A stretch of DNA of 64,000 nucleotides from Thermoanaerobaculia bacterium (GCA_963664405.1 OY761158.1:6716314-6780313), one strand, 5' to 3'; positions 1-64,000 are shown, numbered from the stretch's first letter. Numbers and translations are program-made. Notes: generated from the letters alone by a model not told the origin.

Positions 1-825
1 AAGGGCGTGGTCAGGGGCCGCTCTCCTGAATATGCCCAGGGATTCGAGGGCGAGATCTCTTCCGATATCGAGGAAATGTCCGGACGCCTGGCGGAGGCGA
101 AGGGCGCGATGGGCACGTCACCGGACGATCGAGAAGCTGCGGCCCTGGAGAGCGCGAGGGAACTGGTGCGTCGCCTCGAGTCCTTCGAGGAGAGATTGCA
201 GGATCGGGGCGAGCGCCGGGGAGAAGAAGGCGGCCAAGAGCAAGCTCAGCAAGGCTCCGAACGCGGGGACCAGCAAGGCGGCGAGCAGAACGGTGAGAGC
301 GAGGGCTCGTCGGGGGAGCAGTCCGGCGGAGGCGGCGAACGTCGTTTGGCTGAGCGGGGAGGACAGCAGTCTGAGAGCGGCGAGCCATCGCAGAGTGGCG
401 GCCAGAAGGCGGCGCGGGGTGGAGCGACGTCGCGCATGGGCCAGGGGGGGCCCGGTTGGTACCAGCCAGGCATCTTCACACCTGAGGATCTGCGACAGAT
501 GGGGGCCGCGTTCGATCGGCGACTCGCCGATGCCGAGGAGCTTCAGAGCGAGCTGCGGGATCAGGGGATCAGCTCTCGAGACCTCGCGGCGGTCCTCGAG
601 CGCATGAAGGAGTTCAGCGTGCGGGGCTTGAATCAGGATCCGCTGGCCCTCGAGAGCTTGCGCAGTGAGATCATCGAGGGCTTGCGCCAGTTCGAGTATC
701 GACTGTGGCGTGACCTCGAGGGCGATAGCGTAGAGCGCCTCTATTTAGCAGGGGCGGATGAAGTTCCGGCTGGGTACAGAGATCTGGTGGAGAGCTACTA
801 CCGAGAACTTTCCGAGAGCGAGTAG
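1..825 (+). CDS. C-terminal part of a large coiled-coil, Gln/Gly/Glu-rich protein (DUF4175-like), begins before the window
   Basis: Frame open from the window edge; low-complexity Q/G/E/S linker; ends VPAGYRDLVESYYRELS, similar to DUF4175-type C-termini as recalled. Confidence 0.55.
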   Translation, partial: KGVVRGRSPEYAQGFEGEISSDIEEMSGRLAEAKGAMGTSPDDREAAALESARELVRRLESFEERLQDRGERRGEEGGQEQAQQGSERGDQQGGEQNGESEGSSGEQSGGGGERRLAERGGQQSESGEPSQSGGQKAARGGATSRMGQGGPGWYQPGIFTPEDLRQMGAAFDRRLADAEELQSELRDQGISSRDLAAVLERMKEFSVRGLNQDPLALESLRSEIIEGLRQFEYRLWRDLEGDSVERLYLAGADEVPAGYRDLVESYYRELSESE

Positions 826-884
826 TCGGTCGGCTCGCTGAGCAAGGTCGTCTGCTGCCTGGAGCCGCGAAGCTCCGATTCGTT

Positions 885-2159
885 TCAGGTCTCGAGCTCT
901 GCGAGGCCTGGCACTGCATAGCCTAGGCAGAACTCTTCCACAGAGGCGCGTAGAGCCGCTAGTCGCTCTTCGTCTTGGTGATGGCCCAGTGCTTCGACGA
1001 TCCACTGTGCCAACTTGTCCATTTCGGCGACGCCAAAACCTCTGGTGGTTGCCGCGGGCGTGCCGAGGCGTATACCGCTGGGCCGTAGCGGTGGTTTCGG
1101 GTCGTCCGGAATGAGCTGCTTGTTGACCGTGATTGCGATGCTCTCCAAGGTCTCCTCGGCCAGGCGGCCATCGAGGGAGAAGCTCTTCTCGGTATCGACC
1201 ACCATCATGTGATTGTCGGTGCCGCCCGTCACCAGGCTGCAGCCGCGGCTCATCAGTCCGTCAGCGAGGGCTCGAGAGTTGAGCAAGACTTCGCGAGCGT
1301 AGGCTTGGAATTCCGGCTCGAGAGCCTTTCCGAGAGTAACCGCGACGCCGGCGATCGTATTCATATGCGGCCCTCCTTGGAGTCCCGGAAAAACCGCCTT
1401 GTCGATGGTTCTCGCCAGCTCCTTGCGGCAGAGGATCATTCCGCCTCGAGGGCCGCGAAGAGACTTGTGGGTGGTCGTGGTCACGATGTCGAACCCGTAG
1501 TCGAAGGGGTTGCGCATGGCTTTACCCGCGATCAGACCGCCGATGTGGGAGACGTCCGCCATCGTCAAGGCGCCGACCTCGTCAGCGACTTTCTTGAAGT
1601 CGGCGTAGTCGTAATCTCGCGGATAAGAGGTGTAGCCGCAGAGCACCATCTTGGGGCGATGCTGACGCGCAAGCTGCGAAAGCTCGTCGAAGTCGATACG
1701 GCCCTCCTCCTCGACGTGGGTGCCATAGCGAACGAAGTTGAATATTTTCCCCATGTGCGAGACAGGCGCTCCGTGGGTGAGATGGCCGCCGTGGGAGAGG
1801 TCCATGGCGAGGACGGTATCTCCAGGCTCGAGGCAGCCTAGATACACGGCTTGGTTCATCGGCGAGCCCGATAGGGGTTGCACATTGGCGTGGTCGCAGC
1901 CAAAGAGCTCGACTGCGCGGTCCCGGGCGAGAGTCTCGATGCGATCGGTAAACTCCTGGCCGCCGTAATAGCGTCTGCCCGGGTATCCTTCAGCGTACTT
2001 GTTGGTGAAGACCGAGCCGTTGGCGGCAAGGACCTCGGGATAGGTGTAGTTCTCCGACGGGATCAGCTCGATACCACGCCGTTGACGTTCCTCTTCGCCG
2101 GCGAGGGCGTCGTACACCTCGACGTCATTCTGTTTCAAGGCCCTGCGATTCGCGTCCAT
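885..2159 (-). CDS. glyA: Serine hydroxymethyltransferase
   Basis: ELIPSEN, NKYAEGYPGRRYYGG, LSHGGHLTHG, PLP lysine TTTTHKSLRGPRGG, FPGLQGGP, SGIRLGT. Confidence 0.98.
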   Translation of the reverse strand: MDANRRALKQNDVEVYDALAGEEERQRRGIELIPSENYTYPEVLAANGSVFTNKYAEGYPGRRYYGGQEFTDRIETLARDRAVELFGCDHANVQPLSGSPMNQAVYLGCLEPGDTVLAMDLSHGGHLTHGAPVSHMGKIFNFVRYGTHVEEEGRIDFDELSQLARQHRPKMVLCGYTSYPRDYDYADFKKVADEVGALTMADVSHIGGLIAGKAMRNPFDYGFDIVTTTTHKSLRGPRGGMILCRKELARTIDKAVFPGLQGGPHMNTIAGVAVTLGKALEPEFQAYAREVLLNSRALADGLMSRGCSLVTGGTDNHMMVVDTEKSFSLDGRLAEETLESIAITVNKQLIPDDPKPPLRPSGIRLGTPAATTRGFGVAEMDKLAQWIVEALGHHQDEERLAALRASVEEFCLGYAVPGLAELET

Positions 2160-2217
2160 CGGGAAGTCTCCTCGAGCCCGGAACGAAGAAACGCCCGCGG
2201 GGCTCCGTCTAAGATGG

Positions 2218-2294
2218 GCCCAGGCGAGCGGCCTTGTTTGGCTGCCGCGCTTCCCCGTGGTGCTTCCACGTTTTCTCGCCAGTCACGCGGGCAG
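2218..2294 (-). promoter_or_regulatory. ZMP/ZTP (pfl) riboswitch upstream of glyA
   Basis: Minus strand reads CTGCCCGCGTGACTGGCGAGAAAACGTGGAAGCACCACGGGGAAGCGCGGCAG..GCCGCTCGCCTGGGC, matching the CGTGACTGGCG..GTGG..CCAC.GGG.AGCG..GCCG..CGCCTGGGC consensus; glyA is a classic target. Confidence 0.93.
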
Positions 2295-2494
2295 AGTACC
2301 GTCCTCCTGAACTTAGCGAAAAGCCGCTCAGGACTCAAGCAGAAATCCAATCAGTCCTCCGCAAGGCCTGATCTTCGATGGCGCTAACGCTACCTAAAAT
2401 GTAACAACAAACGACCTTGCGAGTGATAGCAGAGAACTTCCCCACGCTCCGTAAGTCTCTAGAGACATGTACGTTACATAGAGACATAGAAGAC

Positions 2495-2510
2495 TGGCTC
2501 TCTATTTGCT
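2495..2510 (+). promoter_or_regulatory. Putative sigma54 (-24/-12) promoter of the minor pilin cluster
   Basis: TGGCTCTCTATTTGCT: GG-N10-GC spacing with TGGC and TTGCT, in an AT-richer intergenic region ~80 bp before the first pilin gene. Confidence 0.5.
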
Positions 2511-2591
2511 AGGCTCTTTAGCGTACAGCTCCGGTGCGGAGCCGTAGAACTCCTCCGCAGGGAGGGCCGGAGATTTCATGACGGAGGCAGA

Positions 2592-3272
2592 ATGACTGGA
2601 CGACGAACCGTCGCTTCGCGCTCGCGTCCGAGTGCCGGTGTGCGGGGGGATCAGAGAGGGAGAGCCCAGCGCGGCTTTACCCTCCTCGAGCTCCTGATCG
2701 TCCTCAGTTTCATCGTTATCCTCTCTGCTGTCGGCTTTCCGGCACTGCAGCAGATGTTTACGCGTTCGAAGCTTACCGGGAGCGCGCGCGAGATCAGCTC
2801 TCATCTCCTCAACGCCCGAATACAGGCGCTGAGGCGAGGGCGGAGCGTGGTCGTCCGGCCGAGCTATGCCACCAAGTCTCTTGTCGCCTTTGTCGATGAG
2901 AATGACGACCAGGTGCAGGATCCGACCGAGCTTCAGGTTTACAACCTGGACATTCCTGGTACCGGGGAGGGGAATATCTATCTCATGGGGGAGAACGGTA
3001 TCGAAGGAGCGGACAACAGCCCTGCGGAATCGGTCGATGGCTTCACCGCGGTCGGCGCGAACTTTGTCGCGGTGTTCGACCCTGACGGGACTATTCGTGA
3101 CTTCGGTGCGTTCAGAATCTCGGACGGCGGCAATCCGCCCAATGTTTTCGAAGTGCGGGTCGAGCCCAGGGCTACAGCGCGGCTGCGGACTCTGAAGTAT
3201 GTCTACGATGGACCGAACGGGGACGACTTCTACACCGAGGGACAGGGGGTCAACGTGTGGGAGTGGTACTAG
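2592..3272 (+). CDS. Type IV minor pilin, FimT/FimU/GspH-like
   Basis: Prepilin cleavage motif QRG|FTLLELLIV, hydrophobic helix, ARIQALRRGRSVVV typical of FimT/GspH. Confidence 0.85.
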   Translation: MTGRRTVASRSRPSAGVRGDQRGRAQRGFTLLELLIVLSFIVILSAVGFPALQQMFTRSKLTGSAREISSHLLNARIQALRRGRSVVVRPSYATKSLVAFVDENDDQVQDPTELQVYNLDIPGTGEGNIYLMGENGIEGADNSPAESVDGFTAVGANFVAVFDPDGTIRDFGAFRISDGGNPPNVFEVRVEPRATARLRTLKYVYDGPNGDDFYTEGQGVNVWEWY

Positions 3273-3862
3273 TGGCAAAGAAGATTCTTTCTGGCCTCGA
3301 TGCTTCGCGGAGAAGCCTAATGATGAGCCGTAGATCCGCACTCCGGGGAGCGCCAGGCTTCACCCTTATCGAGATGCTGCTGGCGATGGCGCTGATGGGC
3401 GTGATGATGGTCGGGGTTCTGCCTCTGTTCACCAAGGCGATGAGCAACAATGTCGAGGGAAGCCAGCTGACCGAAGTGACCAATCGTGCTCGATTGCACT
3501 TGGAGGAGCTTATGGCGATGCCCGTCGACGGCGAGGATCTCACCGTTCCGGACGGGGACAACGAGCTCCTCATCAGTCACGTTTGGTCGGTTTCAGAGGA
3601 GCGTTGGATCGAGGGGACCACCCTCCCCGGGGGCGAGGAGCCTGCATTTTCTCGGGTTACCCGCGTGCGCCAGTTCAATATGTCGGCGATCAACAACATC
3701 GACCTCGAATTTGAAGAAGACGAGAGGTTGGTCGGTGGTGCGCCTTCCGGCCAGGTGCATATCAAAGAGATCGTGGTTCGCGTCAACAGTGGGCGTCCCA
3801 CTCTTCTGAACCTGCTCGGCCGGAGCAAGAGTGTGACCTTGAGAGTGCTCAAGTCGGTCTGA
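3272..3862 (+). CDS. Type IV minor pilin, PilV-like (start uncertain: 3272 GTG or 3320 ATG)
   Basis: PG|FTLIEMLLAMALM prepilin motif; second gene of the cluster. Confidence 0.8.
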   Translation: MAKKILSGLDASRRSLMMSRRSALRGAPGFTLIEMLLAMALMGVMMVGVLPLFTKAMSNNVEGSQLTEVTNRARLHLEELMAMPVDGEDLTVPDGDNELLISHVWSVSEERWIEGTTLPGGEEPAFSRVTRVRQFNMSAINNIDLEFEEDERLVGGAPSGQVHIKEIVVRVNSGRPTLLNLLGRSKSVTLRVLKSV

Positions 3863-3870
3863 GGAAGGAA

Positions 3871-5118
3871 GTGGTGAAAGTCTTGTTACAAGTGAACAGG
3901 CCCTCCCGAGAAGCGGGCTTTACCGCCTTAGAGCTCCTGGTGACCGCCGCCATCATGGTTTCCGTGATGTCGCTGGTGCTAACGGCGGTCGACATGAATG
4001 CGAACGTGACACTGGTCCAGACCGATGTCGCGGACGTCCAGCAGTCGATCCGCGTGGCCCAGCGCGATATGCAGCGTATGGTGCGCATGGCCGGACGAGG
4101 TGGGCTGCCGCGCCCGGTGAGCGTCGTCGTACAGCAAGATGTCACGGACGGGACCATGATCGGGACGGTGGATCCCGACACGCGTGAGGTGCTGGCGGAG
4201 ACCGACATCCTCACTGTGCGGGGAGTCTTCAACTCGCCTCTCTTTCGCATCGACGCCTCGGACGCTTCCACCTTCAGCGTTGCCGGCGAGGACGCCACCC
4301 TGGTCATCGACGATCGAACCAAGTCGGCCTTCCATCAACCTCTCGATGCTCTGCATGACCTCGTAGCGGCTGATGACACGGTGGGCCCGGAGGCGATATT
4401 GATCGTCAGTCGGCAGTCCGACACCGTATATGCCATCGTCGAGTTGGCCGGGATCACCTTCACGAACACAGTCCTCGATATCCAGAACCAGGCCGTCAAC
4501 GTCGAGAGGGCAACCTTGTCTCTCAAGGTCGGTGGCGCGGGACACGTCCCTGCCTATCTCTCGCTCTCACCCGGGGGCATCTTTCCTCCCACCTTGACCT
4601 CGGCTCTCTTCGTCGCTGTCGTGGAAGAGTATAGTTTTTACATTCGTGAGGATTACTCCATCCCCGGGGACGACACCAGCCCCCTGAGTCCCAAGCTCAC
4701 GCGTGCTCGAATGGTCCCTGGCACCGCCTTGCCTCACCCCGGGGCGCCGGACAACATCGCGATCGACATCGCCGACAACATCTTCGATTTCCAGGTCGCT
4801 CTGGGGATCGACCTCGACGGCGATGGCCTAGTGGAGGTCGAGGATGGAGGGGGTACGCCTTTGGCACCCGATAGCGACGAGTGGCTCTGGAACGATGCCG
4901 GGGACAACTTGGCTCTTCCATGGGCCACCACGAGTCTGAAGCAAGTCCGGCTCAGCATTCTCGGCCAGACTGCCACTGCGGACCGCCAGTACATCTCGCC
5001 AGCGATCGACAGTTTCGAGAACCGCGATTACAGCGAAGACGTAGTGCCAACGGATCCGTCGACTCGGCGCTACCGTCGTCGCATTCTGCAGAGTGCCGTT
5101 GATCTGAGGAACCTCTAA
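3871..5118 (+). CDS. Type IV minor pilin, PilW-like
   Basis: EAG|FTALELLVT motif; DVQQSIR..MQRMVRMAG; C-terminal IADNIFDFQV, VRLSI and VDLRN typical of PilW. Confidence 0.8.
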   Translation: MVKVLLQVNRPSREAGFTALELLVTAAIMVSVMSLVLTAVDMNANVTLVQTDVADVQQSIRVAQRDMQRMVRMAGRGGLPRPVSVVVQQDVTDGTMIGTVDPDTREVLAETDILTVRGVFNSPLFRIDASDASTFSVAGEDATLVIDDRTKSAFHQPLDALHDLVAADDTVGPEAILIVSRQSDTVYAIVELAGITFTNTVLDIQNQAVNVERATLSLKVGGAGHVPAYLSLSPGGIFPPTLTSALFVAVVEEYSFYIREDYSIPGDDTSPLSPKLTRARMVPGTALPHPGAPDNIAIDIADNIFDFQVALGIDLDGDGLVEVEDGGGTPLAPDSDEWLWNDAGDNLALPWATTSLKQVRLSILGQTATADRQYISPAIDSFENRDYSEDVVPTDPSTRRYRRRILQSAVDLRNL

Positions 5119-5681
5119 TGCGTAAGTCCCTGACCCAGATCAAGCTCCTTCGGTCTCGCCGCGAAGACGGCAGTGCCTACATCATCGCGTTGATGGCGCT
5201 CTTTCTGCTCACGATTCTCGGCATCTCCGTGAGCCTGGTCACTCAGACGGAGATCCTCGCGAGTAGTCAGGAACGGACCATCGAGCGGACTTTTTACGCC
5301 GCCGAGGCCGGCCTGGAGATGGCGATTGCCCGTGCTCTCGGTCAGGGTGACTATGGTCCAGCCACTCACATCGCCCAGCGCACCGAGCTCGAGCAGGGAG
5401 CCATCATGCAGATGCAGGAGCGTGCCGACAGCTCGACTTTCTTCTGCATCGGTGACTCTCCTTGTAATCTCTGCTCGATCAACCAGGGCAGCCAGTGGGT
5501 CCGGCGCAACCATATGCTGTCGGTGAACGCGGTGCGCTCGGGTGTCGACGCCGGGGTAGATGTGCCCGTCGGCCGGAAATCTCTAACCGACATGGTGGAC
5601 ATCGAGCCGACCCAGGTGATCGTCGACTGTCTGGCCGACCTCCCTGATTCGACCAGCGGTTTTCGCTTCGACGAGTTCTAA
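5118..5681 (+). CDS. PilX-like minor pilin
   Basis: EDG|SAYIIAL without Glu+5, FYAAEAGLE PilX N-terminal motif. Confidence 0.8.
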   Translation: MRKSLTQIKLLRSRREDGSAYIIALMALFLLTILGISVSLVTQTEILASSQERTIERTFYAAEAGLEMAIARALGQGDYGPATHIAQRTELEQGAIMQMQERADSSTFFCIGDSPCNLCSINQGSQWVRRNHMLSVNAVRSGVDAGVDVPVGRKSLTDMVDIEPTQVIVDCLADLPDSTSGFRFDEF

Positions 5682-6481
5682 CGCGACCGACCCGAGTCGC
5701 GAAGGTAGGCACTCGCTTCGAGCAGACCGGCCCCATGGCCTACGTCAAAGAGTGGCGGCGGAATAAGCGCACCCTTGACTCGGCCCTCGAGGGCCAATTT
5801 CTGGTACACGGGCACCTCGTCGTATTCCCCCGAGATGGACGGCCGCAACAGGTCGATCACGCCGAAGACCTCCGGGGCGCAAACATAGCGGCCGCAGGTA
5901 CGAAGAATTCGTTCGCCGGGATCGATCTCGAGAAGGCCTGGCTTCTTGTCGTGAATGCGCTCGACCTGGAGCGTGTCCGGGCTCAGGCGGCGCCAGTCGA
6001 TTCGCCCGCAATTGCCGTAGAGGCCCGAAGAGGACTCGTCGAGATCGAGGACGCCGAGGACGTGGTGTCCGCTCTCCTCGAATACTTGAAGCATGCGGGC
6101 CAGGGAGTAGGTTGGAGAAAGTGGAAGATTATCGGGTAAAAGGAGCGCGAAGGGCTCTTCGGCGGTGAAGTCTCGGCACAGTGATACGGCTTCCGCCAAG
6201 CCGTTGGGGACTTCTTGCTCCAAGAAACGGATTCTCAGCTCTGGCCAGTGGCCCTCATCCTGTTGCGCCCCGATATAGCGTTCGATGAGGATTCCTTTGC
6301 CCCGGCGCGTGACAATTGCTGCCTCGACCAGTCCACCCTCAGCGGCTTCGCTGAGAACCCAGTCGAGCGTCGGGCGGCTGCCGAGAGGCGCGAGCTCTTT
6401 GGGCACAACGCTCGAGAAGGGGCGCATTCTGGTGCCACGTCCGGCGGCGGGGATGACGGCTTTGCGGACTTGACGAGACAT
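5678..6481 (-). CDS. Sugar-1-phosphate nucleotidyltransferase, GalU-like
   Basis: KAVIPAAGRGTRMRP..PKEL, EQEVPNGLAEAV, FALLLPDN, CGRYV, DVG. Confidence 0.85.
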   Translation of the reverse strand: MSRQVRKAVIPAAGRGTRMRPFSSVVPKELAPLGSRPTLDWVLSEAAEGGLVEAAIVTRRGKGILIERYIGAQQDEGHWPELRIRFLEQEVPNGLAEAVSLCRDFTAEEPFALLLPDNLPLSPTYSLARMLQVFEESGHHVLGVLDLDESSSGLYGNCGRIDWRRLSPDTLQVERIHDKKPGLLEIDPGERILRTCGRYVCAPEVFGVIDLLRPSISGEYDEVPVYQKLALEGRVKGALIPPPLFDVGHGAGLLEASAYLRDSGRSR

Positions 6482-6492
6482 CGGCCGCGAGA

Positions 6493-7521
6493 TTGTACGG
6501 CATGGACGTGAGAAGATCTGCCGCCGTGAGGACTTTCCTCAGATGCTCCTTGCGGGCCATCTCCGCGCTGCTAGTGGCCTTTTCACTTTCCTGCGGCGGA
6601 GGCGGCGCGGTCAAGGTGCTCGCCCTGGCTCATGGGCTCGACCCTTCCCATCCGGTCCACAAGGCGATGGAGTTTCTCGCCACCCGCCTCGACGAGAGCT
6701 CGGGCGGCAGCTTGCAGCTTCGCATCTACCCGAGCGAGCAATTGGGGAGCGAGCGCGAGTGCCTGGAGCTACTCCAGATCGGCAGCTTGGCGATGACCAA
6801 GGTCTCGGCGAGCGTGCTGGAGTCGTTCTCTCCCGCCTTTGGAGTCCTCTCGCTGCCCTTTCTCTTTTCCGACCGAGATCACGTGTGGGAGGTCCTCGAC
6901 GGCGAGATCGGTCGTGACCTCTTGGCCGAGCCGCTGCAGTATCGCTTACGAGGGTTGGCCTTTTATGACGCTGGGAGTCGCAGTTTCTACACCACGAGCC
7001 GGCCGGTGCGGAGCCCGGAGGATCTGCAAGGGCTCAAGATCCGGACCATGGAGAGCGCGACCGCCATGGATATGGTGAGGGCGTTGGGGGGCTCTCCGAC
7101 GCCGATATCTTGGGGAGAGATCTATAGCGCCCTGCAGCAAGGGGTGGTCGATGGCGCCGAGAACAACCCGCCGAGCTTTCATCTTTCGAGACACTACGAA
7201 GTGGCGAAGTACTACTCGCTCGACGAGCACACTTCGGTACCGGACGTGCTTCTGATCGGCAGAGCGGCATGGGAGGCGCTCGATTCCCGAGAACGGGAGC
7301 TGCTGTCGGCGGCGGCGCGAGAGTCCGCCGAGTATCAAAAGATACTGTGGCGAGCCGCTGAGAAGACAGCCCTCGATGCGGTCCAGGAGGCAGGCGTCGA
7401 GGTCCTGAGGCCGAGCAAGCAGCCGTTCATGAAAGAAGTCGAGGAGCTTCTGGAGGCGCGGCGCGCGGACCCTGAAGTCGGCCCCTGGATGCGCCGCATT
7501 CAGGGTGAAAGAGAGAATTGA
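6493..7521 (+). CDS. dctP: TRAP transporter solute-binding lipoprotein (DctP)
   Basis: Lipobox SLSC, IYPSEQLGSERE, DLQGLKIRTM (carboxylate-binding Arg), YSALQQGVVDGAENN. Confidence 0.95.
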   Translation: MYGMDVRRSAAVRTFLRCSLRAISALLVAFSLSCGGGGAVKVLALAHGLDPSHPVHKAMEFLATRLDESSGGSLQLRIYPSEQLGSERECLELLQIGSLAMTKVSASVLESFSPAFGVLSLPFLFSDRDHVWEVLDGEIGRDLLAEPLQYRLRGLAFYDAGSRSFYTTSRPVRSPEDLQGLKIRTMESATAMDMVRALGGSPTPISWGEIYSALQQGVVDGAENNPPSFHLSRHYEVAKYYSLDEHTSVPDVLLIGRAAWEALDSRERELLSAAARESAEYQKILWRAAEKTALDAVQEAGVEVLRPSKQPFMKEVEELLEARRADPEVGPWMRRIQGEREN

Positions 7522-7985
7522 TGCGGGGCCTCAGAGAGCGGGTGGATCGGCTTCTGGAGCGCGTACTCGCCACCTTGATGGCCCTGATGGTGATCAATGT
7601 GTGCTGGCAGGTGGTGACTCGCTTCATTCTTCGCCAGCCAAGCTCGTTTACCGAGGAAGCCGCCCGCTTCTTGTTGATCTGGGTCGGGCTCCTCGGAGCG
7701 AGCTACGCGCTGGGGCAGCGGATGCACCTGGCGATCGACGTGCTGGCGCGATGGAAACCGAGTTGGCGTCCGGGGCTCAGGATTACCAGCCTCGCTGTCA
7801 CCGCGACCTTCGCCCTCTTGGTACTGGGAGTGGGCGGAGCGCGCCTCGTGCTGCTCACTTTGGAGCTGGGACAAACTTCCGCCGCCTTGGGCTGGAGCCT
7901 GGGCTACGTGTATCTGGCGCTGCCGCTCAGCGGACTCCTCATGACCTTCTATGCCCTGAGTGAGCTATCGGAGCCGGCTCAGTAA
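7518..7985 (+). CDS. dctQ: TRAP small permease (DctQ)
   Basis: QVVTRF..FTEEAARFLLIW..H LAID; four hydrophobic segments. Confidence 0.93.
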   Translation: MMRGLRERVDRLLERVLATLMALMVINVCWQVVTRFILRQPSSFTEEAARFLLIWVGLLGASYALGQRMHLAIDVLARWKPSWRPGLRITSLAVTATFALLVLGVGGARLVLLTLELGQTSAALGWSLGYVYLALPLSGLLMTFYALSELSEPAQ

Positions 7986-9295
7986 TGGTTGATCTCGCGA
8001 GTGTCGGAGTCCTTGGGGGTGTCTTCCTGGTGGTGATGGCGCTAGGAGCACCGATCGCGATAGCGGTGGGGACCGCCGCGACGGCAACCCTTCTCCTCGG
8101 AGGATCGCCGCTGCCCGTAGTGACGACGATCTCTCAGCGCGTCGCAACGGCTCTCGATTCCTTCTCGCTGCTCGCCATCCCCCTATTCATACTGTCTGGC
8201 CAGTTGATGAATCGGGGAGGTGCCGCGAGGCGCCTTCTCGAATTCGGTAAGGCTCTGGTAGGTGCGCTCCCGGGTGGGCTGGTCCTGGTCAATATCGTTG
8301 GCTGTCTCCTCTTTGGTGCGATCTCGGGCTCGGCGGTGGCCACTGCCGCGGCTATCGGCGGCTTCATGATTCCGCTGATGGAAGAGGAGGGATATGGACG
8401 AGACTACGGTACGGCGGTCAACATAACGGCCTCCACCACAGGACTTCTAATCCCGCCGAGCAACATTCTGATCGTCTACTCGCTTGCCAGCGGAGGAGTC
8501 TCGATCGCTGCGCTGTTTCTCGCCGGCTATCTACCCGGCCTCCTGGTTGGTGCCTGTGTGGCGTCGGCCGCGGTGGTCCTGGCTCGGATACGCGGTCTCG
8601 AGGTAGCACGGATACCCTGGAATACCGGCGCGACACTGCGCAGTGGAATCGCGGCACTTCCCAGCTTGCTACTGGTAGTGGTGGTCATGGGAGGAATCAT
8701 CGGCGGCGTGTTCACGGCTACGGAGGCAGCGGGAGTCGCGGTTGTCTACGCCCTTCTCTTGTCTCTCTTGGTGTATCGAGAGATCTCGGTTCGGGAGTTG
8801 CCAGCCATTCTGGTCGAGGCCTCCGCCACCACTGGAGTTGTTCTCATTCTGGTCGGGGCCTCGATGGCGCTTTCGTGGGTGATGGCCTTCGAGAACATCC
8901 CGCAGGGCGTAGCGGAGCTGATGCTCTCCCTTGCCGCGGGTCCGATCGCTGTTCTACTGGTAATGAATGTGGTGCTTTTGGCTGTCGGAACGTTCATGGA
9001 CATGACTCCGGCTGTGCTTATCTTTACGCCGATCTTCCTGCCGGTGGCGATCGAAATGGGCGTCGATCCGGTCCACTTCGGGGTGATCATGGTGCTCAAT
9101 TTGTGTGTCGGTCTGTGCACTCCACCGGTTGGCACCGTTCTCTTCGTCGGCTGCGGAGTCGGAGAGACGACCCTCTCGCGAGTGCTGCCAAGTCTGCTGC
9201 CGCTCTACGCAGCCATGCTCGTCGCGCTGGTGTTGGTGATGAGTCTGCCGGAGCTCAGTCTCTGGCTTCCCCGAACGTTTGGCTTTCTTCCTTAG
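7985..9295 (+). CDS. dctM: TRAP large permease (DctM)
   Basis: LAIPLFILSGQLM, GAISGSAVAT, LIPPS, GVFTATE, DPVHFG, TPPVG. Confidence 0.96.
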   Translation: MVDLASVGVLGGVFLVVMALGAPIAIAVGTAATATLLLGGSPLPVVTTISQRVATALDSFSLLAIPLFILSGQLMNRGGAARRLLEFGKALVGALPGGLVLVNIVGCLLFGAISGSAVATAAAIGGFMIPLMEEEGYGRDYGTAVNITASTTGLLIPPSNILIVYSLASGGVSIAALFLAGYLPGLLVGACVASAAVVLARIRGLEVARIPWNTGATLRSGIAALPSLLLVVVVMGGIIGGVFTATEAAGVAVVYALLLSLLVYREISVRELPAILVEASATTGVVLILVGASMALSWVMAFENIPQGVAELMLSLAAGPIAVLLVMNVVLLAVGTFMDMTPAVLIFTPIFLPVAIEMGVDPVHFGVIMVLNLCVGLCTPPVGTVLFVGCGVGETTLSRVLPSLLPLYAAMLVALVLVMSLPELSLWLPRTFGFLP

Positions 9296-9316
9296 CTTGA
9301 CGCCTCTTCCTCCGAG

Positions 9317-10501
9317 TTGATCAACATGAAGACCCTGGTATGCGATCGATTTCGTGACCACTTCAAGCGCCCTCCTGAGCTCGTTGTGCGCGCCCCTGGT
9401 CGCGTCAATCTGCTAGGCGGACACATCGACTACAACGACGGATGGGTGCTCCCAGCCGCGATCGACCGCTCTCTCTGGCTCGCGGCCGCGCCTCGTCGGG
9501 ACGCAAGGCTTCACGCCTACTCGGCGACGGTCGAGGAGGGAGGCGAAGCCGCCTTGGACCCTCCGCCGCCGCCGCCGAAGATCGCTCACCGTCCGCGAGA
9601 GCGGTGGATCGAGTATCCGACAGGAGTAGCGTGGGCCTTGAGTCAGGACGGGCACGCGCTTTGCGGCATGGACGCCATGGTTGTTAGCGAGATCCCGGTG
9701 GGGGCAGGGCTGAGCTCTTCCGCCGCTCTGGAGGTCGCCTTTCTTCTGGCCTGGCGCGAGCTCGCGGGCCTTCCTCTCGAAGGCGCGGAGATGGCTCGTC
9801 TCGGCGAGCGGGTGGAGAACGATTATCTCGACGTACATTCCGGCGTGATGGATCAGTTTGCCAGCCTCCACGGACGGCGCGAGCACGCGATCTTTCTCGA
9901 CTGCCGCAACCTGGATTGGGAGCTCTTGCCGCTGCCGCCGCGAGTAGCGGTGCTGGTAGCCGACACGGGCATTCGCCGGCAGCTCGTCGGAGGCCACGTC
10001 AATGACCGGCAAGCGGAGTGCACGGAGGCCCTGAGGCGACTGCGTGAGCTTGGATGCGAGATTCGTGCGCTTCGCGATCTTCAGTCGGAGCAGCTCGAAT
10101 GCCTGGCCGATAAGCTGCCAGACTCATTGGCGCGCAGAGCGCGCCACGTCGTAGAAGAATGCTCGAGAGTCTGTCGCGGAGCGCAGTCGATTCGCGAGGG
10201 AGGCGGCGGCGAGGTGCTTGGAGCGCTGATGCGAGCGTCCCATGCGAGCTCGCGAGATCTTTATCAGGTCAGTACCCCCGAGCTCGATCTCCTGGCCGAG
10301 GCCGCGAGTGAGCTCGAAGGTTGCTTCGGGGCTCGCCTGGCCGGCGCCGGGCTTGGAGGGTGTGTCTCGGTACTGGTGGAAGAATGGGCAGCAGGGCCGG
10401 TCTCCACCGGGCTGAAGAAGGCGTTCTCCGAGCGCTTCGGCAACGAGCCCGAGATCCACCGAGTTGGGATCGGAGACGGTGCCGAGGCCTGGAATATCTG
10501 A
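9317..10501 (+). CDS. GHMP-family sugar 1-kinase, galactokinase-like with altered specificity residues
   Basis: APGRVNLLGGHIDYNDG, IPVGAGLSSSAALEV, SGVMDQ, RARHVVEE, SHASSRDLYQVSTPELD, GARLAGAGLGG. Confidence 0.88.
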   Translation: MINMKTLVCDRFRDHFKRPPELVVRAPGRVNLLGGHIDYNDGWVLPAAIDRSLWLAAAPRRDARLHAYSATVEEGGEAALDPPPPPPKIAHRPRERWIEYPTGVAWALSQDGHALCGMDAMVVSEIPVGAGLSSSAALEVAFLLAWRELAGLPLEGAEMARLGERVENDYLDVHSGVMDQFASLHGRREHAIFLDCRNLDWELLPLPPRVAVLVADTGIRRQLVGGHVNDRQAECTEALRRLRELGCEIRALRDLQSEQLECLADKLPDSLARRARHVVEECSRVCRGAQSIREGGGGEVLGALMRASHASSRDLYQVSTPELDLLAEAASELEGCFGARLAGAGLGGCVSVLVEEWAAGPVSTGLKKAFSERFGNEPEIHRVGIGDGAEAWNI

Positions 10502-10528
10502 GCTGCCGACCACTCTGATGTCTGGAGC

Positions 10529-12274
10529 TCAGAGCGAAGAGTCGTTCTTTTCTGAGTGTCGCGCCTGGGATTCACTGTAGGGAAAGAAGTCGATGACTTC
10601 GCCCTCTTTGTTCCTTTCTTGCATCGAGCGCCAGAACGCGATGTCGAAGAGATCTTCATGGTGGCGAAGGAAGATCTCCCGCAGCTCCTGATCGAGGCCG
10701 AGAAAACGGCCGAGCTCTTCGGGAAAAACGTCATTGTCTCGAACCGAGTACCAAGGCTCGGCCTCCATTACCTGGTCCTCGCTCCGGGGCTCTGGAAAGA
10801 CTCGGAAATTGCACTCGGTGAGTGAGCAGAGCTCGTCGTAGTCGTAAAACACCACACGCCCGTGTCGGGTGCGCCCGAAGTTTTTGAGCAGCATGTCACC
10901 GGGGAAGATGCCGGCAGCCGCCAATTCCTTTACTGCGAAGCCCCAGTCGATGACCGCGTTCTCGCGCTCGGCTCCCTCGGCCCTGTCGAGGAAAAGGTCG
11001 AGAGGAGTTACTCGCCTGCCCACGTAGAGATGACGAATGACGACGGCGTCTCCGTCGATGAACACGCTCATCGAGACTTCTTCGAGAAGCTCCTCGAGGA
11101 GCTCTTCGCCAAAACGGGTGCGGGGGAACTTGAGGTGCTCGAACTCTTGGAAGTCGATCAGGCGGCCGACGCGATCGTGGACTAGGACCTGCCGGTAACG
11201 CTCCATGATGCGACGTCGCGTAGTCTGTTTCGATGCCGGGAAAGTGTCGCGGATGACCTTGAATACGAAGTCGTAAGAAGGCAGTGTGAAAACCGACATC
11301 ACCAGGCCGCGCTGTCCCGGTGCGACAATAAACCTCTCGTCCGAGCCGGCGGTGTGAGAGATCAGATCCTGATAGAACTCCGTCTTGCCGTGACGGATGT
11401 ATCCGAGCGATGTATAGAGCTCGGAGACGTGCTTGCGAGGCAGAATGGAATGGAGGAAACCGATCACTTGACGCGGGCTCGCCAGATCGGCGTGGAAGTA
11501 CCAGCGCGCAAAGCTGAAAATGATCGAGACATCGCTCTCGGCATAAACGACGGCGTCGAGAGTGAGTCCATCGTCGGTGTTGAGAATGGCCAGGACGAGA
11601 GGTAGCGACTCCGACTGGCGCCTGGCCCGACCGATGAGGTAGGCCGCCTTGTTGCGAATGAAGACCGGCCGCAGAAAGTCGAGTGCTTCGATACTCTCTT
11701 CGCCGAGCTTTTCTCGAATACCGGCCTGTACCGCTTCGCTGGCTCTGGCGGCGTCTGCTCCCAGGTCGCGGAAGGGTACCCGGAAGGCGGCGTCGTCGAG
11801 AACGCGTCGCATCACGACCGGCGTAACCTGGCGCACCGCGTACATTCGGGCGCTCGCCATCTCCCAGCCGTGGAAGGGGAGTGGAAAGTCCTGCGCCATG
11901 AAGTCGATCTGAGTATCGACTCCACTGTGTGAGAAGACCTTCCTCGTGCAGGAGTTGAAGAAGGTTTGGGCGAGCTCGAAATCATCCGATCCGAGGATCG
12001 CCAGGGCGTAGGCCTCTCGCAGCTCGGCCCAGAATTCATGCTCCGAGACCCGGTCGCCCAACTCACCGCGAAGAGCTTCGAGCGTCGCGTCGACGAAGCG
12101 AGTGTGTAGAGACATCCGGTGAACGGTGTCTCGCCGCGTACCAGGCCAGTCTCGGCCCTCGAAGCGCTCCTTGGCCCTTCGCGTGACGGCCCTGAAGCTC
12201 TCGTGGAACTCCTCGAAACCTCGTCGGATAATGTCCGCGGCGTGGTGGGCGGCCGCCTCGTCCGACATCGGCAA
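10529..12274 (-). CDS. aceK: Isocitrate dehydrogenase kinase/phosphatase
   Basis: ELAQTFFNS, FIRNKAAY, RHGKTEFY, APGQRGLVMSVFTLP, HDRVGR, IFPGDMLLKNFG..RVVFYDYDE. Confidence 0.96.
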   Translation of the reverse strand: MPMSDEAAAHHAADIIRRGFEEFHESFRAVTRRAKERFEGRDWPGTRRDTVHRMSLHTRFVDATLEALRGELGDRVSEHEFWAELREAYALAILGSDDFELAQTFFNSCTRKVFSHSGVDTQIDFMAQDFPLPFHGWEMASARMYAVRQVTPVVMRRVLDDAAFRVPFRDLGADAARASEAVQAGIREKLGEESIEALDFLRPVFIRNKAAYLIGRARRQSESLPLVLAILNTDDGLTLDAVVYAESDVSIIFSFARWYFHADLASPRQVIGFLHSILPRKHVSELYTSLGYIRHGKTEFYQDLISHTAGSDERFIVAPGQRGLVMSVFTLPSYDFVFKVIRDTFPASKQTTRRRIMERYRQVLVHDRVGRLIDFQEFEHLKFPRTRFGEELLEELLEEVSMSVFIDGDAVVIRHLYVGRRVTPLDLFLDRAEGAERENAVIDWGFAVKELAAAGIFPGDMLLKNFGRTRHGRVVFYDYDELCSLTECNFRVFPEPRSEDQVMEAEPWYSVRDNDVFPEELGRFLGLDQELREIFLRHHEDLFDIAFWRSMQERNKEGEVIDFFPYSESQARHSEKNDSSL

Positions 12275-12387
12275 TATCCTAGCGCACTGCCGGGCCCCCT
12301 GGCGCGCCGATGTGAGAAGATCCGCCGGCGGTGCGGCGCGCCTCTAGATTGCCACGAAAAGAAGCACCGAACAAGGAGACCCGACCG

Positions 12388-13191
12388 ATGAGGACGCTAG
12401 TGTGCCTTAAACAGATTCTCGATCCAGACCTGCCGGCTCGAGACTTCCAGATCGACGCTGAGAGCCGAGAGGCGAAGCAGGGCTCGGCGAATTTGGTCAC
12501 CAACATCTTTTGCGAGAACGCGCTGGAAACTGCATTACAGCTTCGCGATCGCGTGGGAGGTGAGATCACTGCCCTCTGCTACGGCGGCGAAAAGGCCGAA
12601 GACGTACTGCGCAAAGCGCTGGCCATGACGGCTGACAATGCCGCTCTGGTAAGCCGTGAAGGAGTGAGCAATCCTGACTCGCTAGCGGTGGCCAAGGTGC
12701 TGGCGGCGGCGATCCGCAAGCTAGGCGACTTCGACCTCATTCTTGTCGGCCGTGAATCGGGCGATTGGGGGGTCGGTCAGACCGGAGGGCTCCTCGCTGA
12801 GGAGCTCGGCATGCCGTGCCTGACTCTGGTAGACGAGATCGAGGCAGAGGGGGAGGGTCTGCGCCTGCGTCGTCAAAGTGATGTTGGTTTCGAGATCGCG
12901 GAGTGCAGCTCGCCGGTGGTTGCGACCATCACCAATCACGAGGCGAACGTTCCGCGCATACCCAAGACACGGGACGTGATGATGTCGTACCGCAAACCCT
13001 TGACCCAGTGGACACACGCTGACCTCGAGCTCGACAACGAGGTGGCCGGGGGGCGGTCCTACTACGAGGTAGTGGAGCTCTTCGTGCCGACCAAAGACAT
13101 CGAATGCGAGTTTGTCGAGGGCGACGACCTGAACGAGAGAGTCGCGAGCCTTGCTGGAAAGTTGTCCGCGGTTGCTGACGCGGTGAGTTGA
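12388..13191 (+). CDS. etfB: Electron transfer flavoprotein beta subunit (copy 1)
   Basis: VCLKQ, ALETALQLRD, LRKALAM, LVGRESGDWGVGQTG; RBS AAGGAG before ATG. Confidence 0.93.
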   Translation: MRTLVCLKQILDPDLPARDFQIDAESREAKQGSANLVTNIFCENALETALQLRDRVGGEITALCYGGEKAEDVLRKALAMTADNAALVSREGVSNPDSLAVAKVLAAAIRKLGDFDLILVGRESGDWGVGQTGGLLAEELGMPCLTLVDEIEAEGEGLRLRRQSDVGFEIAECSSPVVATITNHEANVPRIPKTRDVMMSYRKPLTQWTHADLELDNEVAGGRSYYEVVELFVPTKDIECEFVEGDDLNERVASLAGKLSAVADAVS

Positions 13192-13204
13192 GGAGAGCGG
13201 GAAA

Positions 13205-14167
13205 ATGAGTATAGCTATCGTTCTTTTTGGAGAGTACGGCTTCGACCGGGCGGTCGCGGGCGTGATCGGCTGTGGTCAGGCGCTGAAGGCGACTACTGGC
13301 GGGGAGATCGTCGCGGTGGTCATCGGGGCCCCGGCCGGGGAGATGACCAGCGAAGTCGCCGGGCGTGTCGACCGAGTGATCGTGGCATCGCAGCCGGAGC
13401 TGGGGGAGTATCAGCCCGAGACGGCCATCGATGCAATGAAGCAGATTCTCGCGCCGCTGGGGGCAAGCATCGTGCTTCTCGGCAACGATACCTACAGTCA
13501 AGAAGTGACGCCGCGGCTGGCCTCGCGTCTCGGCGGTAGCTCCCTGGCGGATGCCGTTGAGGTGAAATCTGTTAACGGCGCCGTTCATGCCATTCGCTCG
13601 GCCTACGGCGGTAAGGCGATGGCGACCTACGAGCTCAAGCGCAGTCCGGCGGTGGTGTGGGTGCGAGCGCGTGCCCTTGCACCGGCCGAGCCTACCGGCG
13701 CCGTCGCCACGATGGAGGAGACGTCGGTGAATCTCGGTGAGGCAGCACTTCGCATTGTCGAGCGCCGCGCCGAGGTGCAGGAGGGCGTGCGTCTCGAGGA
13801 TGCACAGATCATCGTTTCGGGTGGAAGGGGCCTCGGCGGCCCCGAGCCCTTCGAAATGCTGAAAGAGCTTGCGCAGGTACTCGGAGCCGAGCAGGGAGCC
13901 TCCAGAGCGGCTTGCGATGCCGGCTGGGTTCCGCCTTCGTGGCAGGTCGGCCAAACTGGCAAGAAGGTAGCGCCGGAGCTGTACCTCGCTATCGCGATCT
14001 CGGGAGCGAGTCAGCATCTTCTCGGCATGGGCGACTCCAAGGTGATCGCGGCCGTGAACACAGACGGAGATGCCCCAATCTTCAAGCACTGCAGCTTTGG
14101 TATTGTAGAGGACTACAAGAATGTCGTTCCGCTCCTTACCGAGAAGCTCGCAGAAATGAGGAAATGA
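13205..14167 (+). CDS. etfA: Electron transfer flavoprotein alpha subunit (copy 1)
   Basis: IIVSGGRGLG, GASRAACDAGW, QVGQTGK, LYLAIAISGASQH. Confidence 0.96.
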   Translation: MSIAIVLFGEYGFDRAVAGVIGCGQALKATTGGEIVAVVIGAPAGEMTSEVAGRVDRVIVASQPELGEYQPETAIDAMKQILAPLGASIVLLGNDTYSQEVTPRLASRLGGSSLADAVEVKSVNGAVHAIRSAYGGKAMATYELKRSPAVVWVRARALAPAEPTGAVATMEETSVNLGEAALRIVERRAEVQEGVRLEDAQIIVSGGRGLGGPEPFEMLKELAQVLGAEQGASRAACDAGWVPPSWQVGQTGKKVAPELYLAIAISGASQHLLGMGDSKVIAAVNTDGDAPIFKHCSFGIVEDYKNVVPLLTEKLAEMRK

Positions 14168-16218
14168 ACGCCGCCGAGGCCACTCGCGAAGTATTTTGGA
14201 ACATCTCCCACGTCTGGGTGATGTATGCGCTTCTGGTCCCGACGGGTCTCGTAGGCGGCTTCGGGCTTTACCGAAAGTTTCGTCTGTGGAGGCTCGGCGC
14301 GCCGACGCCTCGCTTCGATCAGATTGGCCGCCGAGTGCGCTTGGTAGTCGAGCAGGCGCTGATGCAACGGCGCACCGCGAAGGTGAGCTACGCCGGTGCG
14401 TTTCATCTGATGATCTTCAGCGGCTTCATCATCCTCACGATCGCGACCATCGTGGTGATGATTCATGCTGATTTCAAGCTCGAGATCATGCGCGGTGGGT
14501 TCTACCTGGTCTTTCAGTCGTTCATTGTCGATATTTTCGGCGGGCTGGTTCTCGTCGGCGTCGGCATGGCGGCCTGGCGACGGCTTCGCAGTCGGCCTGG
14601 GCACCTGGTCTATACCGACGAGGCGACCGGGATCCTGTTGACGATCTTCGTCATTGTACTCAGCGGTTTTCTGCTCGAGGGCTGGCGTATCGCCGCCACC
14701 GACGATCCTTGGGGGCACTGGTCACCCCTCGGCTACCTGGTGGCTGAGGGCTCAAAGGCGGTGATGAGTACTGGCTCGATCACCGTTGCTCACCTCGGCC
14801 TGTGGTGGTTCCACCTCGTGATCGTTCTCGCTTTTCTCGCCTGGGCTCCGTACACCAAGATGAGTCATGCTGTGACCGCCCCGCTCAATATCTTCACCGC
14901 CAATCTGGGCGGCTACGGCGGGAGCCTCAAGCGGATCGACTTCGAGACTGCTGAAAGCTTCGGGGTGAACTCTCTGACCGACTTCACCTGGAAGGATCTG
15001 CTGGATCTCGACGCTTGCACCGAGTGCGGTCGCTGCACCTCGGTCTGCCCTGCCAACGCCGTGGGGAAAGAGCTGTCGCCTCGGGATCTCATCCTCGATC
15101 TTCGCAGCCTCCTTCACAAGAGCGAGAAGGCGCTCTTGGCCTCGGCCTCTGGAGAGGCTAAGGAGGGGGAAGATGCCGGCGCTACGGCGGTCCCCATCAT
15201 CGACGAGTCGACAGCGGTGTCGTCGGAGGCTCTCTGGCAGTGCACGACCTGTGCTGCTTGCATGGAAGCCTGCCCGGTCTATATCGAGCAGATGCCCAAG
15301 ATCGTCGATGCTCGGCGCTACCTGGTGATGGAGAAGGCAGAGTTTCCCGAGAGTTTGCAAAATGTGATCCTTTCCCTCGAACAACGCGGTCATCCTTTTC
15401 CGGGCACTACCTTCTCGCGAATCGACTGGGCGGAGGGTCTCGACATCCCGGTAATGGCAGATCTGGAGGACACGGCGGAGGCCGAGGTGTTGCTCTGGGC
15501 GGGCTGCGGCGGCGCCCTGGTCGAGCGTAACCAGTCTACGATCCGCGCCACCGCCCAGCTGCTCCAGAAGGCGGGGGTGAAATTTGCCATTCTGGGTCGG
15601 GAAGAGAGCTGCACCGGCGATCCGGCGCGTCGCATCGGTAATGAGTTTCTTTTTGAAATGCTCGCCAAGGGGAACGTCGAGACCTTGGACGGCTACGGCG
15701 TGAAGAAGATCGTGACTTCCTGCCCGCACTGTTTCAACACCTTTGCCAATGAGTACCCCGACCTTGGCGGAAGCTACGAAGTCCATCACCACAGCGCTTT
15801 TCTGAAGCAGTTGGTCGACGAGGGCAAGCTCGTGCCAGAAGCGGAGGACGGGCGCACAGTCACCTTTCACGACCCCTGCTATCTCGGGCGTCACAATGGC
15901 ATCTTCGATGCCCCTCGAGAGCTAGTCCAGCTCTCCAGCCGATCTCCGGCTAGGGAGATGCCGAAGAGTCGGGAAGAGAGCTTTTGCTGTGGCGGCGGTG
16001 GCGGCATGTGTTACGTCGATGAGCGGCCGGATCAGCGGGTCAACCAGGAGAGGGCTCAGCAGGCCCTCGACACCGGCGCTGATGTGGTAGCGGTCGGTTG
16101 CCCGTTCTGCACCACCATGCTCGAGGACGGGATTGCGGCTCGCAAGGGGGATCGCGAGGTCCAAGTGCTAGACGTCGCTGAACTATTGCTCGGCGCGGTC
16201 GAAAACGGCGGCGCCTAG
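14164..16218 (+). CDS. Membrane-bound Fe-S oxidoreductase (FadF/HdrD-like, ETF:quinone oxidoreductase type)
   Basis: N-terminal TM helices with His; CTECGRCTSVCP and CTTCAACMEACP; CCG domains (ESCTGD, CPHC, HDPCYLGR, FCCGGGGG, GCPFC); ATG overlaps the etfA stop. Confidence 0.9.
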   Translation: MNAAEATREVFWNISHVWVMYALLVPTGLVGGFGLYRKFRLWRLGAPTPRFDQIGRRVRLVVEQALMQRRTAKVSYAGAFHLMIFSGFIILTIATIVVMIHADFKLEIMRGGFYLVFQSFIVDIFGGLVLVGVGMAAWRRLRSRPGHLVYTDEATGILLTIFVIVLSGFLLEGWRIAATDDPWGHWSPLGYLVAEGSKAVMSTGSITVAHLGLWWFHLVIVLAFLAWAPYTKMSHAVTAPLNIFTANLGGYGGSLKRIDFETAESFGVNSLTDFTWKDLLDLDACTECGRCTSVCPANAVGKELSPRDLILDLRSLLHKSEKALLASASGEAKEGEDAGATAVPIIDESTAVSSEALWQCTTCAACMEACPVYIEQMPKIVDARRYLVMEKAEFPESLQNVILSLEQRGHPFPGTTFSRIDWAEGLDIPVMADLEDTAEAEVLLWAGCGGALVERNQSTIRATAQLLQKAGVKFAILGREESCTGDPARRIGNEFLFEMLAKGNVETLDGYGVKKIVTSCPHCFNTFANEYPDLGGSYEVHHHSAFLKQLVDEGKLVPEAEDGRTVTFHDPCYLGRHNGIFDAPRELVQLSSRSPAREMPKSREESFCCGGGGGMCYVDERPDQRVNQERAQQALDTGADVVAVGCPFCTTMLEDGIAARKGDREVQVLDVAELLLGAVENGGA

Positions 16219-16260
16219 CGCGAGCGCGATCGGTTGGGTGTCGGGCGTTTGCGCGGCCGG

Positions 16261-16309
16261 TTGACAGCTGCATGCGGGACTACTAATCTATATATCCGGA
16301 TGGACGGAT
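16261..16309 (+). promoter_or_regulatory. Sigma70 promoter with palindromic operator (probable SahR site)
   Basis: TTGACA-17 bp-TAATCT, then ATCCG-GATGGA-CGGAT inverted repeat at 16294-16309 just before the ATG. Confidence 0.65.
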
Positions 16310-16312
16310 TCT

Positions 16313-17326
16313 ATGGATCGACCTGAAATTCTCGAGCAGGCAGCCACTCTCGCCGATGCGACGAGAAGCCGAATCCTGCTCTCGGTCGCGGCTCAGGAGC
16401 TGACGGTGTCAGAGCTCTGCCGTGTCGTTCAGTTGCCGCAGTCGACCGTCAGCCGGCACCTCAAGCAGCTTCGCGACCAGGGCTGGGTTGGATCTCGTCC
16501 GGAGGGGACCCGGCGCTTCTACTTCGGGCGTCTGCAGGACTTGCAGCCGGAGTCGAGGCGACTGTGGGGCCTGATCCGCGACGGCTTGGCCGAGACTGTT
16601 TCTGCCGCCTCCGATCGCGCCCGCCTCGAAGAAGTGCTGCGACAGAGGAGGACCCGTTCCGAGGCCTTCTTCGATCGTACGGCCGCCGATTGGGACCAGC
16701 TGCGACAGGAGCTCTTCGGAGAGCGTTGCGATCTTCTCGCTCTGCCCGCCTTCCTCGACCAAAGCGCGACGATCGGAGATCTGGGTTGTGGCACCGGCAT
16801 CTTGAGCGAGATCCTAGCTCCCTTTACCGGGCGCCTGATCGCGGTCGACACCTCTGCCGGAATGCTCGAGGCAGCTCGTTCACGACTCGCTGAGCACTCC
16901 AACGTTGAAGTACGCCCGGGAAGACTGGAAGCCTTACCTATCGACGACGGAGAGCTCGACGTAGCCGCTCTCTTTCTTGCCCTCCATCATGTTGCCGATC
17001 CCAGAAGGGTCCTCGTGGAGGCTGCTCGCGCGGTCAAGGATGGCGGCAAAGTCGTCGTAGTCGATATGCAGGTCCATGATCGTGAGGAGTATCAGCGCGA
17101 TATGGGGCACGTTTGGATGGGCTTCTCCAGGGAGGCGCTCAGCGGGCTCCTCAGCTCGACCGGTTTCGACGGCATCTCTTATCGCCCCCTGCCGATCGAT
17201 TTGGCGGCAAGAGGTCCCGGCCTCTTCGTTGCCTACGCGCAGCGCCGCCACGATGTGTCGCTCGCGTTCCCCTCGACCCCTGAGCAAGATCAGAAACTTC
17301 GCCATCAAGGAGACCGTTCGCCATGA
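16313..17326 (+). CDS. sahR: ArsR-family HTH fused to SAM-binding methyltransferase domain (SahR-type regulator)
   Basis: [27 protein letters not shown]; DLGCGTG; LALHHVADP; overlaps ahcY. Confidence 0.85.
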
Positions 17327-18801
17327 CGACTCAGACCCTTCCTGCCAGTGCCGAGGCCTTGCGTTTCAAAGTCGCAGACCTTTCCCTCGCCGACTTCGGC
17401 CGCAAAGAGATGTCTCTTGCCGAGCACGAGATGCCCGGACTGATGGCCCTGCGTGAGCGCTATGCCGGCCAACAACCGCTCGCCGGAGCCAGGATCACCG
17501 GAAGCCTTCACATGACGATTCAGACTGCAATCCTGATCGAGACCCTGGTTGATCTGGGAGCGAGTGTTCGCTGGGCGTCGTGCAATATCTTCTCGACTCA
17601 GGACCACGCCGCCGCCGCAATCGCCGTTGGTCCGCCGGCGTTGGGTGGTTCTGCCGCCGACCCGCGTGGCATTCCGGTCTTCGCCTGGAAGGGCGAGACC
17701 CTTGAAGAGTACTGGTGGTGTACCGAGCAGGCGCTTGCCTGGCCTGGAGAGGATGGACCGACGCTCATCGTCGACGATGGAGGCGACGCTACCTTGCTGA
17801 TTCACAAGGGCACCGAATACGAGAAGGCAGGGGTGGTCCCGGCCTCTGACCCGGCGACGGACTCTGAGGAGTGGAGTGTTGTTCTCGAGCTCCTGCGACA
17901 GAGGCTGCCCCAGGACTCCAGCTACTGGACCCGCATGAGCGAGGTCATTCGCGGGGTCAGCGAGGAGACTACGACCGGAGTTCACCGCCTTTATCAGATG
18001 ATGGAAGAAGGAAGCCTCCTCTTCCCCGCGATCAACGTCAATGACTCGGTCACCAAGAGCAAGTTCGACAACGTTTATGGCTGCCGGCACTCGCTGGTCG
18101 ACGGTATCTTTCGTGCGAGCGACGTGATGCTCGGTGGCAAGGTCGCCGTGGTCTGCGGATACGGTGAGGTGGGGAAGGGTTGCGCTCAGTCGCTCCGCGG
18201 GCAAGGCTGCCGGGTCATCGTGGCCGAGATCGATCCGATCTGCGCGCTACAGGCAGCGATGGAAGGCTTCGAGGTCAAAACGGTCGAGGACGTGCTCGAT
18301 CTCGCGGATCTCTACGTAACCGCCACCGGCAATCGGGACATCATCACCGCCGAGCACATGGCGGGAATGAAAGACAAGGCGATCGTCGGCAATATCGGAC
18401 ATTTCGACAACGAGATCGATATGGCGGGGCTGGCGTCCATCGAAGGCATCGAGCGGGTAAACATCAAGCCGCAGTACGATCAGTGGATCTTCCCCGATGG
18501 GCACAGCGTGCTGGTTCTCGCCGAGGGCCGGCTTCTCAATCTCGGTTGCGCCACCGGGCATCCCAGCTTTGTGATGTCGACTTCTTTCACCAACCAGGTG
18601 CTGGCACAGCTCGAGCTGCATCGAGACGACGCTTCCTATGACAAAGCGGTCTACAACCTTCCCAAACACCTCGACGAAGAGGTCGCTCGGCTTCATCTCG
18701 ATCACTTGGGAGTGACCCTGACGCGTCTGTCTGAAGACCAGGCCCAATATCTCGGCATCGACGTCGACGGCCCCTACAAGCGAGACTCGTATCGTTATTG
18801 A
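17323..18801 (+). CDS. ahcY: S-adenosylhomocysteine hydrolase
   Basis: [54 protein letters not shown]. Confidence 0.98.
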
Positions 18802-18845
18802 GGGACGCCAAGACTTTTGTCTCTTGCTATACAATCACCAAGAGG

Positions 18846-20591
18846 ATGTCCGGGAGTAGACTCATCTTCGCCGGCGCTAGGGCCATAGCCCTTTGCGCCC
18901 TTCTTTTCTACTCTGCGGCCGCATTCAGTCAAGATCAGAGCGGGCTGGATCCACGCCTTTTCCCGATCCCCGACCAGCTCAAAGCGAACATCGCTTTCTG
19001 GACCGATGTTTATTCGGTCTACACGAGCGACCAGGCGGTGCTTCACGATGAGCGTCATCTCGGCGTGGTCTACGAAGTTATCGAGCTCGCCGATCTCGAC
19101 CAGCCCGGGGTCTCTGAAGGGCGACTAAGGAAGCTACGCCGACGGAGGATCGACGAGACTCGCGACAAGATCGTTGCGGTCTTGAAGAAGCTCGCGAGAG
19201 CGGCGCCCCAGAACGGCGAAGAGGAGCTCATTCACCGCTTCTTCAAAGATACTCCCGGCGGGAGAGAGAAGTTCAGCGTCGCATCGCGGCGGGTTCGGGC
19301 GCAGACCGGCCTCCGTGACCGCTTCGCCGAAGCTGTGGTGATTGCCGGTCGATATATCCCCGAGATCGAGCGTATCTTCACCCGCGAAGGCCTGCCGCCG
19401 GTTCTGAGTCGTCTTCCCTTCGTCGAGTCCATGTTCGTGAGCGTGGCGCACTCGAAGGTGGGAGCGGTCGGTGCGTGGCAGTTCATGCCGGCGACAGCGC
19501 GTATCTACCTGCAGATGAACTCGGCCGTAGACTCCCGGGTCGACACACTGCTCGCGGCGAAGGGCGCCGCGCGCATGCTGCGTCAGGATCACGAGAGTCT
19601 CGGCACCTGGCCACTCGCGCTCACTGCCTACAATCACGGTAGAGGAGGCATGTCGCGAGCCGTCCGCCAGGTCGGGACACGGGACATCGGCGTCATCAGC
19701 GAAAAGTATCGCGCGAACCGCTTCGGCTTCGCGTCGCGCAACTTCTACTCGGAGTTCGTTGCGGCGAGTAGGGTCTACGCCAGGCGTAGCGAGCACTTTC
19801 CCAAGGCTGTCGCCGATCCGGAGCTGCGTTTCGACGCGCTCGTCCTACCTCGATTCGTCTCCCTGGTGGACCTCGCTTCGCGGGCCGGCACTTCGATCAG
19901 CGCCCTCGAGGGGCTGAATCCGGCATTGAACTCGGACGTCTTCAGCGGCACTTTGCTGGTGCCGCGCTCTTATCCGCTGCGTCTGCCGAAGGGGGAGCTC
20001 GCCTCTTTTCAGAAGGCCTACGAAGCGATTCCCGCAAATCGTAAGCTCAGCTCCCAGCTGCAGGTGGGGTACAAGGTCAGGTCGGGCGACACCCTCGGCA
20101 AAATCGCTCACCGTTTCGGCTCCATGGTCGGGGCCCTTCAGCGCGCCAACGGCTTGAGTCGCCCCAATCGGATCTATGCCGGACAGTATCTTCGGATCCC
20201 TGGCCAGAGCTTCGGCTCGTTCGCCGCCTCCGAGCCGGCCGCGGTCGATTCAGCGGTCCGCGTAACCGAAGCGCCCTCGCACCATGTGGTGAAGAGGGGA
20301 GAGACGCTGAGCTCGATTGCGCGTCGCTATGGGCACCCAGTTGGAGATCTGGTTGCAGCCAACGCCCTGGCCTCCGCCAACGAGATCGTTGTGGGCCAGC
20401 GCTTGCGTATCGCGCCGTCCGGTGCGTCCTCGATCTCCTTGGACGCTGGGCCGACCCGTCATACGGTGAGACGCGGAGAGAGTCTCACCAGGATCGCGCG
20501 CTCGTACGGAACCGATGTGGCGGCCTTGAAGAGCAAGAATGGGCTCGAGTCCACCGTTATTCACCCCGGTCAGGTTCTGCTTCTTCCGTGA
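18846..20591 (+). CDS. Lytic murein transglycosylase with three LysM domains (MltD-like)
   Basis: PFVESMF, GAWQFMPATA, ALTAYNHG; LysM repeats YKVRSGDTL, HVVKRGETL, HTVRRGESL. Confidence 0.92.
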   Translation: MSGSRLIFAGARAIALCALLFYSAAAFSQDQSGLDPRLFPIPDQLKANIAFWTDVYSVYTSDQAVLHDERHLGVVYEVIELADLDQPGVSEGRLRKLRRRRIDETRDKIVAVLKKLARAAPQNGEEELIHRFFKDTPGGREKFSVASRRVRAQTGLRDRFAEAVVIAGRYIPEIERIFTREGLPPVLSRLPFVESMFVSVAHSKVGAVGAWQFMPATARIYLQMNSAVDSRVDTLLAAKGAARMLRQDHESLGTWPLALTAYNHGRGGMSRAVRQVGTRDIGVISEKYRANRFGFASRNFYSEFVAASRVYARRSEHFPKAVADPELRFDALVLPRFVSLVDLASRAGTSISALEGLNPALNSDVFSGTLLVPRSYPLRLPKGELASFQKAYEAIPANRKLSSQLQVGYKVRSGDTLGKIAHRFGSMVGALQRANGLSRPNRIYAGQYLRIPGQSFGSFAASEPAAVDSAVRVTEAPSHHVVKRGETLSSIARRYGHPVGDLVAANALASANEIVVGQRLRIAPSGASSISLDAGPTRHTVRRGESLTRIARSYGTDVAALKSKNGLESTVIHPGQVLLLP

Positions 20592-20595
20592 TCTG

Positions 20596-20910
20596 TCAGT
20601 GACTCTGCCGACGGACTTTGTAAAAGCCATCTTCCAGACTGGTGAAGAGCTCGGGGATCAGAGGATGGTGAACCGGTCCAGCCTCCAGGTCCCGTTCCAG
20701 ATTCCTCTCCGCTACATACGTCGTGTGTCCGCTGCCGTGGGGCAGGACCGAATACCAAGGCTCTTCCTTCGGGGGCCGAGAGCGGGCGACTTGCTCGTAC
20801 CACGACTCTGATCCGGAGAACACGGCATCTACATCGAAGACGACGCCTCGATAGCCGAAGAGGCGGTGATGAATGATCTGGCCGATTGCGAATTTTGCCT
20901 GGGCGCTCAC
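20596..20910 (-). CDS. hspQ: Heat shock protein HspQ (YccV-like)
   Basis: KFAIGQIIHHRLFGYRGVVFDVD, PWY, TYVAERNL, HPLI. Confidence 0.93.
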   Translation of the reverse strand: MSAQAKFAIGQIIHHRLFGYRGVVFDVDAVFSGSESWYEQVARSRPPKEEPWYSVLPHGSGHTTYVAERNLERDLEAGPVHHPLIPELFTSLEDGFYKVRRQSH

Positions 20911-20964
20911 GTGCAGTGTTCCGGGTGCGGACAGTCCGAGCTCGGGCGATGAGGTAGTCTATCG

Positions 20965-21645
20965 TTGATGCGCAGGTGGTTTGCCCCTCTGGACTCGGGC
21001 TCGGCGCTGTTTCTTCTCTTGATCGGCGTGCAAGCGAGTTTCGCGGCTCCGGGGGCAGTGACGACAGAGTTGATTGACCACCACTGCATGAGTGAGCTGA
21101 ATTCGACCGAGCTCACGCTTTTCGCCAACGGTACTCTCCGGCTCCGCGAGCGGATTGACGATCGCAAGACCATGCTCCTGGCAGAGCTCGAGCCCGAAGA
21201 GCTCGAGGTGTTTGTGAGGCGTCTCGGCGAAGTCGATCTATCTGAGGCCGAATCGAGTCGTGGCGGCGTCGGCGGAGAGTGGGTGGAGCAGTGCGCTCTG
21301 ACCGTCAACCTGGAGGGGCGCTCCAAGGTCTTCCTGCGCTACAGTCGCTTCGATATCGTCGCGCTCGGCATCAAGCAAGCGGAAGGTGTGCTCGCTGACT
21401 TGGATCAGCTCGGTCGGATCCGTGCCCTCCACGGCACCCTGCCGGCTGACTATGACCCAAAGATCGGCGACTTTCTCAGCCGCGTAGACGGAACGATATT
21501 CGAGGTTGTCGGCTTTACCTCCGACAATCGTGGGGTCGAGCTCTCGGGCGTCAACCAGCCGGTCACGATCTATGTCTCGCGTGAGGAGTTTCGCAACGTG
21601 TTCGGTGCTCTGGCGGGCGACAACCTCTTTGATCTCGAGAGGTAG
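20965..21645 (+). CDS. Hypothetical exported protein
   Basis: Signal-like N-terminus, protein-like composition, co-directional with rsmD. Confidence 0.6.
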   Translation: MMRRWFAPLDSGSALFLLLIGVQASFAAPGAVTTELIDHHCMSELNSTELTLFANGTLRLRERIDDRKTMLLAELEPEELEVFVRRLGEVDLSEAESSRGGVGGEWVEQCALTVNLEGRSKVFLRYSRFDIVALGIKQAEGVLADLDQLGRIRALHGTLPADYDPKIGDFLSRVDGTIFEVVGFTSDNRGVELSGVNQPVTIYVSREEFRNVFGALAGDNLFDLER

Positions 21646-21648
21646 CCG

Positions 21649-22218
21649 CTGAGAATCGTGGCCGGACAATGGGCGGGGCGCAAGCTCGATACCCCGGCCG
21701 GCATTCGACCGACTACACAGCGAGCCCGCGAGGCGCTGTTTTCGATCTGGCAGTCCCGTGTCCCAGGAGCGCGTTTTCTGGACCTCTTCTGCGGCAGCGG
21801 GGCGGTGGGTCTCGAAGCTCTGAGCCGCGGGGCGGCGAGCGCAGTGCTGGTCGACAGAGATCGAAAGGCTCTGGGTATCGCCATGAATAACCAGGCACGC
21901 TTGGTGGCCGAAGGCTGCGTTATCAGGCAGATCGACCTTCCGCAAGGACTACCCCGAGATCGAGCGCTCGCCGACTTCGACTTGATCTTCGCCGATCCTC
22001 CCTATGAGTTCGAGGATTGGGAGGAGTTGCTCTCCGCTGCTGAAGCTCACCTGGAGGGTCGGGGGAAGCTCGGGGTAGAGCACGCGTCGGCAACAGCCCT
22101 GCCGCCACAGGTGCGGACGCTGGTGCAGGTGTCGAGCCGCCGCTACGGGGCGACCTCGTTGAGCTTCTACGAGCGTCAGGAGGGGGGATCGAGGAGAAAC
22201 GTGGACTCTTCGAGGTAG
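21649..22218 (+). CDS. rsmD: 16S rRNA m2G966 methyltransferase (probable CTG start)
   Basis: (L)RIVAGQWAGRKL..RPT..REALF, LDLFCGSG, EALSRGA, IFADPPY, RRYG. Confidence 0.93.
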   Translation: MRIVAGQWAGRKLDTPAGIRPTTQRAREALFSIWQSRVPGARFLDLFCGSGAVGLEALSRGAASAVLVDRDRKALGIAMNNQARLVAEGCVIRQIDLPQGLPRDRALADFDLIFADPPYEFEDWEELLSAAEAHLEGRGKLGVEHASATALPPQVRTLVQVSSRRYGATSLSFYERQEGGSRRNVDSSR

Positions 22219-22808
22219 GTGCGCAGATCGACCTGTTTGAGCCGTAGGCCGCCCTTCTCCTGCAGCGGAACCGGCGCGAAGTTGAGGACGGAACGAATCC
22301 CGGCCTTGATCAGAGACTCGTAGCAGTCGACGGCGGCGGCAGCCGGAACCGTCAGCACCGCGATCTCGGCACGCGTCTCTTTGACTACTGCCTCGAGGTC
22401 GCTCATGTCTCGAACATCAACTCCGCCTCGACGCCTATCGATCTTTGAAGGATCGCAGTCGACTCCCGCAACCACCTCGAAGCTGTCGTCGTTGAAACCG
22501 ATGTAGCCCGCCAAGGCCGTGCCCAGGTTCCCCATCCCGACGATGATGATCGGATGCTTGCGGTCGAGGCCGAGGAGCTGATGCAGGCGGTTCGCGAGAG
22601 GGTCGATCTGGTAGCCAACTCCTCTGATCCCGAAGTCACCGAATTGTGCAAGGTCTTTCCGAATCTGGGTTGAAGAGAGGTGGAACCTCGTTGCCAGCCC
22701 CTGGGACGAGATCGTGTCCAGCTGCTCTCTTTGTAACTCGCGGAGACAGCGAAGATAGACGGAGAGTCGATTCAGAGTAGCCGTCGAGGTGTTGTGGGAC
22801 TCCGACAT
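22176..22808 (-). CDS. rex: Redox-sensing transcriptional repressor Rex
   Basis: RLSVYLRCL, TQIRKDLAQFGDFGIRGVGY, GMGNLG, VLNFAP. Confidence 0.95.
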   Translation of the reverse strand: MSESHNTSTATLNRLSVYLRCLRELQREQLDTISSQGLATRFHLSSTQIRKDLAQFGDFGIRGVGYQIDPLANRLHQLLGLDRKHPIIIVGMGNLGTALAGYIGFNDDSFEVVAGVDCDPSKIDRRRGGVDVRDMSDLEAVVKETRAEIAVLTVPAAAAVDCYESLIKAGIRSVLNFAPVPLQEKGGLRLKQVDLRTYLEESTFLLDPPS

Positions 22809-22850
22809 CGAGTTGGAAAAAATAGACCCGGGTGCTCGACAGGAAGGTGA

Positions 22851-22941
<91 letters not shown>

Positions 22942-23041
22942 GCAAGAGATTGTAGAGAGACTCGTCGTCGAGTGCAAACTGAAATCCGCCGTGGACTGAC
23001 AATCGGAGCTGTTGGGGGAGTCGACTGCTAGACTCTCGGGC

Positions 23042-23641
23042 ATGTCGCAAGGCCGAATTCTCGCCCTCCCTTGGCTGTGCATCTTAGGGCTGGCCACGTC
23101 GATTATCGGCGCCTGCGCGCCTTCGGAAGAGAGGGTAGAAGAGGACGAAAACTCGATCCAACAAACCCTCGACGAGTACCTCCCGCGCTTGGCGGAAGCC
23201 TACTCTCTGGGAGACCTGGAGGCGTTGAAGGTCTACGCCGCCGAGTATCCGATCTTCGACTCAGCAATGCTCGATCTTCTCGCGCGGCATGGCGGCGCCG
23301 AAGCCAACACGCTCCGCGAACGCCTGGACGGCGTGCTCACCGGATACGCTGCAGAGAAAGAGATCGCGGTGATGGAGAAGAGGATCGAGGATCTTCTCAC
23401 CGAGAGCCGAGTGATCCGACCTACGCCCCTGAGTGTGCAGTTGGAAGACGTGCGCATCTTCAACTACGCCAATGCCTTTGTTACCAGTCTCGAGACCTGG
23501 GACCTGCGGGTTTACGCCGCGGGAACCGACAAGGTGTTGTCCGAGGCTCTGGGCCAACGAAACCGGGTCAAGTACCAGATGAAGAGACGCGATGATGGCT
23601 GGGTGATTCTGTACCGAGTCTTGGAAACTACCTTCGAATAG
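23042..23641 (+). CDS. Hypothetical lipoprotein
   Basis: Hydrophobic stretch then IIGAC lipobox; 7 bp before der. Confidence 0.65.
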   Translation: MSQGRILALPWLCILGLATSIIGACAPSEERVEEDENSIQQTLDEYLPRLAEAYSLGDLEALKVYAAEYPIFDSAMLDLLARHGGAEANTLRERLDGVLTGYAAEKEIAVMEKRIEDLLTESRVIRPTPLSVQLEDVRIFNYANAFVTSLETWDLRVYAAGTDKVLSEALGQRNRVKYQMKRRDDGWVILYRVLETTFE

Positions 23642-23648
23642 CTCCGGC

Positions 23649-24995
23649 GTGGCTACCGCGTCCTCTCCTCACGCCGCCGGAGGCTCACCTGCGATAGTCG
23701 CTATCGTCGGGCGCCCGAACGTGGGCAAGTCCACACTCTTCAACTGTCTCGTGGGGCGGCGACGAGCGATCGTTCACGACCTGCCAGGCGTGACCCGAGA
23801 TCGCATTGTCGAAACCGCCGATCTAGGAGAGGGCTCCTCGGTTGACCTGATTGATACGGGCGGGCTTCTGCCGGAGAGAGAGGACGCTCTCGGGTTGAAC
23901 GAACAGGTGCTTCTGGCCGTCGAGGAAAGCGATGTATTGATCTTCGTCGTGGACGGCAAGGAGGGGCCCCTTCCCGGGGACAGTGAGGTTTTAGAGACCC
24001 TGCGCCGCTACGGAAAGTCGATCGTGCTTGTGGTCAACAAGGCGGACACCAAGGCGGCAGAGGTGAGTGTGAACCAGTTCCATAGCTTCGGTCTCGAGCC
24101 GATTCTCGTATCCGCCGAACATCGCCTCGGCCTCGAGACGCTGGTCGACCGTGTTCGCGAGTTGTTGCCGGAGAGCCCGCCCTCGATGGGAGAGCTCGAG
24201 GGACCGGCCGTGGCGATCGTGGGTCGCCCGAATGTCGGGAAGTCCAGCTTGCTCAATCGCCTGGTGGGAGGGGAGCGCGCTCTGGTCTCGGAGGTCGCTG
24301 GCACCACTCGAGATCCGGTGGATAGCGTAGTCGAATGGGATGAGCGCTCCTATGTCTTGATTGACACCGCGGGCATTCGTCGCCGCAGTCAGGTTTCCGG
24401 CGCCGCTGAGGGTTTGGCGGTAATGATGGCCCGGCGCCAGATCCAAAGAGCGCAGGTGGTCGTTCTGGTCGTTGACGCAAGTCAGGGCGTTACCGCCGGT
24501 GACCTTGCCATTGCCGGGGTCGCTTGGGAAGAGGGTAGGGGAGTTGTCGTGGTCATGAACAAATGGGATCTCTTGTCGCCGTTGACTCGTGAGCATCTCG
24601 AGGAGGGCTGGGAGCGCCTCTCCGAGCTTCTGGCGGCACCGGCGCGGGTCAACATCTCGGCACTCAGTGGTCGTGGGGTCGGAAGAATCTTCCCCAAGGT
24701 CGTGCAGGTGCTTGACGATCTCGATTCGCAGGTCGAGACCTCGCGCCTCAACACGATTCTCCAGCGGGCAGTCGCGAGCCATCACATTCCGACCGGCGGA
24801 GGCAAGGCGTGGAAGGTCTTCTACGCATCGCAGGTCGCGGCTGCGCCGCCAACCTTCATGCTTTTCGCGAATCGGACTCTTCCTCAGAAGAGTAGTTACC
24901 GTCGATATCTCGAGAACACTCTGCGTCGGGAGTTGGGTCTGCCGGGGATCCCCATTAGACTGGTCATTCGCCCCCGTGACCAGAAGAAACGATAG
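23649..24995 (+). CDS. der: Ribosome biogenesis GTPase Der (EngA)
   Basis: Two GRPNVGKS P-loops, DTGG/DTAG, NKAD/NKWD, C-terminal YRRYLEN. Confidence 0.97.
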   Translation: MATASSPHAAGGSPAIVAIVGRPNVGKSTLFNCLVGRRRAIVHDLPGVTRDRIVETADLGEGSSVDLIDTGGLLPEREDALGLNEQVLLAVEESDVLIFVVDGKEGPLPGDSEVLETLRRYGKSIVLVVNKADTKAAEVSVNQFHSFGLEPILVSAEHRLGLETLVDRVRELLPESPPSMGELEGPAVAIVGRPNVGKSSLLNRLVGGERALVSEVAGTTRDPVDSVVEWDERSYVLIDTAGIRRRSQVSGAAEGLAVMMARRQIQRAQVVVLVVDASQGVTAGDLAIAGVAWEEGRGVVVVMNKWDLLSPLTREHLEEGWERLSELLAAPARVNISALSGRGVGRIFPKVVQVLDDLDSQVETSRLNTILQRAVASHHIPTGGGKAWKVFYASQVAAAPPTFMLFANRTLPQKSSYRRYLENTLRRELGLPGIPIRLVIRPRDQKKR

Positions 24996-25137
24996 CGCTC
25001 TTCGAAGACCGTGCCGACTCCGCCGGCGCTTGAAATCAGAGGCGTTCGCGGCCTATACTAAACCTGCATTTCTCTTATGTTTTTTGGCTTCTCTTGTGAT
25101 CTCTGATTTTGACGAGCTTCCATGAAGGGATAGTGAG

Positions 25138-25455
25138 ATGACCAAGAGGAAACCTGGAACCACCAAGGCAGATCTTGTCGACGAAGTTTACAATCGGCAT
25201 GGCGGTCTGACCAAGAGCGAAGCGGCCCACGTGGTCGAATCGATCTTCGACACGATGAAGACAACTCTTCTCGAAGGTCGCGCGGTTCGGATCAAGAATT
25301 TCGGCATCTTCGAGATTGCTTCAAGAGCGGGTCGAAGAGGCGTGAACCCCGCCAATGGTGAGAAAATCTTCATCGAGCCGCACAAGGGGCTGAATTTTCG
25401 CCCGGCACGCCAGCTCAAGGACACAGTGTCTCCGATCGGTCGCAAAGACGACTGA
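25138..25455 (+). CDS. HU/IHF family DNA-binding protein (IHF-alpha position)
   Basis: TKADLV, VRIKNFGIF, RRGVNPANGE, FRPARQLK. Confidence 0.92.
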   Translation: MTKRKPGTTKADLVDEVYNRHGGLTKSEAAHVVESIFDTMKTTLLEGRAVRIKNFGIFEIASRAGRRGVNPANGEKIFIEPHKGLNFRPARQLKDTVSPIGRKDD

Positions 25456-25472
25456 GGGGCGCTGGTTGAGCT

Positions 25473-26183
25473 CTGGCCACTAGGGGTCACACCGTTTCCA
25501 AGAAGCTTCACTTCAAGATCGGCGAAGCCTGCCGCGCCGTCGATATCCAGCCCTACGTACTACGCTACTGGGAAACCGAGTTCCAGGCTCTGAGTCCCGG
25601 CAAAAGCAAGTCGGGGCAGCGCGTCTATACCGAGCGCGAGCTCAATATTGTTCGGCGCATCAAGGCGCTGCTCTACGAGGAGGGCTACACGATCGCCGGG
25701 GCCAAGAAGCGGCTCGGTGCGGAGCTCGAGAGTGGGGCGGTCGGGGTCGAAAGTGCTGCTCCAGGCGCCGATGAGGATCCGTCGACCGAGACTGAGGATG
25801 CACAGAGCTCGGGAGCTAGCGAGACAGCGGAGGAGACTGAGCCGGGAGAGGGTGGCGCGGAGCCTGAGCCTGGCACGGAGCCGGATTCTGACCTCGAGTC
25901 CGAGCCTGAAGCGGAGACTGAGGCCGACGCGAGCGAGCTGGTTGATCAGGCTTCGGTTGCCCTCCTAGCCGGCGCCGAGGCCGAGCGTGATGGGGTGCCC
26001 ACCAAGACCGAGAGCGCGGTGGAAGCGTCTAGACCCACAGAGTCCGAGGTCGAGTCACCGGCTGCGGTTGACACGGAGTTGTCGCAGCGTATAGAAACCC
26101 TCAAGCGCGGCCTCGGGGATGTCCTCGAAGAAGTGCAAGGAATCCTGGCTCTCCTCCACGGCGACGATGCCGACAAGAAGTAG
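25473..26183 (+). CDS. MerR-family regulator with long acidic linker (missed by the ORF track; probable CTG start)
   Basis: Frame open 25470-26183: KKLHFKIGEACRAVDIQPYVLRYWETEF..SGQRVY..IKALLYEEGYTIAGAKKRL; usual ihf-merR-tRNA-Pro order. Confidence 0.9.
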   Translation: MATRGHTVSKKLHFKIGEACRAVDIQPYVLRYWETEFQALSPGKSKSGQRVYTERELNIVRRIKALLYEEGYTIAGAKKRLGAELESGAVGVESAAPGADEDPSTETEDAQSSGASETAEETEPGEGGAEPEPGTEPDSDLESEPEAETEADASELVDQASVALLAGAEAERDGVPTKTESAVEASRPTESEVESPAAVDTELSQRIETLKRGLGDVLEEVQGILALLHGDDADKK

Positions 26184-26208
26184 GGCCTCTCAAGTTTTCA
26201 AGAACGGT

Positions 26209-26285
26209 CGGGACGTGGCGCAGTCTGGTAGCGTACCTGAATGGGGTTCAGGGGGTCGCGAGTTCGAATCTCGCCGTCCCGACCA
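26209..26285 (+). tRNA. tRNA-Pro (anticodon GGG)
   Basis: CGGGACGTGGCGCAGTCTGGTAGCGTACCTGAATGGGGTTCAGGGGGTCGCGAGTTCGAATCTCGCCGTCCCGACCA. Confidence 0.97.
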
Positions 26286-26348
26286 ATTTCCTTTCCTGGG
26301 CTCAGTGGGTAGCCGCGAGGGCGAGCCGCACTCACGAAGAGATGCCGA

Positions 26349-26873
26349 ATGCGTCTCGCGCTCCTAGCAGCCGCCCTTATCCTGGTCATCGGCGGCGCGC
26401 TCGCGCTCTCCCTAGGTTCTCGAAAGAGGAGTCCTGGGGCCTCGGATGGCCCCGAGACGCAGACCGAGGGGGGATCCTCTGCGAAGGCCTTCTCCGATTA
26501 ACGGATGCAAGCTTGGTACGAGAGCTTCTCGTCCATTTCCGCTCAAATTGGCCCTCTGACGATGGCGGCAGGGACTCCACAGCAAGGCGAGAGGCTCCTC
26601 GGCCTGGTCCGCGAGGCACGGGCGGAGCTTCCAGGGGCGGTAGACAAGGACATAGAGTCCATGGCTACGAATATTCTCGAGGTCGCCGAAGAGGTGGCTC
26701 GTGAGTGCGTCTTGTTGCCGCCTAGCGAAGAGTCGGTTCAGGCGAGGGATAGGGAGCGAATCTCGGTGCATCGCATGGCTTTACCGACCTTCGTGGAGGC
26801 ACTGGAGGAGAAGATGGCGGATCGATACGGTGCGGAGGCGAGGCTCAGTCCGCATTGGCAGCTGGCGCCGTAG
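26349..26873 (+). pseudogene. Hypothetical exported protein interrupted by one in-frame TAA (26499-26501)
   Basis: ATG 26349 gives MRLALLAAALILVIGGALAL..AFSD*, in the same frame as the 26505-26873 ORF. Confidence 0.55.
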
Positions 26874-27036
26874 GGACCGTAACACTCGAACGTTTAGTGG
26901 CTGAGTGAGTCATTCGGGGTCGAGATCAAGGCGCGCTGACGCAGGCATAGCGGGGACTATGTCGAGGAAGCGTAACGCAGAGATCGGCCGCGAGGGCCGC
27001 TCAGGCGCTAAACGTTTGGGTGTTACGGTCCACTAG
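26871..27036. repeat. TAG/CTAG-bounded palindromic element, copy A
   Basis: Arms GGACCGTAACACTCGAACGTTTAG / CTAAACGTTTGGGTGTTACGGTCC; core CAAGGCGCGCTGACGCAGGCATAG..CTATGTCGAGGAAGCGTAACGCAG. Confidence 0.88.
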
Positions 27037-28033
27037 TCCCGAGGGAAGCGCAGAGGACGGCCTTGACGCTGTGCAGACGGTTTTCTGCTTGGTCCCACAC
27101 GATCGAGTTGGAGGACTCGAAAACGTCGTCCGTGACCTCGACCCCTTCGAGTCCGAACTCCTCGGCGATCTTGCGGCCGACTGTGGTTTGGCGATCGTGG
27201 TAGGCGGGCAAGCAGTGCATGAACTTCACCGAGTCGTTGCCGGTCAGTTCCAGAGCTCTCCGATCCACCCGGTAGGGCCGGAGGATAGCCACTCTCTCGG
27301 CCCAGATGCTCTCGTCTTCTCCCATCGAGACCCAGATATCGGTGTAGAGGAAGTCGACTCCTTTCACTCCTTCCTCGACCGATTCGGTGATCTGTATTCG
27401 GCCGCCGGTGCGAGAAGCGATCGCTTCGCAGCGCTCGATGTGAGTCGGCGATGGCCATAGGGGCCTGGGAGCAGCGATGCGTGCGTCCATGCCGAGCTTA
27501 GCGGCTCCCATCAGCAGCGATCTGGCCATGTTGAAGCGAGCGTCACCGAGATAGCAGAACGATGCCGTGCCCAGGGGTCCGTCGTGATGCTCACGCATGG
27601 TGAGTGCGTCGGCGAGGAATTGCGTCGGGTGGTACTCCTCGGTCAATGCGTTGAAAACAGGGACTCCGGCATAGCTCGCCAACTCCTCGACCTTCTCCTG
27701 ACCAAAACCTCGATAGGCGATCGCGTGGTACATGCGTCCGAGGACCCGGGCGGTATCGCGAATGCTCTCTTTGTGCCCGATGTGCGACCCGTGGGGGTCC
27801 AGTACGCTGACTCGAGCCCCTTGATCGAAGGCGGCGACCTCGAAGGCTGCCCGCGTCCGGGTCGAAGTCTTCTCGAAGAGCAGCACGATGTTCTGCCCTT
27901 GGAGGCTTGGCGTTTCTTCACCGCGGCTTCGAGCTGCTTTCAAATCAGCCGCGAGCGCGAGGAGGTAGTCGATCTCCTCGGGCTCGAAATCCTCGAGTTT
28001 GAGAAAGTGGCGGGCGTGCAGATCGATTGCCAT
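27023..28033 (-). CDS. argF: Ornithine carbamoyltransferase
   Basis: [44 protein letters not shown]. Confidence 0.96.
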
Positions 28034-28106
28034 GGCGAGTTTCGGCGCGGGAGGAGAGGAGGTCGATAGCCGGTGATTGTAGTAAAGTCGTAGACCGCCG
28101 ACCCGA

Positions 28107-28634
28107 ATGATAACGGGTTCCGGCCCGCTTCCAGAAACTCCAGGACAGGTGACGATGACCGGCTCGACTCCGCAGACGAGGGGAAAGTACGACGGCCAAG
28201 GCCTGAGCGTTGCCATCGTTGCAGCGTTGTTCAATCAGCGCATCGTTTCCCAGCTCCTAGAGGGCGCCCTCGACTGCCTGCGGGCGAACGGCGTTGACCC
28301 GGGGGATACCCATGTCGTTCGCGTTCCCGGCGCCTGGGAGATCCCTCAGGGGCTCGAGGAGGTGGCTGCGCTGGGCAAGGTAGATGCACTGATCGCGCTG
28401 GGAGCCGTTATTCGTGGTGAGACCGCTCACTTCGACTTCATCTGTGCGGAGTGCGCCCGAGGCGTCGGCCGCGTAGCCAGCAAATACCGCCTACCGGTCG
28501 CATTCGGTGTCCTCACCTGCGAGACTTCCCAGCAGGCGGAGGAGCGAGCCGGGGGAAAGATGGGAAATAAGGGCAGCGAAGCCGCGCTGTCGGCCCTGGA
28601 GATGGCAAGCTTGCTTCAACAGCTCCGCTCGTAA
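28107..28634 (+). CDS. ribH: 6,7-dimethyl-8-ribityllumazine synthase
   Basis: [29 protein letters not shown]. Confidence 0.97.
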
Positions 28635-28641
28635 GCCGATC

Positions 28642-29139
28642 GTGCCAGCTCAAAGTCAACGACGGGGGTTGCGTCGCGCCGGAAAGCGGCGCAGCGCGCG
28701 TGAGATGGCTCTGCAGATGCTTTATCAGCATGAGCTCGGAGGGTCGGGGCTGGATGAGGTGCTCTCCCGTTTCAGCCCGGCTGAGATGGTCCTAGAGGGC
28801 GACGCCGCCGCGACGCTTCCCGCAGGCAATGCGAGCGCTGCTCAGGACTACGCCAAGGACCTCGTTCGGGGAGTCGCCGAGCACCGTGATGAGGTGGACA
28901 GCCTGATTCGGGAGCACGCCGTCAACTGGCGTTTGGAGCGGATGCCAGTGGTAGACCGTGCGATTCTTCGGGTGGCCGTCTACGAGCTCTTGTACCAGAC
29001 CGACATTCCCAGGGTGGTGATCCTCGACGAGGCAATCGAGCTGGCAAAGCTCTTTGGGTCCGAACAATCCAGCGCTTTCGTCAACGGAGTGCTCGACGGG
29101 CTGATCCATACCCAGGAGCTGCCCGGAAAGTTGCACTAG
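28642..29139 (+). CDS. nusB: Transcription antitermination factor NusB
   Basis: RRSAREMALQMLYQ, NWRLERM..DRAILR, EAIELAK, FVNGVLD. Confidence 0.96.
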   Translation: MPAQSQRRGLRRAGKRRSAREMALQMLYQHELGGSGLDEVLSRFSPAEMVLEGDAAATLPAGNASAAQDYAKDLVRGVAEHRDEVDSLIREHAVNWRLERMPVVDRAILRVAVYELLYQTDIPRVVILDEAIELAKLFGSEQSSAFVNGVLDGLIHTQELPGKLH

Positions 29140-29300
29140 TGTATCGACCCAGAAGTTCCGGTACACCGAGAGCGTCGATGCACGCGCCGGGCAAGGCGCG
29201 CCGACGCAGGCATATTGGGAATATGTCGAGGAGGCGGAACGCAGCCCGGCGTGATGCAGCGGCGCTCGAATGTGCCGGAACTTCTGGGGCGGTGCACTAG
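29136..29300. repeat. CTAG-bounded palindromic element, copy B
   Basis: CTAGTGTATCGACCCAGAAGTTCCGG / CCGGAACTTCTGGGGCGGTGCACTAG; core GCAAGGCGCGCCGACGCAGGCATATTGGGAATATGTCGAGGAGGCGGAACGCAG; starts at the nusB TAG. Confidence 0.9.
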
Positions 29301-29325
29301 AGCCCTTGCTCATTGGAGAGATGGT

Positions 29326-29865
29326 ATGAAAGTGCTTCTGTCGCGATCCCGCTACTGTCTGGCCGTCGTTTCTCTTGCGGCAGCCACGCTGCTGCTCGGC
29401 TGTGGTTACGCGCTGGTCGGCCGGGTCTCCTCGATCCCGGAGGACATACAGGACATCTATGTCGCACCGATGGAGAATCGAACCCAGCGCGCCCAGCTCG
29501 AACAGTTCCTGACTCAGGCGATCACCGACGAGCTCGTCACCCGAAGGCGTTTCAACTTGGTCGGTGGACAGGCCGGGGCCGATGCCGAGCTGCATGGCAC
29601 AGTGAAGTCGTTTCGGGTCACACCGGTCACCTTCGATGACGACGGTCGAGGTCAGGAGTACGAGATCTCGATCGTGGCCGACGTGAGCTTCGAGCGCACC
29701 GGTGGCGACGAGGTCGTTTGGTCGAACGACAGCTATCTCTTCAAAGAGATCTACGAAATCGACTCGTCGGCCGACGACTACTTCGACCAGGAGAACGTGG
29801 CCATTCTGGAAGCTTCCCTGCGCTTCGCCGAAACGATGGTGAGCGACCTCCTCGAAGGCTTCTAG
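29326..29865 (+). CDS. lptE: LPS assembly lipoprotein LptE family
   Basis: LLGCGY lipobox, IYVAPMENRT, LTQAITDEL, EYEI, C-terminal LLEGF. Confidence 0.85.
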   Translation: MKVLLSRSRYCLAVVSLAAATLLLGCGYALVGRVSSIPEDIQDIYVAPMENRTQRAQLEQFLTQAITDELVTRRRFNLVGGQAGADAELHGTVKSFRVTPVTFDDDGRGQEYEISIVADVSFERTGGDEVVWSNDSYLFKEIYEIDSSADDYFDQENVAILEASLRFAETMVSDLLEGF

Positions 29866-30115
29866 GCCCGGCCGCCCAGGGCACCCCACCTCACCGCGTG
29901 CTCGTCACTCGGCTCCTCCGGCGTACAGGAGTACGCCTGCGTCGCCTCGCTCCTGCGCTGCGGCGATCTGGGGCACCCTGAACGGCCGGGCTCCCCTGGG
30001 GATTACCCGAGGAGATTCCCGAGGAGACTCCCTACGCGGCCGGCGGGGCGTACAGGAGTACGCCTGCATCGCCTCGCTCCTGCGCTGCGGCGATCTGGGG
30101 CACCCTGAACGGCCT
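29862..30115. repeat. Palindromic element copy C plus ~127 bp tandem unit (left part of the array)
   Basis: GCCCGGCCGCCCAGGGCACCCCA / TGGGGCACCCTGAACGGCCGGGC arms; hairpin GGCGTAC-AGGA-GTACGCC at 29920 and 30047. Confidence 0.88.
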
Positions 30116-30474
30116 TGTTGATGGCTGCGAGAAAGCGCATCCCGTTGGCTGCGAGCGCAGTTTCCGGGATGGAGTGAGCTGAGGGCTTCGCGACCGCGGG
30201 AAAGCTAGGCCTTCTTCAGGAAGGGCGGCATCATCCCGCCGGAACGGCGGTCCGGGTGCGTGGTCCCGGCGGCGTGTTTGCGGTCGGAAGAGATGCGTGA
30301 GTCGGTGTAGGGCTTTGCAGTGCGGGCTCTGCTCTGATAGAGCAGGCCGACCAGAGACGGCGAGAGCCCGGGAAAGCGAAGTAGAAAACGCCCCGGGCTC
30401 TGCCCCAAACCGCAGCATTAGCTGCGCTTGCAGTATGGCAGAGAGTCGGGGTCGTCGTCGAATGGGAGGCGACG

Positions 30475-30870
30475 ATGCGACCGGACTACCGACTCTTCGA
30501 CTGTGCTCGATGCCGTCGGCGTATCTCGCTGTGCTCGCACTGTGACCGTGGCCAGCGTTACTGCCGGGCTTGTGCTCTGGTGGCTCGTCGGGAATCGACT
30601 CGGGCGGCCGGCCATCGGTACCAGCGAAGCCTCCGAGGTCGGCATTGTCATGCCGCCCGTCAGGCCCGCTACCGTCGGCGCCAGCGCGAGCGGGCAGAGA
30701 AAGTGACGCATCAGGGTACCCCAGGCGGTACTTCGGGGAGGACACTGTGTCGGATCGAGACTCCGAGGCGCGAAGTGCGCTACGACCCGAGGAATCCGCG
30801 ATGCATGCAGTGTGGAGAGGCCTGCCGAGAGTTTGTGCGAACGAGCTTTCGTCGTTGCCGACGGAGATAG
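30475..30870 (+). CDS. Cys/Arg-rich putative zinc-binding accessory protein of the IS21 element
   Basis: CARC..CSHC..YC..C and CMQC..C; RBS GGGAGG; ends 4 bp before istA. Confidence 0.7.
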   Translation: MRPDYRLFDCARCRRRISLCSHCDRGQRYCRACALVARRESTRAAGHRYQRSLRGRHCHAARQARYRRRQRERAEKVTHQGTPGGTSGRTLCRIETPRREVRYDPRNPRCMQCGEACREFVRTSFRRCRRR

Positions 30871-30874
30871 GGGC

Positions 30875-32383
30875 GTGATCGACGCACAGCTGCGCGGGGA
30901 GATCCGTCGTCTGTTCCTGGTCGAGAAGTGGAAAGTCGGCACGATCGCTCGACAGCTACAGCTGCACCCCTCAACCGTGCGCCGGGCGCTGGAGAAGTCC
31001 GGCGTGCTACCCCAGCAGCGACGAGGGAGGATGATCGATCCTTACCTGCCGTTCATCGAGCAGGTGCTCGGGACCTACCCACGACTGCCGGCGAGCCGTC
31101 TCTACACCATGGTGGTGGAGCGCGGCTATCCAGGAGGCCCGGATCAGTTTCGCCACCTGGTGGCCTCGATGCGACCGAAGCCCCAGCGCGAGGCGTTTCT
31201 CTCGCTGCGCATGCTGCCAGGAGAGCAGGCGCAGGTCGACTGGGGCCACTTCGGTCGGCTCCGCGTCGGCCGGGCACATCGTCGGCTCTATGCCTTCGTC
31301 TTCGTGCTGTCGTTCTCGCGCACGGTCTTCGTGCACTTCACCCTCGACACTCGTCTCGAAACCTTCTTGCACGCTCACCAGCTGGCCTTCCACTACGTCG
31401 ACGGCGTCGTCAGGACCGTTCTGTACGACAACCTGCGAACCGCGGTGATCGAGCGGCAGGGAACCGCGGTGCGCTTCCATCCCGTGCTGCTCGATTTCGC
31501 CAGCCACTACGGCTTCCTTCCCACCGTCGCCGCGGTGGCTCGGGGAAATGAGAAAGGCCGCGTCGAGCGCGCAATCCGCTTCCTGCGAAGCTCGTTCTTC
31601 GGCGCCCGAACGGTGAGCGATTTGGATCGTCTGAATCGGCAGGTCCTGGAATGGTGCCAGAGGTCGCAGCGCAGACCCTGGCCGCAGGACCGACAGCGAA
31701 CCGTGAAAAGCGCCCTGGCCCAGGAACGACCTCGACTGCTTGAGCTTCCCGGAGACGACTTCGAAACCGACCTGCGACTGGAGATCAAGGTCAGAAAGAC
31801 GCCGATCGTGCGCTTCGACCTCAACGACTACTCGGTGCCGCACAGTCATGTGCAGAGGACCGTCACGCTCCTCGCCAGCGAGCATCGGGTGCGGATCCTC
31901 GATGGCCAGGAGCTCCTCGCCGAGCACCCTCGCTCGTACTCCCGGGGCGAGCAGATCCTCGATCCTCAACACCTCGAGGAGCTCCTCGCTCACAAACGCA
32001 GGGCCCGACGACACCGGGGCTTCCATCGGCTGTTTTCCGCTGTGCCTCGATGCGAAGAGCTGATGCAGCAGCTCGCCGAGCGAGGCGAGAACCTCGGAAC
32101 GCAGACCGCCGGCCTGCTCCGACTCCTGCGCCAGTACGGCCCCCAGCGACTCGACAAAGCCGTGCGCGAAGCGCTCCTGAACCACGCACCGCGATTCCAG
32201 TCCGTCCGGCTCCTACTCGAACGGCACCAGCGCGGCCTCGGTCAGCCCCCGGCTTTACCGGTGCCGCTCAGCCAGGAGCTCCAACAGCGAGATCTCTCCG
32301 TGAGACCGCACAACCTCGAGGACTACGACCAACTTGGAGGCAACGACGATGGCCCGACCCAGGAAGAGTCCAACGATCCCTGA
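30875..32383 (+). CDS. istA: IS21 transposase IstA
   Basis: N-terminal HTH, PGEQAQVDWG, LYDN, KGRVER, VRFDLNDYSVP. Confidence 0.96.
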   Translation: MIDAQLRGEIRRLFLVEKWKVGTIARQLQLHPSTVRRALEKSGVLPQQRRGRMIDPYLPFIEQVLGTYPRLPASRLYTMVVERGYPGGPDQFRHLVASMRPKPQREAFLSLRMLPGEQAQVDWGHFGRLRVGRAHRRLYAFVFVLSFSRTVFVHFTLDTRLETFLHAHQLAFHYVDGVVRTVLYDNLRTAVIERQGTAVRFHPVLLDFASHYGFLPTVAAVARGNEKGRVERAIRFLRSSFFGARTVSDLDRLNRQVLEWCQRSQRRPWPQDRQRTVKSALAQERPRLLELPGDDFETDLRLEIKVRKTPIVRFDLNDYSVPHSHVQRTVTLLASEHRVRILDGQELLAEHPRSYSRGEQILDPQHLEELLAHKRRARRHRGFHRLFSAVPRCEELMQQLAERGENLGTQTAGLLRLLRQYGPQRLDKAVREALLNHAPRFQSVRLLLERHQRGLGQPPALPVPLSQELQQRDLSVRPHNLEDYDQLGGNDDGPTQEESNDP

Positions 32384-33143
32384 CGAACCACTACGAGAGC
32401 TCGCCCGATCCCTCGGCTTCTACGCCCTCGTCGACGACTGGGGCACCTACCGAGAACAGCCCTGGCTCGAACAGCTGCTGCGCAAAGAAGAGGCCGAGCG
32501 CAAACGGCGCAGCCTCGAACGGCGCATCCGCACCAGCCGCGTCGGGCTCTTCAAGAGCATCGCCGACTTCGACTTCTCCTGGCCCCAGCGCATCGACCGC
32601 GAGCAGATCCAGGATCTGCTCACCCTCCAATTCCTCGACGACATCACCAACGTCATCCTCCTCGGACCCAACGGTGTCGGCAAGACCATGATTGCCAAGA
32701 ACCTCCTCTACCAGGCGCTGCAACGAGGGGCCACCGCCAGCTTCGTCACCGCCTCCGACATGCTCAACGATCTCGCCGTCCAGGAAACCCCCTCGGCGCT
32801 CCAGAGAAGGCTCTCCAAATACACCCGACCCTCGCTTTTGGCAATCGATGAGCTCGGCTATCTCTCCTACGACCACCGCCACGCGGATCTCCTCTTCGAG
32901 GTCGTCTCCAGGAGATACGGCAACAAGCCCATTCTTCTCACCACCAACAAGCCCTTCGCCGAATGGGCCGAGGTCTTTCCCAACGCCTCCTGCGTCGTCA
33001 CTCTCGTCGATCGACTCACCCACCACGCCGAGATCGTCAAGATCGAGGCTAACTCCTATCGCCGCAAGGAGGCCAAGGAGGCTGCTGAAAAAAAGGCCAA
33101 GGACCGCGCCAAAAGGCGGAGCGCAGCACGACGACGCTCATGA
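32349..33143 (+). CDS. istB: IS21 ATPase IstB
   Basis: FDFSW, GPNGVGKT, LLAIDELGY, TTNKPF.EW, DRLTHH. Confidence 0.97.
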   Translation: MARPRKSPTIPDEPLRELARSLGFYALVDDWGTYREQPWLEQLLRKEEAERKRRSLERRIRTSRVGLFKSIADFDFSWPQRIDREQIQDLLTLQFLDDITNVILLGPNGVGKTMIAKNLLYQALQRGATASFVTASDMLNDLAVQETPSALQRRLSKYTRPSLLAIDELGYLSYDHRHADLLFEVVSRRYGNKPILLTTNKPFAEWAEVFPNASCVVTLVDRLTHHAEIVKIEANSYRRKEAKEAAEKKAKDRAKRRSAARRRS

Positions 33144-33496
33144 CCCGAAGCCACTATCGGCGCCAGCTCCTCCGCCTCTATCGACTCCTTCCCGACACCC
33201 CGCACCGCTTCCACCACGGCGACCGCGTCATCGTCGACCAGCTCTTCGACCAAGACCTGCCTCTCACCGTCCTCCAGGCCGCCCTCCTCCTCGGCTCCGC
33301 CCGACGCGCATGCCGAGATCCGCGCCTACCAAAGCTCCAGCCCATCCGATCCCTCGCCTACTTTCTCCCCATCCTCCGAGAACTCCCCACGACGCCACCC
33401 CCCGAGGGGTACCTCGACTATCTGCGCCACACCCTGAGTCACGCCTCGCGGGGACAAAAAACCGACTCGCAGCCAACTAAGTGCGCTTTCTCGTAG
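33140..33496 (+). CDS. Hypothetical accessory protein at the right end of the IS21 element
   Basis: ATGA overlap with the istB stop; helical, protein-like (LYRLLPDTP, AALLLGSARR, PIRSLAYFLP); stop lies inside the right IR. Confidence 0.7.
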   Translation: MTRSHYRRQLLRLYRLLPDTPHRFHHGDRVIVDQLFDQDLPLTVLQAALLLGSARRACRDPRLPKLQPIRSLAYFLPILRELPTTPPPEGYLDYLRHTLSHASRGQKTDSQPTKCAFS

Positions 33497-33505
33497 CCGG
33501 TAACA

Positions 33506-33765
33506 CCCCTGGGGATTACCCGAGGAGATTCCCGAGGAGATTCCCTACGCGGCCGGCTGGGCGTACGAGTACGCCTGCGCCGCCTCGCCCCTGCGACTGC
33601 GGCGATCTGAGGCACCCTGAACGGCCGGGCTCCCGTGGGGATTACCCGAGGAGATTCCCGAGGAGACTCCCTACGCGGCCGGCGGGGCGTACAGGAGTAC
33701 GCTTGCATCGCCTCGCCCCTGCGACTGCGGCGATCTGAGGCACCCTGAACGGCGGGCTTCCCTAG
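33506..33765. repeat. Right part of the ~127 bp tandem array (two units), ending in CTAG
   Basis: GGGGATTACCCGAGGAGATTCCCGAGGAGA..GGCGTAC..GTACGC..GGCACCCTGAACGG repeated; hairpins at 33560 and 33686. Confidence 0.9.
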
Positions 33766-33796
33766 AATCCCCAGGGACTCCTATGCGAGACGGATC

Positions 33797-33906
33797 CTAG
33801 GAGCGTGTCCGAGAATTCGGACAGGCGAGTAGTTCTTAGGGGGGGATGGGCCGGAGAACGGGCCGGAGGCCCGCTTTCCGGGGCTAGGAGCGTGTCCGAG
33901 TATTCG
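33797..33906. repeat. Two copies of CTAGGAGCGTGTCCGAG (IS/MITE-end-like remnants) around a GC hairpin
   Basis: Direct copies at 33797 and 33884; first folds as TGTCCGA-GAAT-TCGGACA. Confidence 0.6.
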
Positions 33907-34013
33907 TCCTGAGCCGTTTCCGTGAGCGAATAGGAAGCAACGCCCAAGTGCGCCGTCCTCGGCGCCAAGAGACAACTAGGCGGAGGAAATGATAGCCATC
34001 ATTTCTGGAGCCT

Positions 34014-34310
34014 CTAGCTCTCCGCGGGCTGGGGCTCTTCTTCGGCGGGGGAGAGGGTGCCTACGAGCTTGGTCAGCCGCGACTTGTAGCGAGCGGCGGT
34101 ATTGCGGTGGATGACGCCCTTTTGGGCGGTCGTGTCGATCAGGCCGAGAGTGGGACGAAGGGCTTCGCGTGCCCCCTCGGCGTCGCCGCTCTCGACGAGA
34201 GTGCGAAGGTTCTTGATCCTGCCCCGCATCCGCGTTTGATAGGAGCGGTTGCGCTCCCGATGTTTTTCGCTCTGGCGCTGACGCTTTTCTACGGTCTTAC
34301 TTTTAGCCAT
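34014..34310 (-). CDS. rpsT: 30S ribosomal protein S20
   Basis: KRQRQSEK..RNRS, KGVIHRNTAARYKSRL. Confidence 0.96.
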   Translation of the reverse strand: MAKSKTVEKRQRQSEKHRERNRSYQTRMRGRIKNLRTLVESGDAEGAREALRPTLGLIDTTAQKGVIHRNTAARYKSRLTKLVGTLSPAEEEPQPAES

Positions 34311-34348
34311 CGATCTACCTACCTTGCTCTAGACTCGGTTGTCTGTTT

Positions 34349-35251
34349 CTAGTTGCCGGGATCGAACTCTTTCAGCTGCTGTCTGGCGATCGCAGCCTCT
34401 TCGCTCGACGGGTGATTCTGTTCTACTGACATGAGGTCATTTAAGCCCTTCTCTCGCTCGCCTAGCTCGAGGTAGGCGTAGCCGCGTCTGAGAATGGCGC
34501 TGGGTACCTTTTCGCTGCGCGGGTAGCGTGATACGACGTTGGTGAACTCGCCGATCGCCTCCAAGAAGTGACCTTGGTTGAAATAGGACTCGCCGATCCA
34601 GTAGAGGGCGTTGTCTGCCAGTTCGGTCTCGGGGTAGGTCTCGAGGTATTCGCGAAAACCGAGGGTCGCCAGCTCGTACTCACTCCTTCGATAGTCCTTG
34701 TAGGCCTGATTATAGAGGGTCTCCGGATCAGCTCCTGCGGCTTCCGAGATTCCCTCGCCGGTTGGAATGTGTGGAGGCGGTGCCAAGGCCAGGGCTTTGA
34801 GCTCCTGGTTGGTTGCGGCCACCTGCTGGGAGAGCTGATCGATCCGGTACACCGTGTCCTGAAGCTGGGCTTCGAGCTCTCCGATGCGAGAAGAGAGGGT
34901 ATCGAGATCGAGCCGTAAATCGGCCCCCGACCGGAGAAGCTTGTCTGCTTCAGCAGCAACTCGCTCGCCGAGCTCCTCGATCTCACCTTTAGTTGAGACC
35001 TCCGAGTCGAGTGCGGCAATTTGACGTTGGATCTCACCGAGACGCTCATTGATCGTCTCGAGCTCGGTCGTCGAAGTGCAGCTGACGAGAGCGAGCAACG
35101 CGACAAGACCAACTACAACGGCAGAAGAGCAAGAAGCGTTCCGCTCATCAGAGCGGGTGTTGGGTCGCTCAGAAGAGCGGGGAGCGGACCGCTCGGTGGC
35201 CGAAGTGAAGGTCGGGATCGCTAGCCTAGAGCCCCAGGAATCCCGCGCCAT
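34349..35251 (-). CDS. cpoB: Tol-Pal system protein CpoB/YbgF (start uncertain)
   Basis: LVSC lipobox, coiled coil, TPR LADNALYWIGESYF, KVPSA; downstream of pal. Confidence 0.88.
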   Translation of the reverse strand: MARDSWGSRLAIPTFTSATERSAPRSSERPNTRSDERNASCSSAVVVGLVALLALVSCTSTTELETINERLGEIQRQIAALDSEVSTKGEIEELGERVAAEADKLLRSGADLRLDLDTLSSRIGELEAQLQDTVYRIDQLSQQVAATNQELKALALAPPPHIPTGEGISEAAGADPETLYNQAYKDYRRSEYELATLGFREYLETYPETELADNALYWIGESYFNQGHFLEAIGEFTNVVSRYPRSEKVPSAILRRGYAYLELGEREKGLNDLMSVEQNHPSSEEAAIARQQLKEFDPGN

Positions 35252-35359
35252 TTGTTGTGGTCATTCTTGTTTCTGGCCCCGCAACAGAAGGGATGCTTCC
35301 CTGCTTTCTGCGAGGCAGAGTTGAGGTAGCGCTGATCGGGAGCTTTCGCGCTCCTGCTA

Positions 35360-35944
35360 CTATCCGCCGACCGTACCGGTCAAATGGAACTCTCCCCTAC
35401 GGTTCCTTCCCCAACAGCTCTCGTTGGCCTGGGTACAGGTGGGACGCTCCTCGCCGTAGCTGACTGTTTGGATGCGCGATGCCGGAACTCCCAACGAGCT
35501 GAGGTATTCCTTGGCCGCGTTCGCTCGGCGGTCACCGAGAGCGATGTTGTAGTCGTTGGTCCCTCGCTCGTCGCAGTGGCCCTGGATGGTGACGACGAAA
35601 GACGGCTCGGACTTGAGAAAGGTGGCATTCTTGGCGAGGCGCTCGCGGGCCTCTGCCTGGAGATCGTATTTGTCGAAGGCGAAGAAAATGTCGCCGATCA
35701 AGCCTTCCTTGCGCGCCCTCTCGCTTGCCTGATCGGTCTCCAGGTCGGTTAGTTCGGGAGTCTTGTCTACGATCTTGGGAGGCTCCGGGGTCTCGATGTC
35801 TGTCGGCTCGGGATCGGGGGCTTTCTCCACCGCTTCCGTCGGCTTTGGATCCACCGGGATATCTTTGTTGCCAGAACAGCCAATACTAATCAATACCAGG
35901 CTCAGAATGCCTACAATCGAGGTAACTTTCCAACTCGACTTCAT
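35360..35944 (-). CDS. pal: Peptidoglycan-associated lipoprotein
   Basis: SIGC lipobox, IFFAFDKY, GHCDERGT..YNIALGDRRA, SYGEERP, NRR. Confidence 0.96.
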   Translation of the reverse strand: MKSSWKVTSIVGILSLVLISIGCSGNKDIPVDPKPTEAVEKAPDPEPTDIETPEPPKIVDKTPELTDLETDQASERARKEGLIGDIFFAFDKYDLQAEARERLAKNATFLKSEPSFVVTIQGHCDERGTNDYNIALGDRRANAAKEYLSSLGVPASRIQTVSYGEERPTCTQANESCWGRNRRGEFHLTGTVGG

Positions 35945-36074
35945 TTTTCGCGACTCCTCCGCGGACAAGATTCCAGGGACCGATCCGACGTCAAGACACT
36001 ACAAACCGACGAAACTGTATCACATGAATTTCCTGACGATTACAATAAAAGAGCGCGCCGAAAAGGGGCGCTCC

Positions 36075-37430
36075 TCATTCGGCAAACCCGGACCAAGCGG
36101 GCGCAAAGTTCTCTCCCTCTGAGGTCAATCGGCGCTGATTCCCTCCGCCCGCATCGATGACCCAGATCTGACTGTTCCCGGCGCGAGTGGATTCGAAGAC
36201 GATCCTCTGGCCATCGGGAGAAAAGGAGGGGGCTTCGTGGCTTCCTGGGCCGGCGGTCAAGATCTTGTTTTCCAGGGTCACTACGTCGATAACCGCGATA
36301 TCGAACCGATTACCGCGCTCGTGGCGATGGGCGTAAGCCAGGCGGTTGCCGTCGGGGTGCCAGGCCGCGCCGTCATTGTTGGTGCCTTCGCGCGAGAGCC
36401 GCCGGACGTTGCCGCCGTCTATATCCATGACGTAGAGATGTGGGGCACCTGAACGGTCGGAGGTGAAAGCGATCTCTCTACCGTTGGGGCTCCAGGCTGG
36501 ATTGGCGTCGATTCTTCGGTTGGTGGTGAGCTGCTTTAATTCGTTCTCGCCGCGGCGCAGACTGAAGATCTCCGCGTTGCCGGCGGTGGAACGGGTGAAG
36601 ACCAGGTTGCGGCCATCGGGCGAGAAGCTTGGTGAGAAATTGTGCTGACCGTCCTCGATCAACGCCGTCTTCTCTCCCGTTGAGAGCTCCACCCAGTAGA
36701 TGGAAGGGCGCCCGCTGAAGTAAGAAACGTAGGCGAGGCCGTCTCCGGCTGGACTCCACGCTGGAGCCAGCGAGATCGACTTATGGCCACTGAGGGGGCG
36801 CTGATCCCGGCCGTCGTAGTCCATGATGAGGATCTCTTTGTTCCCGTCCCGATTGGAAGAGAAGACGATGCTGGTGAGCGCCAAGCCTCGGCGGCCCGAG
36901 AAACAGGTCACGACTTCATCGGAGTACGTATGGGCGATCTTCCTTGCCTGGGAGTAGGTACCGCGAAACCGCTTCCCCTGGCATGCCGAGCGGAAGTTGG
37001 CGAGATCCAAAACGCGGGCTTCCAGAACCACCTTGCCCGCCGCCTCGGCGATCTCCGCGGTGAGGATGACCTGGTTGCCGAGAGAGCGGTACATGGGGAA
37101 ATCTTCAGCTCGATCTCCGGTGAGCTCGAGGACAGAGAGGATCTGCTGATCCTGGACGTCAAAGATGCCGCTGTAGCTGAGATCGTCGAGGATGGTTTGC
37201 TCCAGCTCTTTGGCCGCGGCCTCGCCCGCTGGAGTCATTCCGGCCGATCGAGTCATCGCCGGTAGGGCCAGGCGTATCCTCGATCGAGCTCCAGCGTTCA
37301 ACTCGATCTCGACGTCCGGAGGCTCGTCAACTGTTGGTTGGGCGCTAGCTCCTCCAGCGGTGATCAGCACCAGCAGAAGAAAGCACAGGAACAAACGGGG
37401 CACGGATGTCATCGTCTCGACTACCTCCAC
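36075..37430 (-). CDS. tolB: TolB beta-propeller protein
   Basis: PD40 repeats (PAWSPAG, PSFSPDG, PAWSPNG), MDYDG. Confidence 0.94.
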   Translation of the reverse strand: MEVVETMTSVPRLFLCFLLLVLITAGGASAQPTVDEPPDVEIELNAGARSRIRLALPAMTRSAGMTPAGEAAAKELEQTILDDLSYSGIFDVQDQQILSVLELTGDRAEDFPMYRSLGNQVILTAEIAEAAGKVVLEARVLDLANFRSACQGKRFRGTYSQARKIAHTYSDEVVTCFSGRRGLALTSIVFSSNRDGNKEILIMDYDGRDQRPLSGHKSISLAPAWSPAGDGLAYVSYFSGRPSIYWVELSTGEKTALIEDGQHNFSPSFSPDGRNLVFTRSTAGNAEIFSLRRGENELKQLTTNRRIDANPAWSPNGREIAFTSDRSGAPHLYVMDIDGGNVRRLSREGTNNDGAAWHPDGNRLAYAHRHERGNRFDIAVIDVVTLENKILTAGPGSHEAPSFSPDGQRIVFESTRAGNSQIWVIDAGGGNQRRLTSEGENFAPAWSGFAE

Positions 37431-37460
37431 TCCAGCAGAAAGGCTCAGTCTCGGATCAGG

Positions 37461-38216
37461 TTAGCGAATGACGAGTCTCACGCCCAGCGATTTCTTGCGA
37501 TAGCTCTTCGGGAGAGGAGGCAGAGTGGCGGTCTGGACCGCCCGAAGTCCCGCACGGTCAAAAGAGTTGTAGCCGGAAGAATCGGCGATTTTGACATCGG
37601 TGACGCTGCCGTCCTCGCGGATGCGGAAGGTGATCGCCATCTGAACGTCGTCACCGAGCGGTGGCCGACTCCACTGTTCTCTGATCTTCGCCGCGATGAG
37701 GTCGGCATAATAACTGTAAGTGAAGTCCGGATCATCGAAACCGGAAACTTGGGCCGGACCTCCTGCGGCAAGAGGATTCCCCCGGGGAGAGCCGAGTCGG
37801 CGCTGCGGCTCGGTCGAAGCGGGCTTGCTGAGCTCGGAGGGCTTGGGGGCCGGGGGCGGAGGCGCAGCCTGAGGCCGAGGCTTGGCCGCAGGCATTCTTG
37901 GCGGGGGCTTCGGCGCCGGCTCAGGTGCCGCTTCCACGGGCGCGGGCTTGGTCTCTTCTTCGGGAGGGGCCTCGACCGGTTCCGGGGGGCGCGGCGCCGG
38001 AGCGGGCGGGGGCGCGATCTGCCCGAGGGCGGCAGCCGGAACGATCCGGACCGGCACGAACTCGAGCGGCTGCGGTTTCTCCGCGAGGAGCTTCGGCGCT
38101 ACAACCGCGGCGACGACAAAGATGACGTGAACCAACACGGCGCCGACGAGGTTTCGCCCCCGGTACCAGGGGACCCAGACCTTGCGTCGTGCGAACAGTT
38201 GATCGAGGCTATCCAC
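37461..38216 (-). CDS. TolA/TonB family protein
   Basis: TM with His, Pro-rich linker, TonB_C (FRIREDG, SSG..FDRAGLRAV). Confidence 0.88.
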   Translation of the reverse strand: MDSLDQLFARRKVWVPWYRGRNLVGAVLVHVIFVVAAVVAPKLLAEKPQPLEFVPVRIVPAAALGQIAPPPAPAPRPPEPVEAPPEEETKPAPVEAAPEPAPKPPPRMPAAKPRPQAAPPPPAPKPSELSKPASTEPQRRLGSPRGNPLAAGGPAQVSGFDDPDFTYSYYADLIAAKIREQWSRPPLGDDVQMAITFRIREDGSVTDVKIADSSGYNSFDRAGLRAVQTATLPPLPKSYRKKSLGVRLVIR

Positions 38217-38224
38217 TCCGGCTC

Positions 38225-38644
38225 CTAGGAGGGGCTCTCGGTCACCATGCCAACATTGGTGATCCCGCCGCGGTGGAGCAGGGCGAGCAGGTCCATGACA
38301 TCTCCGTAGGCGATCTCTCGATCCGCTTTGAGCAGCACGGATTCGTCTCCGCGGGCCTCGAGCATGGGGAGCAGCCGGTCGACGAGTTGAGTCGGGTGGA
38401 CCGGTGTTTCGCGGATGTAGACGAGCTGGTTGCGGTCCATGGTGAGGACGATGGGATCCTCGACGCGCTGCGGCAGATTCTCGGCATCGATCTGCGGTAG
38501 GGCAACCTCGATTCCCTGATGGAGCATGGGTGCCGTGATCATGAAAATGATCAGGAGCACCAACATGACGTCGACCAGCGGCGTCACATTGATGTCTGCC
38601 ATCACTTGGTCGTCCGAAGAGCCCGAGTCAGCCATGAACGCCAT
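38225..38644 (-). CDS. tolR: TolR/ExbD
   Basis: INVTPLVDVMLVLLIIFMITAP, LKADR..YG. Confidence 0.93.
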   Translation of the reverse strand: MAFMADSGSSDDQVMADINVTPLVDVMLVLLIIFMITAPMLHQGIEVALPQIDAENLPQRVEDPIVLTMDRNQLVYIRETPVHPTQLVDRLLPMLEARGDESVLLKADREIAYGDVMDLLALLHRGGITNVGMVTESPS

Positions 38645-38662
38645 CAGCCTGTACCTCTTTGA

Positions 38663-39388
38663 TTAGGTGAAGTTGCGCTCTGCCAGGTTTACGAACTCCA
38701 TCACGAAATCCTCCATCTCGACTCTCATCAGGCGCACTCGTGTGGAGAGAGTGTTGTAGCCGATAAGGGCCGGGATGGCTGCCGCAAGCCCTGCCGCGGT
38801 GTTGATCAGAGCTCCGGCGATTCCGGGAGCCACGGCGGTGATCGACGTCGAGCCGGTGATCCCGATGTCGTTGAAAGCCTGCATGATCCCCCATACTGTA
38901 CCGAAGAGGCCGATGAACGGGGTCGCCGCGGCGGTGGTCGCCAAGAACTGGGTGTGGCGGGTCAGCACTCCCAGCTCTACGCCCAACGAACGGCGAAGGG
39001 TGCGCTCGATGCCTCCCATCGAACGAATGCGGTAGCGGTCCTGCTCCTCGGCCGATTTCTGCTGCATCGACTTGACCTGGGCGTCGATCTCGACGTAACC
39101 GGCCTGAAAGAGACCGACCAAGGGTGAGGCGGTGTGGTCTCGTGCAGCGCTGTTGACCTCGCTGAAACGCTTGCTGTTGCGAAAGATCTCCAGGAAGCCT
39201 TCGCTCTGCCCAGCCGCCTTACGGAGCTGAAGCGATTTGGAGATGATGATCGCCCAGGAGCCCAGCGAGAAAAACACCAGAAGGGCCAGGACGAACTTGT
39301 CGACAGGGCCGGCGTCGAGGAAAAGCTCCCACATTCCGGAACCTTCGGCCTGGCCGACGATGGTGACGAGGGGAAGCTGAAAATGCAC
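38663..39388 (-). CDS. tolQ: TolQ/ExbB proton channel
   Basis: SWAII, PFIGLFGTVWGIM, VAPGIA.AL.TAAGL.AAIPA. Confidence 0.94.
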   Translation of the reverse strand: MHFQLPLVTIVGQAEGSGMWELFLDAGPVDKFVLALLVFFSLGSWAIIISKSLQLRKAAGQSEGFLEIFRNSKRFSEVNSAARDHTASPLVGLFQAGYVEIDAQVKSMQQKSAEEQDRYRIRSMGGIERTLRRSLGVELGVLTRHTQFLATTAAATPFIGLFGTVWGIMQAFNDIGITGSTSITAVAPGIAGALINTAAGLAAAIPALIGYNTLSTRVRLMRVEMEDFVMEFVNLAERNFT

Positions 39389-39549
39389 GAAACCCTCCGG
39401 CGAGAGAAGCTAGCACGTCACCCTGCCAGTGTCCATGCGCCGGCGCTGACGAAGTGCTTTTGAATACCTTCGACAAGGAGGCTACACTCTGCTGTCCCTG
39501 CCGGTAGCGCAGGAGAGGGCTCGACACAGAGGGTCGCGAGGAGGTACGG

Positions 39550-40347
39550 ATGAAGACCGCTGTTTGCATGAAGCAGGTGCCGGATACAGAGGCGCGCCTC
39601 CGCCTCAATAAGGCGGGAACCTGGATCGAGGAAGAGGACCTGCCCTTCGTTATCAACGAGAGCGACGAGTGCGCCCTCGAGGAGGCACTGAACATCCGCG
39701 AGCAGCGCGGAGGGGAGGTGACGGTCTACAGCCTCGGACCGCCGCGGGTCCGCGAGTCGCTGCGCAAGGCCCTCGCGCTCGGGGCCGATCGGGCCGTTCA
39801 CCTCGACGATGAGGCCTTTGCTGGCGGCGATGCGGTGGCAAACGCGCGGGCGCTGGCGGCGGCTATCTCGAAGCAGCCGGTCGACCTCATCCTAACCGGC
39901 TCGCAGTCGGATGATCTCGGCTGGGGGGTGACGGCGTCGCTGCTCGCCGCCAACCTCGATTTCCCCCACGCCTGGCTGGTCATGGGAGTCGAGATCGATG
40001 AGGCCGGCGAGAAGGTGGGCATCGTCAGAGAGATGGAGGCCGGCAAGAACGAGCTCTTCAATCTTTCTCTGCCGGCGGTGATCGAGGTCCAGGCCGGGCT
40101 CAATCATCCCCGCTACGCCTCTCTCAAGGGAATCATGCAGGCGAAGCGCAAGGAGATCATGGCGCTCTCAGCGGCAGACCTCGATCTCGAAGCGGATCAG
40201 GTCGGGGCTCGGGGCTCCAGGGTCGAGATCGTTTCGGTCACCTTTCCCCGGACCGGCGAGGGCGCCACTATGATCGAGGGCGACCCGTCCACGGCAGCAG
40301 AGCAGCTGGTTCACCACCTCCAGAACGATGCGAGGGTGCTGTCATGA
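39550..40347 (+). CDS. etfB: Electron transfer flavoprotein beta subunit (copy 2)
   Basis: VCMKQVPD, ALEEAL, ALALGAD, GSQSDD, PRYASLKGIMQAK. Confidence 0.95.
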   Translation: MKTAVCMKQVPDTEARLRLNKAGTWIEEEDLPFVINESDECALEEALNIREQRGGEVTVYSLGPPRVRESLRKALALGADRAVHLDDEAFAGGDAVANARALAAAISKQPVDLILTGSQSDDLGWGVTASLLAANLDFPHAWLVMGVEIDEAGEKVGIVREMEAGKNELFNLSLPAVIEVQAGLNHPRYASLKGIMQAKRKEIMALSAADLDLEADQVGARGSRVEIVSVTFPRTGEGATMIEGDPSTAAEQLVHHLQNDARVLS

Positions 40348-41330
40348 GCGGCACGGTCTGGATCGCGGCCCAGCTGAGAGATGGCGGCCTACACCCGGCC
40401 AGCCTCGAGGCTGTTGCTGCGGGGCGGCAACTGGCGGAGGCCTTGGGGGTCGACGTGGAAGCGATCGTTGTCGGCGATGGAGTCGGTGTCGCCGCATCGC
40501 AGCTCGCCCGTTCGGGAGTTCGGCGGGTGTATGTGTCCGATCAGCCGAGTCTAGGGGACTACGTCCCGGGAACTCATGTTCAAGCACTGGTCGAGGCGGC
40601 CGAAGCGTACCGGCCATCCTATATCGTCTTCCCTCATACCTATCAGGCGGTGGATCACATGGCCCGTCTCGCCCATCGGCTCGATGGCGGGGTTCTCTCC
40701 GAGATCACTTCTTTCGCGTCGAGCGAAGAGGGGCTGCTGTTCAGTCGCCCGATTCTGGAGGGCAAGATGCAGGCGAAGACCCGTATCTGCGGCCTCGGCC
40801 CGATGGTCCTTTCGGTGCAGACCGGAGCCTTTCAGCCCGCCGAAGCAACCTCGGATGAGCCTGCCCCTATCGAGAGGCTCGAGGCGGCGAAGCTTCCGGC
40901 GCCCGAGCGCGAGCTTCTCGGTATCGAGGACGCCGGCGGCGAAAAGATCGATCTGACTGCCGCTGACCTGATCGTGTCGGTCGGTCGTGGCATCGGCGGT
41001 CCGGAGAAGATGGCGGTCATCGAAGAGTTGGCTGCCGCCCTGGGAGCAGAGATTGGCGCCAGCCGCCCCGTCATCGACAGTGGATGGCTGCCGCGGGATC
41101 GTCAGATCGGGTCGAGCGGTCAGACGGTGGCGCCCAAGCTCTACATCGCGATCGGCATCTCCGGAGCGATCCAGCATCTCGTCGGCATGAAGGGTGCGGC
41201 CTGCACGGTAGCGATCAACAAAGATGCGGGAGCCCCCATCTACAGCGTGGCCGACTACGGTATCGTCGGTGACCTCTTCGAGGTCGTACCGGCGTTGACC
41301 GCGGCGCTCAAAGAGGCCAGCTCCGATTGA
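40344..41330 (+). CDS. etfA: Electron transfer flavoprotein alpha subunit (copy 2)
   Basis: [38 protein letters not shown]. Confidence 0.95.
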
Positions 41331-41369
41331 ATCTGATCCCGTCAGGAACAGCCATGAGGGCATGAGAAT

Positions 41370-42509
41370 ATGACTGAGACGCGAACGCGCCTTTTTACCT
41401 CGGAGTCGGTCACGGAGGGTCATCCCGACAAAGTCGCGGACCAGATCTCCGACGCTATTCTCGACGAAGTCTTGACTCAGGACCCGATGGGGAGGGTGGC
41501 CTGCGAGACTTTGATCACTACCGGCATGACTCTGCTCGCGGGTGAGATCAGCAGCACTGCCAATGTCGATTCGGTCAAAGTGGTCCGCGACACCTTGCGC
41601 CGCATCGGCTACACCGATGCCGCCTCCGGGATCGACAGCGGAACCTCTGCGGTACTGACGGCGCTCGATCCGCAGTCGCCGGACATTGCGATGGGCGTGG
41701 ATACCGGCGGGGCCGGGGACCAGGGCATGATGTTCGGCTACGCCTGCAATGAAACTGAAGAGCTGATGCCTTTGCCGATCACCCTGGCGCACGCGCTTAC
41801 GGCGCGCCTCGCCGAGGTTCGCCGTGGCGGGGTGGAATGGCTTCGGCCCGATGGCAAGAGCCAGGTCACGATCGAGTACGAGGGCGTCATTCCTCGTCGT
41901 GTGCACACGGTGGTGGTCTCTACTCAGCACAGCCCGGACGTGACTCAGGAGGAGATCCGGGAGCTGGTGCTCGAGCAGGTGATCAAGCCGACGGTCCCAG
42001 AGTCGCTTCTGGACGAGGCCGCGATCGTGCACGTCAATCCGACCGGGCGTTTTGTGACCGGGGGACCTCACGGAGACTGCGGTCTCACCGGTCGAAAGAT
42101 CATTGTCGACACCTATGGCGGGATGGGCCGCCATGGCGGTGGCGCGTTCTCGGGCAAGGATCCGACCAAGGTCGACCGCTCTGCGAGCTACATGGCGCGC
42201 CACCTGGCAAAGAACCTGGTTGCCTCCGGCTTGGCCGACCGCGCGGAGATCCAGCTCGCCTACGCCATTGGAGTCGCCGAGCCGGTCTCGATCCATGTCG
42301 ACAGCTTCGGCACCGGCAAGGTGAGCGATTGGGAGATGGAATGCCTGCTCAAGGACTTCACGGCGCTCACTCCGCAGGGCATCATCGAACGTCTCGACCT
42401 GCGTCGACCGATCTACACCGCCACCGCTTCCTACGGGCACTTTGGCCGTCCAGGCTTCGCTTGGGAGGACACCTCCCGCGCGGCCGAGCTGGCGGCCCAC
42501 GCCTCCTAG
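41370..42509 (+). CDS. metK: S-adenosylmethionine synthetase
   Basis: [51 protein letters not shown]. Confidence 0.98.
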
Positions 42510-42534
42510 TGTTGTGTCTCCGACATGGCACTAG
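42506..42534. repeat. Collapsed 29 bp CTAG-bounded hairpin at the metK stop
   Basis: CTAGTGTTGTGTC-TCC-GACATGGCACTAG. Confidence 0.55.
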
Positions 42535-42616
42535 ACCAGCGTTTCCAAAGTCGCGCTACAATAGCTCGCGGTCATTCTGTTCGCTGGCAAGGCGCGCCGA
42601 CGTAGGCATATTGGGG
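42531..42616. repeat. Left half of palindromic element copy D
   Basis: CTAGACCAGCGTTTCCAAAGT..GCAAGGCGCGCCGACGTAGGCATATTGG. Confidence 0.9.
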
Positions 42617-42784
42617 AATGAACGAAACCGCTAACGCGGTGGAGACCGAGGCGTCCGGTCAGCCGTCGACGAGCCCTCGACTCTGCGGTCCTTTGGCTGC
42701 CGTTTGTCGCGCTACCGATAGGTTCTCCTGAAACCTCAGGTCCGTCCCATGTTGGGGCGACCGGTGCAGGAAAAGGAGAGCGTG

Positions 42785-43648
42785 ATGGGAGAGTTTCGCC
42801 AGCGTATGGAGGAGGACATGGAGATTCGCGGCTTCAGTCCTAATACTCAGCAGTGCTACCTCGGTCGGGTCAAGGAGTTTGTTCGTTACTACATGCGCCC
42901 ACCTAACGAGCTCGGCCTCGACGAGATCCATCGTTACCAACTTCATCTGACCCGTGAGCGCAAGGTCTCGTGGGCGGTGTTCAACCAGTCCGTGGGGGCT
43001 CTTCGTTTCTTTTACGGCGTCACCCTGCACAAGAGCTGGGACATCGGCCGGATTCCCTACCAGAAAACCCGAAGGAAACTCCCGGTGGTTTTGAGCCAGC
43101 AAGAGGTGGCAGCCATTCTAGATGCGCTGACGAATCTCAAACACCGAGCCATCCTGGCGACCGTCTACGCCGCTGGGCTACGGGTCTCGGAGGTCGTCGC
43201 CTTGCGAGTCTCCGACATCGATTCTCAGCGCATGATGCTACGCATCGAGCAGGGAAAGGGCCGCAAGGATCGCTACGTGATGCTCTCCGAGAGACTGCTC
43301 ACCGTTCTTCGTGAGTATTGGAAGACCACGCGGCCTCAGGACTGGCTCTTTCCTGGTCAGACTCCACCTCGACATCTGACTCGCAGCAGCGTCGAGCTGG
43401 TCTTCCATAAGGCAAGGGAGGCGGCAGGGATCACCAAGAAGGTGTCCGTGCACACTTTGCGACACAGCTTCGCGACCCACTTGCTCGAGAGCGGCGTCAA
43501 TCTCCGGAAGATCCAGATTCTGCTGGGCCACACGAGCCTGCGCTCGACACAGGTCTACACCCATGTTGCCAGCGATTTCCTCGACGAGACACCCTGTCCT
43601 CTGGATCTTCTCCCAGATCCCAAGAGCCGGTCGCACAGCACCGGCTGA
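42785..43648 (+). CDS. Tyrosine recombinase/integrase
   Basis: YAAGLRVSE, GKGRKDR, HTLRHSFATHLLE, IQILLGH, TQVYTH (R-K-H-R-H-Y set). Confidence 0.96.
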   Translation: MGEFRQRMEEDMEIRGFSPNTQQCYLGRVKEFVRYYMRPPNELGLDEIHRYQLHLTRERKVSWAVFNQSVGALRFFYGVTLHKSWDIGRIPYQKTRRKLPVVLSQQEVAAILDALTNLKHRAILATVYAAGLRVSEVVALRVSDIDSQRMMLRIEQGKGRKDRYVMLSERLLTVLREYWKTTRPQDWLFPGQTPPRHLTRSSVELVFHKAREAAGITKKVSVHTLRHSFATHLLESGVNLRKIQILLGHTSLRSTQVYTHVASDFLDETPCPLDLLPDPKSRSHSTG

Positions 43649-43651
43649 GCC

Positions 43652-44848
43652 GTGCACTGTCCAGCGAGCCGGCGCCGCGCCGGCCGCTCGAGTCTGGAGC
43701 TCGCCGACATCTTCCGAGAGCATGCCGGTCGGCTCCCCGCCTTGAGCGACCCGAGGGCGCGTGTGGTCCGAGACATTACCGCCTGCAGAACCGCTGCCCT
43801 CGGTGGACATCTGCACGAATGTGACACCTGCGGCCACGTGCTGGCTTCCTACAACAGCTGCCGCAACCGTCACTGCCCCAAGTGTCAGCACCTCGAGCAG
43901 GCGCGCTGGGTCGAGGCCCAGCGAGACGCGCTACTGCCCACCGAGTACCACCACGTCGTTTTCACGGTGCCCGACGTCCTGCACCCGATCTTTCTCGCCG
44001 ATCCCAAGCCGGCCTACAAGCTGCTCTTTGCCGCCGCGGCTGAGACTCTTCGCGAGGTCGCCTTGCGACCCAAGAACCTCGGAGCGAAGATTGGCTTCTC
44101 GGTCATCCTGCATACCTGGACGCAGAAGCTCCTCTATCACCCTCACCTTCATTGCATCGTGACCGGAGGAGGCCTCGACCCCGACGGCACCCGGTGGGTC
44201 GCGACGAAACCGCGTTTTCTCTTCTCGGTCCGAGTCCTCGCTACCGTCTTTCGGGGCAAGCTCCTACAAAAGCTCGAGCGGGCTCTTCGGGAGGGCGTGA
44301 TCCGCTCGGACGATCGCCCGCTGCTTCGCAAGGCGGCGCAGAAGAAATGGGTCGTCTACAGCAAGCCGCCCTTCGGCGGTCCAGAGCGCGTCCTGAAATA
44401 TCTCGGGCGATATACCCACTGCGTCGCTATCTCCAACAGCCGTCTGGTCTCACTCGAGAAAGGTCAGGTCACTTTCCGATGGAGAGACCGAGCCCACGGC
44501 AACCAAACCAAGCTCCTGCGTGTCGACGCAGGAGAATTCATCCGGCGCTTCCTCCTCCACGTCCTACCCAAGGGCTTCATGAGAATTCGACACTACGGAC
44601 TGCTCGCCAACCCGCTCAAACGCAAGCTCATTCCATTGTGCAGGCAGCTGCTAGGCGGCATGGCGGCGTACACCGATCAGACCACAGCCACGCCGCCGCT
44701 TGAAACCTGGCAACAGCTCCTCCAGCGACTGACCGGCGAAGACGTGACCCTGTGTCCGAAGTGCCGCAAGGGCCATCTCGTCATCACGCAAGACCTGCCC
44801 GCTTGCCTCTCCCCCTCGCCCGTTTTGAGCCGGGCAAGATCACCATGA
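43652..44848 (+). CDS. IS91-family rolling-circle transposase
   Basis: Zn domain CRTAALGG..C..C..SCRNRHCPKC, HVVFTVP, HTW, HUH motif HPHLH, Y2 motif YLGRY, RIRHYG. Confidence 0.96.
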   Translation: MHCPASRRRAGRSSLELADIFREHAGRLPALSDPRARVVRDITACRTAALGGHLHECDTCGHVLASYNSCRNRHCPKCQHLEQARWVEAQRDALLPTEYHHVVFTVPDVLHPIFLADPKPAYKLLFAAAAETLREVALRPKNLGAKIGFSVILHTWTQKLLYHPHLHCIVTGGGLDPDGTRWVATKPRFLFSVRVLATVFRGKLLQKLERALREGVIRSDDRPLLRKAAQKKWVVYSKPPFGGPERVLKYLGRYTHCVAISNSRLVSLEKGQVTFRWRDRAHGNQTKLLRVDAGEFIRRFLLHVLPKGFMRIRHYGLLANPLKRKLIPLCRQLLGGMAAYTDQTTATPPLETWQQLLQRLTGEDVTLCPKCRKGHLVITQDLPACLSPSPVLSRARSP

Positions 44849-45149
44849 ACCACCTGCCGCGTGAATCTGTGGCGTTCTTGCCGTCCAACCCTGGATGGCC
44901 TAGGACACCTCTGTCTCTGCCCCCGTTGGAGCTCTCGATGACCCTCTTCGGCGCTCTGGCAGCTGCTTCAACGGCCAGAGCCCGAGCCTCTTCCTCGACG
45001 AAACGGGTGTTGTCAAACCCTAATACCTCGACGACGGCTCCGCCCCAGTCCTCCTGATCACCAAACAATCCACATAGACCCTCGCTTCGATCCCGCGGCT
45101 TCGTTCAACACGCCGTTGACGGAATCGCTACGCGACTCCGCAAACAACC

Positions 45150-45236
45150 CTCTCCAATATGTCGAGGAGGCGCAACGCCGCCAGCGGGGCAGAACGGGCC
45201 GAGATATGTAGCGCTACTTTGGAAACGCTGGTCTAG
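45150..45236. repeat. Right half of palindromic element copy D
   Basis: CCAATATGTCGAGGAGGCGCAACGCCG..ACTTTGGAAACGCTGGTCTAG, reverse complement of the arm at 42531. Confidence 0.9.
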
Positions 45237-45265
45237 GCTTCCGAGGAGACGGGGGAGCGCGGGTT

Positions 45266-45712
45266 CTAGTGAGCGTCGGTCCAGCTCTTGCCGTACTTGA
45301 GAATGTCGTGCTTCAAGAGGTCGAAGCCGGTCTGGCGGTCTAGAGGGACTGCGTCTCGGTAGACAGTGGCGCATTTGTAGCAGACAACGGCGTCGACCAA
45401 TCTGCGGTAGACGAAGAAGTCGACCAACCCCATGGCTACCAGCGATAACCCGTAGGTCCACGGAACAAACACTGCGCCCAGAAGTACCAGGGCGCATCCC
45501 CAGGCTCGGTTGACGTCTCTTTGACGATAGAGATGACGGCACTCGCATAGAGGGCAGGTTTCGACTCGCGGCGGCTCGGGCTCCTCGCTCCACCCCTCTT
45601 TAGCCACCTCTCGAGTAGCCTGGCACCCCGGACAGGTAACGGGGGCGCAGCCGGGATGGATCTCGGCTGGAAAGGGAAGGCCGCAATCGGGGCACTGCGT
45701 TCGAACACGCAT
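45266..45712 (-). CDS. Hypothetical membrane protein with four CxxC motifs
   Basis: CPDC, CPGC, CPLC, CYKC around two TM helices. Confidence 0.7.
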   Translation of the reverse strand: MRVRTQCPDCGLPFPAEIHPGCAPVTCPGCQATREVAKEGWSEEPEPPRVETCPLCECRHLYRQRDVNRAWGCALVLLGAVFVPWTYGLSLVAMGLVDFFVYRRLVDAVVCYKCATVYRDAVPLDRQTGFDLLKHDILKYGKSWTDAH

Positions 45713-45724
45713 AGGCCGGTCGAG

Positions 45725-46540
45725 TTACGAGGGAACGCCGGTGGTCAGCGCTAGATAGTAGGCGGTGATCTCGCCGATGAAGGTGCCGACGACGAGGACG
45801 TAGAGGATGCCGGTCGCCGATTGGTTGGAGCGTTGCCTGGCACAGTGCAGAGACATCGCCGCCAGAGCGAGGGGAATCGCCAAACCCCAGAGAAGGCGAA
45901 ACCAGAAAAACATTCCCTGAGCTTCGAGCCCGATCAGGATGCGCAGCGGGTGAGGCTCGGAAAGCGGATCGACGCCGGCGGCAACTCCGAGGGTGACAGC
46001 GAGAACGACAACTCGGACGACCACGACGCCGAGCAGGACCCAGCAGAAGATTATGAGGTGGCGGAAGGTGAGACCGGGGGCGACGAGATACCAGTGGCCC
46101 AGAAGCATGGCGATCAGGGACCAGCCCAAGAGTAGGGCTGACGACGCCAGACTGAGTGCGGTGAAGATCTCTCGGTGCGGCAGAGGGGTGGACAGGTTGA
46201 TGAGATTCGGTCCGGCCATGAGCAGGGCGGCGGTGCAAGCGGCAAAAGCGACTGCCAGAGGCCAGCGCCCGAACTTCCAGCGCTCTTTCCATACTGCGCC
46301 GTAGTAAACGAAGGAAGCGACGTAGCCGACGGCAAGGAGGGCCAGTCCCGCGACGGGCTCAGGCCCGAAGGGGGAAAAAGGGTAAAGGGCGACAACCGAC
46401 CACACCAGCGCGAGCAGGCCGAGAACGATGAGAGCGTTCATCTGGAAGTACCCCCGCCCGAGGTCGTCCTCCGGGATCCAGAACAACGTACTCAGAACTC
46501 CGACCACGGTGGCGAGCCCGAAGAAGAAGAAGACGCTCAT
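45725..46540 (-). CDS. Hypothetical polytopic membrane protein
   Basis: ~8 hydrophobic segments; AMLLGHWYL and SNQSATGILYV motifs. Confidence 0.75.
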   Translation of the reverse strand: MSVFFFFGLATVVGVLSTLFWIPEDDLGRGYFQMNALIVLGLLALVWSVVALYPFSPFGPEPVAGLALLAVGYVASFVYYGAVWKERWKFGRWPLAVAFAACTAALLMAGPNLINLSTPLPHREIFTALSLASSALLLGWSLIAMLLGHWYLVAPGLTFRHLIIFCWVLLGVVVVRVVVLAVTLGVAAGVDPLSEPHPLRILIGLEAQGMFFWFRLLWGLAIPLALAAMSLHCARQRSNQSATGILYVLVVGTFIGEITAYYLALTTGVPS

Positions 46541-46668
46541 GAGGGCGCGAGGATGTCACAATCCGTTGGTGCGTCGCACTCTGCAGCGGGGTAGGGGATC
46601 GAGCATCTTCCTTACTCTCGGCGCAGAGCCTCGCTCGGCTCCAGTCCCGCGCCTTTTTGACCCTTGCC

Positions 46669-49044
46669 TCAGGTCCGAACTCCAAGAAAGAGATAGAGAG
46701 AAAAGAAGGTGAAGAGGATGTTCGGACTCCAGGCCGCTAACCACGGCGGCATCGCACCCACCTCACCCAAGGTGGTGAAGAAGGCCATCACCACATAGAG
46801 AACGATTCCGACCAAAATGGCGACGCCGATGCCATAAAGGGCACCCTGCCTCCCTAGGCGAAATGCAAAAGGGAGAGCTACCAGGGCCATTACCAAGCAC
46901 ACCAGAGGGCTTGCGACTTTGTTGTGGAGCTGAGTCTCTAGTTCTGGAGCCTGCTGCCCACTGTTGGTGATCCTTGCGACATAGCTCTTGAGCTCGAGAT
47001 AGTTCATCTCGTCGGCGCTCTTGACCTCGGTGGAGAAGTATTCCGGCTCGACGTCCAGGTCGATCGCCAACGGTCCCGGTAGCTCGCGATACTCGACCAC
47101 TTTGGTTCCTGAGAAACTTCGGGTCCACGCCCCTCGGGCGTACCAAGTGTCGCCCAGTCTACGCAGCTCCGCGGCATAGAAGTGGCCAGTGAGGCGATGC
47201 TGGGGGTCGAAGCGGAAGGCCTGGAAACGTTGCAGAAGGTTGTCTTCGGGGTTGAAATGCAGATAGTTGTAGATAAAGGCAGCCTTGTCCTCGGTTTGGT
47301 TGAAGAACCACTGCGTTGTGGCGCCGCGCTGCGACGAGGGGTCCGGGTGCCCTTTGATGATGCGGCGCAGCTCAGCTTTTCGGGCGTTGGCGGCGGGCAG
47401 GAAGGTGAAGTCGAGAAGTGCTGTGGCCCCAGCGACGACCGCGCTCGCCAGCACCACGGGTAGTGCCAGACGGTACAGACTGATTCCCAGAGCCTTCGCG
47501 GCTGTAATTTCGTTCGTTCGCGACAAAAGGCCAAAGCTGATGAGCGTGGTCAGAAGGACGACGATCGGAGCGACGAGGTAGAAGATCTGCAGCGAGTGAT
47601 ACTGGTAGTGCTCGATCACCATCGATGCCGGAATGTCGTTCTCCATCACGAAGCGAGCCATCTCGGACAGGTCTATGACGATGTACAGCATCAGTGCCCC
47701 TGCCAGAACGAGGAGCCCGACCTTGATGAAGAGTCGGAGCAGATAGCGATCGAAGCGACTGGGAAAGCGCAGGTTGAAGTGGGGGAGGTGGATGAGGAAC
47801 TGAGCGCCCGCGGTGGCGAGTGTTCTGCTTTGCGCTGCCCCCTGCTTTTTGGCGGCGCGCTGCGACGGCCGTAACCGGTCCAAGTAGAGCCAGAGATGCT
47901 GCCGAAGCCATCGATCTCCACGAACCAGAAAGAGACTCTTGTCACTGTTCTTGCGGGCTAAGAGAAAGGCGCCGGCTACCAGAAAGATGAGGTTCGGGAG
48001 CCACATCGCGAGCCAGGGCGAAAGCCTGCCGTTGGCGGCTCCGTCCTCGCCCACATTCTGCAGTACGTAGTAAATGGCGATCACCGCGATGGCGAGTGAG
48101 AAGGCAGAAGATCGGCCTCCGGGCCGGCGCGAGAAGCCGAGGGGTAAGGCGACCAATCCGAAAACCAGGCATGCGGCCGGGATCGAGAACTTCTTGTGCA
48201 TCTCTACCCGTGCGAGGGCTCGCATCACCGGGGTACGCTCTTCGTCCTCGGACCAAGCGCGAAGGTCTTTCCAAGAGAGCTCGCGCACTTGGCTTGATCG
48301 CGAGCGAGCGACGGAGCCTTCACGGTTAGGCCCTTCGTTGGCAAAAGTCAGGACCCGATGGCCGCTGATCTGGGCTTCGGTCGGCGCGTTGAGGTCGAGT
48401 TGCTGCTGAATCGCAGAATCGAGCTCGACGATCAGGCGGTTGCCTGCCTGGTCGATGTTGGCCGAGCCCGACTCGGCCACCGTAAAGTGAGTCTGGCCAA
48501 TAGGCAGGGAATCCGCGATGAAGACGCCTTTCCAGCGCGTCTCTCCCGGTGGCACGTCAAAGATGTAGATGGTGCGATCTTCGAGAATCTGGTTGAAGAT
48601 CCTTGGCTCCAGCTGGGTCGTGACGTCGCCACTCAGCTGCTTCAATAAGAGTGTTTGGTAGGTATGGTTGCCCCATGGCAAAACCCAGATCATGAGCGCC
48701 ACATTGATCCCTGCGAGCACGATCGCCAAGGCCAGGAGCCCGCGGTAGAGATAAAAGAGACTCACGCCTGCCGCCCGCAGTGCGGTGAGCTCGCTGTCCG
48801 CGCTTAGACGGCCGACAGCGACCAGGATGCCGAAGAGCAGGGCCATGGGAATCGTGATGACCACGATGTGAGGAAGATTCAGCGCCAGCAGCTGGAGTAC
48901 CTCGCCGACGGGAACCCCGCGCCGGATGACCGCCTCGGCGAGCTCGAAGAAGGCGCGGATGAGAAGGATGAAGGTGAAGACCACAAAGCCCAGAAAGGTC
49001 GGGCCGATGGCTTCCGAGAAGATATAGCGGTCGAGCCGGCTCAT
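46669..49044 (-). CDS. Fused LptF/LptG LPS export permease
   Basis: Two LptF/G units (LDRYI..GRLSADSELTALRAAG; FDRYLL..LSRTNEITAAKALG; AAWSPN). Confidence 0.92.
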   Translation of the reverse strand: MSRLDRYIFSEAIGPTFLGFVVFTFILLIRAFFELAEAVIRRGVPVGEVLQLLALNLPHIVVITIPMALLFGILVAVGRLSADSELTALRAAGVSLFYLYRGLLALAIVLAGINVALMIWVLPWGNHTYQTLLLKQLSGDVTTQLEPRIFNQILEDRTIYIFDVPPGETRWKGVFIADSLPIGQTHFTVAESGSANIDQAGNRLIVELDSAIQQQLDLNAPTEAQISGHRVLTFANEGPNREGSVARSRSSQVRELSWKDLRAWSEDEERTPVMRALARVEMHKKFSIPAACLVFGLVALPLGFSRRPGGRSSAFSLAIAVIAIYYVLQNVGEDGAANGRLSPWLAMWLPNLIFLVAGAFLLARKNSDKSLFLVRGDRWLRQHLWLYLDRLRPSQRAAKKQGAAQSRTLATAGAQFLIHLPHFNLRFPSRFDRYLLRLFIKVGLLVLAGALMLYIVIDLSEMARFVMENDIPASMVIEHYQYHSLQIFYLVAPIVVLLTTLISFGLLSRTNEITAAKALGISLYRLALPVVLASAVVAGATALLDFTFLPAANARKAELRRIIKGHPDPSSQRGATTQWFFNQTEDKAAFIYNYLHFNPEDNLLQRFQAFRFDPQHRLTGHFYAAELRRLGDTWYARGAWTRSFSGTKVVEYRELPGPLAIDLDVEPEYFSTEVKSADEMNYLELKSYVARITNSGQQAPELETQLHNKVASPLVCLVMALVALPFAFRLGRQGALYGIGVAILVGIVLYVVMAFFTTLGEVGAMPPWLAAWSPNILFTFFSLYLFLGVRT

Positions 49045-49194
49045 GAAGGGAGCTCCGCCGGGAGTCTACTAGCCAGAAGCGGGTGGCGCGCAACTGCCCA
49101 CGGGAGCAAACAGAACGTCCGATAAGATAGATTATGTCAACCTATGCATGTCAGCGACTGCGCCCCGGCTCCTCTCGGGCCTCGCTCTACCGGC

Positions 49195-50094
49195 CTATTC
49201 GAGCCCCTCTTCCGAGTCCAACTGGGTACGAAGCTCCGCGAGTGCCTCCTCGAGTGCGCGAACGAGGTCCTCGGGCTCCACCGTGGACTGTCGAAAGCTC
49301 AGCGACAACTTGTACTTCTTCTCGGGCCCGCTGAACTGGAACGAATAGGGTTGCGCGCGGGCGCGCCTCTTGCCGACCTGGCGCCGTGCCACCGCGGCCT
49401 TGACTTCCTTGCGTACGGCGCTTCTTGCCATTCCCAGGACGCTAATGCGCTCGAGAAGCTGCATCATTTCGTCGGCATCTTCCAGCTTCAGGACCTCCAG
49501 CAGGACCGATCTGCTGTCGACGCCAAGAGCTTTGACGCAATCTCGTACCTGTTCTGGCATCTTCAGTAGCGCCAGAGTCTCGGTAATCGTCGTTCTCGAC
49601 TTACCAATGGCCCTTGCGACCTGGTCGTGGGTGTAATTGTGCTCTTCGCTCAGCCGGCGATAACCCTCTGCCTCTTCGAACACTGTCAGGTTCTCGCGAT
49701 GGAGATTCTCGACCAGGGCGATCTCCATCGCCTCCTGTGCCGAAACGTCCATTTCGATCGCCGGGATCTCGAACAGCCCGGCCTCGAGGGATGCCCGATA
49801 CCTTCGCTCGCCGGAAATGATCACAAACGCAGGGCCTGAATCGCCCTCGCTATCCGGATTGGGACGAATGAGAATCGGCTCGAGCACACCCTTGTCTTCG
49901 ATAGATCCGACGAGCTCCGAGAGGTCGCCAACACCCCTGCGCGGCTGATTCGGGTCCGGCTGGATCAACGAAAGAGCTACCAGGCGCCCCACCGGCGGGG
50001 CGTTCTGCGTCGCGAGATTATCTACGAAGTGGCGATCGTGGCGCATCCGGACCTGCTCAGGCAGCCCCCGCTTGCGATCTTCTACATCAGACAC
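49195..50094 (-). CDS. parB: ParB/Spo0J family partition protein
   Basis: PNQPR, GVLEPILIR, ISGERRYRA, ALVENLHRE, HTH. Confidence 0.92.
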   Translation of the reverse strand: MSDVEDRKRGLPEQVRMRHDRHFVDNLATQNAPPVGRLVALSLIQPDPNQPRRGVGDLSELVGSIEDKGVLEPILIRPNPDSEGDSGPAFVIISGERRYRASLEAGLFEIPAIEMDVSAQEAMEIALVENLHRENLTVFEEAEGYRRLSEEHNYTHDQVARAIGKSRTTITETLALLKMPEQVRDCVKALGVDSRSVLLEVLKLEDADEMMQLLERISVLGMARSAVRKEVKAAVARRQVGKRRARAQPYSFQFSGPEKKYKLSLSFRQSTVEPEDLVRALEEALAELRTQLDSEEGLE

Positions 50095-50848
50095 GACTCA
50101 GCACCTCTTCGGCCAGAGCGTAGTACTGGTAAGCGCTTGCAGAGCGCGGCGCGAAAGAGAAGATGGGCTCCCGATAGGCCGGGCTCTCTTCGAGTCGTAC
50201 ACTCTTCGTGATCACCGTATTGAAGAGCTTTTCCCCGAAGACCTTCTCAATCTCTTTTTGGATGTCGCGCGCAAGTAGGGTTCGCTTATCGTGCAGCGTG
50301 ATCAACACGCCGAGAATCTGCAGCCGAGGATTCCCTCCCCTCTTCTTGATCCGATCGATCGTCTCTAGGAGGTCGTCGGTTCCTTCCAGGGCGTAGTAGC
50401 TCGACTGGATCGGCACGATTGCGTGTCCCGATGCAACCAGCGCGTTCACCGTAATGATTCCCAGCGTAGGGGGCGTATCGAGCACGATGTAGTCGTACTT
50501 ACGGGAAACCTTCGCAAGGGCGTCCTTGAGTCGAAAGTGACTGTCGAATTGGCCGACGAGCGCACCCTCGAGCTTGGCAAGCGAAATATGAGAAGGAGCG
50601 ATATCCAGATTCGGCACCTTCTCCGCGGGTACAATGATGTCGGCGATTCCGACGCTCGAGTCCGCCAGCACATCGTACATCGACCCTTCCAGATCGTGAA
50701 TGTCGACGAAGGAGAGTGAGCTATTAGCCTGGGGGTCGAGATCGACGAGAAGGGTGCGCAGGCTCTTCCCTGCCAGGGCGGCAGACAGATTGATGGCGGT
50801 CGTGGTCTTCCCCACTCCGCCCTTTTGATTGGTGATCGCGATGATCAT
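50087..50848 (-). CDS. parA: ParA/Soj ATPase
   Basis: NQKGGVGKTT, DLDPQAN, DTPP, LEESP. Confidence 0.96.
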   Translation of the reverse strand: MIIAITNQKGGVGKTTTAINLSAALAGKSLRTLLVDLDPQANSSLSFVDIHDLEGSMYDVLADSSVGIADIIVPAEKVPNLDIAPSHISLAKLEGALVGQFDSHFRLKDALAKVSRKYDYIVLDTPPTLGIITVNALVASGHAIVPIQSSYYALEGTDDLLETIDRIKKRGGNPRLQILGVLITLHDKRTLLARDIQKEIEKVFGEKLFNTVITKSVRLEESPAYREPIFSFAPRSASAYQYYALAEEVLSRV

Positions 50849-50947
50849 TCAGCGAACCTAGCCCGGGGACCCTGCGTGCTCATGTCGGCCGGCAGACAAT
50901 GTTCCTAAATATCTGAATCCACGCAGTTAACGACACACTTCCAGGGA

Positions 50948-51460
50948 CTACATCTCATACTCGCCCAGATCATCAGGGTCGAGATCCTCCAATAGCTTTC
51001 GAATCCGTTCCTGCTCGTCACGCATGACGCTTTCATCGCCCGCCTTTGCCTTCTCGAGGACGGAAGAGGCGACCAGTACCGGAGCCGCAGTGCGAAGAGC
51101 GAGGGCAATCGCGTCGCTGGGTCGAGCATCGATCTCGAGAGTCTGGGACTCCCCCGCTCGCTGGACGTAGATGGTGGCGTAGAAGGTCTGGTCTCGAAGA
51201 TCCGCCACGACCACTTTCACCACCTCGGAGTTGAGGGCTGCCATGGTGGTCGCTAGTAGATCGTGGGTGCGCGGCCTTGGCGACTCCGAGGACTCGAGGC
51301 CAAGTTGGATTGCGCTCGCTTCAAAGAGCCCGATCCAGATCGGAAGAAAGGCTTGAGATTCCGGGTCTTTGAGAATGACGATCGGGTTATTCGACGAAGG
51401 ATCGATCATCAGGCCTTTGACTTCCATCAGAATCAGGTCGTCTGGGTCGCGTGTCGTCAT
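50948..51460 (-). CDS. Bifunctional nuclease family protein (DUF151)
   Basis: LPIWIG..EA, RPRTHDL, FYA, IDARPSDAIALALR. Confidence 0.93.
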   Translation of the reverse strand: MTTRDPDDLILMEVKGLMIDPSSNNPIVILKDPESQAFLPIWIGLFEASAIQLGLESSESPRPRTHDLLATTMAALNSEVVKVVVADLRDQTFYATIYVQRAGESQTLEIDARPSDAIALALRTAAPVLVASSVLEKAKAGDESVMRDEQERIRKLLEDLDPDDLGEYEM

Positions 51461-52857
51461 CCGCCCTCTCCAAGTCTCACCAGGGGCCGGCGCGCCTCAT
51501 CGACGCGTGCCAGGGGTGCTCGTGCCTCGACTGTGGCTGACAGGCTGTGCGGAAACGCTCGGTCCACCCTCGCCTGACACATCTCCCCCGGCGCAACCCC
51601 TAAACCCGCGTTTGCGTCGAGATGGACGACCCGATGGCAAGCGCTCCTTCCGACGACAGTCCCAGGAGTCTTTCCTGGACCGGTGACCAGGATCTCCAGT
51701 TCCCGGCCGACGAGGCTCTGGTTGAGCTCCAGCTGAATCTCCTTCTGGGTCGCAAAGATCTGCTGGAGACGGCGATCGCTGGTAGCGAGGTCGACGGGCT
51801 CACCAATACGAAGCGCAGCTGTGCCGGGCCTCGGAGAGTACTTGAAGGCATAGAGAGACGCGAAGCGCAGCTCCTCGACGAGCCGGAGAGTTCCTTCGAA
51901 TTCGTCTTCGGTCTCGCCGGGAAAGCCAACGATGATGTCGGTCGAGAGGGCTATTCCGCTGCGCGCAGCGCGTAGGCTCGTAACCAAATCGCGATACTCG
52001 CCCACGGTGTAGCCGCGGCCCATTCGGCGGAGAACCGAATTGCTCCCGGACTGGACCGGGAGATGAATATAGGGGCAGATCACTTCCTGGCTGCCAACTT
52101 GGTCGACCATGCGAGGTGAGAAGTCTCGTGGATAAGAGGTCACGAAGCGAAGGCGGCGCAAGCCGGGCACGTTGGCCACAGCCTCGAGCAGATCAGCGAA
52201 GTCTATTTGGCCTCCGTCGGCGTCCGTTCCACGCCAATGGTTCACGGTCTGGCCGAGAAGCTCGATCTCGAGGAACCCGAAGTCGACGAGATGGCGTACT
52301 TCGTTGACGATGGCCGCGAGAGGCCGGCTACGCTCGGGGCCTCTGGTTTGGGGCACGATGCAGAAGGTGCAGTTCTTGTCGCAGCCTTCGACCACCGTAA
52401 CCATGCCCTTGTATAGACCGTCTCGACTGATGGCGTCGATCTCGTACGGGCGATCCTCCGGAAAGCCCACTGCAACAGGTCGCATCCCCTTGCGGGCCTT
52501 CGCCATCACCGAGCGCATCTCTCCGACTCTGCCGGTTCCAAGAACGAAGTCCAGCTCGGGGACCCGTCGTAGCGCTCGCTCTCCCTCTTGCTGCGCCACA
52601 CATCCACAGAAGCCGATGAGGAGCTCGGGGCGATCGCTTTTGAGCAGGCGGTACTCTCCCAGCCTCGAATAGGCCTTCTGCGCAGCCTTCTCTCGCACAC
52701 TGCACGAATTGAGCAGGATCACATCTGCGTCTCGAGGAGTGGCTGTGGGCAGCAGCCCATCCTGCATCAGCTGGCCTGAGAGCCGCTGGCTGTCGAGCTC
52801 GTTCATCTGGCAGCCCCAGGTCTCGATGAAGAAGCGATCGGCCTTCGGGTAGTTCAT
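51457..52857 (-). CDS. miaB: tRNA methylthiotransferase MiaB
   Basis: TWGCQMNELDS, NSCSVREKA, CDKNCTFC radical SAM, HLPVQSGS, TDIIVGFPGE. Confidence 0.96.
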   Translation of the reverse strand: MNYPKADRFFIETWGCQMNELDSQRLSGQLMQDGLLPTATPRDADVILLNSCSVREKAAQKAYSRLGEYRLLKSDRPELLIGFCGCVAQQEGERALRRVPELDFVLGTGRVGEMRSVMAKARKGMRPVAVGFPEDRPYEIDAISRDGLYKGMVTVVEGCDKNCTFCIVPQTRGPERSRPLAAIVNEVRHLVDFGFLEIELLGQTVNHWRGTDADGGQIDFADLLEAVANVPGLRRLRFVTSYPRDFSPRMVDQVGSQEVICPYIHLPVQSGSNSVLRRMGRGYTVGEYRDLVTSLRAARSGIALSTDIIVGFPGETEDEFEGTLRLVEELRFASLYAFKYSPRPGTAALRIGEPVDLATSDRRLQQIFATQKEIQLELNQSLVGRELEILVTGPGKTPGTVVGRSACHRVVHLDANAGLGVAPGEMCQARVDRAFPHSLSATVEARAPLARVDEARRPLVRLGEGG

Positions 52858-53771
52858 TGCCGAATCGCTTCTTCGTTGAGAAGCTTGGGCTCCCGCGGGT
52901 CCTCTTCGCGGCGTCGCTCGGGGGCTGTGTCCGGCTTGCTCCGGGCCGGCTCGAACTCGATACCTTCGCGTAGCCAGCCGGGGAGGGCTCCAGAGCGCCG
53001 CCCGTCCTCGAGAAAGGCATCCATTCGATCCTGGTACTCGGCCACTTCTTCTCTGGCTTCCTCGATGGCAATCAGGGCCCTATCCCACGCCGGCTTGATT
53101 TCGTTGTCGCGATAAAAGGGGTCGTCTTCATCGTAGAAGCGCCGGCGCAGCTCAGCGACCTCGGTCTGAAGCGCACTGACCTCCTCGACCTCTGCCTTCC
53201 AGTTGAGTCGCAGGCGTAACGCCTCTCCGCGCCAATACTGCTCCGACACGCCGTCCGTGGTGGTCGGTGCGGCTATGTTCTCCGGCTCGTTGGTTTCCGT
53301 CAGGATGGTGAGCTGCCCTCCCTCGGCCTGTTCGGCAATGTTGCTGTTGGTAATGACGGTGGTCGGGGGCGCGGTACGGCCGGCTCGCTGGCGCCGGGCC
53401 TCTTGTGAGGCTTCGAAGAGAGTTCTCGGCGTAGCCTCAGTCGGCTGCTCGCTGACGGTGACGATGGTGATCGATTGGTTGTCTCTGAGAGTAGGGACGT
53501 CTTCTACTGGGGGCGCTGGCTCCCCCTCCGGCAGGGAAACGCTACCCTCGGCCAGATCGGTCCCCTCGCCGAGCTCGGCGCCTTCGGCGAGATCGTCGCC
53601 GCTGGACCGATCGGGCACCTCCCCCTCTGGAGAGGGAGCCTCGGTCAAGGTCTGCGAAGGTAGCTCGACTTCCTTGGAGAGCAGACTGGTCCCGCATCCC
53701 AGGGTGAACGCGAGCCCGGTCAGAAACATGAGCAAGAGTGTGCCTTGGCAGTAGTCTCTGGGCTTGGCCAC
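52854..53771 (-). CDS. Hypothetical lipoprotein with acidic linker and coiled coil
   Basis: TLGC lipobox; VITN, EQYWR, GALPGWLR. Confidence 0.7.
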   Translation of the reverse strand: MAKPRDYCQGTLLLMFLTGLAFTLGCGTSLLSKEVELPSQTLTEAPSPEGEVPDRSSGDDLAEGAELGEGTDLAEGSVSLPEGEPAPPVEDVPTLRDNQSITIVTVSEQPTEATPRTLFEASQEARRQRAGRTAPPTTVITNSNIAEQAEGGQLTILTETNEPENIAAPTTTDGVSEQYWRGEALRLRLNWKAEVEEVSALQTEVAELRRRFYDEDDPFYRDNEIKPAWDRALIAIEEAREEVAEYQDRMDAFLEDGRRSGALPGWLREGIEFEPARSKPDTAPERRREEDPREPKLLNEEAIRQ

Positions 53772-53859
53772 GTCCGCTGTCTCCGTTAACTAGGCCATTG
53801 TAGTCGAGGCCGAGGAGAGGACCAAGACGCCCCTCTGGGCGGCTCTCCGACGCAATTCA

Positions 53860-55629
53860 TTACGCCCTAGTTACGCCGGAAGGAGATGGCAGGCCAGCGA
53901 GCAGTTCTCGCACCTCGTCAGCGGTCTGGAGAGCGAGACAGGCCTCCGTGACAGGGCCGAGATCTTCAATCTGCAGTTCGCCGATCTTCTCGCTGATGAC
54001 CGGGATGGAGCGGGGTCCCATCGAGAGACGTCGCAGGCCGATGCCGAGAAGGAAGGGTGTCAGCAGCGGATCGGAAGCCATCTCGCCGCATAGGGAGAGC
54101 TCGCAGGGCGTGCCGGCAACGCCATCCACGATGCTCTTCAGTAGGCGAAGAACTGCGGGATGGGTTGGTTGATAGAGCTCGGCTACGTGCTCGTTGTTGC
54201 GGTCCACGGCAAGTGAGTACTGAATCAGATCGTTGGTCCCGATTGAAAGGAAGTCGACTTCGCGAGCGAAGTGGTCGGCCAGTAGGGCCGCTCCAGGTAC
54301 CTCGATCATGGCACCGAGCCGAACGTCTGGGTCGTGCGCCAGCCCCTCGGCCGCGAGCTCTGCGACGATCTCAGTGCAGAGAGCCTTGAAGAATCGTACC
54401 TCCTCCAGCGTGCTCACCAGCGGAATCATGATCCGCAGGTCACCTTTGACTGCGGCTCTGTACAGGGCTCGGAGCTGGGACCTCATGATCTCGGGATGGA
54501 GTCGGGTAAGGCGGATACCCCGCAGGCCCAGAACGGGATTCTCCTCTTCGCCCGGGAAGAGCTCACGCGCGAGCTGCCGACCGCCAAGGTCGAAGGTGCG
54601 CACGGTGACCGGGCGAGGATGAAGTCCCTCGAGGAGCGCTGAGAACAGAGCGAAGTGCTCTTCCTCGGTCGGGATCTCCGGACTCTTCTCGATGAAGAAG
54701 AACTCGCTGCGGTACAGCCCAACGCCACAGCAGCCGAAGCGGATCGCGTCATCGATCTCGTCGACTAGCTCCAGGTTCGCCAACAGCTCGATCTCGACTC
54801 CGTCGCCTGTCCGTGCCTGGACGCCGGGTTGTCGAGCCACGTCCTCGTCGGCACTTTGAAGACGACCGAGCTTAGCCTCGTAGAGGGCCAGAACCTCTGG
54901 GGTCGGGTGGAGAATGATCCTGTCCTCATCCCCGTCGATGATCACCGGATCCTGGTCCGTGGCCAGTTCAAGGATGCCGGTGAGATTCACCACCATCGGT
55001 AGGTTCAGGCCGCGCGCGATGATGGTTGTATGGGTCGCTTTGCCACCCACCTCGAGCGCGAAACCCACGACGTTCTCGCGAGAGAAGCGCAGGGCGTCAG
55101 ACGGCGCGAGCTCTTTGCCCACCAACACCACGTTGCCCTCGATCTCGGAGAGCTCATGATGACCGATGCCCTGAAGGCTCCTCAGCAGGTAGCGGCTGAC
55201 GTTACGAAGATCCTCGCTCCGCTCCCGGAGATACTCGCTCTCGATCTCGGCGAATCGGATCTCGAGCTCGTTACAAGTGCGGGCGACCGCCCATTCCGCG
55301 TTGACCTGCCGCGAGCGAATGCGATCGACGATTCGTCGAGCGAAGGCCTTGTCGTTGAGGAGAAGGGCCTGTGCCTCCAGGATGCTGGCCATGTCGTCGC
55401 CGAGAGCCTGCTCCATCTTGACGCGAGCCTTCGAAAGATCGGCGAAGGCCGCATCGCGAGCCTCCTCGAAGCGGCGAATCTCGGGCCCGATATCCGCTCT
55501 ACCGAGGTGGAAGCGCAAGACCTCGTCGCCGGCGTCTTCTACGCAAACGGCTCGGCCGATCGCAACGCCACCCGAGACTCCGAGCCCTTCCATGACGCGC
55601 ATGCTCACGCGCTCAACCCTCCTCTCCAA
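53860..55629 (-). CDS. ptsI: PTS enzyme I (start may be 55602)
   Basis: GGKATHTTIIAR phospho-His, GLYRSEF, RTFDLGG, NPVLGLRGIR, SIGTNDL, CGEMA. Confidence 0.96.
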   Translation of the reverse strand: MERRVERVSMRVMEGLGVSGGVAIGRAVCVEDAGDEVLRFHLGRADIGPEIRRFEEARDAAFADLSKARVKMEQALGDDMASILEAQALLLNDKAFARRIVDRIRSRQVNAEWAVARTCNELEIRFAEIESEYLRERSEDLRNVSRYLLRSLQGIGHHELSEIEGNVVLVGKELAPSDALRFSRENVVGFALEVGGKATHTTIIARGLNLPMVVNLTGILELATDQDPVIIDGDEDRIILHPTPEVLALYEAKLGRLQSADEDVARQPGVQARTGDGVEIELLANLELVDEIDDAIRFGCCGVGLYRSEFFFIEKSPEIPTEEEHFALFSALLEGLHPRPVTVRTFDLGGRQLARELFPGEEENPVLGLRGIRLTRLHPEIMRSQLRALYRAAVKGDLRIMIPLVSTLEEVRFFKALCTEIVAELAAEGLAHDPDVRLGAMIEVPGAALLADHFAREVDFLSIGTNDLIQYSLAVDRNNEHVAELYQPTHPAVLRLLKSIVDGVAGTPCELSLCGEMASDPLLTPFLLGIGLRRLSMGPRSIPVISEKIGELQIEDLGPVTEACLALQTADEVRELLAGLPSPSGVTRA

Positions 55630-55882
55630 AGCCGTCGGCGATCAGACGTGTGACCGCTTCGAGAGCCGCAAGCTCGTCGACTCCGCTACAGCGAACCGTG
55701 ACCCTCATCCCCTGCGCCGCGGCCAGAAGCAGAATCCCGAGGATGCTCTTTGCGTCGACTTCCTCGGCATCGCTCACGAGGTACACCTCCGATTCGAAAC
55801 TGGAGGCCATTTGAACCAGCTTGGCTGCAGCTCGCGCATGAAGCCCGAGGCGATTGACGATTTCAGACTCGGCATCGACCAT
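55613..55882 (-). CDS. ptsH: Phosphocarrier HPr
   Basis: GLHARAA, DAKSILG, GFGE. Confidence 0.95.
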   Translation of the reverse strand: MVDAESEIVNRLGLHARAAAKLVQMASSFESEVYLVSDAEEVDAKSILGILLLAAAQGMRVTVRCSGVDELAALEAVTRLIADGFGEEG

Positions 55883-55886
55883 CGAC

Positions 55887-56321
55887 CTAGTCCCCGTCCT
55901 CGTCGCAGCCGGGAGCGCTGCCGGGCGGCGGATCGCTCAACCGGACGATACTCTTGGTGGCCTTCGCTCGCATCCACTCTGCGAGCTCGCCGACTGCTTC
56001 GGGCTGGCTTTGGAGGCTCCCCAGCCGCATCACCATGGGCAGATTCACGCCGGTCACCATCTCGACCCGACCCGGCTCGAGGAAGGGTGTACAGGCGTTG
56101 GATGGCGTAGCACCAAAGACATCGGTGAGAATCAGCACTCCATCCTCGCGACCGATCTCTTTGAGCATCTCCTCGACCTGGCGCCGAGCTTTCTCGAGCG
56201 AGATATCCCACTCCAGGCACACCACAGAAATATCACCCAGGGATCCGGCATTGATGCGTCGCGCCGCATGAACCAGATGGGCCGCGAGTTGGCCGTGACC
56301 AACGATGAGTTTCTTGATCAT
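55887..56321 (-). CDS. PTS EIIA (mannose/fructose type)
   Basis: IVGHG, LILTDVFGATPSN, VTGVNLPM. Confidence 0.92.
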   Translation of the reverse strand: MIKKLIVGHGQLAAHLVHAARRINAGSLGDISVVCLEWDISLEKARRQVEEMLKEIGREDGVLILTDVFGATPSNACTPFLEPGRVEMVTGVNLPMVMRLGSLQSQPEAVGELAEWMRAKATKSIVRLSDPPPGSAPGCDEDGD

Positions 56322-56325
56322 GCCT

Positions 56326-57210
56326 TCACTTCGCCGTTTGGGTTTTGTCGAGGTCTCTATGCTCGACCCGTACCGGCCAGCCGCTCTCGCCGAGGAGCTC
56401 GGCGAGTCGTTCGCAGACAGCAACGGAACGGTGCTGCCCACCCGTGCAGCCTACCGCCACCGAGAGATAGCTGCGTTTCTCCTCCGCATATCTCGGTAGG
56501 AGAAAACTCAGAAAATCGAGCATACGTTCCACCAGCTCGCTGAAGTCCCCCTCTTCCATAAGAAAACGTTGCACCGGCAGATCCCTGCCGCTGAGCTCGC
56601 GAAGCTCGGCGACGAAGTAGGGGTTGGAGAGGAAGCGGACGTCGAAGAGGAGGTCGCTGCCGTAGGGTATTCCGTGTTTGAACCCGAAGCTCACGAGCGA
56701 GACCACCAACTGCGGACTCGCCACCTCCGGATCGGCGAACCGCTCCCAGACTTGGCGTCGGATCTCGTGGACGGACCATTCGCTGGTATCGAAGATCATG
56801 TCGGCCACGCCCCTTAGATCGGCCAGGACTCGGCGCTCCTCGACGATCGCGTCAATGAGACTGCCGGAGTGACTTCGCGTCAAAGGATGGCGCCTTCTCG
56901 TCTCGGAGAACCTGCGGACGAGGGTCTCGTCGGAAGCTTCGAGAAAGAGCAGAGTCAGGTGGGATTCCTGCGCGTCACGGAGATCGAGAAGCCGCGGAAT
57001 CTCGTCGATGAAGCCCGGTGCCCTGACGTCGGCTACCACTGCGAGTCGATCGCGATCACCGACGTGCTCTCGGGGTGAGCGCAGAAGGGGTCCGAGGAGG
57101 CTCAAGGGCAAGTTGTCGACGCAAAAATAGCCAAGGTCCTCGAAACACTTGGCCACCGAGCTCTTGCCGGAGCCCGAGAGCCCTGTGATCAGTGCGACTT
57201 CGACCCTCAT
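56326..57210 (-). CDS. rapZ: RNase adapter RapZ (YvcJ)
   Basis: ITGLSGSGKS, DNLP, RRFSETRRRHP, SFGFKHG, FDVRFLSNP, GCTGGQHRS. Confidence 0.95.
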   Translation of the reverse strand: MRVEVALITGLSGSGKSSVAKCFEDLGYFCVDNLPLSLLGPLLRSPREHVGDRDRLAVVADVRAPGFIDEIPRLLDLRDAQESHLTLLFLEASDETLVRRFSETRRRHPLTRSHSGSLIDAIVEERRVLADLRGVADMIFDTSEWSVHEIRRQVWERFADPEVASPQLVVSLVSFGFKHGIPYGSDLLFDVRFLSNPYFVAELRELSGRDLPVQRFLMEEGDFSELVERMLDFLSFLLPRYAEEKRSYLSVAVGCTGGQHRSVAVCERLAELLGESGWPVRVEHRDLDKTQTAK

Positions 57211-57451
57211 GCCGGCTTGCGCTTGACCGAGCGCTTTCGCTCGAGCTCCTCCTCCAGAGAGCGCGCGAACTCGTGCGCCGAGAAGTGTCCCTGAAGTTTC
57301 AGCACGTGATTGCGAGCCGCGATCTCGACCAGAATGGCGACGTTGCGACCCGGCGCCACCGGCATTCGAAGATAGGGGCAAGGCGAATCGAGGATCCGGT
57401 AGACACTCTCTTCGAGGCCGAGGCGGTCGTAGGCTCTGCCGGGCTCCCAGC
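57207..57451 (-). pseudogene. hprK: 3' fragment of HPr kinase/phosphorylase cut at the duplication junction
   Basis: WEPGRAYDRLGLEE..MPVAPGRNVAILVEIAARNHVLKLQG; no start, abuts parB sequence. Confidence 0.88.
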
Positions 57452-57892
57452 CCGGCGATAACCCTCTGCCTCTTCGAACACTGTCAGGTTCTCGCGATGG
57501 AGATTCTCGACCAGGGCGATCTCCATCGCCTCCTGTGCCGAAACGTCCATTTCGATCGCCGGGATCTCGAACAGCCCGGCCTCGAGGGATGCCCGATACC
57601 TTCGCTCGCCGGAAATGATCACAAACGCAGGGCCTGAATCGCCCTCGCTATCCGGATTGGGACGAATGAGAATCGGCTCGAGCACACCCTTGTCTTCGAT
57701 AGATCCGACGAGCTCCGAGAGGTCGCCAACACCCCTGCGCGGCTGATTCGGGTCCGGCTGGATCAACGAAAGAGCTACCAGGCGCCCCACCGGCGGGGCG
57801 TTCTGCGTCGCGAGATTATCTACGAAGTGGCGATCGTGGCGCATCCGGACCTGCTCAGGCAGCCCCCGCTTGCGATCTTCTACATCAGACAC
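57452..57892 (-). pseudogene. parB: 5' part of parB truncated at the junction (reads out of frame to a stop at 57299)
   Basis: Identical to ParB up to EAEGYRR, then unrelated residues. Confidence 0.9.
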
Positions 57893-58646
57893 GACTCAGC
57901 ACCTCTTCGGCCAGAGCGTAGTACTGGTAAGCGCTTGCAGAGCGCGGCGCGAAAGAGAAGATGGGCTCCCGATAGGCCGGGCTCTCTTCGAGTCGTACAC
58001 TCTTCGTGATCACCGTATTGAAGAGCTTTTCCCCGAAGACCTTCTCAATCTCTTTTTGGATGTCGCGCGCAAGTAGGGTTCGCTTATCGTGCAGCGTGAT
58101 CAACACGCCGAGAATCTGCAGCCGAGGATTCCCTCCCCTCTTCTTGATCCGATCGATCGTCTCTAGGAGGTCGTCGGTTCCTTCCAGGGCGTAGTAGCTC
58201 GACTGGATCGGCACGATTGCGTGTCCCGATGCAACCAGCGCGTTCACCGTAATGATTCCCAGCGTAGGGGGCGTATCGAGCACGATGTAGTCGTACTTAC
58301 GGGAAACCTTCGCAAGGGCGTCCTTGAGTCGAAAGTGACTGTCGAATTGGCCGACGAGCGCACCCTCGAGCTTGGCAAGCGAAATATGAGAAGGAGCGAT
58401 ATCCAGATTCGGCACCTTCTCCGCGGGTACAATGATGTCGGCGATTCCGACGCTCGAGTCCGCCAGCACATCGTACATCGACCCTTCCAGATCGTGAATG
58501 TCGACGAAGGAGAGTGAGCTATTAGCCTGGGGGTCGAGATCGACGAGAAGGGTGCGCAGGCTCTTCCCTGCCAGGGCGGCAGACAGATTGATGGCGGTCG
58601 TGGTCTTCCCCACTCCGCCCTTTTGATTGGTGATCGCGATGATCAT
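57885..58646 (-). CDS. parA: ParA/Soj ATPase (duplicate)
   Basis: Identical translation to 50087-50848. Confidence 0.95.
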   Translation of the reverse strand: MIIAITNQKGGVGKTTTAINLSAALAGKSLRTLLVDLDPQANSSLSFVDIHDLEGSMYDVLADSSVGIADIIVPAEKVPNLDIAPSHISLAKLEGALVGQFDSHFRLKDALAKVSRKYDYIVLDTPPTLGIITVNALVASGHAIVPIQSSYYALEGTDDLLETIDRIKKRGGNPRLQILGVLITLHDKRTLLARDIQKEIEKVFGEKLFNTVITKSVRLEESPAYREPIFSFAPRSASAYQYYALAEEVLSRV

Positions 58647-58745
58647 TCAGCGAACCTAGCCCGGGGACCCTGCGTGCTCATGTCGGCCGGCAGACAATGT
58701 TCCTAAATATCTGAATCCACGCAGTTAACGACACACTTCCAGGGA

Positions 58746-59258
58746 CTACATCTCATACTCGCCCAGATCATCAGGGTCGAGATCCTCCAATAGCTTTCGA
58801 ATCCGTTCCTGCTCGTCACGCATGACGCTTTCATCGCCCGCCTTTGCCTTCTCGAGGACGGAAGAGGCGACCAGTACCGGAGCCGCAGTGCGAAGAGCGA
58901 GGGCAATCGCGTCGCTGGGTCGAGCATCGATCTCGAGAGTCTGGGACTCCCCCGCTCGCTGGACGTAGATGGTGGCGTAGAAGGTCTGGTCTCGAAGATC
59001 CGCCACGACCACTTTCACCACCTCGGAGTTGAGGGCTGCCATGGTGGTCGCTAGTAGATCGTGGGTGCGCGGCCTTGGCGACTCCGAGGACTCGAGGCCA
59101 AGTTGGATTGCGCTCGCTTCAAAGAGCCCGATCCAGATCGGAAGAAAGGCTTGAGATTCCGGGTCTTTGAGAATGACGATCGGGTTATTCGACGAAGGAT
59201 CGATCATCAGGCCTTTGACTTCCATCAGAATCAGGTCGTCTGGGTCGCGTGTCGTCAT
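58746..59258 (-). CDS. Bifunctional nuclease family protein (duplicate)
   Basis: Identical translation to 50948-51460. Confidence 0.92.
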   Translation of the reverse strand: MTTRDPDDLILMEVKGLMIDPSSNNPIVILKDPESQAFLPIWIGLFEASAIQLGLESSESPRPRTHDLLATTMAALNSEVVKVVVADLRDQTFYATIYVQRAGESQTLEIDARPSDAIALALRTAAPVLVASSVLEKAKAGDESVMRDEQERIRKLLEDLDPDDLGEYEM

Positions 59259-60655
59259 CCGCCCTCTCCAAGTCTCACCAGGGGCCGGCGCGCCTCATCG
59301 ACGCGTGCCAGGGGTGCTCGTGCCTCGACTGTGGCTGACAGGCTGTGCGGAAACGCTCGGTCCACCCTCGCCTGACACATCTCCCCCGGCGCAACCCCTA
59401 AACCCGCGTTTGCGTCGAGATGGACGACCCGATGGCAAGCGCTCCTTCCGACGACAGTCCCAGGAGTCTTTCCTGGACCGGTGACCAGGATCTCCAGTTC
59501 CCGGCCGACGAGGCTCTGGTTGAGCTCCAGCTGAATCTCCTTCTGGGTCGCAAAGATCTGCTGGAGACGGCGATCGCTGGTAGCGAGGTCGACGGGCTCA
59601 CCAATACGAAGCGCAGCTGTGCCGGGCCTCGGAGAGTACTTGAAGGCATAGAGAGACGCGAAGCGCAGCTCCTCGACGAGCCGGAGAGTTCCTTCGAATT
59701 CGTCTTCGGTCTCGCCGGGAAAGCCAACGATGATGTCGGTCGAGAGGGCTATTCCGCTGCGCGCAGCGCGTAGGCTCGTAACCAAATCGCGATACTCGCC
59801 CACGGTGTAGCCGCGGCCCATTCGGCGGAGAACCGAATTGCTCCCGGACTGGACCGGGAGATGAATATAGGGGCAGATCACTTCCTGGCTGCCAACTTGG
59901 TCGACCATGCGAGGTGAGAAGTCTCGTGGATAAGAGGTCACGAAGCGAAGGCGGCGCAAGCCGGGCACGTTGGCCACAGCCTCGAGCAGATCAGCGAAGT
60001 CTATTTGGCCTCCGTCGGCGTCCGTTCCACGCCAATGGTTCACGGTCTGGCCGAGAAGCTCGATCTCGAGGAACCCGAAGTCGACGAGATGGCGTACTTC
60101 GTTGACGATGGCCGCGAGAGGCCGGCTACGCTCGGGGCCTCTGGTTTGGGGCACGATGCAGAAGGTGCAGTTCTTGTCGCAGCCTTCGACCACCGTAACC
60201 ATGCCCTTGTATAGACCGTCTCGACTGATGGCGTCGATCTCGTACGGGCGATCCTCCGGAAAGCCCACTGCAACAGGTCGCATCCCCTTGCGGGCCTTCG
60301 CCATCACCGAGCGCATCTCTCCGACTCTGCCGGTTCCAAGAACGAAGTCCAGCTCGGGGACCCGTCGTAGCGCTCGCTCTCCCTCTTGCTGCGCCACACA
60401 TCCACAGAAGCCGATGAGGAGCTCGGGGCGATCGCTTTTGAGCAGGCGGTACTCTCCCAGCCTCGAATAGGCCTTCTGCGCAGCCTTCTCTCGCACACTG
60501 CACGAATTGAGCAGGATCACATCTGCGTCTCGAGGAGTGGCTGTGGGCAGCAGCCCATCCTGCATCAGCTGGCCTGAGAGCCGCTGGCTGTCGAGCTCGT
60601 TCATCTGGCAGCCCCAGGTCTCGATGAAGAAGCGATCGGCCTTCGGGTAGTTCAT
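59255..60655 (-). CDS. miaB: MiaB (duplicate)
   Basis: Identical translation to 51457-52857. Confidence 0.95.
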   Translation of the reverse strand: MNYPKADRFFIETWGCQMNELDSQRLSGQLMQDGLLPTATPRDADVILLNSCSVREKAAQKAYSRLGEYRLLKSDRPELLIGFCGCVAQQEGERALRRVPELDFVLGTGRVGEMRSVMAKARKGMRPVAVGFPEDRPYEIDAISRDGLYKGMVTVVEGCDKNCTFCIVPQTRGPERSRPLAAIVNEVRHLVDFGFLEIELLGQTVNHWRGTDADGGQIDFADLLEAVANVPGLRRLRFVTSYPRDFSPRMVDQVGSQEVICPYIHLPVQSGSNSVLRRMGRGYTVGEYRDLVTSLRAARSGIALSTDIIVGFPGETEDEFEGTLRLVEELRFASLYAFKYSPRPGTAALRIGEPVDLATSDRRLQQIFATQKEIQLELNQSLVGRELEILVTGPGKTPGTVVGRSACHRVVHLDANAGLGVAPGEMCQARVDRAFPHSLSATVEARAPLARVDEARRPLVRLGEGG

Positions 60656-61569
60656 TGCCGAATCGCTTCTTCGTTGAGAAGCTTGGGCTCCCGCGGGTCC
60701 TCTTCGCGGCGTCGCTCGGGGGCTGTGTCCGGCTTGCTCCGGGCCGGCTCGAACTCGATACCTTCGCGTAGCCAGCCGGGGAGGGCTCCAGAGCGCCGCC
60801 CGTCCTCGAGAAAGGCATCCATTCGATCCTGGTACTCGGCCACTTCTTCTCTGGCTTCCTCGATGGCAATCAGGGCCCTATCCCACGCCGGCTTGATTTC
60901 GTTGTCGCGATAAAAGGGGTCGTCTTCATCGTAGAAGCGCCGGCGCAGCTCAGCGACCTCGGTCTGAAGCGCACTGACCTCCTCGACCTCTGCCTTCCAG
61001 TTGAGTCGCAGGCGTAACGCCTCTCCGCGCCAATACTGCTCCGACACGCCGTCCGTGGTGGTCGGTGCGGCTATGTTCTCCGGCTCGTTGGTTTCCGTCA
61101 GGATGGTGAGCTGCCCTCCCTCGGCCTGTTCGGCAATGTTGCTGTTGGTAATGACGGTGGTCGGGGGCGCGGTACGGCCGGCTCGCTGGCGCCGGGCCTC
61201 TTGTGAGGCTTCGAAGAGAGTTCTCGGCGTAGCCTCAGTCGGCTGCTCGCTGACGGTGACGATGGTGATCGATTGGTTGTCTCTGAGAGTAGGGACGTCT
61301 TCTACTGGGGGCGCTGGCTCCCCCTCCGGCAGGGAAACGCTACCCTCGGCCAGATCGGTCCCCTCGCCGAGCTCGGCGCCTTCGGCGAGATCGTCGCCGC
61401 TGGACCGATCGGGCACCTCCCCCTCTGGAGAGGGAGCCTCGGTCAAGGTCTGCGAAGGTAGCTCGACTTCCTTGGAGAGCAGACTGGTCCCGCATCCCAG
61501 GGTGAACGCGAGCCCGGTCAGAAACATGAGCAAGAGTGTGCCTTGGCAGTAGTCTCTGGGCTTGGCCAC
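60652..61569 (-). CDS. Hypothetical lipoprotein (duplicate)
   Basis: Identical translation to 52854-53771. Confidence 0.7.
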   Translation of the reverse strand: MAKPRDYCQGTLLLMFLTGLAFTLGCGTSLLSKEVELPSQTLTEAPSPEGEVPDRSSGDDLAEGAELGEGTDLAEGSVSLPEGEPAPPVEDVPTLRDNQSITIVTVSEQPTEATPRTLFEASQEARRQRAGRTAPPTTVITNSNIAEQAEGGQLTILTETNEPENIAAPTTTDGVSEQYWRGEALRLRLNWKAEVEEVSALQTEVAELRRRFYDEDDPFYRDNEIKPAWDRALIAIEEAREEVAEYQDRMDAFLEDGRRSGALPGWLREGIEFEPARSKPDTAPERRREEDPREPKLLNEEAIRQ

Positions 61570-61657
61570 GTCCGCTGTCTCCGTTAACTAGGCCATTGTA
61601 GTCGAGGCCGAGGAGAGGACCAAGACGCCCCTCTGGGCGGCTCTCCGACGCAATTCA

Positions 61658-63427
61658 TTACGCCCTAGTTACGCCGGAAGGAGATGGCAGGCCAGCGAGC
61701 AGTTCTCGCACCTCGTCAGCGGTCTGGAGAGCGAGACAGGCCTCCGTGACAGGGCCGAGATCTTCAATCTGCAGTTCGCCGATCTTCTCGCTGATGACCG
61801 GGATGGAGCGGGGTCCCATCGAGAGACGTCGCAGGCCGATGCCGAGAAGGAAGGGTGTCAGCAGCGGATCGGAAGCCATCTCGCCGCATAGGGAGAGCTC
61901 GCAGGGCGTGCCGGCAACGCCATCCACGATGCTCTTCAGTAGGCGAAGAACTGCGGGATGGGTTGGTTGATAGAGCTCGGCTACGTGCTCGTTGTTGCGG
62001 TCCACGGCAAGTGAGTACTGAATCAGATCGTTGGTCCCGATTGAAAGGAAGTCGACTTCGCGAGCGAAGTGGTCGGCCAGTAGGGCCGCTCCAGGTACCT
62101 CGATCATGGCACCGAGCCGAACGTCTGGGTCGTGCGCCAGCCCCTCGGCCGCGAGCTCTGCGACGATCTCAGTGCAGAGAGCCTTGAAGAATCGTACCTC
62201 CTCCAGCGTGCTCACCAGCGGAATCATGATCCGCAGGTCACCTTTGACTGCGGCTCTGTACAGGGCTCGGAGCTGGGACCTCATGATCTCGGGATGGAGT
62301 CGGGTAAGGCGGATACCCCGCAGGCCCAGAACGGGATTCTCCTCTTCGCCCGGGAAGAGCTCACGCGCGAGCTGCCGACCGCCAAGGTCGAAGGTGCGCA
62401 CGGTGACCGGGCGAGGATGAAGTCCCTCGAGGAGCGCTGAGAACAGAGCGAAGTGCTCTTCCTCGGTCGGGATCTCCGGACTCTTCTCGATGAAGAAGAA
62501 CTCGCTGCGGTACAGCCCAACGCCACAGCAGCCGAAGCGGATCGCGTCATCGATCTCGTCGACTAGCTCCAGGTTCGCCAACAGCTCGATCTCGACTCCG
62601 TCGCCTGTCCGTGCCTGGACGCCGGGTTGTCGAGCCACGTCCTCGTCGGCACTTTGAAGACGACCGAGCTTAGCCTCGTAGAGGGCCAGAACCTCTGGGG
62701 TCGGGTGGAGAATGATCCTGTCCTCATCCCCGTCGATGATCACCGGATCCTGGTCCGTGGCCAGTTCAAGGATGCCGGTGAGATTCACCACCATCGGTAG
62801 GTTCAGGCCGCGCGCGATGATGGTTGTATGGGTCGCTTTGCCACCCACCTCGAGCGCGAAACCCACGACGTTCTCGCGAGAGAAGCGCAGGGCGTCAGAC
62901 GGCGCGAGCTCTTTGCCCACCAACACCACGTTGCCCTCGATCTCGGAGAGCTCATGATGACCGATGCCCTGAAGGCTCCTCAGCAGGTAGCGGCTGACGT
63001 TACGAAGATCCTCGCTCCGCTCCCGGAGATACTCGCTCTCGATCTCGGCGAATCGGATCTCGAGCTCGTTACAAGTGCGGGCGACCGCCCATTCCGCGTT
63101 GACCTGCCGCGAGCGAATGCGATCGACGATTCGTCGAGCGAAGGCCTTGTCGTTGAGGAGAAGGGCCTGTGCCTCCAGGATGCTGGCCATGTCGTCGCCG
63201 AGAGCCTGCTCCATCTTGACGCGAGCCTTCGAAAGATCGGCGAAGGCCGCATCGCGAGCCTCCTCGAAGCGGCGAATCTCGGGCCCGATATCCGCTCTAC
63301 CGAGGTGGAAGCGCAAGACCTCGTCGCCGGCGTCTTCTACGCAAACGGCTCGGCCGATCGCAACGCCACCCGAGACTCCGAGCCCTTCCATGACGCGCAT
63401 GCTCACGCGCTCAACCCTCCTCTCCAA
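61658..63427 (-). CDS. ptsI: PTS enzyme I (duplicate)
   Basis: Identical translation to 53860-55629. Confidence 0.95.
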   Translation of the reverse strand: MERRVERVSMRVMEGLGVSGGVAIGRAVCVEDAGDEVLRFHLGRADIGPEIRRFEEARDAAFADLSKARVKMEQALGDDMASILEAQALLLNDKAFARRIVDRIRSRQVNAEWAVARTCNELEIRFAEIESEYLRERSEDLRNVSRYLLRSLQGIGHHELSEIEGNVVLVGKELAPSDALRFSRENVVGFALEVGGKATHTTIIARGLNLPMVVNLTGILELATDQDPVIIDGDEDRIILHPTPEVLALYEAKLGRLQSADEDVARQPGVQARTGDGVEIELLANLELVDEIDDAIRFGCCGVGLYRSEFFFIEKSPEIPTEEEHFALFSALLEGLHPRPVTVRTFDLGGRQLARELFPGEEENPVLGLRGIRLTRLHPEIMRSQLRALYRAAVKGDLRIMIPLVSTLEEVRFFKALCTEIVAELAAEGLAHDPDVRLGAMIEVPGAALLADHFAREVDFLSIGTNDLIQYSLAVDRNNEHVAELYQPTHPAVLRLLKSIVDGVAGTPCELSLCGEMASDPLLTPFLLGIGLRRLSMGPRSIPVISEKIGELQIEDLGPVTEACLALQTADEVRELLAGLPSPSGVTRA

Positions 63428-63680
63428 AGCCGTCGGCGATCAGACGTGTGACCGCTTCGAGAGCCGCAAGCTCGTCGACTCCGCTACAGCGAACCGTGAC
63501 CCTCATCCCCTGCGCCGCGGCCAGAAGCAGAATCCCGAGGATGCTCTTTGCGTCGACTTCCTCGGCATCGCTCACGAGGTACACCTCCGATTCGAAACTG
63601 GAGGCCATTTGAACCAGCTTGGCTGCAGCTCGCGCATGAAGCCCGAGGCGATTGACGATTTCAGACTCGGCATCGACCAT
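63411..63680 (-). CDS. ptsH: HPr (duplicate)
   Basis: Identical translation to 55613-55882. Confidence 0.94.
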   Translation of the reverse strand: MVDAESEIVNRLGLHARAAAKLVQMASSFESEVYLVSDAEEVDAKSILGILLLAAAQGMRVTVRCSGVDELAALEAVTRLIADGFGEEG

Positions 63681-63684
63681 CGAC

Positions 63685-64000
63685 CTAGTCCCCGTCCTCG
63701 TCGCAGCCGGGAGCGCTGCCGGGCGGCGGATCGCTCAACCGGACGATACTCTTGGTGGCCTTCGCTCGCATCCACTCTGCGAGCTCGCCGACTGCTTCGG
63801 GCTGGCTTTGGAGGCTCCCCAGCCGCATCACCATGGGCAGATTCACGCCGGTCACCATCTCGACCCGACCCGGCTCGAGGAAGGGTGTACAGGCGTTGGA
63901 TGGCGTAGCACCAAAGACATCGGTGAGAATCAGCACTCCATCCTCGCGACCGATCTCTTTGAGCATCTCCTCGACCTGGCGCCGAGCTTTCTCGAGCGAG
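63685..64000 (-). CDS. PTS EIIA (duplicate, 5' end outside the window)
   Basis: Matches 55887-56202. Confidence 0.9.
   Translation of the reverse strand, partial: SLEKARRQVEEMLKEIGREDGVLILTDVFGATPSNACTPFLEPGRVEMVTGVNLPMVMRLGSLQSQPEAVGELAEWMRAKATKSIVRLSDPPPGSAPGCDEDGD

Follow-up and report, generated by a model that had tools for sequence, protein, structure and literature searches.

A TRAP-linked galactokinase-family kinase and a GalU-like nucleotidyltransferase as a predicted route from hexuronates to UDP-uronates in a Thermoanaerobaculia bacterium

What would a galactokinase-like enzyme do in a bacterium whose genome has no GalT match, and what would it share with the acid-sugar type of transporter encoded next to it? 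The question is raised by five genes in a window of 64,000 nucleotides, the whole stretch of DNA analysed, from a Thermoanaerobaculia bacterium. An earlier note on this window had proposed a uronic-acid salvage route, with TRAP import, 1-phosphorylation and nucleotide activation, in place of Leloir catabolism. We find this to be the best-supported reading of the cluster, although one of its arguments, the loss of a galactose-binding Glu, is not diagnostic.

The five-gene order is borne out. A GalU-like sugar-1-phosphate nucleotidyltransferase of 267 aa (P0001, a proposed UDP-uronate pyrophosphorylase; 5678..6481, minus strand; Pfam NTP_transferase E 1.6e-15) is divergent from dctP-dctQ-dctM-kinase on the plus strand (6493-10501). 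These four genes encode the TRAP solute-binding protein DctP (P0002; 6493..7521, likely start ATG 6502; Pfam DctP E 6.7e-82), the small membrane subunit DctQ (P0003; 7518..7985; Pfam DctQ E 8.2e-28), the large membrane subunit DctM (P0004; 7985..9295; Pfam DctM E 7.6e-113; TIGR00786 427.9 bits versus a cut-off of 268.45) and a GalK-family GHMP anomeric sugar kinase (P0005; 9317..10501; three GHMP/GalK Pfam domains), a proposed hexuronate 1-kinase. The likely start of the kinase, ATG 9326, gives 391 aa, the length of a 98%-identical database protein. The kinase had been described as head-to-head with the nucleotidyltransferase; the arrangement is indeed divergent, but it is dctP that faces P0001. 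The two start codons, at 6481 on the minus strand and ATG 6502 on the plus strand, are 20 bp apart by direct reading of the sequence, and a consensus scan found no sigma-70-like site in this spacer (6482..6501). The kinase does follow dctPQM as claimed, at a distance of 21-30 bp from dctM, with no terminator-like site between them in a sequence scan; upstream, dctQ overlaps dctP by 4 bases and the dctM start overlaps the dctQ stop. Based on these overlaps and the short terminator-free gap, transporter and kinase genes look co-transcribed. A contig from a separate study covers all of 5678-10501 unbroken, with 54 substitutions and no indel, and the cluster is therefore not an assembly artefact. 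The sequencing runs carrying this DNA are labelled seawater and marine-sediment, and the host has been characterised as a soil/marine-type bacterium.

The kinase belongs to the galactokinase family of the GHMP superfamily by its Pfam domains (GalKase_gal_bdg E 2.1e-20, GHMP_kinases_N 9e-20, GHMP_kinases_C 9.1e-07), and its best solved relatives are galactokinases (E down to 2.8e-67). It passes the TIGR00131 galactokinase cut-off (268.1/226.65 bits) and falls under the equivalog cut-offs of NF003705 (302.7/385), NF003472 (294.9/499), NF003006 (291.1/443) and NF001816 (223.4/509). The changed first motif described in the earlier note is present: residues 28-40 read GRVNLLGGHIDYN, with Gly35 (codon 9419-9421) at the position of the galactose-binding Glu, which is found in 72/72 of the Glu-type relatives aligned. 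The second motif, HVNDRQAEC in place of YNxRRxEC, is also present (residues 227-235), but its nine letters had been set on an eight-letter consensus. In a HMMER alignment with human galactokinase chains, Val228 (codon 9998-10000), not His227, pairs with the Tyr of SEYPVRRRQC, and His227 falls opposite the Glu just before that Tyr. The canonical galactokinase Tyr is thus replaced by Val228, in a column that we take to hold the Tyr pairing with an Asp at the sugar 4-OH. In the alignment this column is Tyr in 71/72 Glu-type kinases, and F 38, Y 14, L 4 and V 1 in the clade to which the kinase belongs. R29, H36, D38 and D179, presumably the galactokinase contacts to sugar O1-O4, are all invariant in alignment A1.

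The tree of 156 kinases places this clade (57 rows, support 100) within the bacterial GalK family. The Glu of the G-R-x-N-L-I-G-E-H-x-D signature is found in 0/57 of its rows, position 35 being Ala in 50, Gly in 6 and unread in 1; Ala or Gly also occupies it in 108/121 of the database proteins nearest to the kinase. Changes specific to the clade are I33L, E35A/G, T37V, D41E, F43W, F170Y and C175S, and the alignment shows no conserved basic residue gained that would hold a carboxylate. It should be mentioned that three actinobacterial Gly-type kinases (L184, L214 and L231) directly adjoin galT, in galT-galK operons, so loss of the Glu alone does not rule out galactose as substrate. It is the gene context that leads us to predict a hexuronate 1-kinase.

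This context recurs in other genomes, as the proposal of a linked pathway had called for. Neighbours within 7 kb were counted for 158 distinct kinases, taking as NTP-transferase the P0001 type only; the counts are not independent, because the loci came from related genomes and were gathered by searching for these very genes. A uronate-type TRAP transporter stands near 13 kinases, the NTP-transferase near 18 and both near 11. Sorted by position 35, the 73 Glu-type kinases include 32 beside GalT and none beside the NTP-transferase or TRAP; the 68 Ala-type kinases include none beside GalT, 13 beside the NTP-transferase and 11 beside TRAP (10 with both); and among the 10 Gly-type kinases, 3 are beside GalT, 4 beside the NTP-transferase and 2 beside TRAP, with both present in the window. 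Counted by the tree, 0/57 clade members adjoin galT, compared to 32/72 Glu-type kinases. The orders of kinase, NTP-transferase and TRAP genes vary between genomes and can be divergent, convergent or co-directional. A reciprocal scan gave 22 loci whose NTP-transferase shares 42% identity or more; 16 of them have the kinase within 7 kb, and 10 of these 16 also have TRAP and 3 a GH2 gene. Some of the context counts against the uronate reading. In the relatives G005, G007, G011, G014, G004, G042 and G047 the closest DctP orthologue is located either on a different contig or at a long distance from the kinase gene. In addition, 24/57 clade kinases, all near Ca. Multivorans, stand with a GH20-like gene and without TRAP or the P0001-type NTP-transferase. 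A GH2 glycosidase neighbours 5/57 clade members. As beta-galactosidase and as beta-glucuronidase these GH2 proteins receive similar scores; glucuronidases carry an N-x-K motif, and none was found at the expected place in the two clade-neighbour GH2s examined.

The binding protein bears on the nature of the imported substrate. DctP, DctQ and DctM form a TRAP trio of DctP type, with Pfam/NCBIfam scores above the cut-offs, and DctP has a lipoprotein-like signal ending in ...SLSCGGGG. The carboxylate Arg that the protein was said to keep is R184 (7042-7044, in LKIRT), placed opposite the corresponding Arg when DctP is aligned to the 4n8y chain. R163 (6979-6981) and N224 (7162-7164) complete a triad with spacings of 21 and 40, mapped by spacing and the 4n8y alignment rather than by structure. 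UxaC acts on GlcA and GalA, and enzymes of the kduI/kduD type act on unsaturated uronate products. In a relative that has no kinase (G057), an orthologous TRAP system (binding protein 51% identical) lies in the order lacI-dctPQM-pfkB-uxaC, the pfkB next to TRAP being a kdgK-like gene; in G009, G002 and G015 the orthologous TRAP is found beside kduI, or beside SDR and pfkB. In one account of glucuronate binders the corresponding triad is Arg150, Arg170 and Asn210, with 20/40-residue spacing (PMC7660916). The top solved relatives of DctP are 4n8y (E 3.4e-70), 4ovr and 4x8r, and the 12 best (E 3e-70 to 3e-56) make up a single group of TRAP binding proteins. Within the structures described, 4N8Y contains galacturonate and 4X8R glucuronate as bound ligand (PMC11668362), 4N91 is glucuronate-binding and 4MHF binds both sugars (PMC11668362, PMC7660916). 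Kinase-linked binding proteins from two other genomes, 40-44% identical to P0002, have their best matches in the same solved group. Based on these solved relatives and on the uxaC/kduI neighbours of its orthologues, DctP is predicted to be of the glucuronate/galacturonate-binding type.

The best NCBIfam match of P0001 is galU TIGR01099, at 103.5 bits far under the cut-off of 326.8; together with NF009928 (55.7 versus 548), this rules out a canonical GalU. Its best solved relatives are YngB/GalU chains, and it has the GalU-type N-terminal G-x-G-T-R loop, a Gln before G-L and a G-R-Y strand. G14, G16, R18, Q89, G94, L95, G197 and R198 are invariant in 8/8 orthologues and align with YngB. Orthologues of P0001 occur in 12/61 relatives, and in 10 of these 12 the kinase is present too; none was found in the other 49/61, including 22/22 genomes of genus g11, which argues against a housekeeping enzyme.

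The host genome (6.78-Mb, 97% complete) appears to have few other uses for these sugars. The statement in the earlier note that no galT is nearby turned out to be an understatement, as the GalT family has 0 matches anywhere in the genome; GalT was found in 1/61 relatives. The UxaC and KduI families also have no match in the host genome, KdgD gives matches under the curated cut-off and none above it, and the lone UxaA-family gene is in an unrelated context. No GalU is above the curated cut-off, and P0001 could consequently also serve glucose-1-phosphate. The long UDPGP family has 0 matches, but 0 in 14 control genomes too, which makes this result uninformative. The presence of two Ugd-family genes implies that UDP-uronates are probably used in the host.

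From these observations we consider it fairly probable that the cluster leads from uronate to uronate-1-phosphate and UDP-uronate. DctPQM would bring a hexuronate into the cell in its free form, either D-glucuronate or D-galacturonate or both. The kinase, whose gene looks co-transcribed with the transporter, and with a sugar pocket that would be without the Glu and the Tyr hydroxyl holding galactose O6 and O4, would phosphorylate the hexuronate at C1 with ATP, and the GalU-like nucleotidyltransferase would condense the uronate-1-phosphate with UTP to yield UDP-uronate for glycan synthesis. In this scheme we predict, from sequence and context, what each enzyme acts on (GlcA, GalA or a different uronate), which anomeric position is phosphorylated, that UTP supplies the nucleotide and that the purpose is salvage.

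The same mechanism might instead act on a different carboxylated pyranose and give the matching nucleotide sugar; alginate-derived mannuronate or guluronate, iduronate and N-acetylhexosaminuronates are examples. Polymers of this kind are common in the seawater and marine sediment named on the run labels, the orthologous TRAP systems of G009, G002 and G015 adjoin kduI/kduD-like genes, and the GH20-like neighbours in Multivorans-like genomes hint at N-acetylated sugars in that branch. Apart from the Arg, TRAP binding sites are also reported to vary greatly (PMC7660916). However, the nearest solved relatives of DctP all fall in the GlcA/GalA group (E down to 1e-70), the R-R-N triad of glucuronate binders is kept, and the TRAP orthologue of G057 adjoins uxaC, all of which makes another acid sugar unlikely. 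A neutral sugar seems quite improbable to us. The kinase would then be a galactokinase or a Gal/Xyl/Ara 1-kinase, with a broad UDP-sugar pyrophosphorylase replacing GalT and the TRAP transporter irrelevant to its substrate. This Leloir bypass would agree with the TIGR00131 score, with the Gly-type kinases in actinobacterial galT-galK operons and with the lack of a GalU above cut-off. The GH2 neighbours could be beta-galactosidases, the one at L127 scoring best as exo-beta-1,4-galactosidase (522.7 bits), and L306 has a Glu-type GalK, a GH2 and a distant NTP-transferase side by side. A bacterial GalK with a Glc-1-P uridylyltransferase has moreover been described to make UDP-xylose in vitro (PMC11267548). 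Against it, the 13 distinct cases of a uronate-type TRAP beside the kinase come from three or more sub-branches of the clade and show several gene orders, so that chance adjacency is hard to accept; neither TRAP nor the P0001-type NTP-transferase is near any of the 73 Glu-type kinases; and organic acids are the described ligands of those TRAP binding proteins that have the conserved Arg (PMC7660916).

The hexuronate route could also be catabolic in purpose, with 1-phosphorylation and nucleotide activation opening an undescribed degradation, possibly from UDP-glucuronate through UDP-xylose to pentose metabolism. The retention of a high-affinity uronate importer where UxaC and KduI are unmatched and KdgD is sub-cut-off would fit such an entry, as would the two Ugd-family genes, which probably put de novo UDP-uronate on hand and make pure salvage less necessary. 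We know of no uronate degradation by this chemistry, and ATP plus UTP for each sugar is a high cost for catabolism. No decarboxylase, phosphorylase or pentose gene is found in the cluster or adjoining it, where the flanking genes encode pseudopilins, AceK and ETF, and we consider this possibility very improbable.

The hexuronate salvage reading can be compared with known systems. To our knowledge, plants and lower animals are the only organisms for which direct uronate activation has been described. Plant GalAK, like the kinase of the cluster, resembles GalK and carries a small residue where GalK has the Glu. As reported for plant salvage, a GHMP anomeric kinase (GalAK or GlcAK) is followed by a UDP-sugar pyrophosphorylase to give UDP-uronate (PMC2823444, PMC3938481), the same two-step logic as in the cluster. 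The cluster differs in being bacterial, with its kinase clade inside the bacterial GalK family (in a tree without plant sequences), in its short 267 aa GalU-type partner and in the TRAP importer joined to the same genes. Zebrafish GKUP similarly pairs a uronate 1-kinase with a short bacterial-type nucleotidyltransferase, being described as a glucuronokinase of the GlcAK subfamily fused to a domain of ~260 aa whose pyrophosphorylase activity its authors were unable to show (PMC3938481). GKUP is one polypeptide, whereas the cluster has two genes; no kinase-nucleotidyltransferase fusion was found among the best 150 of 953 strong relatives or in a longer-protein search. Compared to Leloir GalK-GalT, the kinase family and fold and the four putative O1-O4 contacts are the same, with Gly for Glu35, Val for Tyr and no GalT match in the host. 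Catabolic TRAP hexuronate importers (STM3169 of Salmonella, the solved GlcA/GalA binders, L339 in G057) share the binding-protein group and the R-R-N triad; they feed uxaC/kdgK or kduI/kduD, while the TRAP system here would feed an anomeric kinase and a nucleotidyltransferase. AmgK-MurU is a bacterial MurNAc salvage pair of anomeric kinase and uridylyltransferase, although AmgK is not a GHMP kinase. Both this pair and the promiscuous ScGalK/ScGPUT of Solitalea (PMC11267548) take a sugar to its 1-phosphate and from there to a UDP-sugar, two steps that circumvent de novo synthesis, as the cluster would. As described, the Solitalea enzymes are housekeeping enzymes that promiscuously accept xylose in vitro, unlike a dedicated transporter-linked cluster.

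The cluster is best read as a new bacterial form of the known plant and animal uronate salvage logic. In this lineage, where neither UxaC nor KduI has a match and KdgD stays sub-cut-off, we see a slightly better than even chance that it is the sole fate of imported GlcA/GalA, as the first dedicated bacterial hexuronate 1-kinase/UDP-hexuronate pyrophosphorylase pair, or also as the opening of a catabolic route, so far undescribed, at the nucleotide-sugar level. If the reading is true, bacteria would join plants and lower animals in kinase-plus-pyrophosphorylase salvage of uronic acids, with a version evolved separately inside the bacterial galactokinase family and hard-wired to a high-affinity importer. 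The automatic name "galactokinase" would be corrected for a whole clade, and the keeping of a GalK-like gene in genomes without GalT would be explained. A soluble bacterial GlcA/GalA 1-kinase with its pyrophosphorylase would also offer a practical two-enzyme route to UDP-GlcA and UDP-GalA, usable for glycosaminoglycans and pectic oligosaccharides.

The nucleotidyltransferase gene P0001 (5678-6481, minus strand, 267 aa) is followed on the plus strand by the TRAP transporter genes dctP (P0002, 6493-7521, 342 aa), dctQ (P0003, 7518-7985, 155 aa) and dctM (P0004, 7985-9295, 436 aa), and by a gene for a GalK-family kinase (P0005, 9317-10501, 394 aa). The reading frames of dctP, dctQ and dctM overlap, and the gap between dctM and the kinase gene is 21-30 bp. 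With ATG 6502 taken as the start of dctP, only 20 bp lie between its start codon and that of the nucleotidyltransferase. The likely start of the kinase is ATG 9326, in agreement with a 391-aa database protein of 98% identity. Pseudopilin-like genes ending at 5681 form the upstream flank and a convergent aceK followed by ETF genes the downstream one; the genes on both flanks are unrelated to the cluster. A contig from a separate study spans the entire cluster stretch and differs from it by 54 substitutions, without any indel, so the arrangement does not stem from an assembly error. Among the data sets listed as carrying this stretch, none is of RNA.

Elsewhere in the window, two separate ETF beta/alpha gene pairs are found (12331-16218 and 39550-41330), the first of which is followed by a gene whose 768-aa product has 4Fe-4S and CCG domains. 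Mobile elements are located at 30812-33143 (an IS21-like pair, Mu-transposase C-terminal domain plus IstB) and at 42749-44848 (a phage-type integrase adjoining an IS91-family transposase). The final 6,549 bases of the window (57452-64000) are an exact copy of 49654-56202, located 7,798 bases upstream and containing parB, parA, a bifunctional nuclease, a radical-SAM gene and ptsI. The genome's single contig likewise ends at position 64000, and the repeat is an assembly-end artefact or else a real tandem duplication truncated there.

P0005 belongs to the galactokinase family, scoring under four of the five galactokinase equivalog cut-offs and over that of TIGR00131. As the earlier note had read it, the first kinase motif is G-R-V-N-L-L-G-G-H-I-D-Y-N, with Gly35 replacing the Glu of Glu-type galactokinases. 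The second altered motif that it described, around the galactokinase Tyr, is also present, but its register was off by one residue: when the kinase is aligned with human galactokinase chains by HMMER, Val228 falls in the Tyr column and His227 at the Glu that precedes it. Galactokinase residues in these columns have roles in sugar contact. Among the 121 nearest database proteins, position 35 is Ala in 81, Gly in 27, Glu in 6 and Ser in 1, and is unread in 6. A FastTree phylogeny of 156 kinases places the window kinase in a 57-row clade with a support of 100, made up of Thermoanaerobaculia and other Acidobacteriota, some Chloroflexota and one Planctomycetota. Position 35 in this clade is Ala in 50 rows, Gly in 6, unread in 1 and Glu in none, and the Tyr column holds F (38), Y (14), L (4) or V (1). 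The clade-specific changes, I33L, E35A/G, T37V, D41E, F43W, F170Y and C175S, are concentrated in the sugar-binding signature and the G-x-M-D-Q loop; no gain of a basic residue is seen among them.

The Glu has been lost at least two further times in the tree, in a Planctomycetota-rich clade and in a small actinobacterial clade. Three kinases on actinobacterial MAG contigs (L184, L214 and L231), with Gly at position 35 and Trp in the Tyr column, directly adjoin galT and look like Leloir kinases without both classic galactose-contact residues. Galactokinase function is thus compatible with loss of the Glu, and the case for a uronate kinase cannot stand on the residue argument by itself. The Planctomycetota-rich clade (20 tree rows, mostly Planctomycetota, e.g. 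loci L171, L186, L199 and L206) is a second Ala-type clade, with the motif G-R-A-N-L-L-G-A-H-M-D and mostly Phe in the Tyr column. Inside its 8-kb blocks no TRAP, GalT or P0001-type nucleotidyltransferase is found; aminotransferase and HEAT-repeat genes are recurrent nearby.

The expectation that the cluster genes co-occur elsewhere is borne out by the loci of relatives, in which linkage of kinase, TRAP transporter and nucleotidyltransferase recurs. Pooling of all loci, with identical kinases counted once, reduces 193 records to 158 distinct kinases; the linkage counts are drawn from related genomes gathered by searching for these same genes, and should be read as minimum values, many of the loci being 8-kb blocks or short contigs. 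Genes on high-GC loci were called with a codon-usage model. GalT is adjacent to 32 of the 73 kinases with Glu at position 35, and none of the 73 is linked to the nucleotidyltransferase, to TRAP or to both. No GalT adjoins the 68 kinases with Ala; 13 of them are linked to the nucleotidyltransferase, 11 to TRAP and 10 to both. For the 10 kinases with Gly, the corresponding numbers are 3 (GalT), 4 (nucleotidyltransferase), 2 (TRAP) and 1 (both, the window itself). The TRAP-linked kinases are spread over at least three sub-branches of the 57-row clade, and the gene order varies: the nucleotidyltransferase is divergent from dctPQM-kinase in the window and at locus L112, the kinase is divergent from dctQM-P at L119 with the nucleotidyltransferase further on, and nucleotidyltransferase, kinase and dctQMP share a single strand at L123.

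Viewed from the nucleotidyltransferase, a kinase lies within 7 kb at 16 of the 22 loci having an orthologue (≥42% identity), and the six loci without one are mostly contigs of 4-10 kb. TRAP genes are present at 10 of these 16 loci and GH2 genes at 3. Across the 61 relative genomes, the kinase is found in 37, the nucleotidyltransferase in 12 (10 of them with the kinase too), GalT in 1 and UxaC in 2, both without the kinase. A locus scan from P0001 alone yielded only 8 loci, all distant (31-38% identity) and mostly from Nocardiopsis, which were left out of the counts. On a Gemmatimonadales contig (L306), a Glu-type GalK, a GH2 gene and a 34%-identical relative of the nucleotidyltransferase are adjacent, an arrangement that may represent a pyrophosphorylase-type galactose route.

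A single group of TRAP binding proteins accounts for the 12 best solved relatives of DctP (E 3e-70 to 3e-56), among them 4ovr, 4xfe, 4p1l, 4ovq and 4pf8. Of this group, 4N8Y has galacturonate bound and 4X8R glucuronate (PMC11668362), 4N91 is a glucuronate binder and 4MHF binds both glucuronate and galacturonate (PMC7660916). The carboxylate Arg ascribed to DctP is indeed kept, as R184, together with R163 and N224, at the spacing of the Arg150/Arg170/Asn210 triad given for glucuronate binders in PMC7660916. Orthologous TRAP genes in relative genomes lie within lacI-dctPQM-pfkB-uxaC (G057, binding protein 51% identical), or adjoin kduI (G009 and G002), SDR and pfkB kinase genes (G015) or a Gfo/Idh/MocA oxidoreductase gene (G014, G005 and G004). 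From the solved relatives and these neighbour genes, binding proteins of this group therefore travel with uronate metabolism. At L119 and L123 the binding proteins linked to the kinase have just 40-44% identity to P0002, and their best match is the same solved uronate group. In the relative G042, a gene some 2 kb away from the TRAP operon (L331, 11847-14882) encodes a 1,011-aa protein that combines a nitric-oxide synthase oxygenase domain with an FAD-binding reductase domain.

The genome, a single 6.78-Mb contig that is 97% complete, contains one GalK-like gene. The absence of galT reported near the cluster extends to the whole genome, a search of which gave no match to the GalT, UxaC or KduI families. 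KdgD is matched below the cut-off only, and the single UxaA-family gene is surrounded by sulfotransferase and acyl-CoA genes. No GalU scores above the cut-off, the best GalU-like gene being P0001 and the next RmlA; there are two Ugd-family genes and only three DctP genes. Imported uronate would thus be left without a recognisable catabolic entry, and UDP-uronates are probably made and used in the host cell.

Several other assignments were weighed. A housekeeping GalU role for P0001 is rejected because the gene is not found in 49 of the 61 relatives. MurNAc salvage was considered because peptidoglycan peptidases adjoin the cluster in L119. It is rejected in view of the binding proteins, which match hexuronate binders best, of P0001, which scores 36.2 bits with MurU models versus 103.5 with galU, and of the kinase, which keeps the Asp that holds the sugar O3/O4. 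A fused kinase-nucleotidyltransferase was also sought among longer proteins, with no match at E 1e-10; the six longest proteins among the best 150 of 37,854 relatives measure 321-525 aa, one having a metallo-beta-lactamase-fold domain and none a GHMP domain.

In some relatives GH2 takes the place of TRAP beside the kinase. The GH2 neighbours score far under the cut-offs of both NCBIfam models, beta-galactosidase GalA and beta-glucuronidase LacZ4, and their solved relatives mix both activities. The N-x-K motif of glucuronidases is absent from its expected place in the two GH2 neighbours read for it. A glucuronidase feeding the same kinase core may fit this arrangement, but the typing of the GH2 sequences is ambiguous. 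In the Multivorans-like branch (L117, L121, L130, L163, L211 and 19 further rows), the clade kinase lies behind a GH20-like gene, often with genes for a GyrI-like small protein and a YgjP-like protein alongside. No TRAP accompanies these kinases, and the P0001-type nucleotidyltransferase is not found in any of the 22 genomes of the Multivorans-like genus. This arrangement is left unexplained by uronate salvage.

For the window cluster, uronate salvage as proposed in the earlier note is the most economical explanation, and we favour it with moderate confidence. The TRAP transporter would import glucuronate and/or galacturonate, the clade-specific kinase would phosphorylate the imported uronate at C1, and the GalU-like P0001 would form the UDP-uronate. 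Phe, Leu or Val often replaces the Tyr in the clade, which fits a relaxed 4-OH demand and hence, as we infer from structure-function work, use of both gluco- and galacto-configured uronates. In the openly available full-text literature searched, uronate 1-kinases appear only in plants, zebrafish and plant-enzyme cascades. Pieslinger et al. (PMC2823444) mention GlcAK-type homologues, uncharacterised, in "a few bacteria"; these belong to a different GHMP subfamily than the window kinase. The cluster, as predicted from its genes and well supported by gene context, would add a bacterial version to the known salvage logic.
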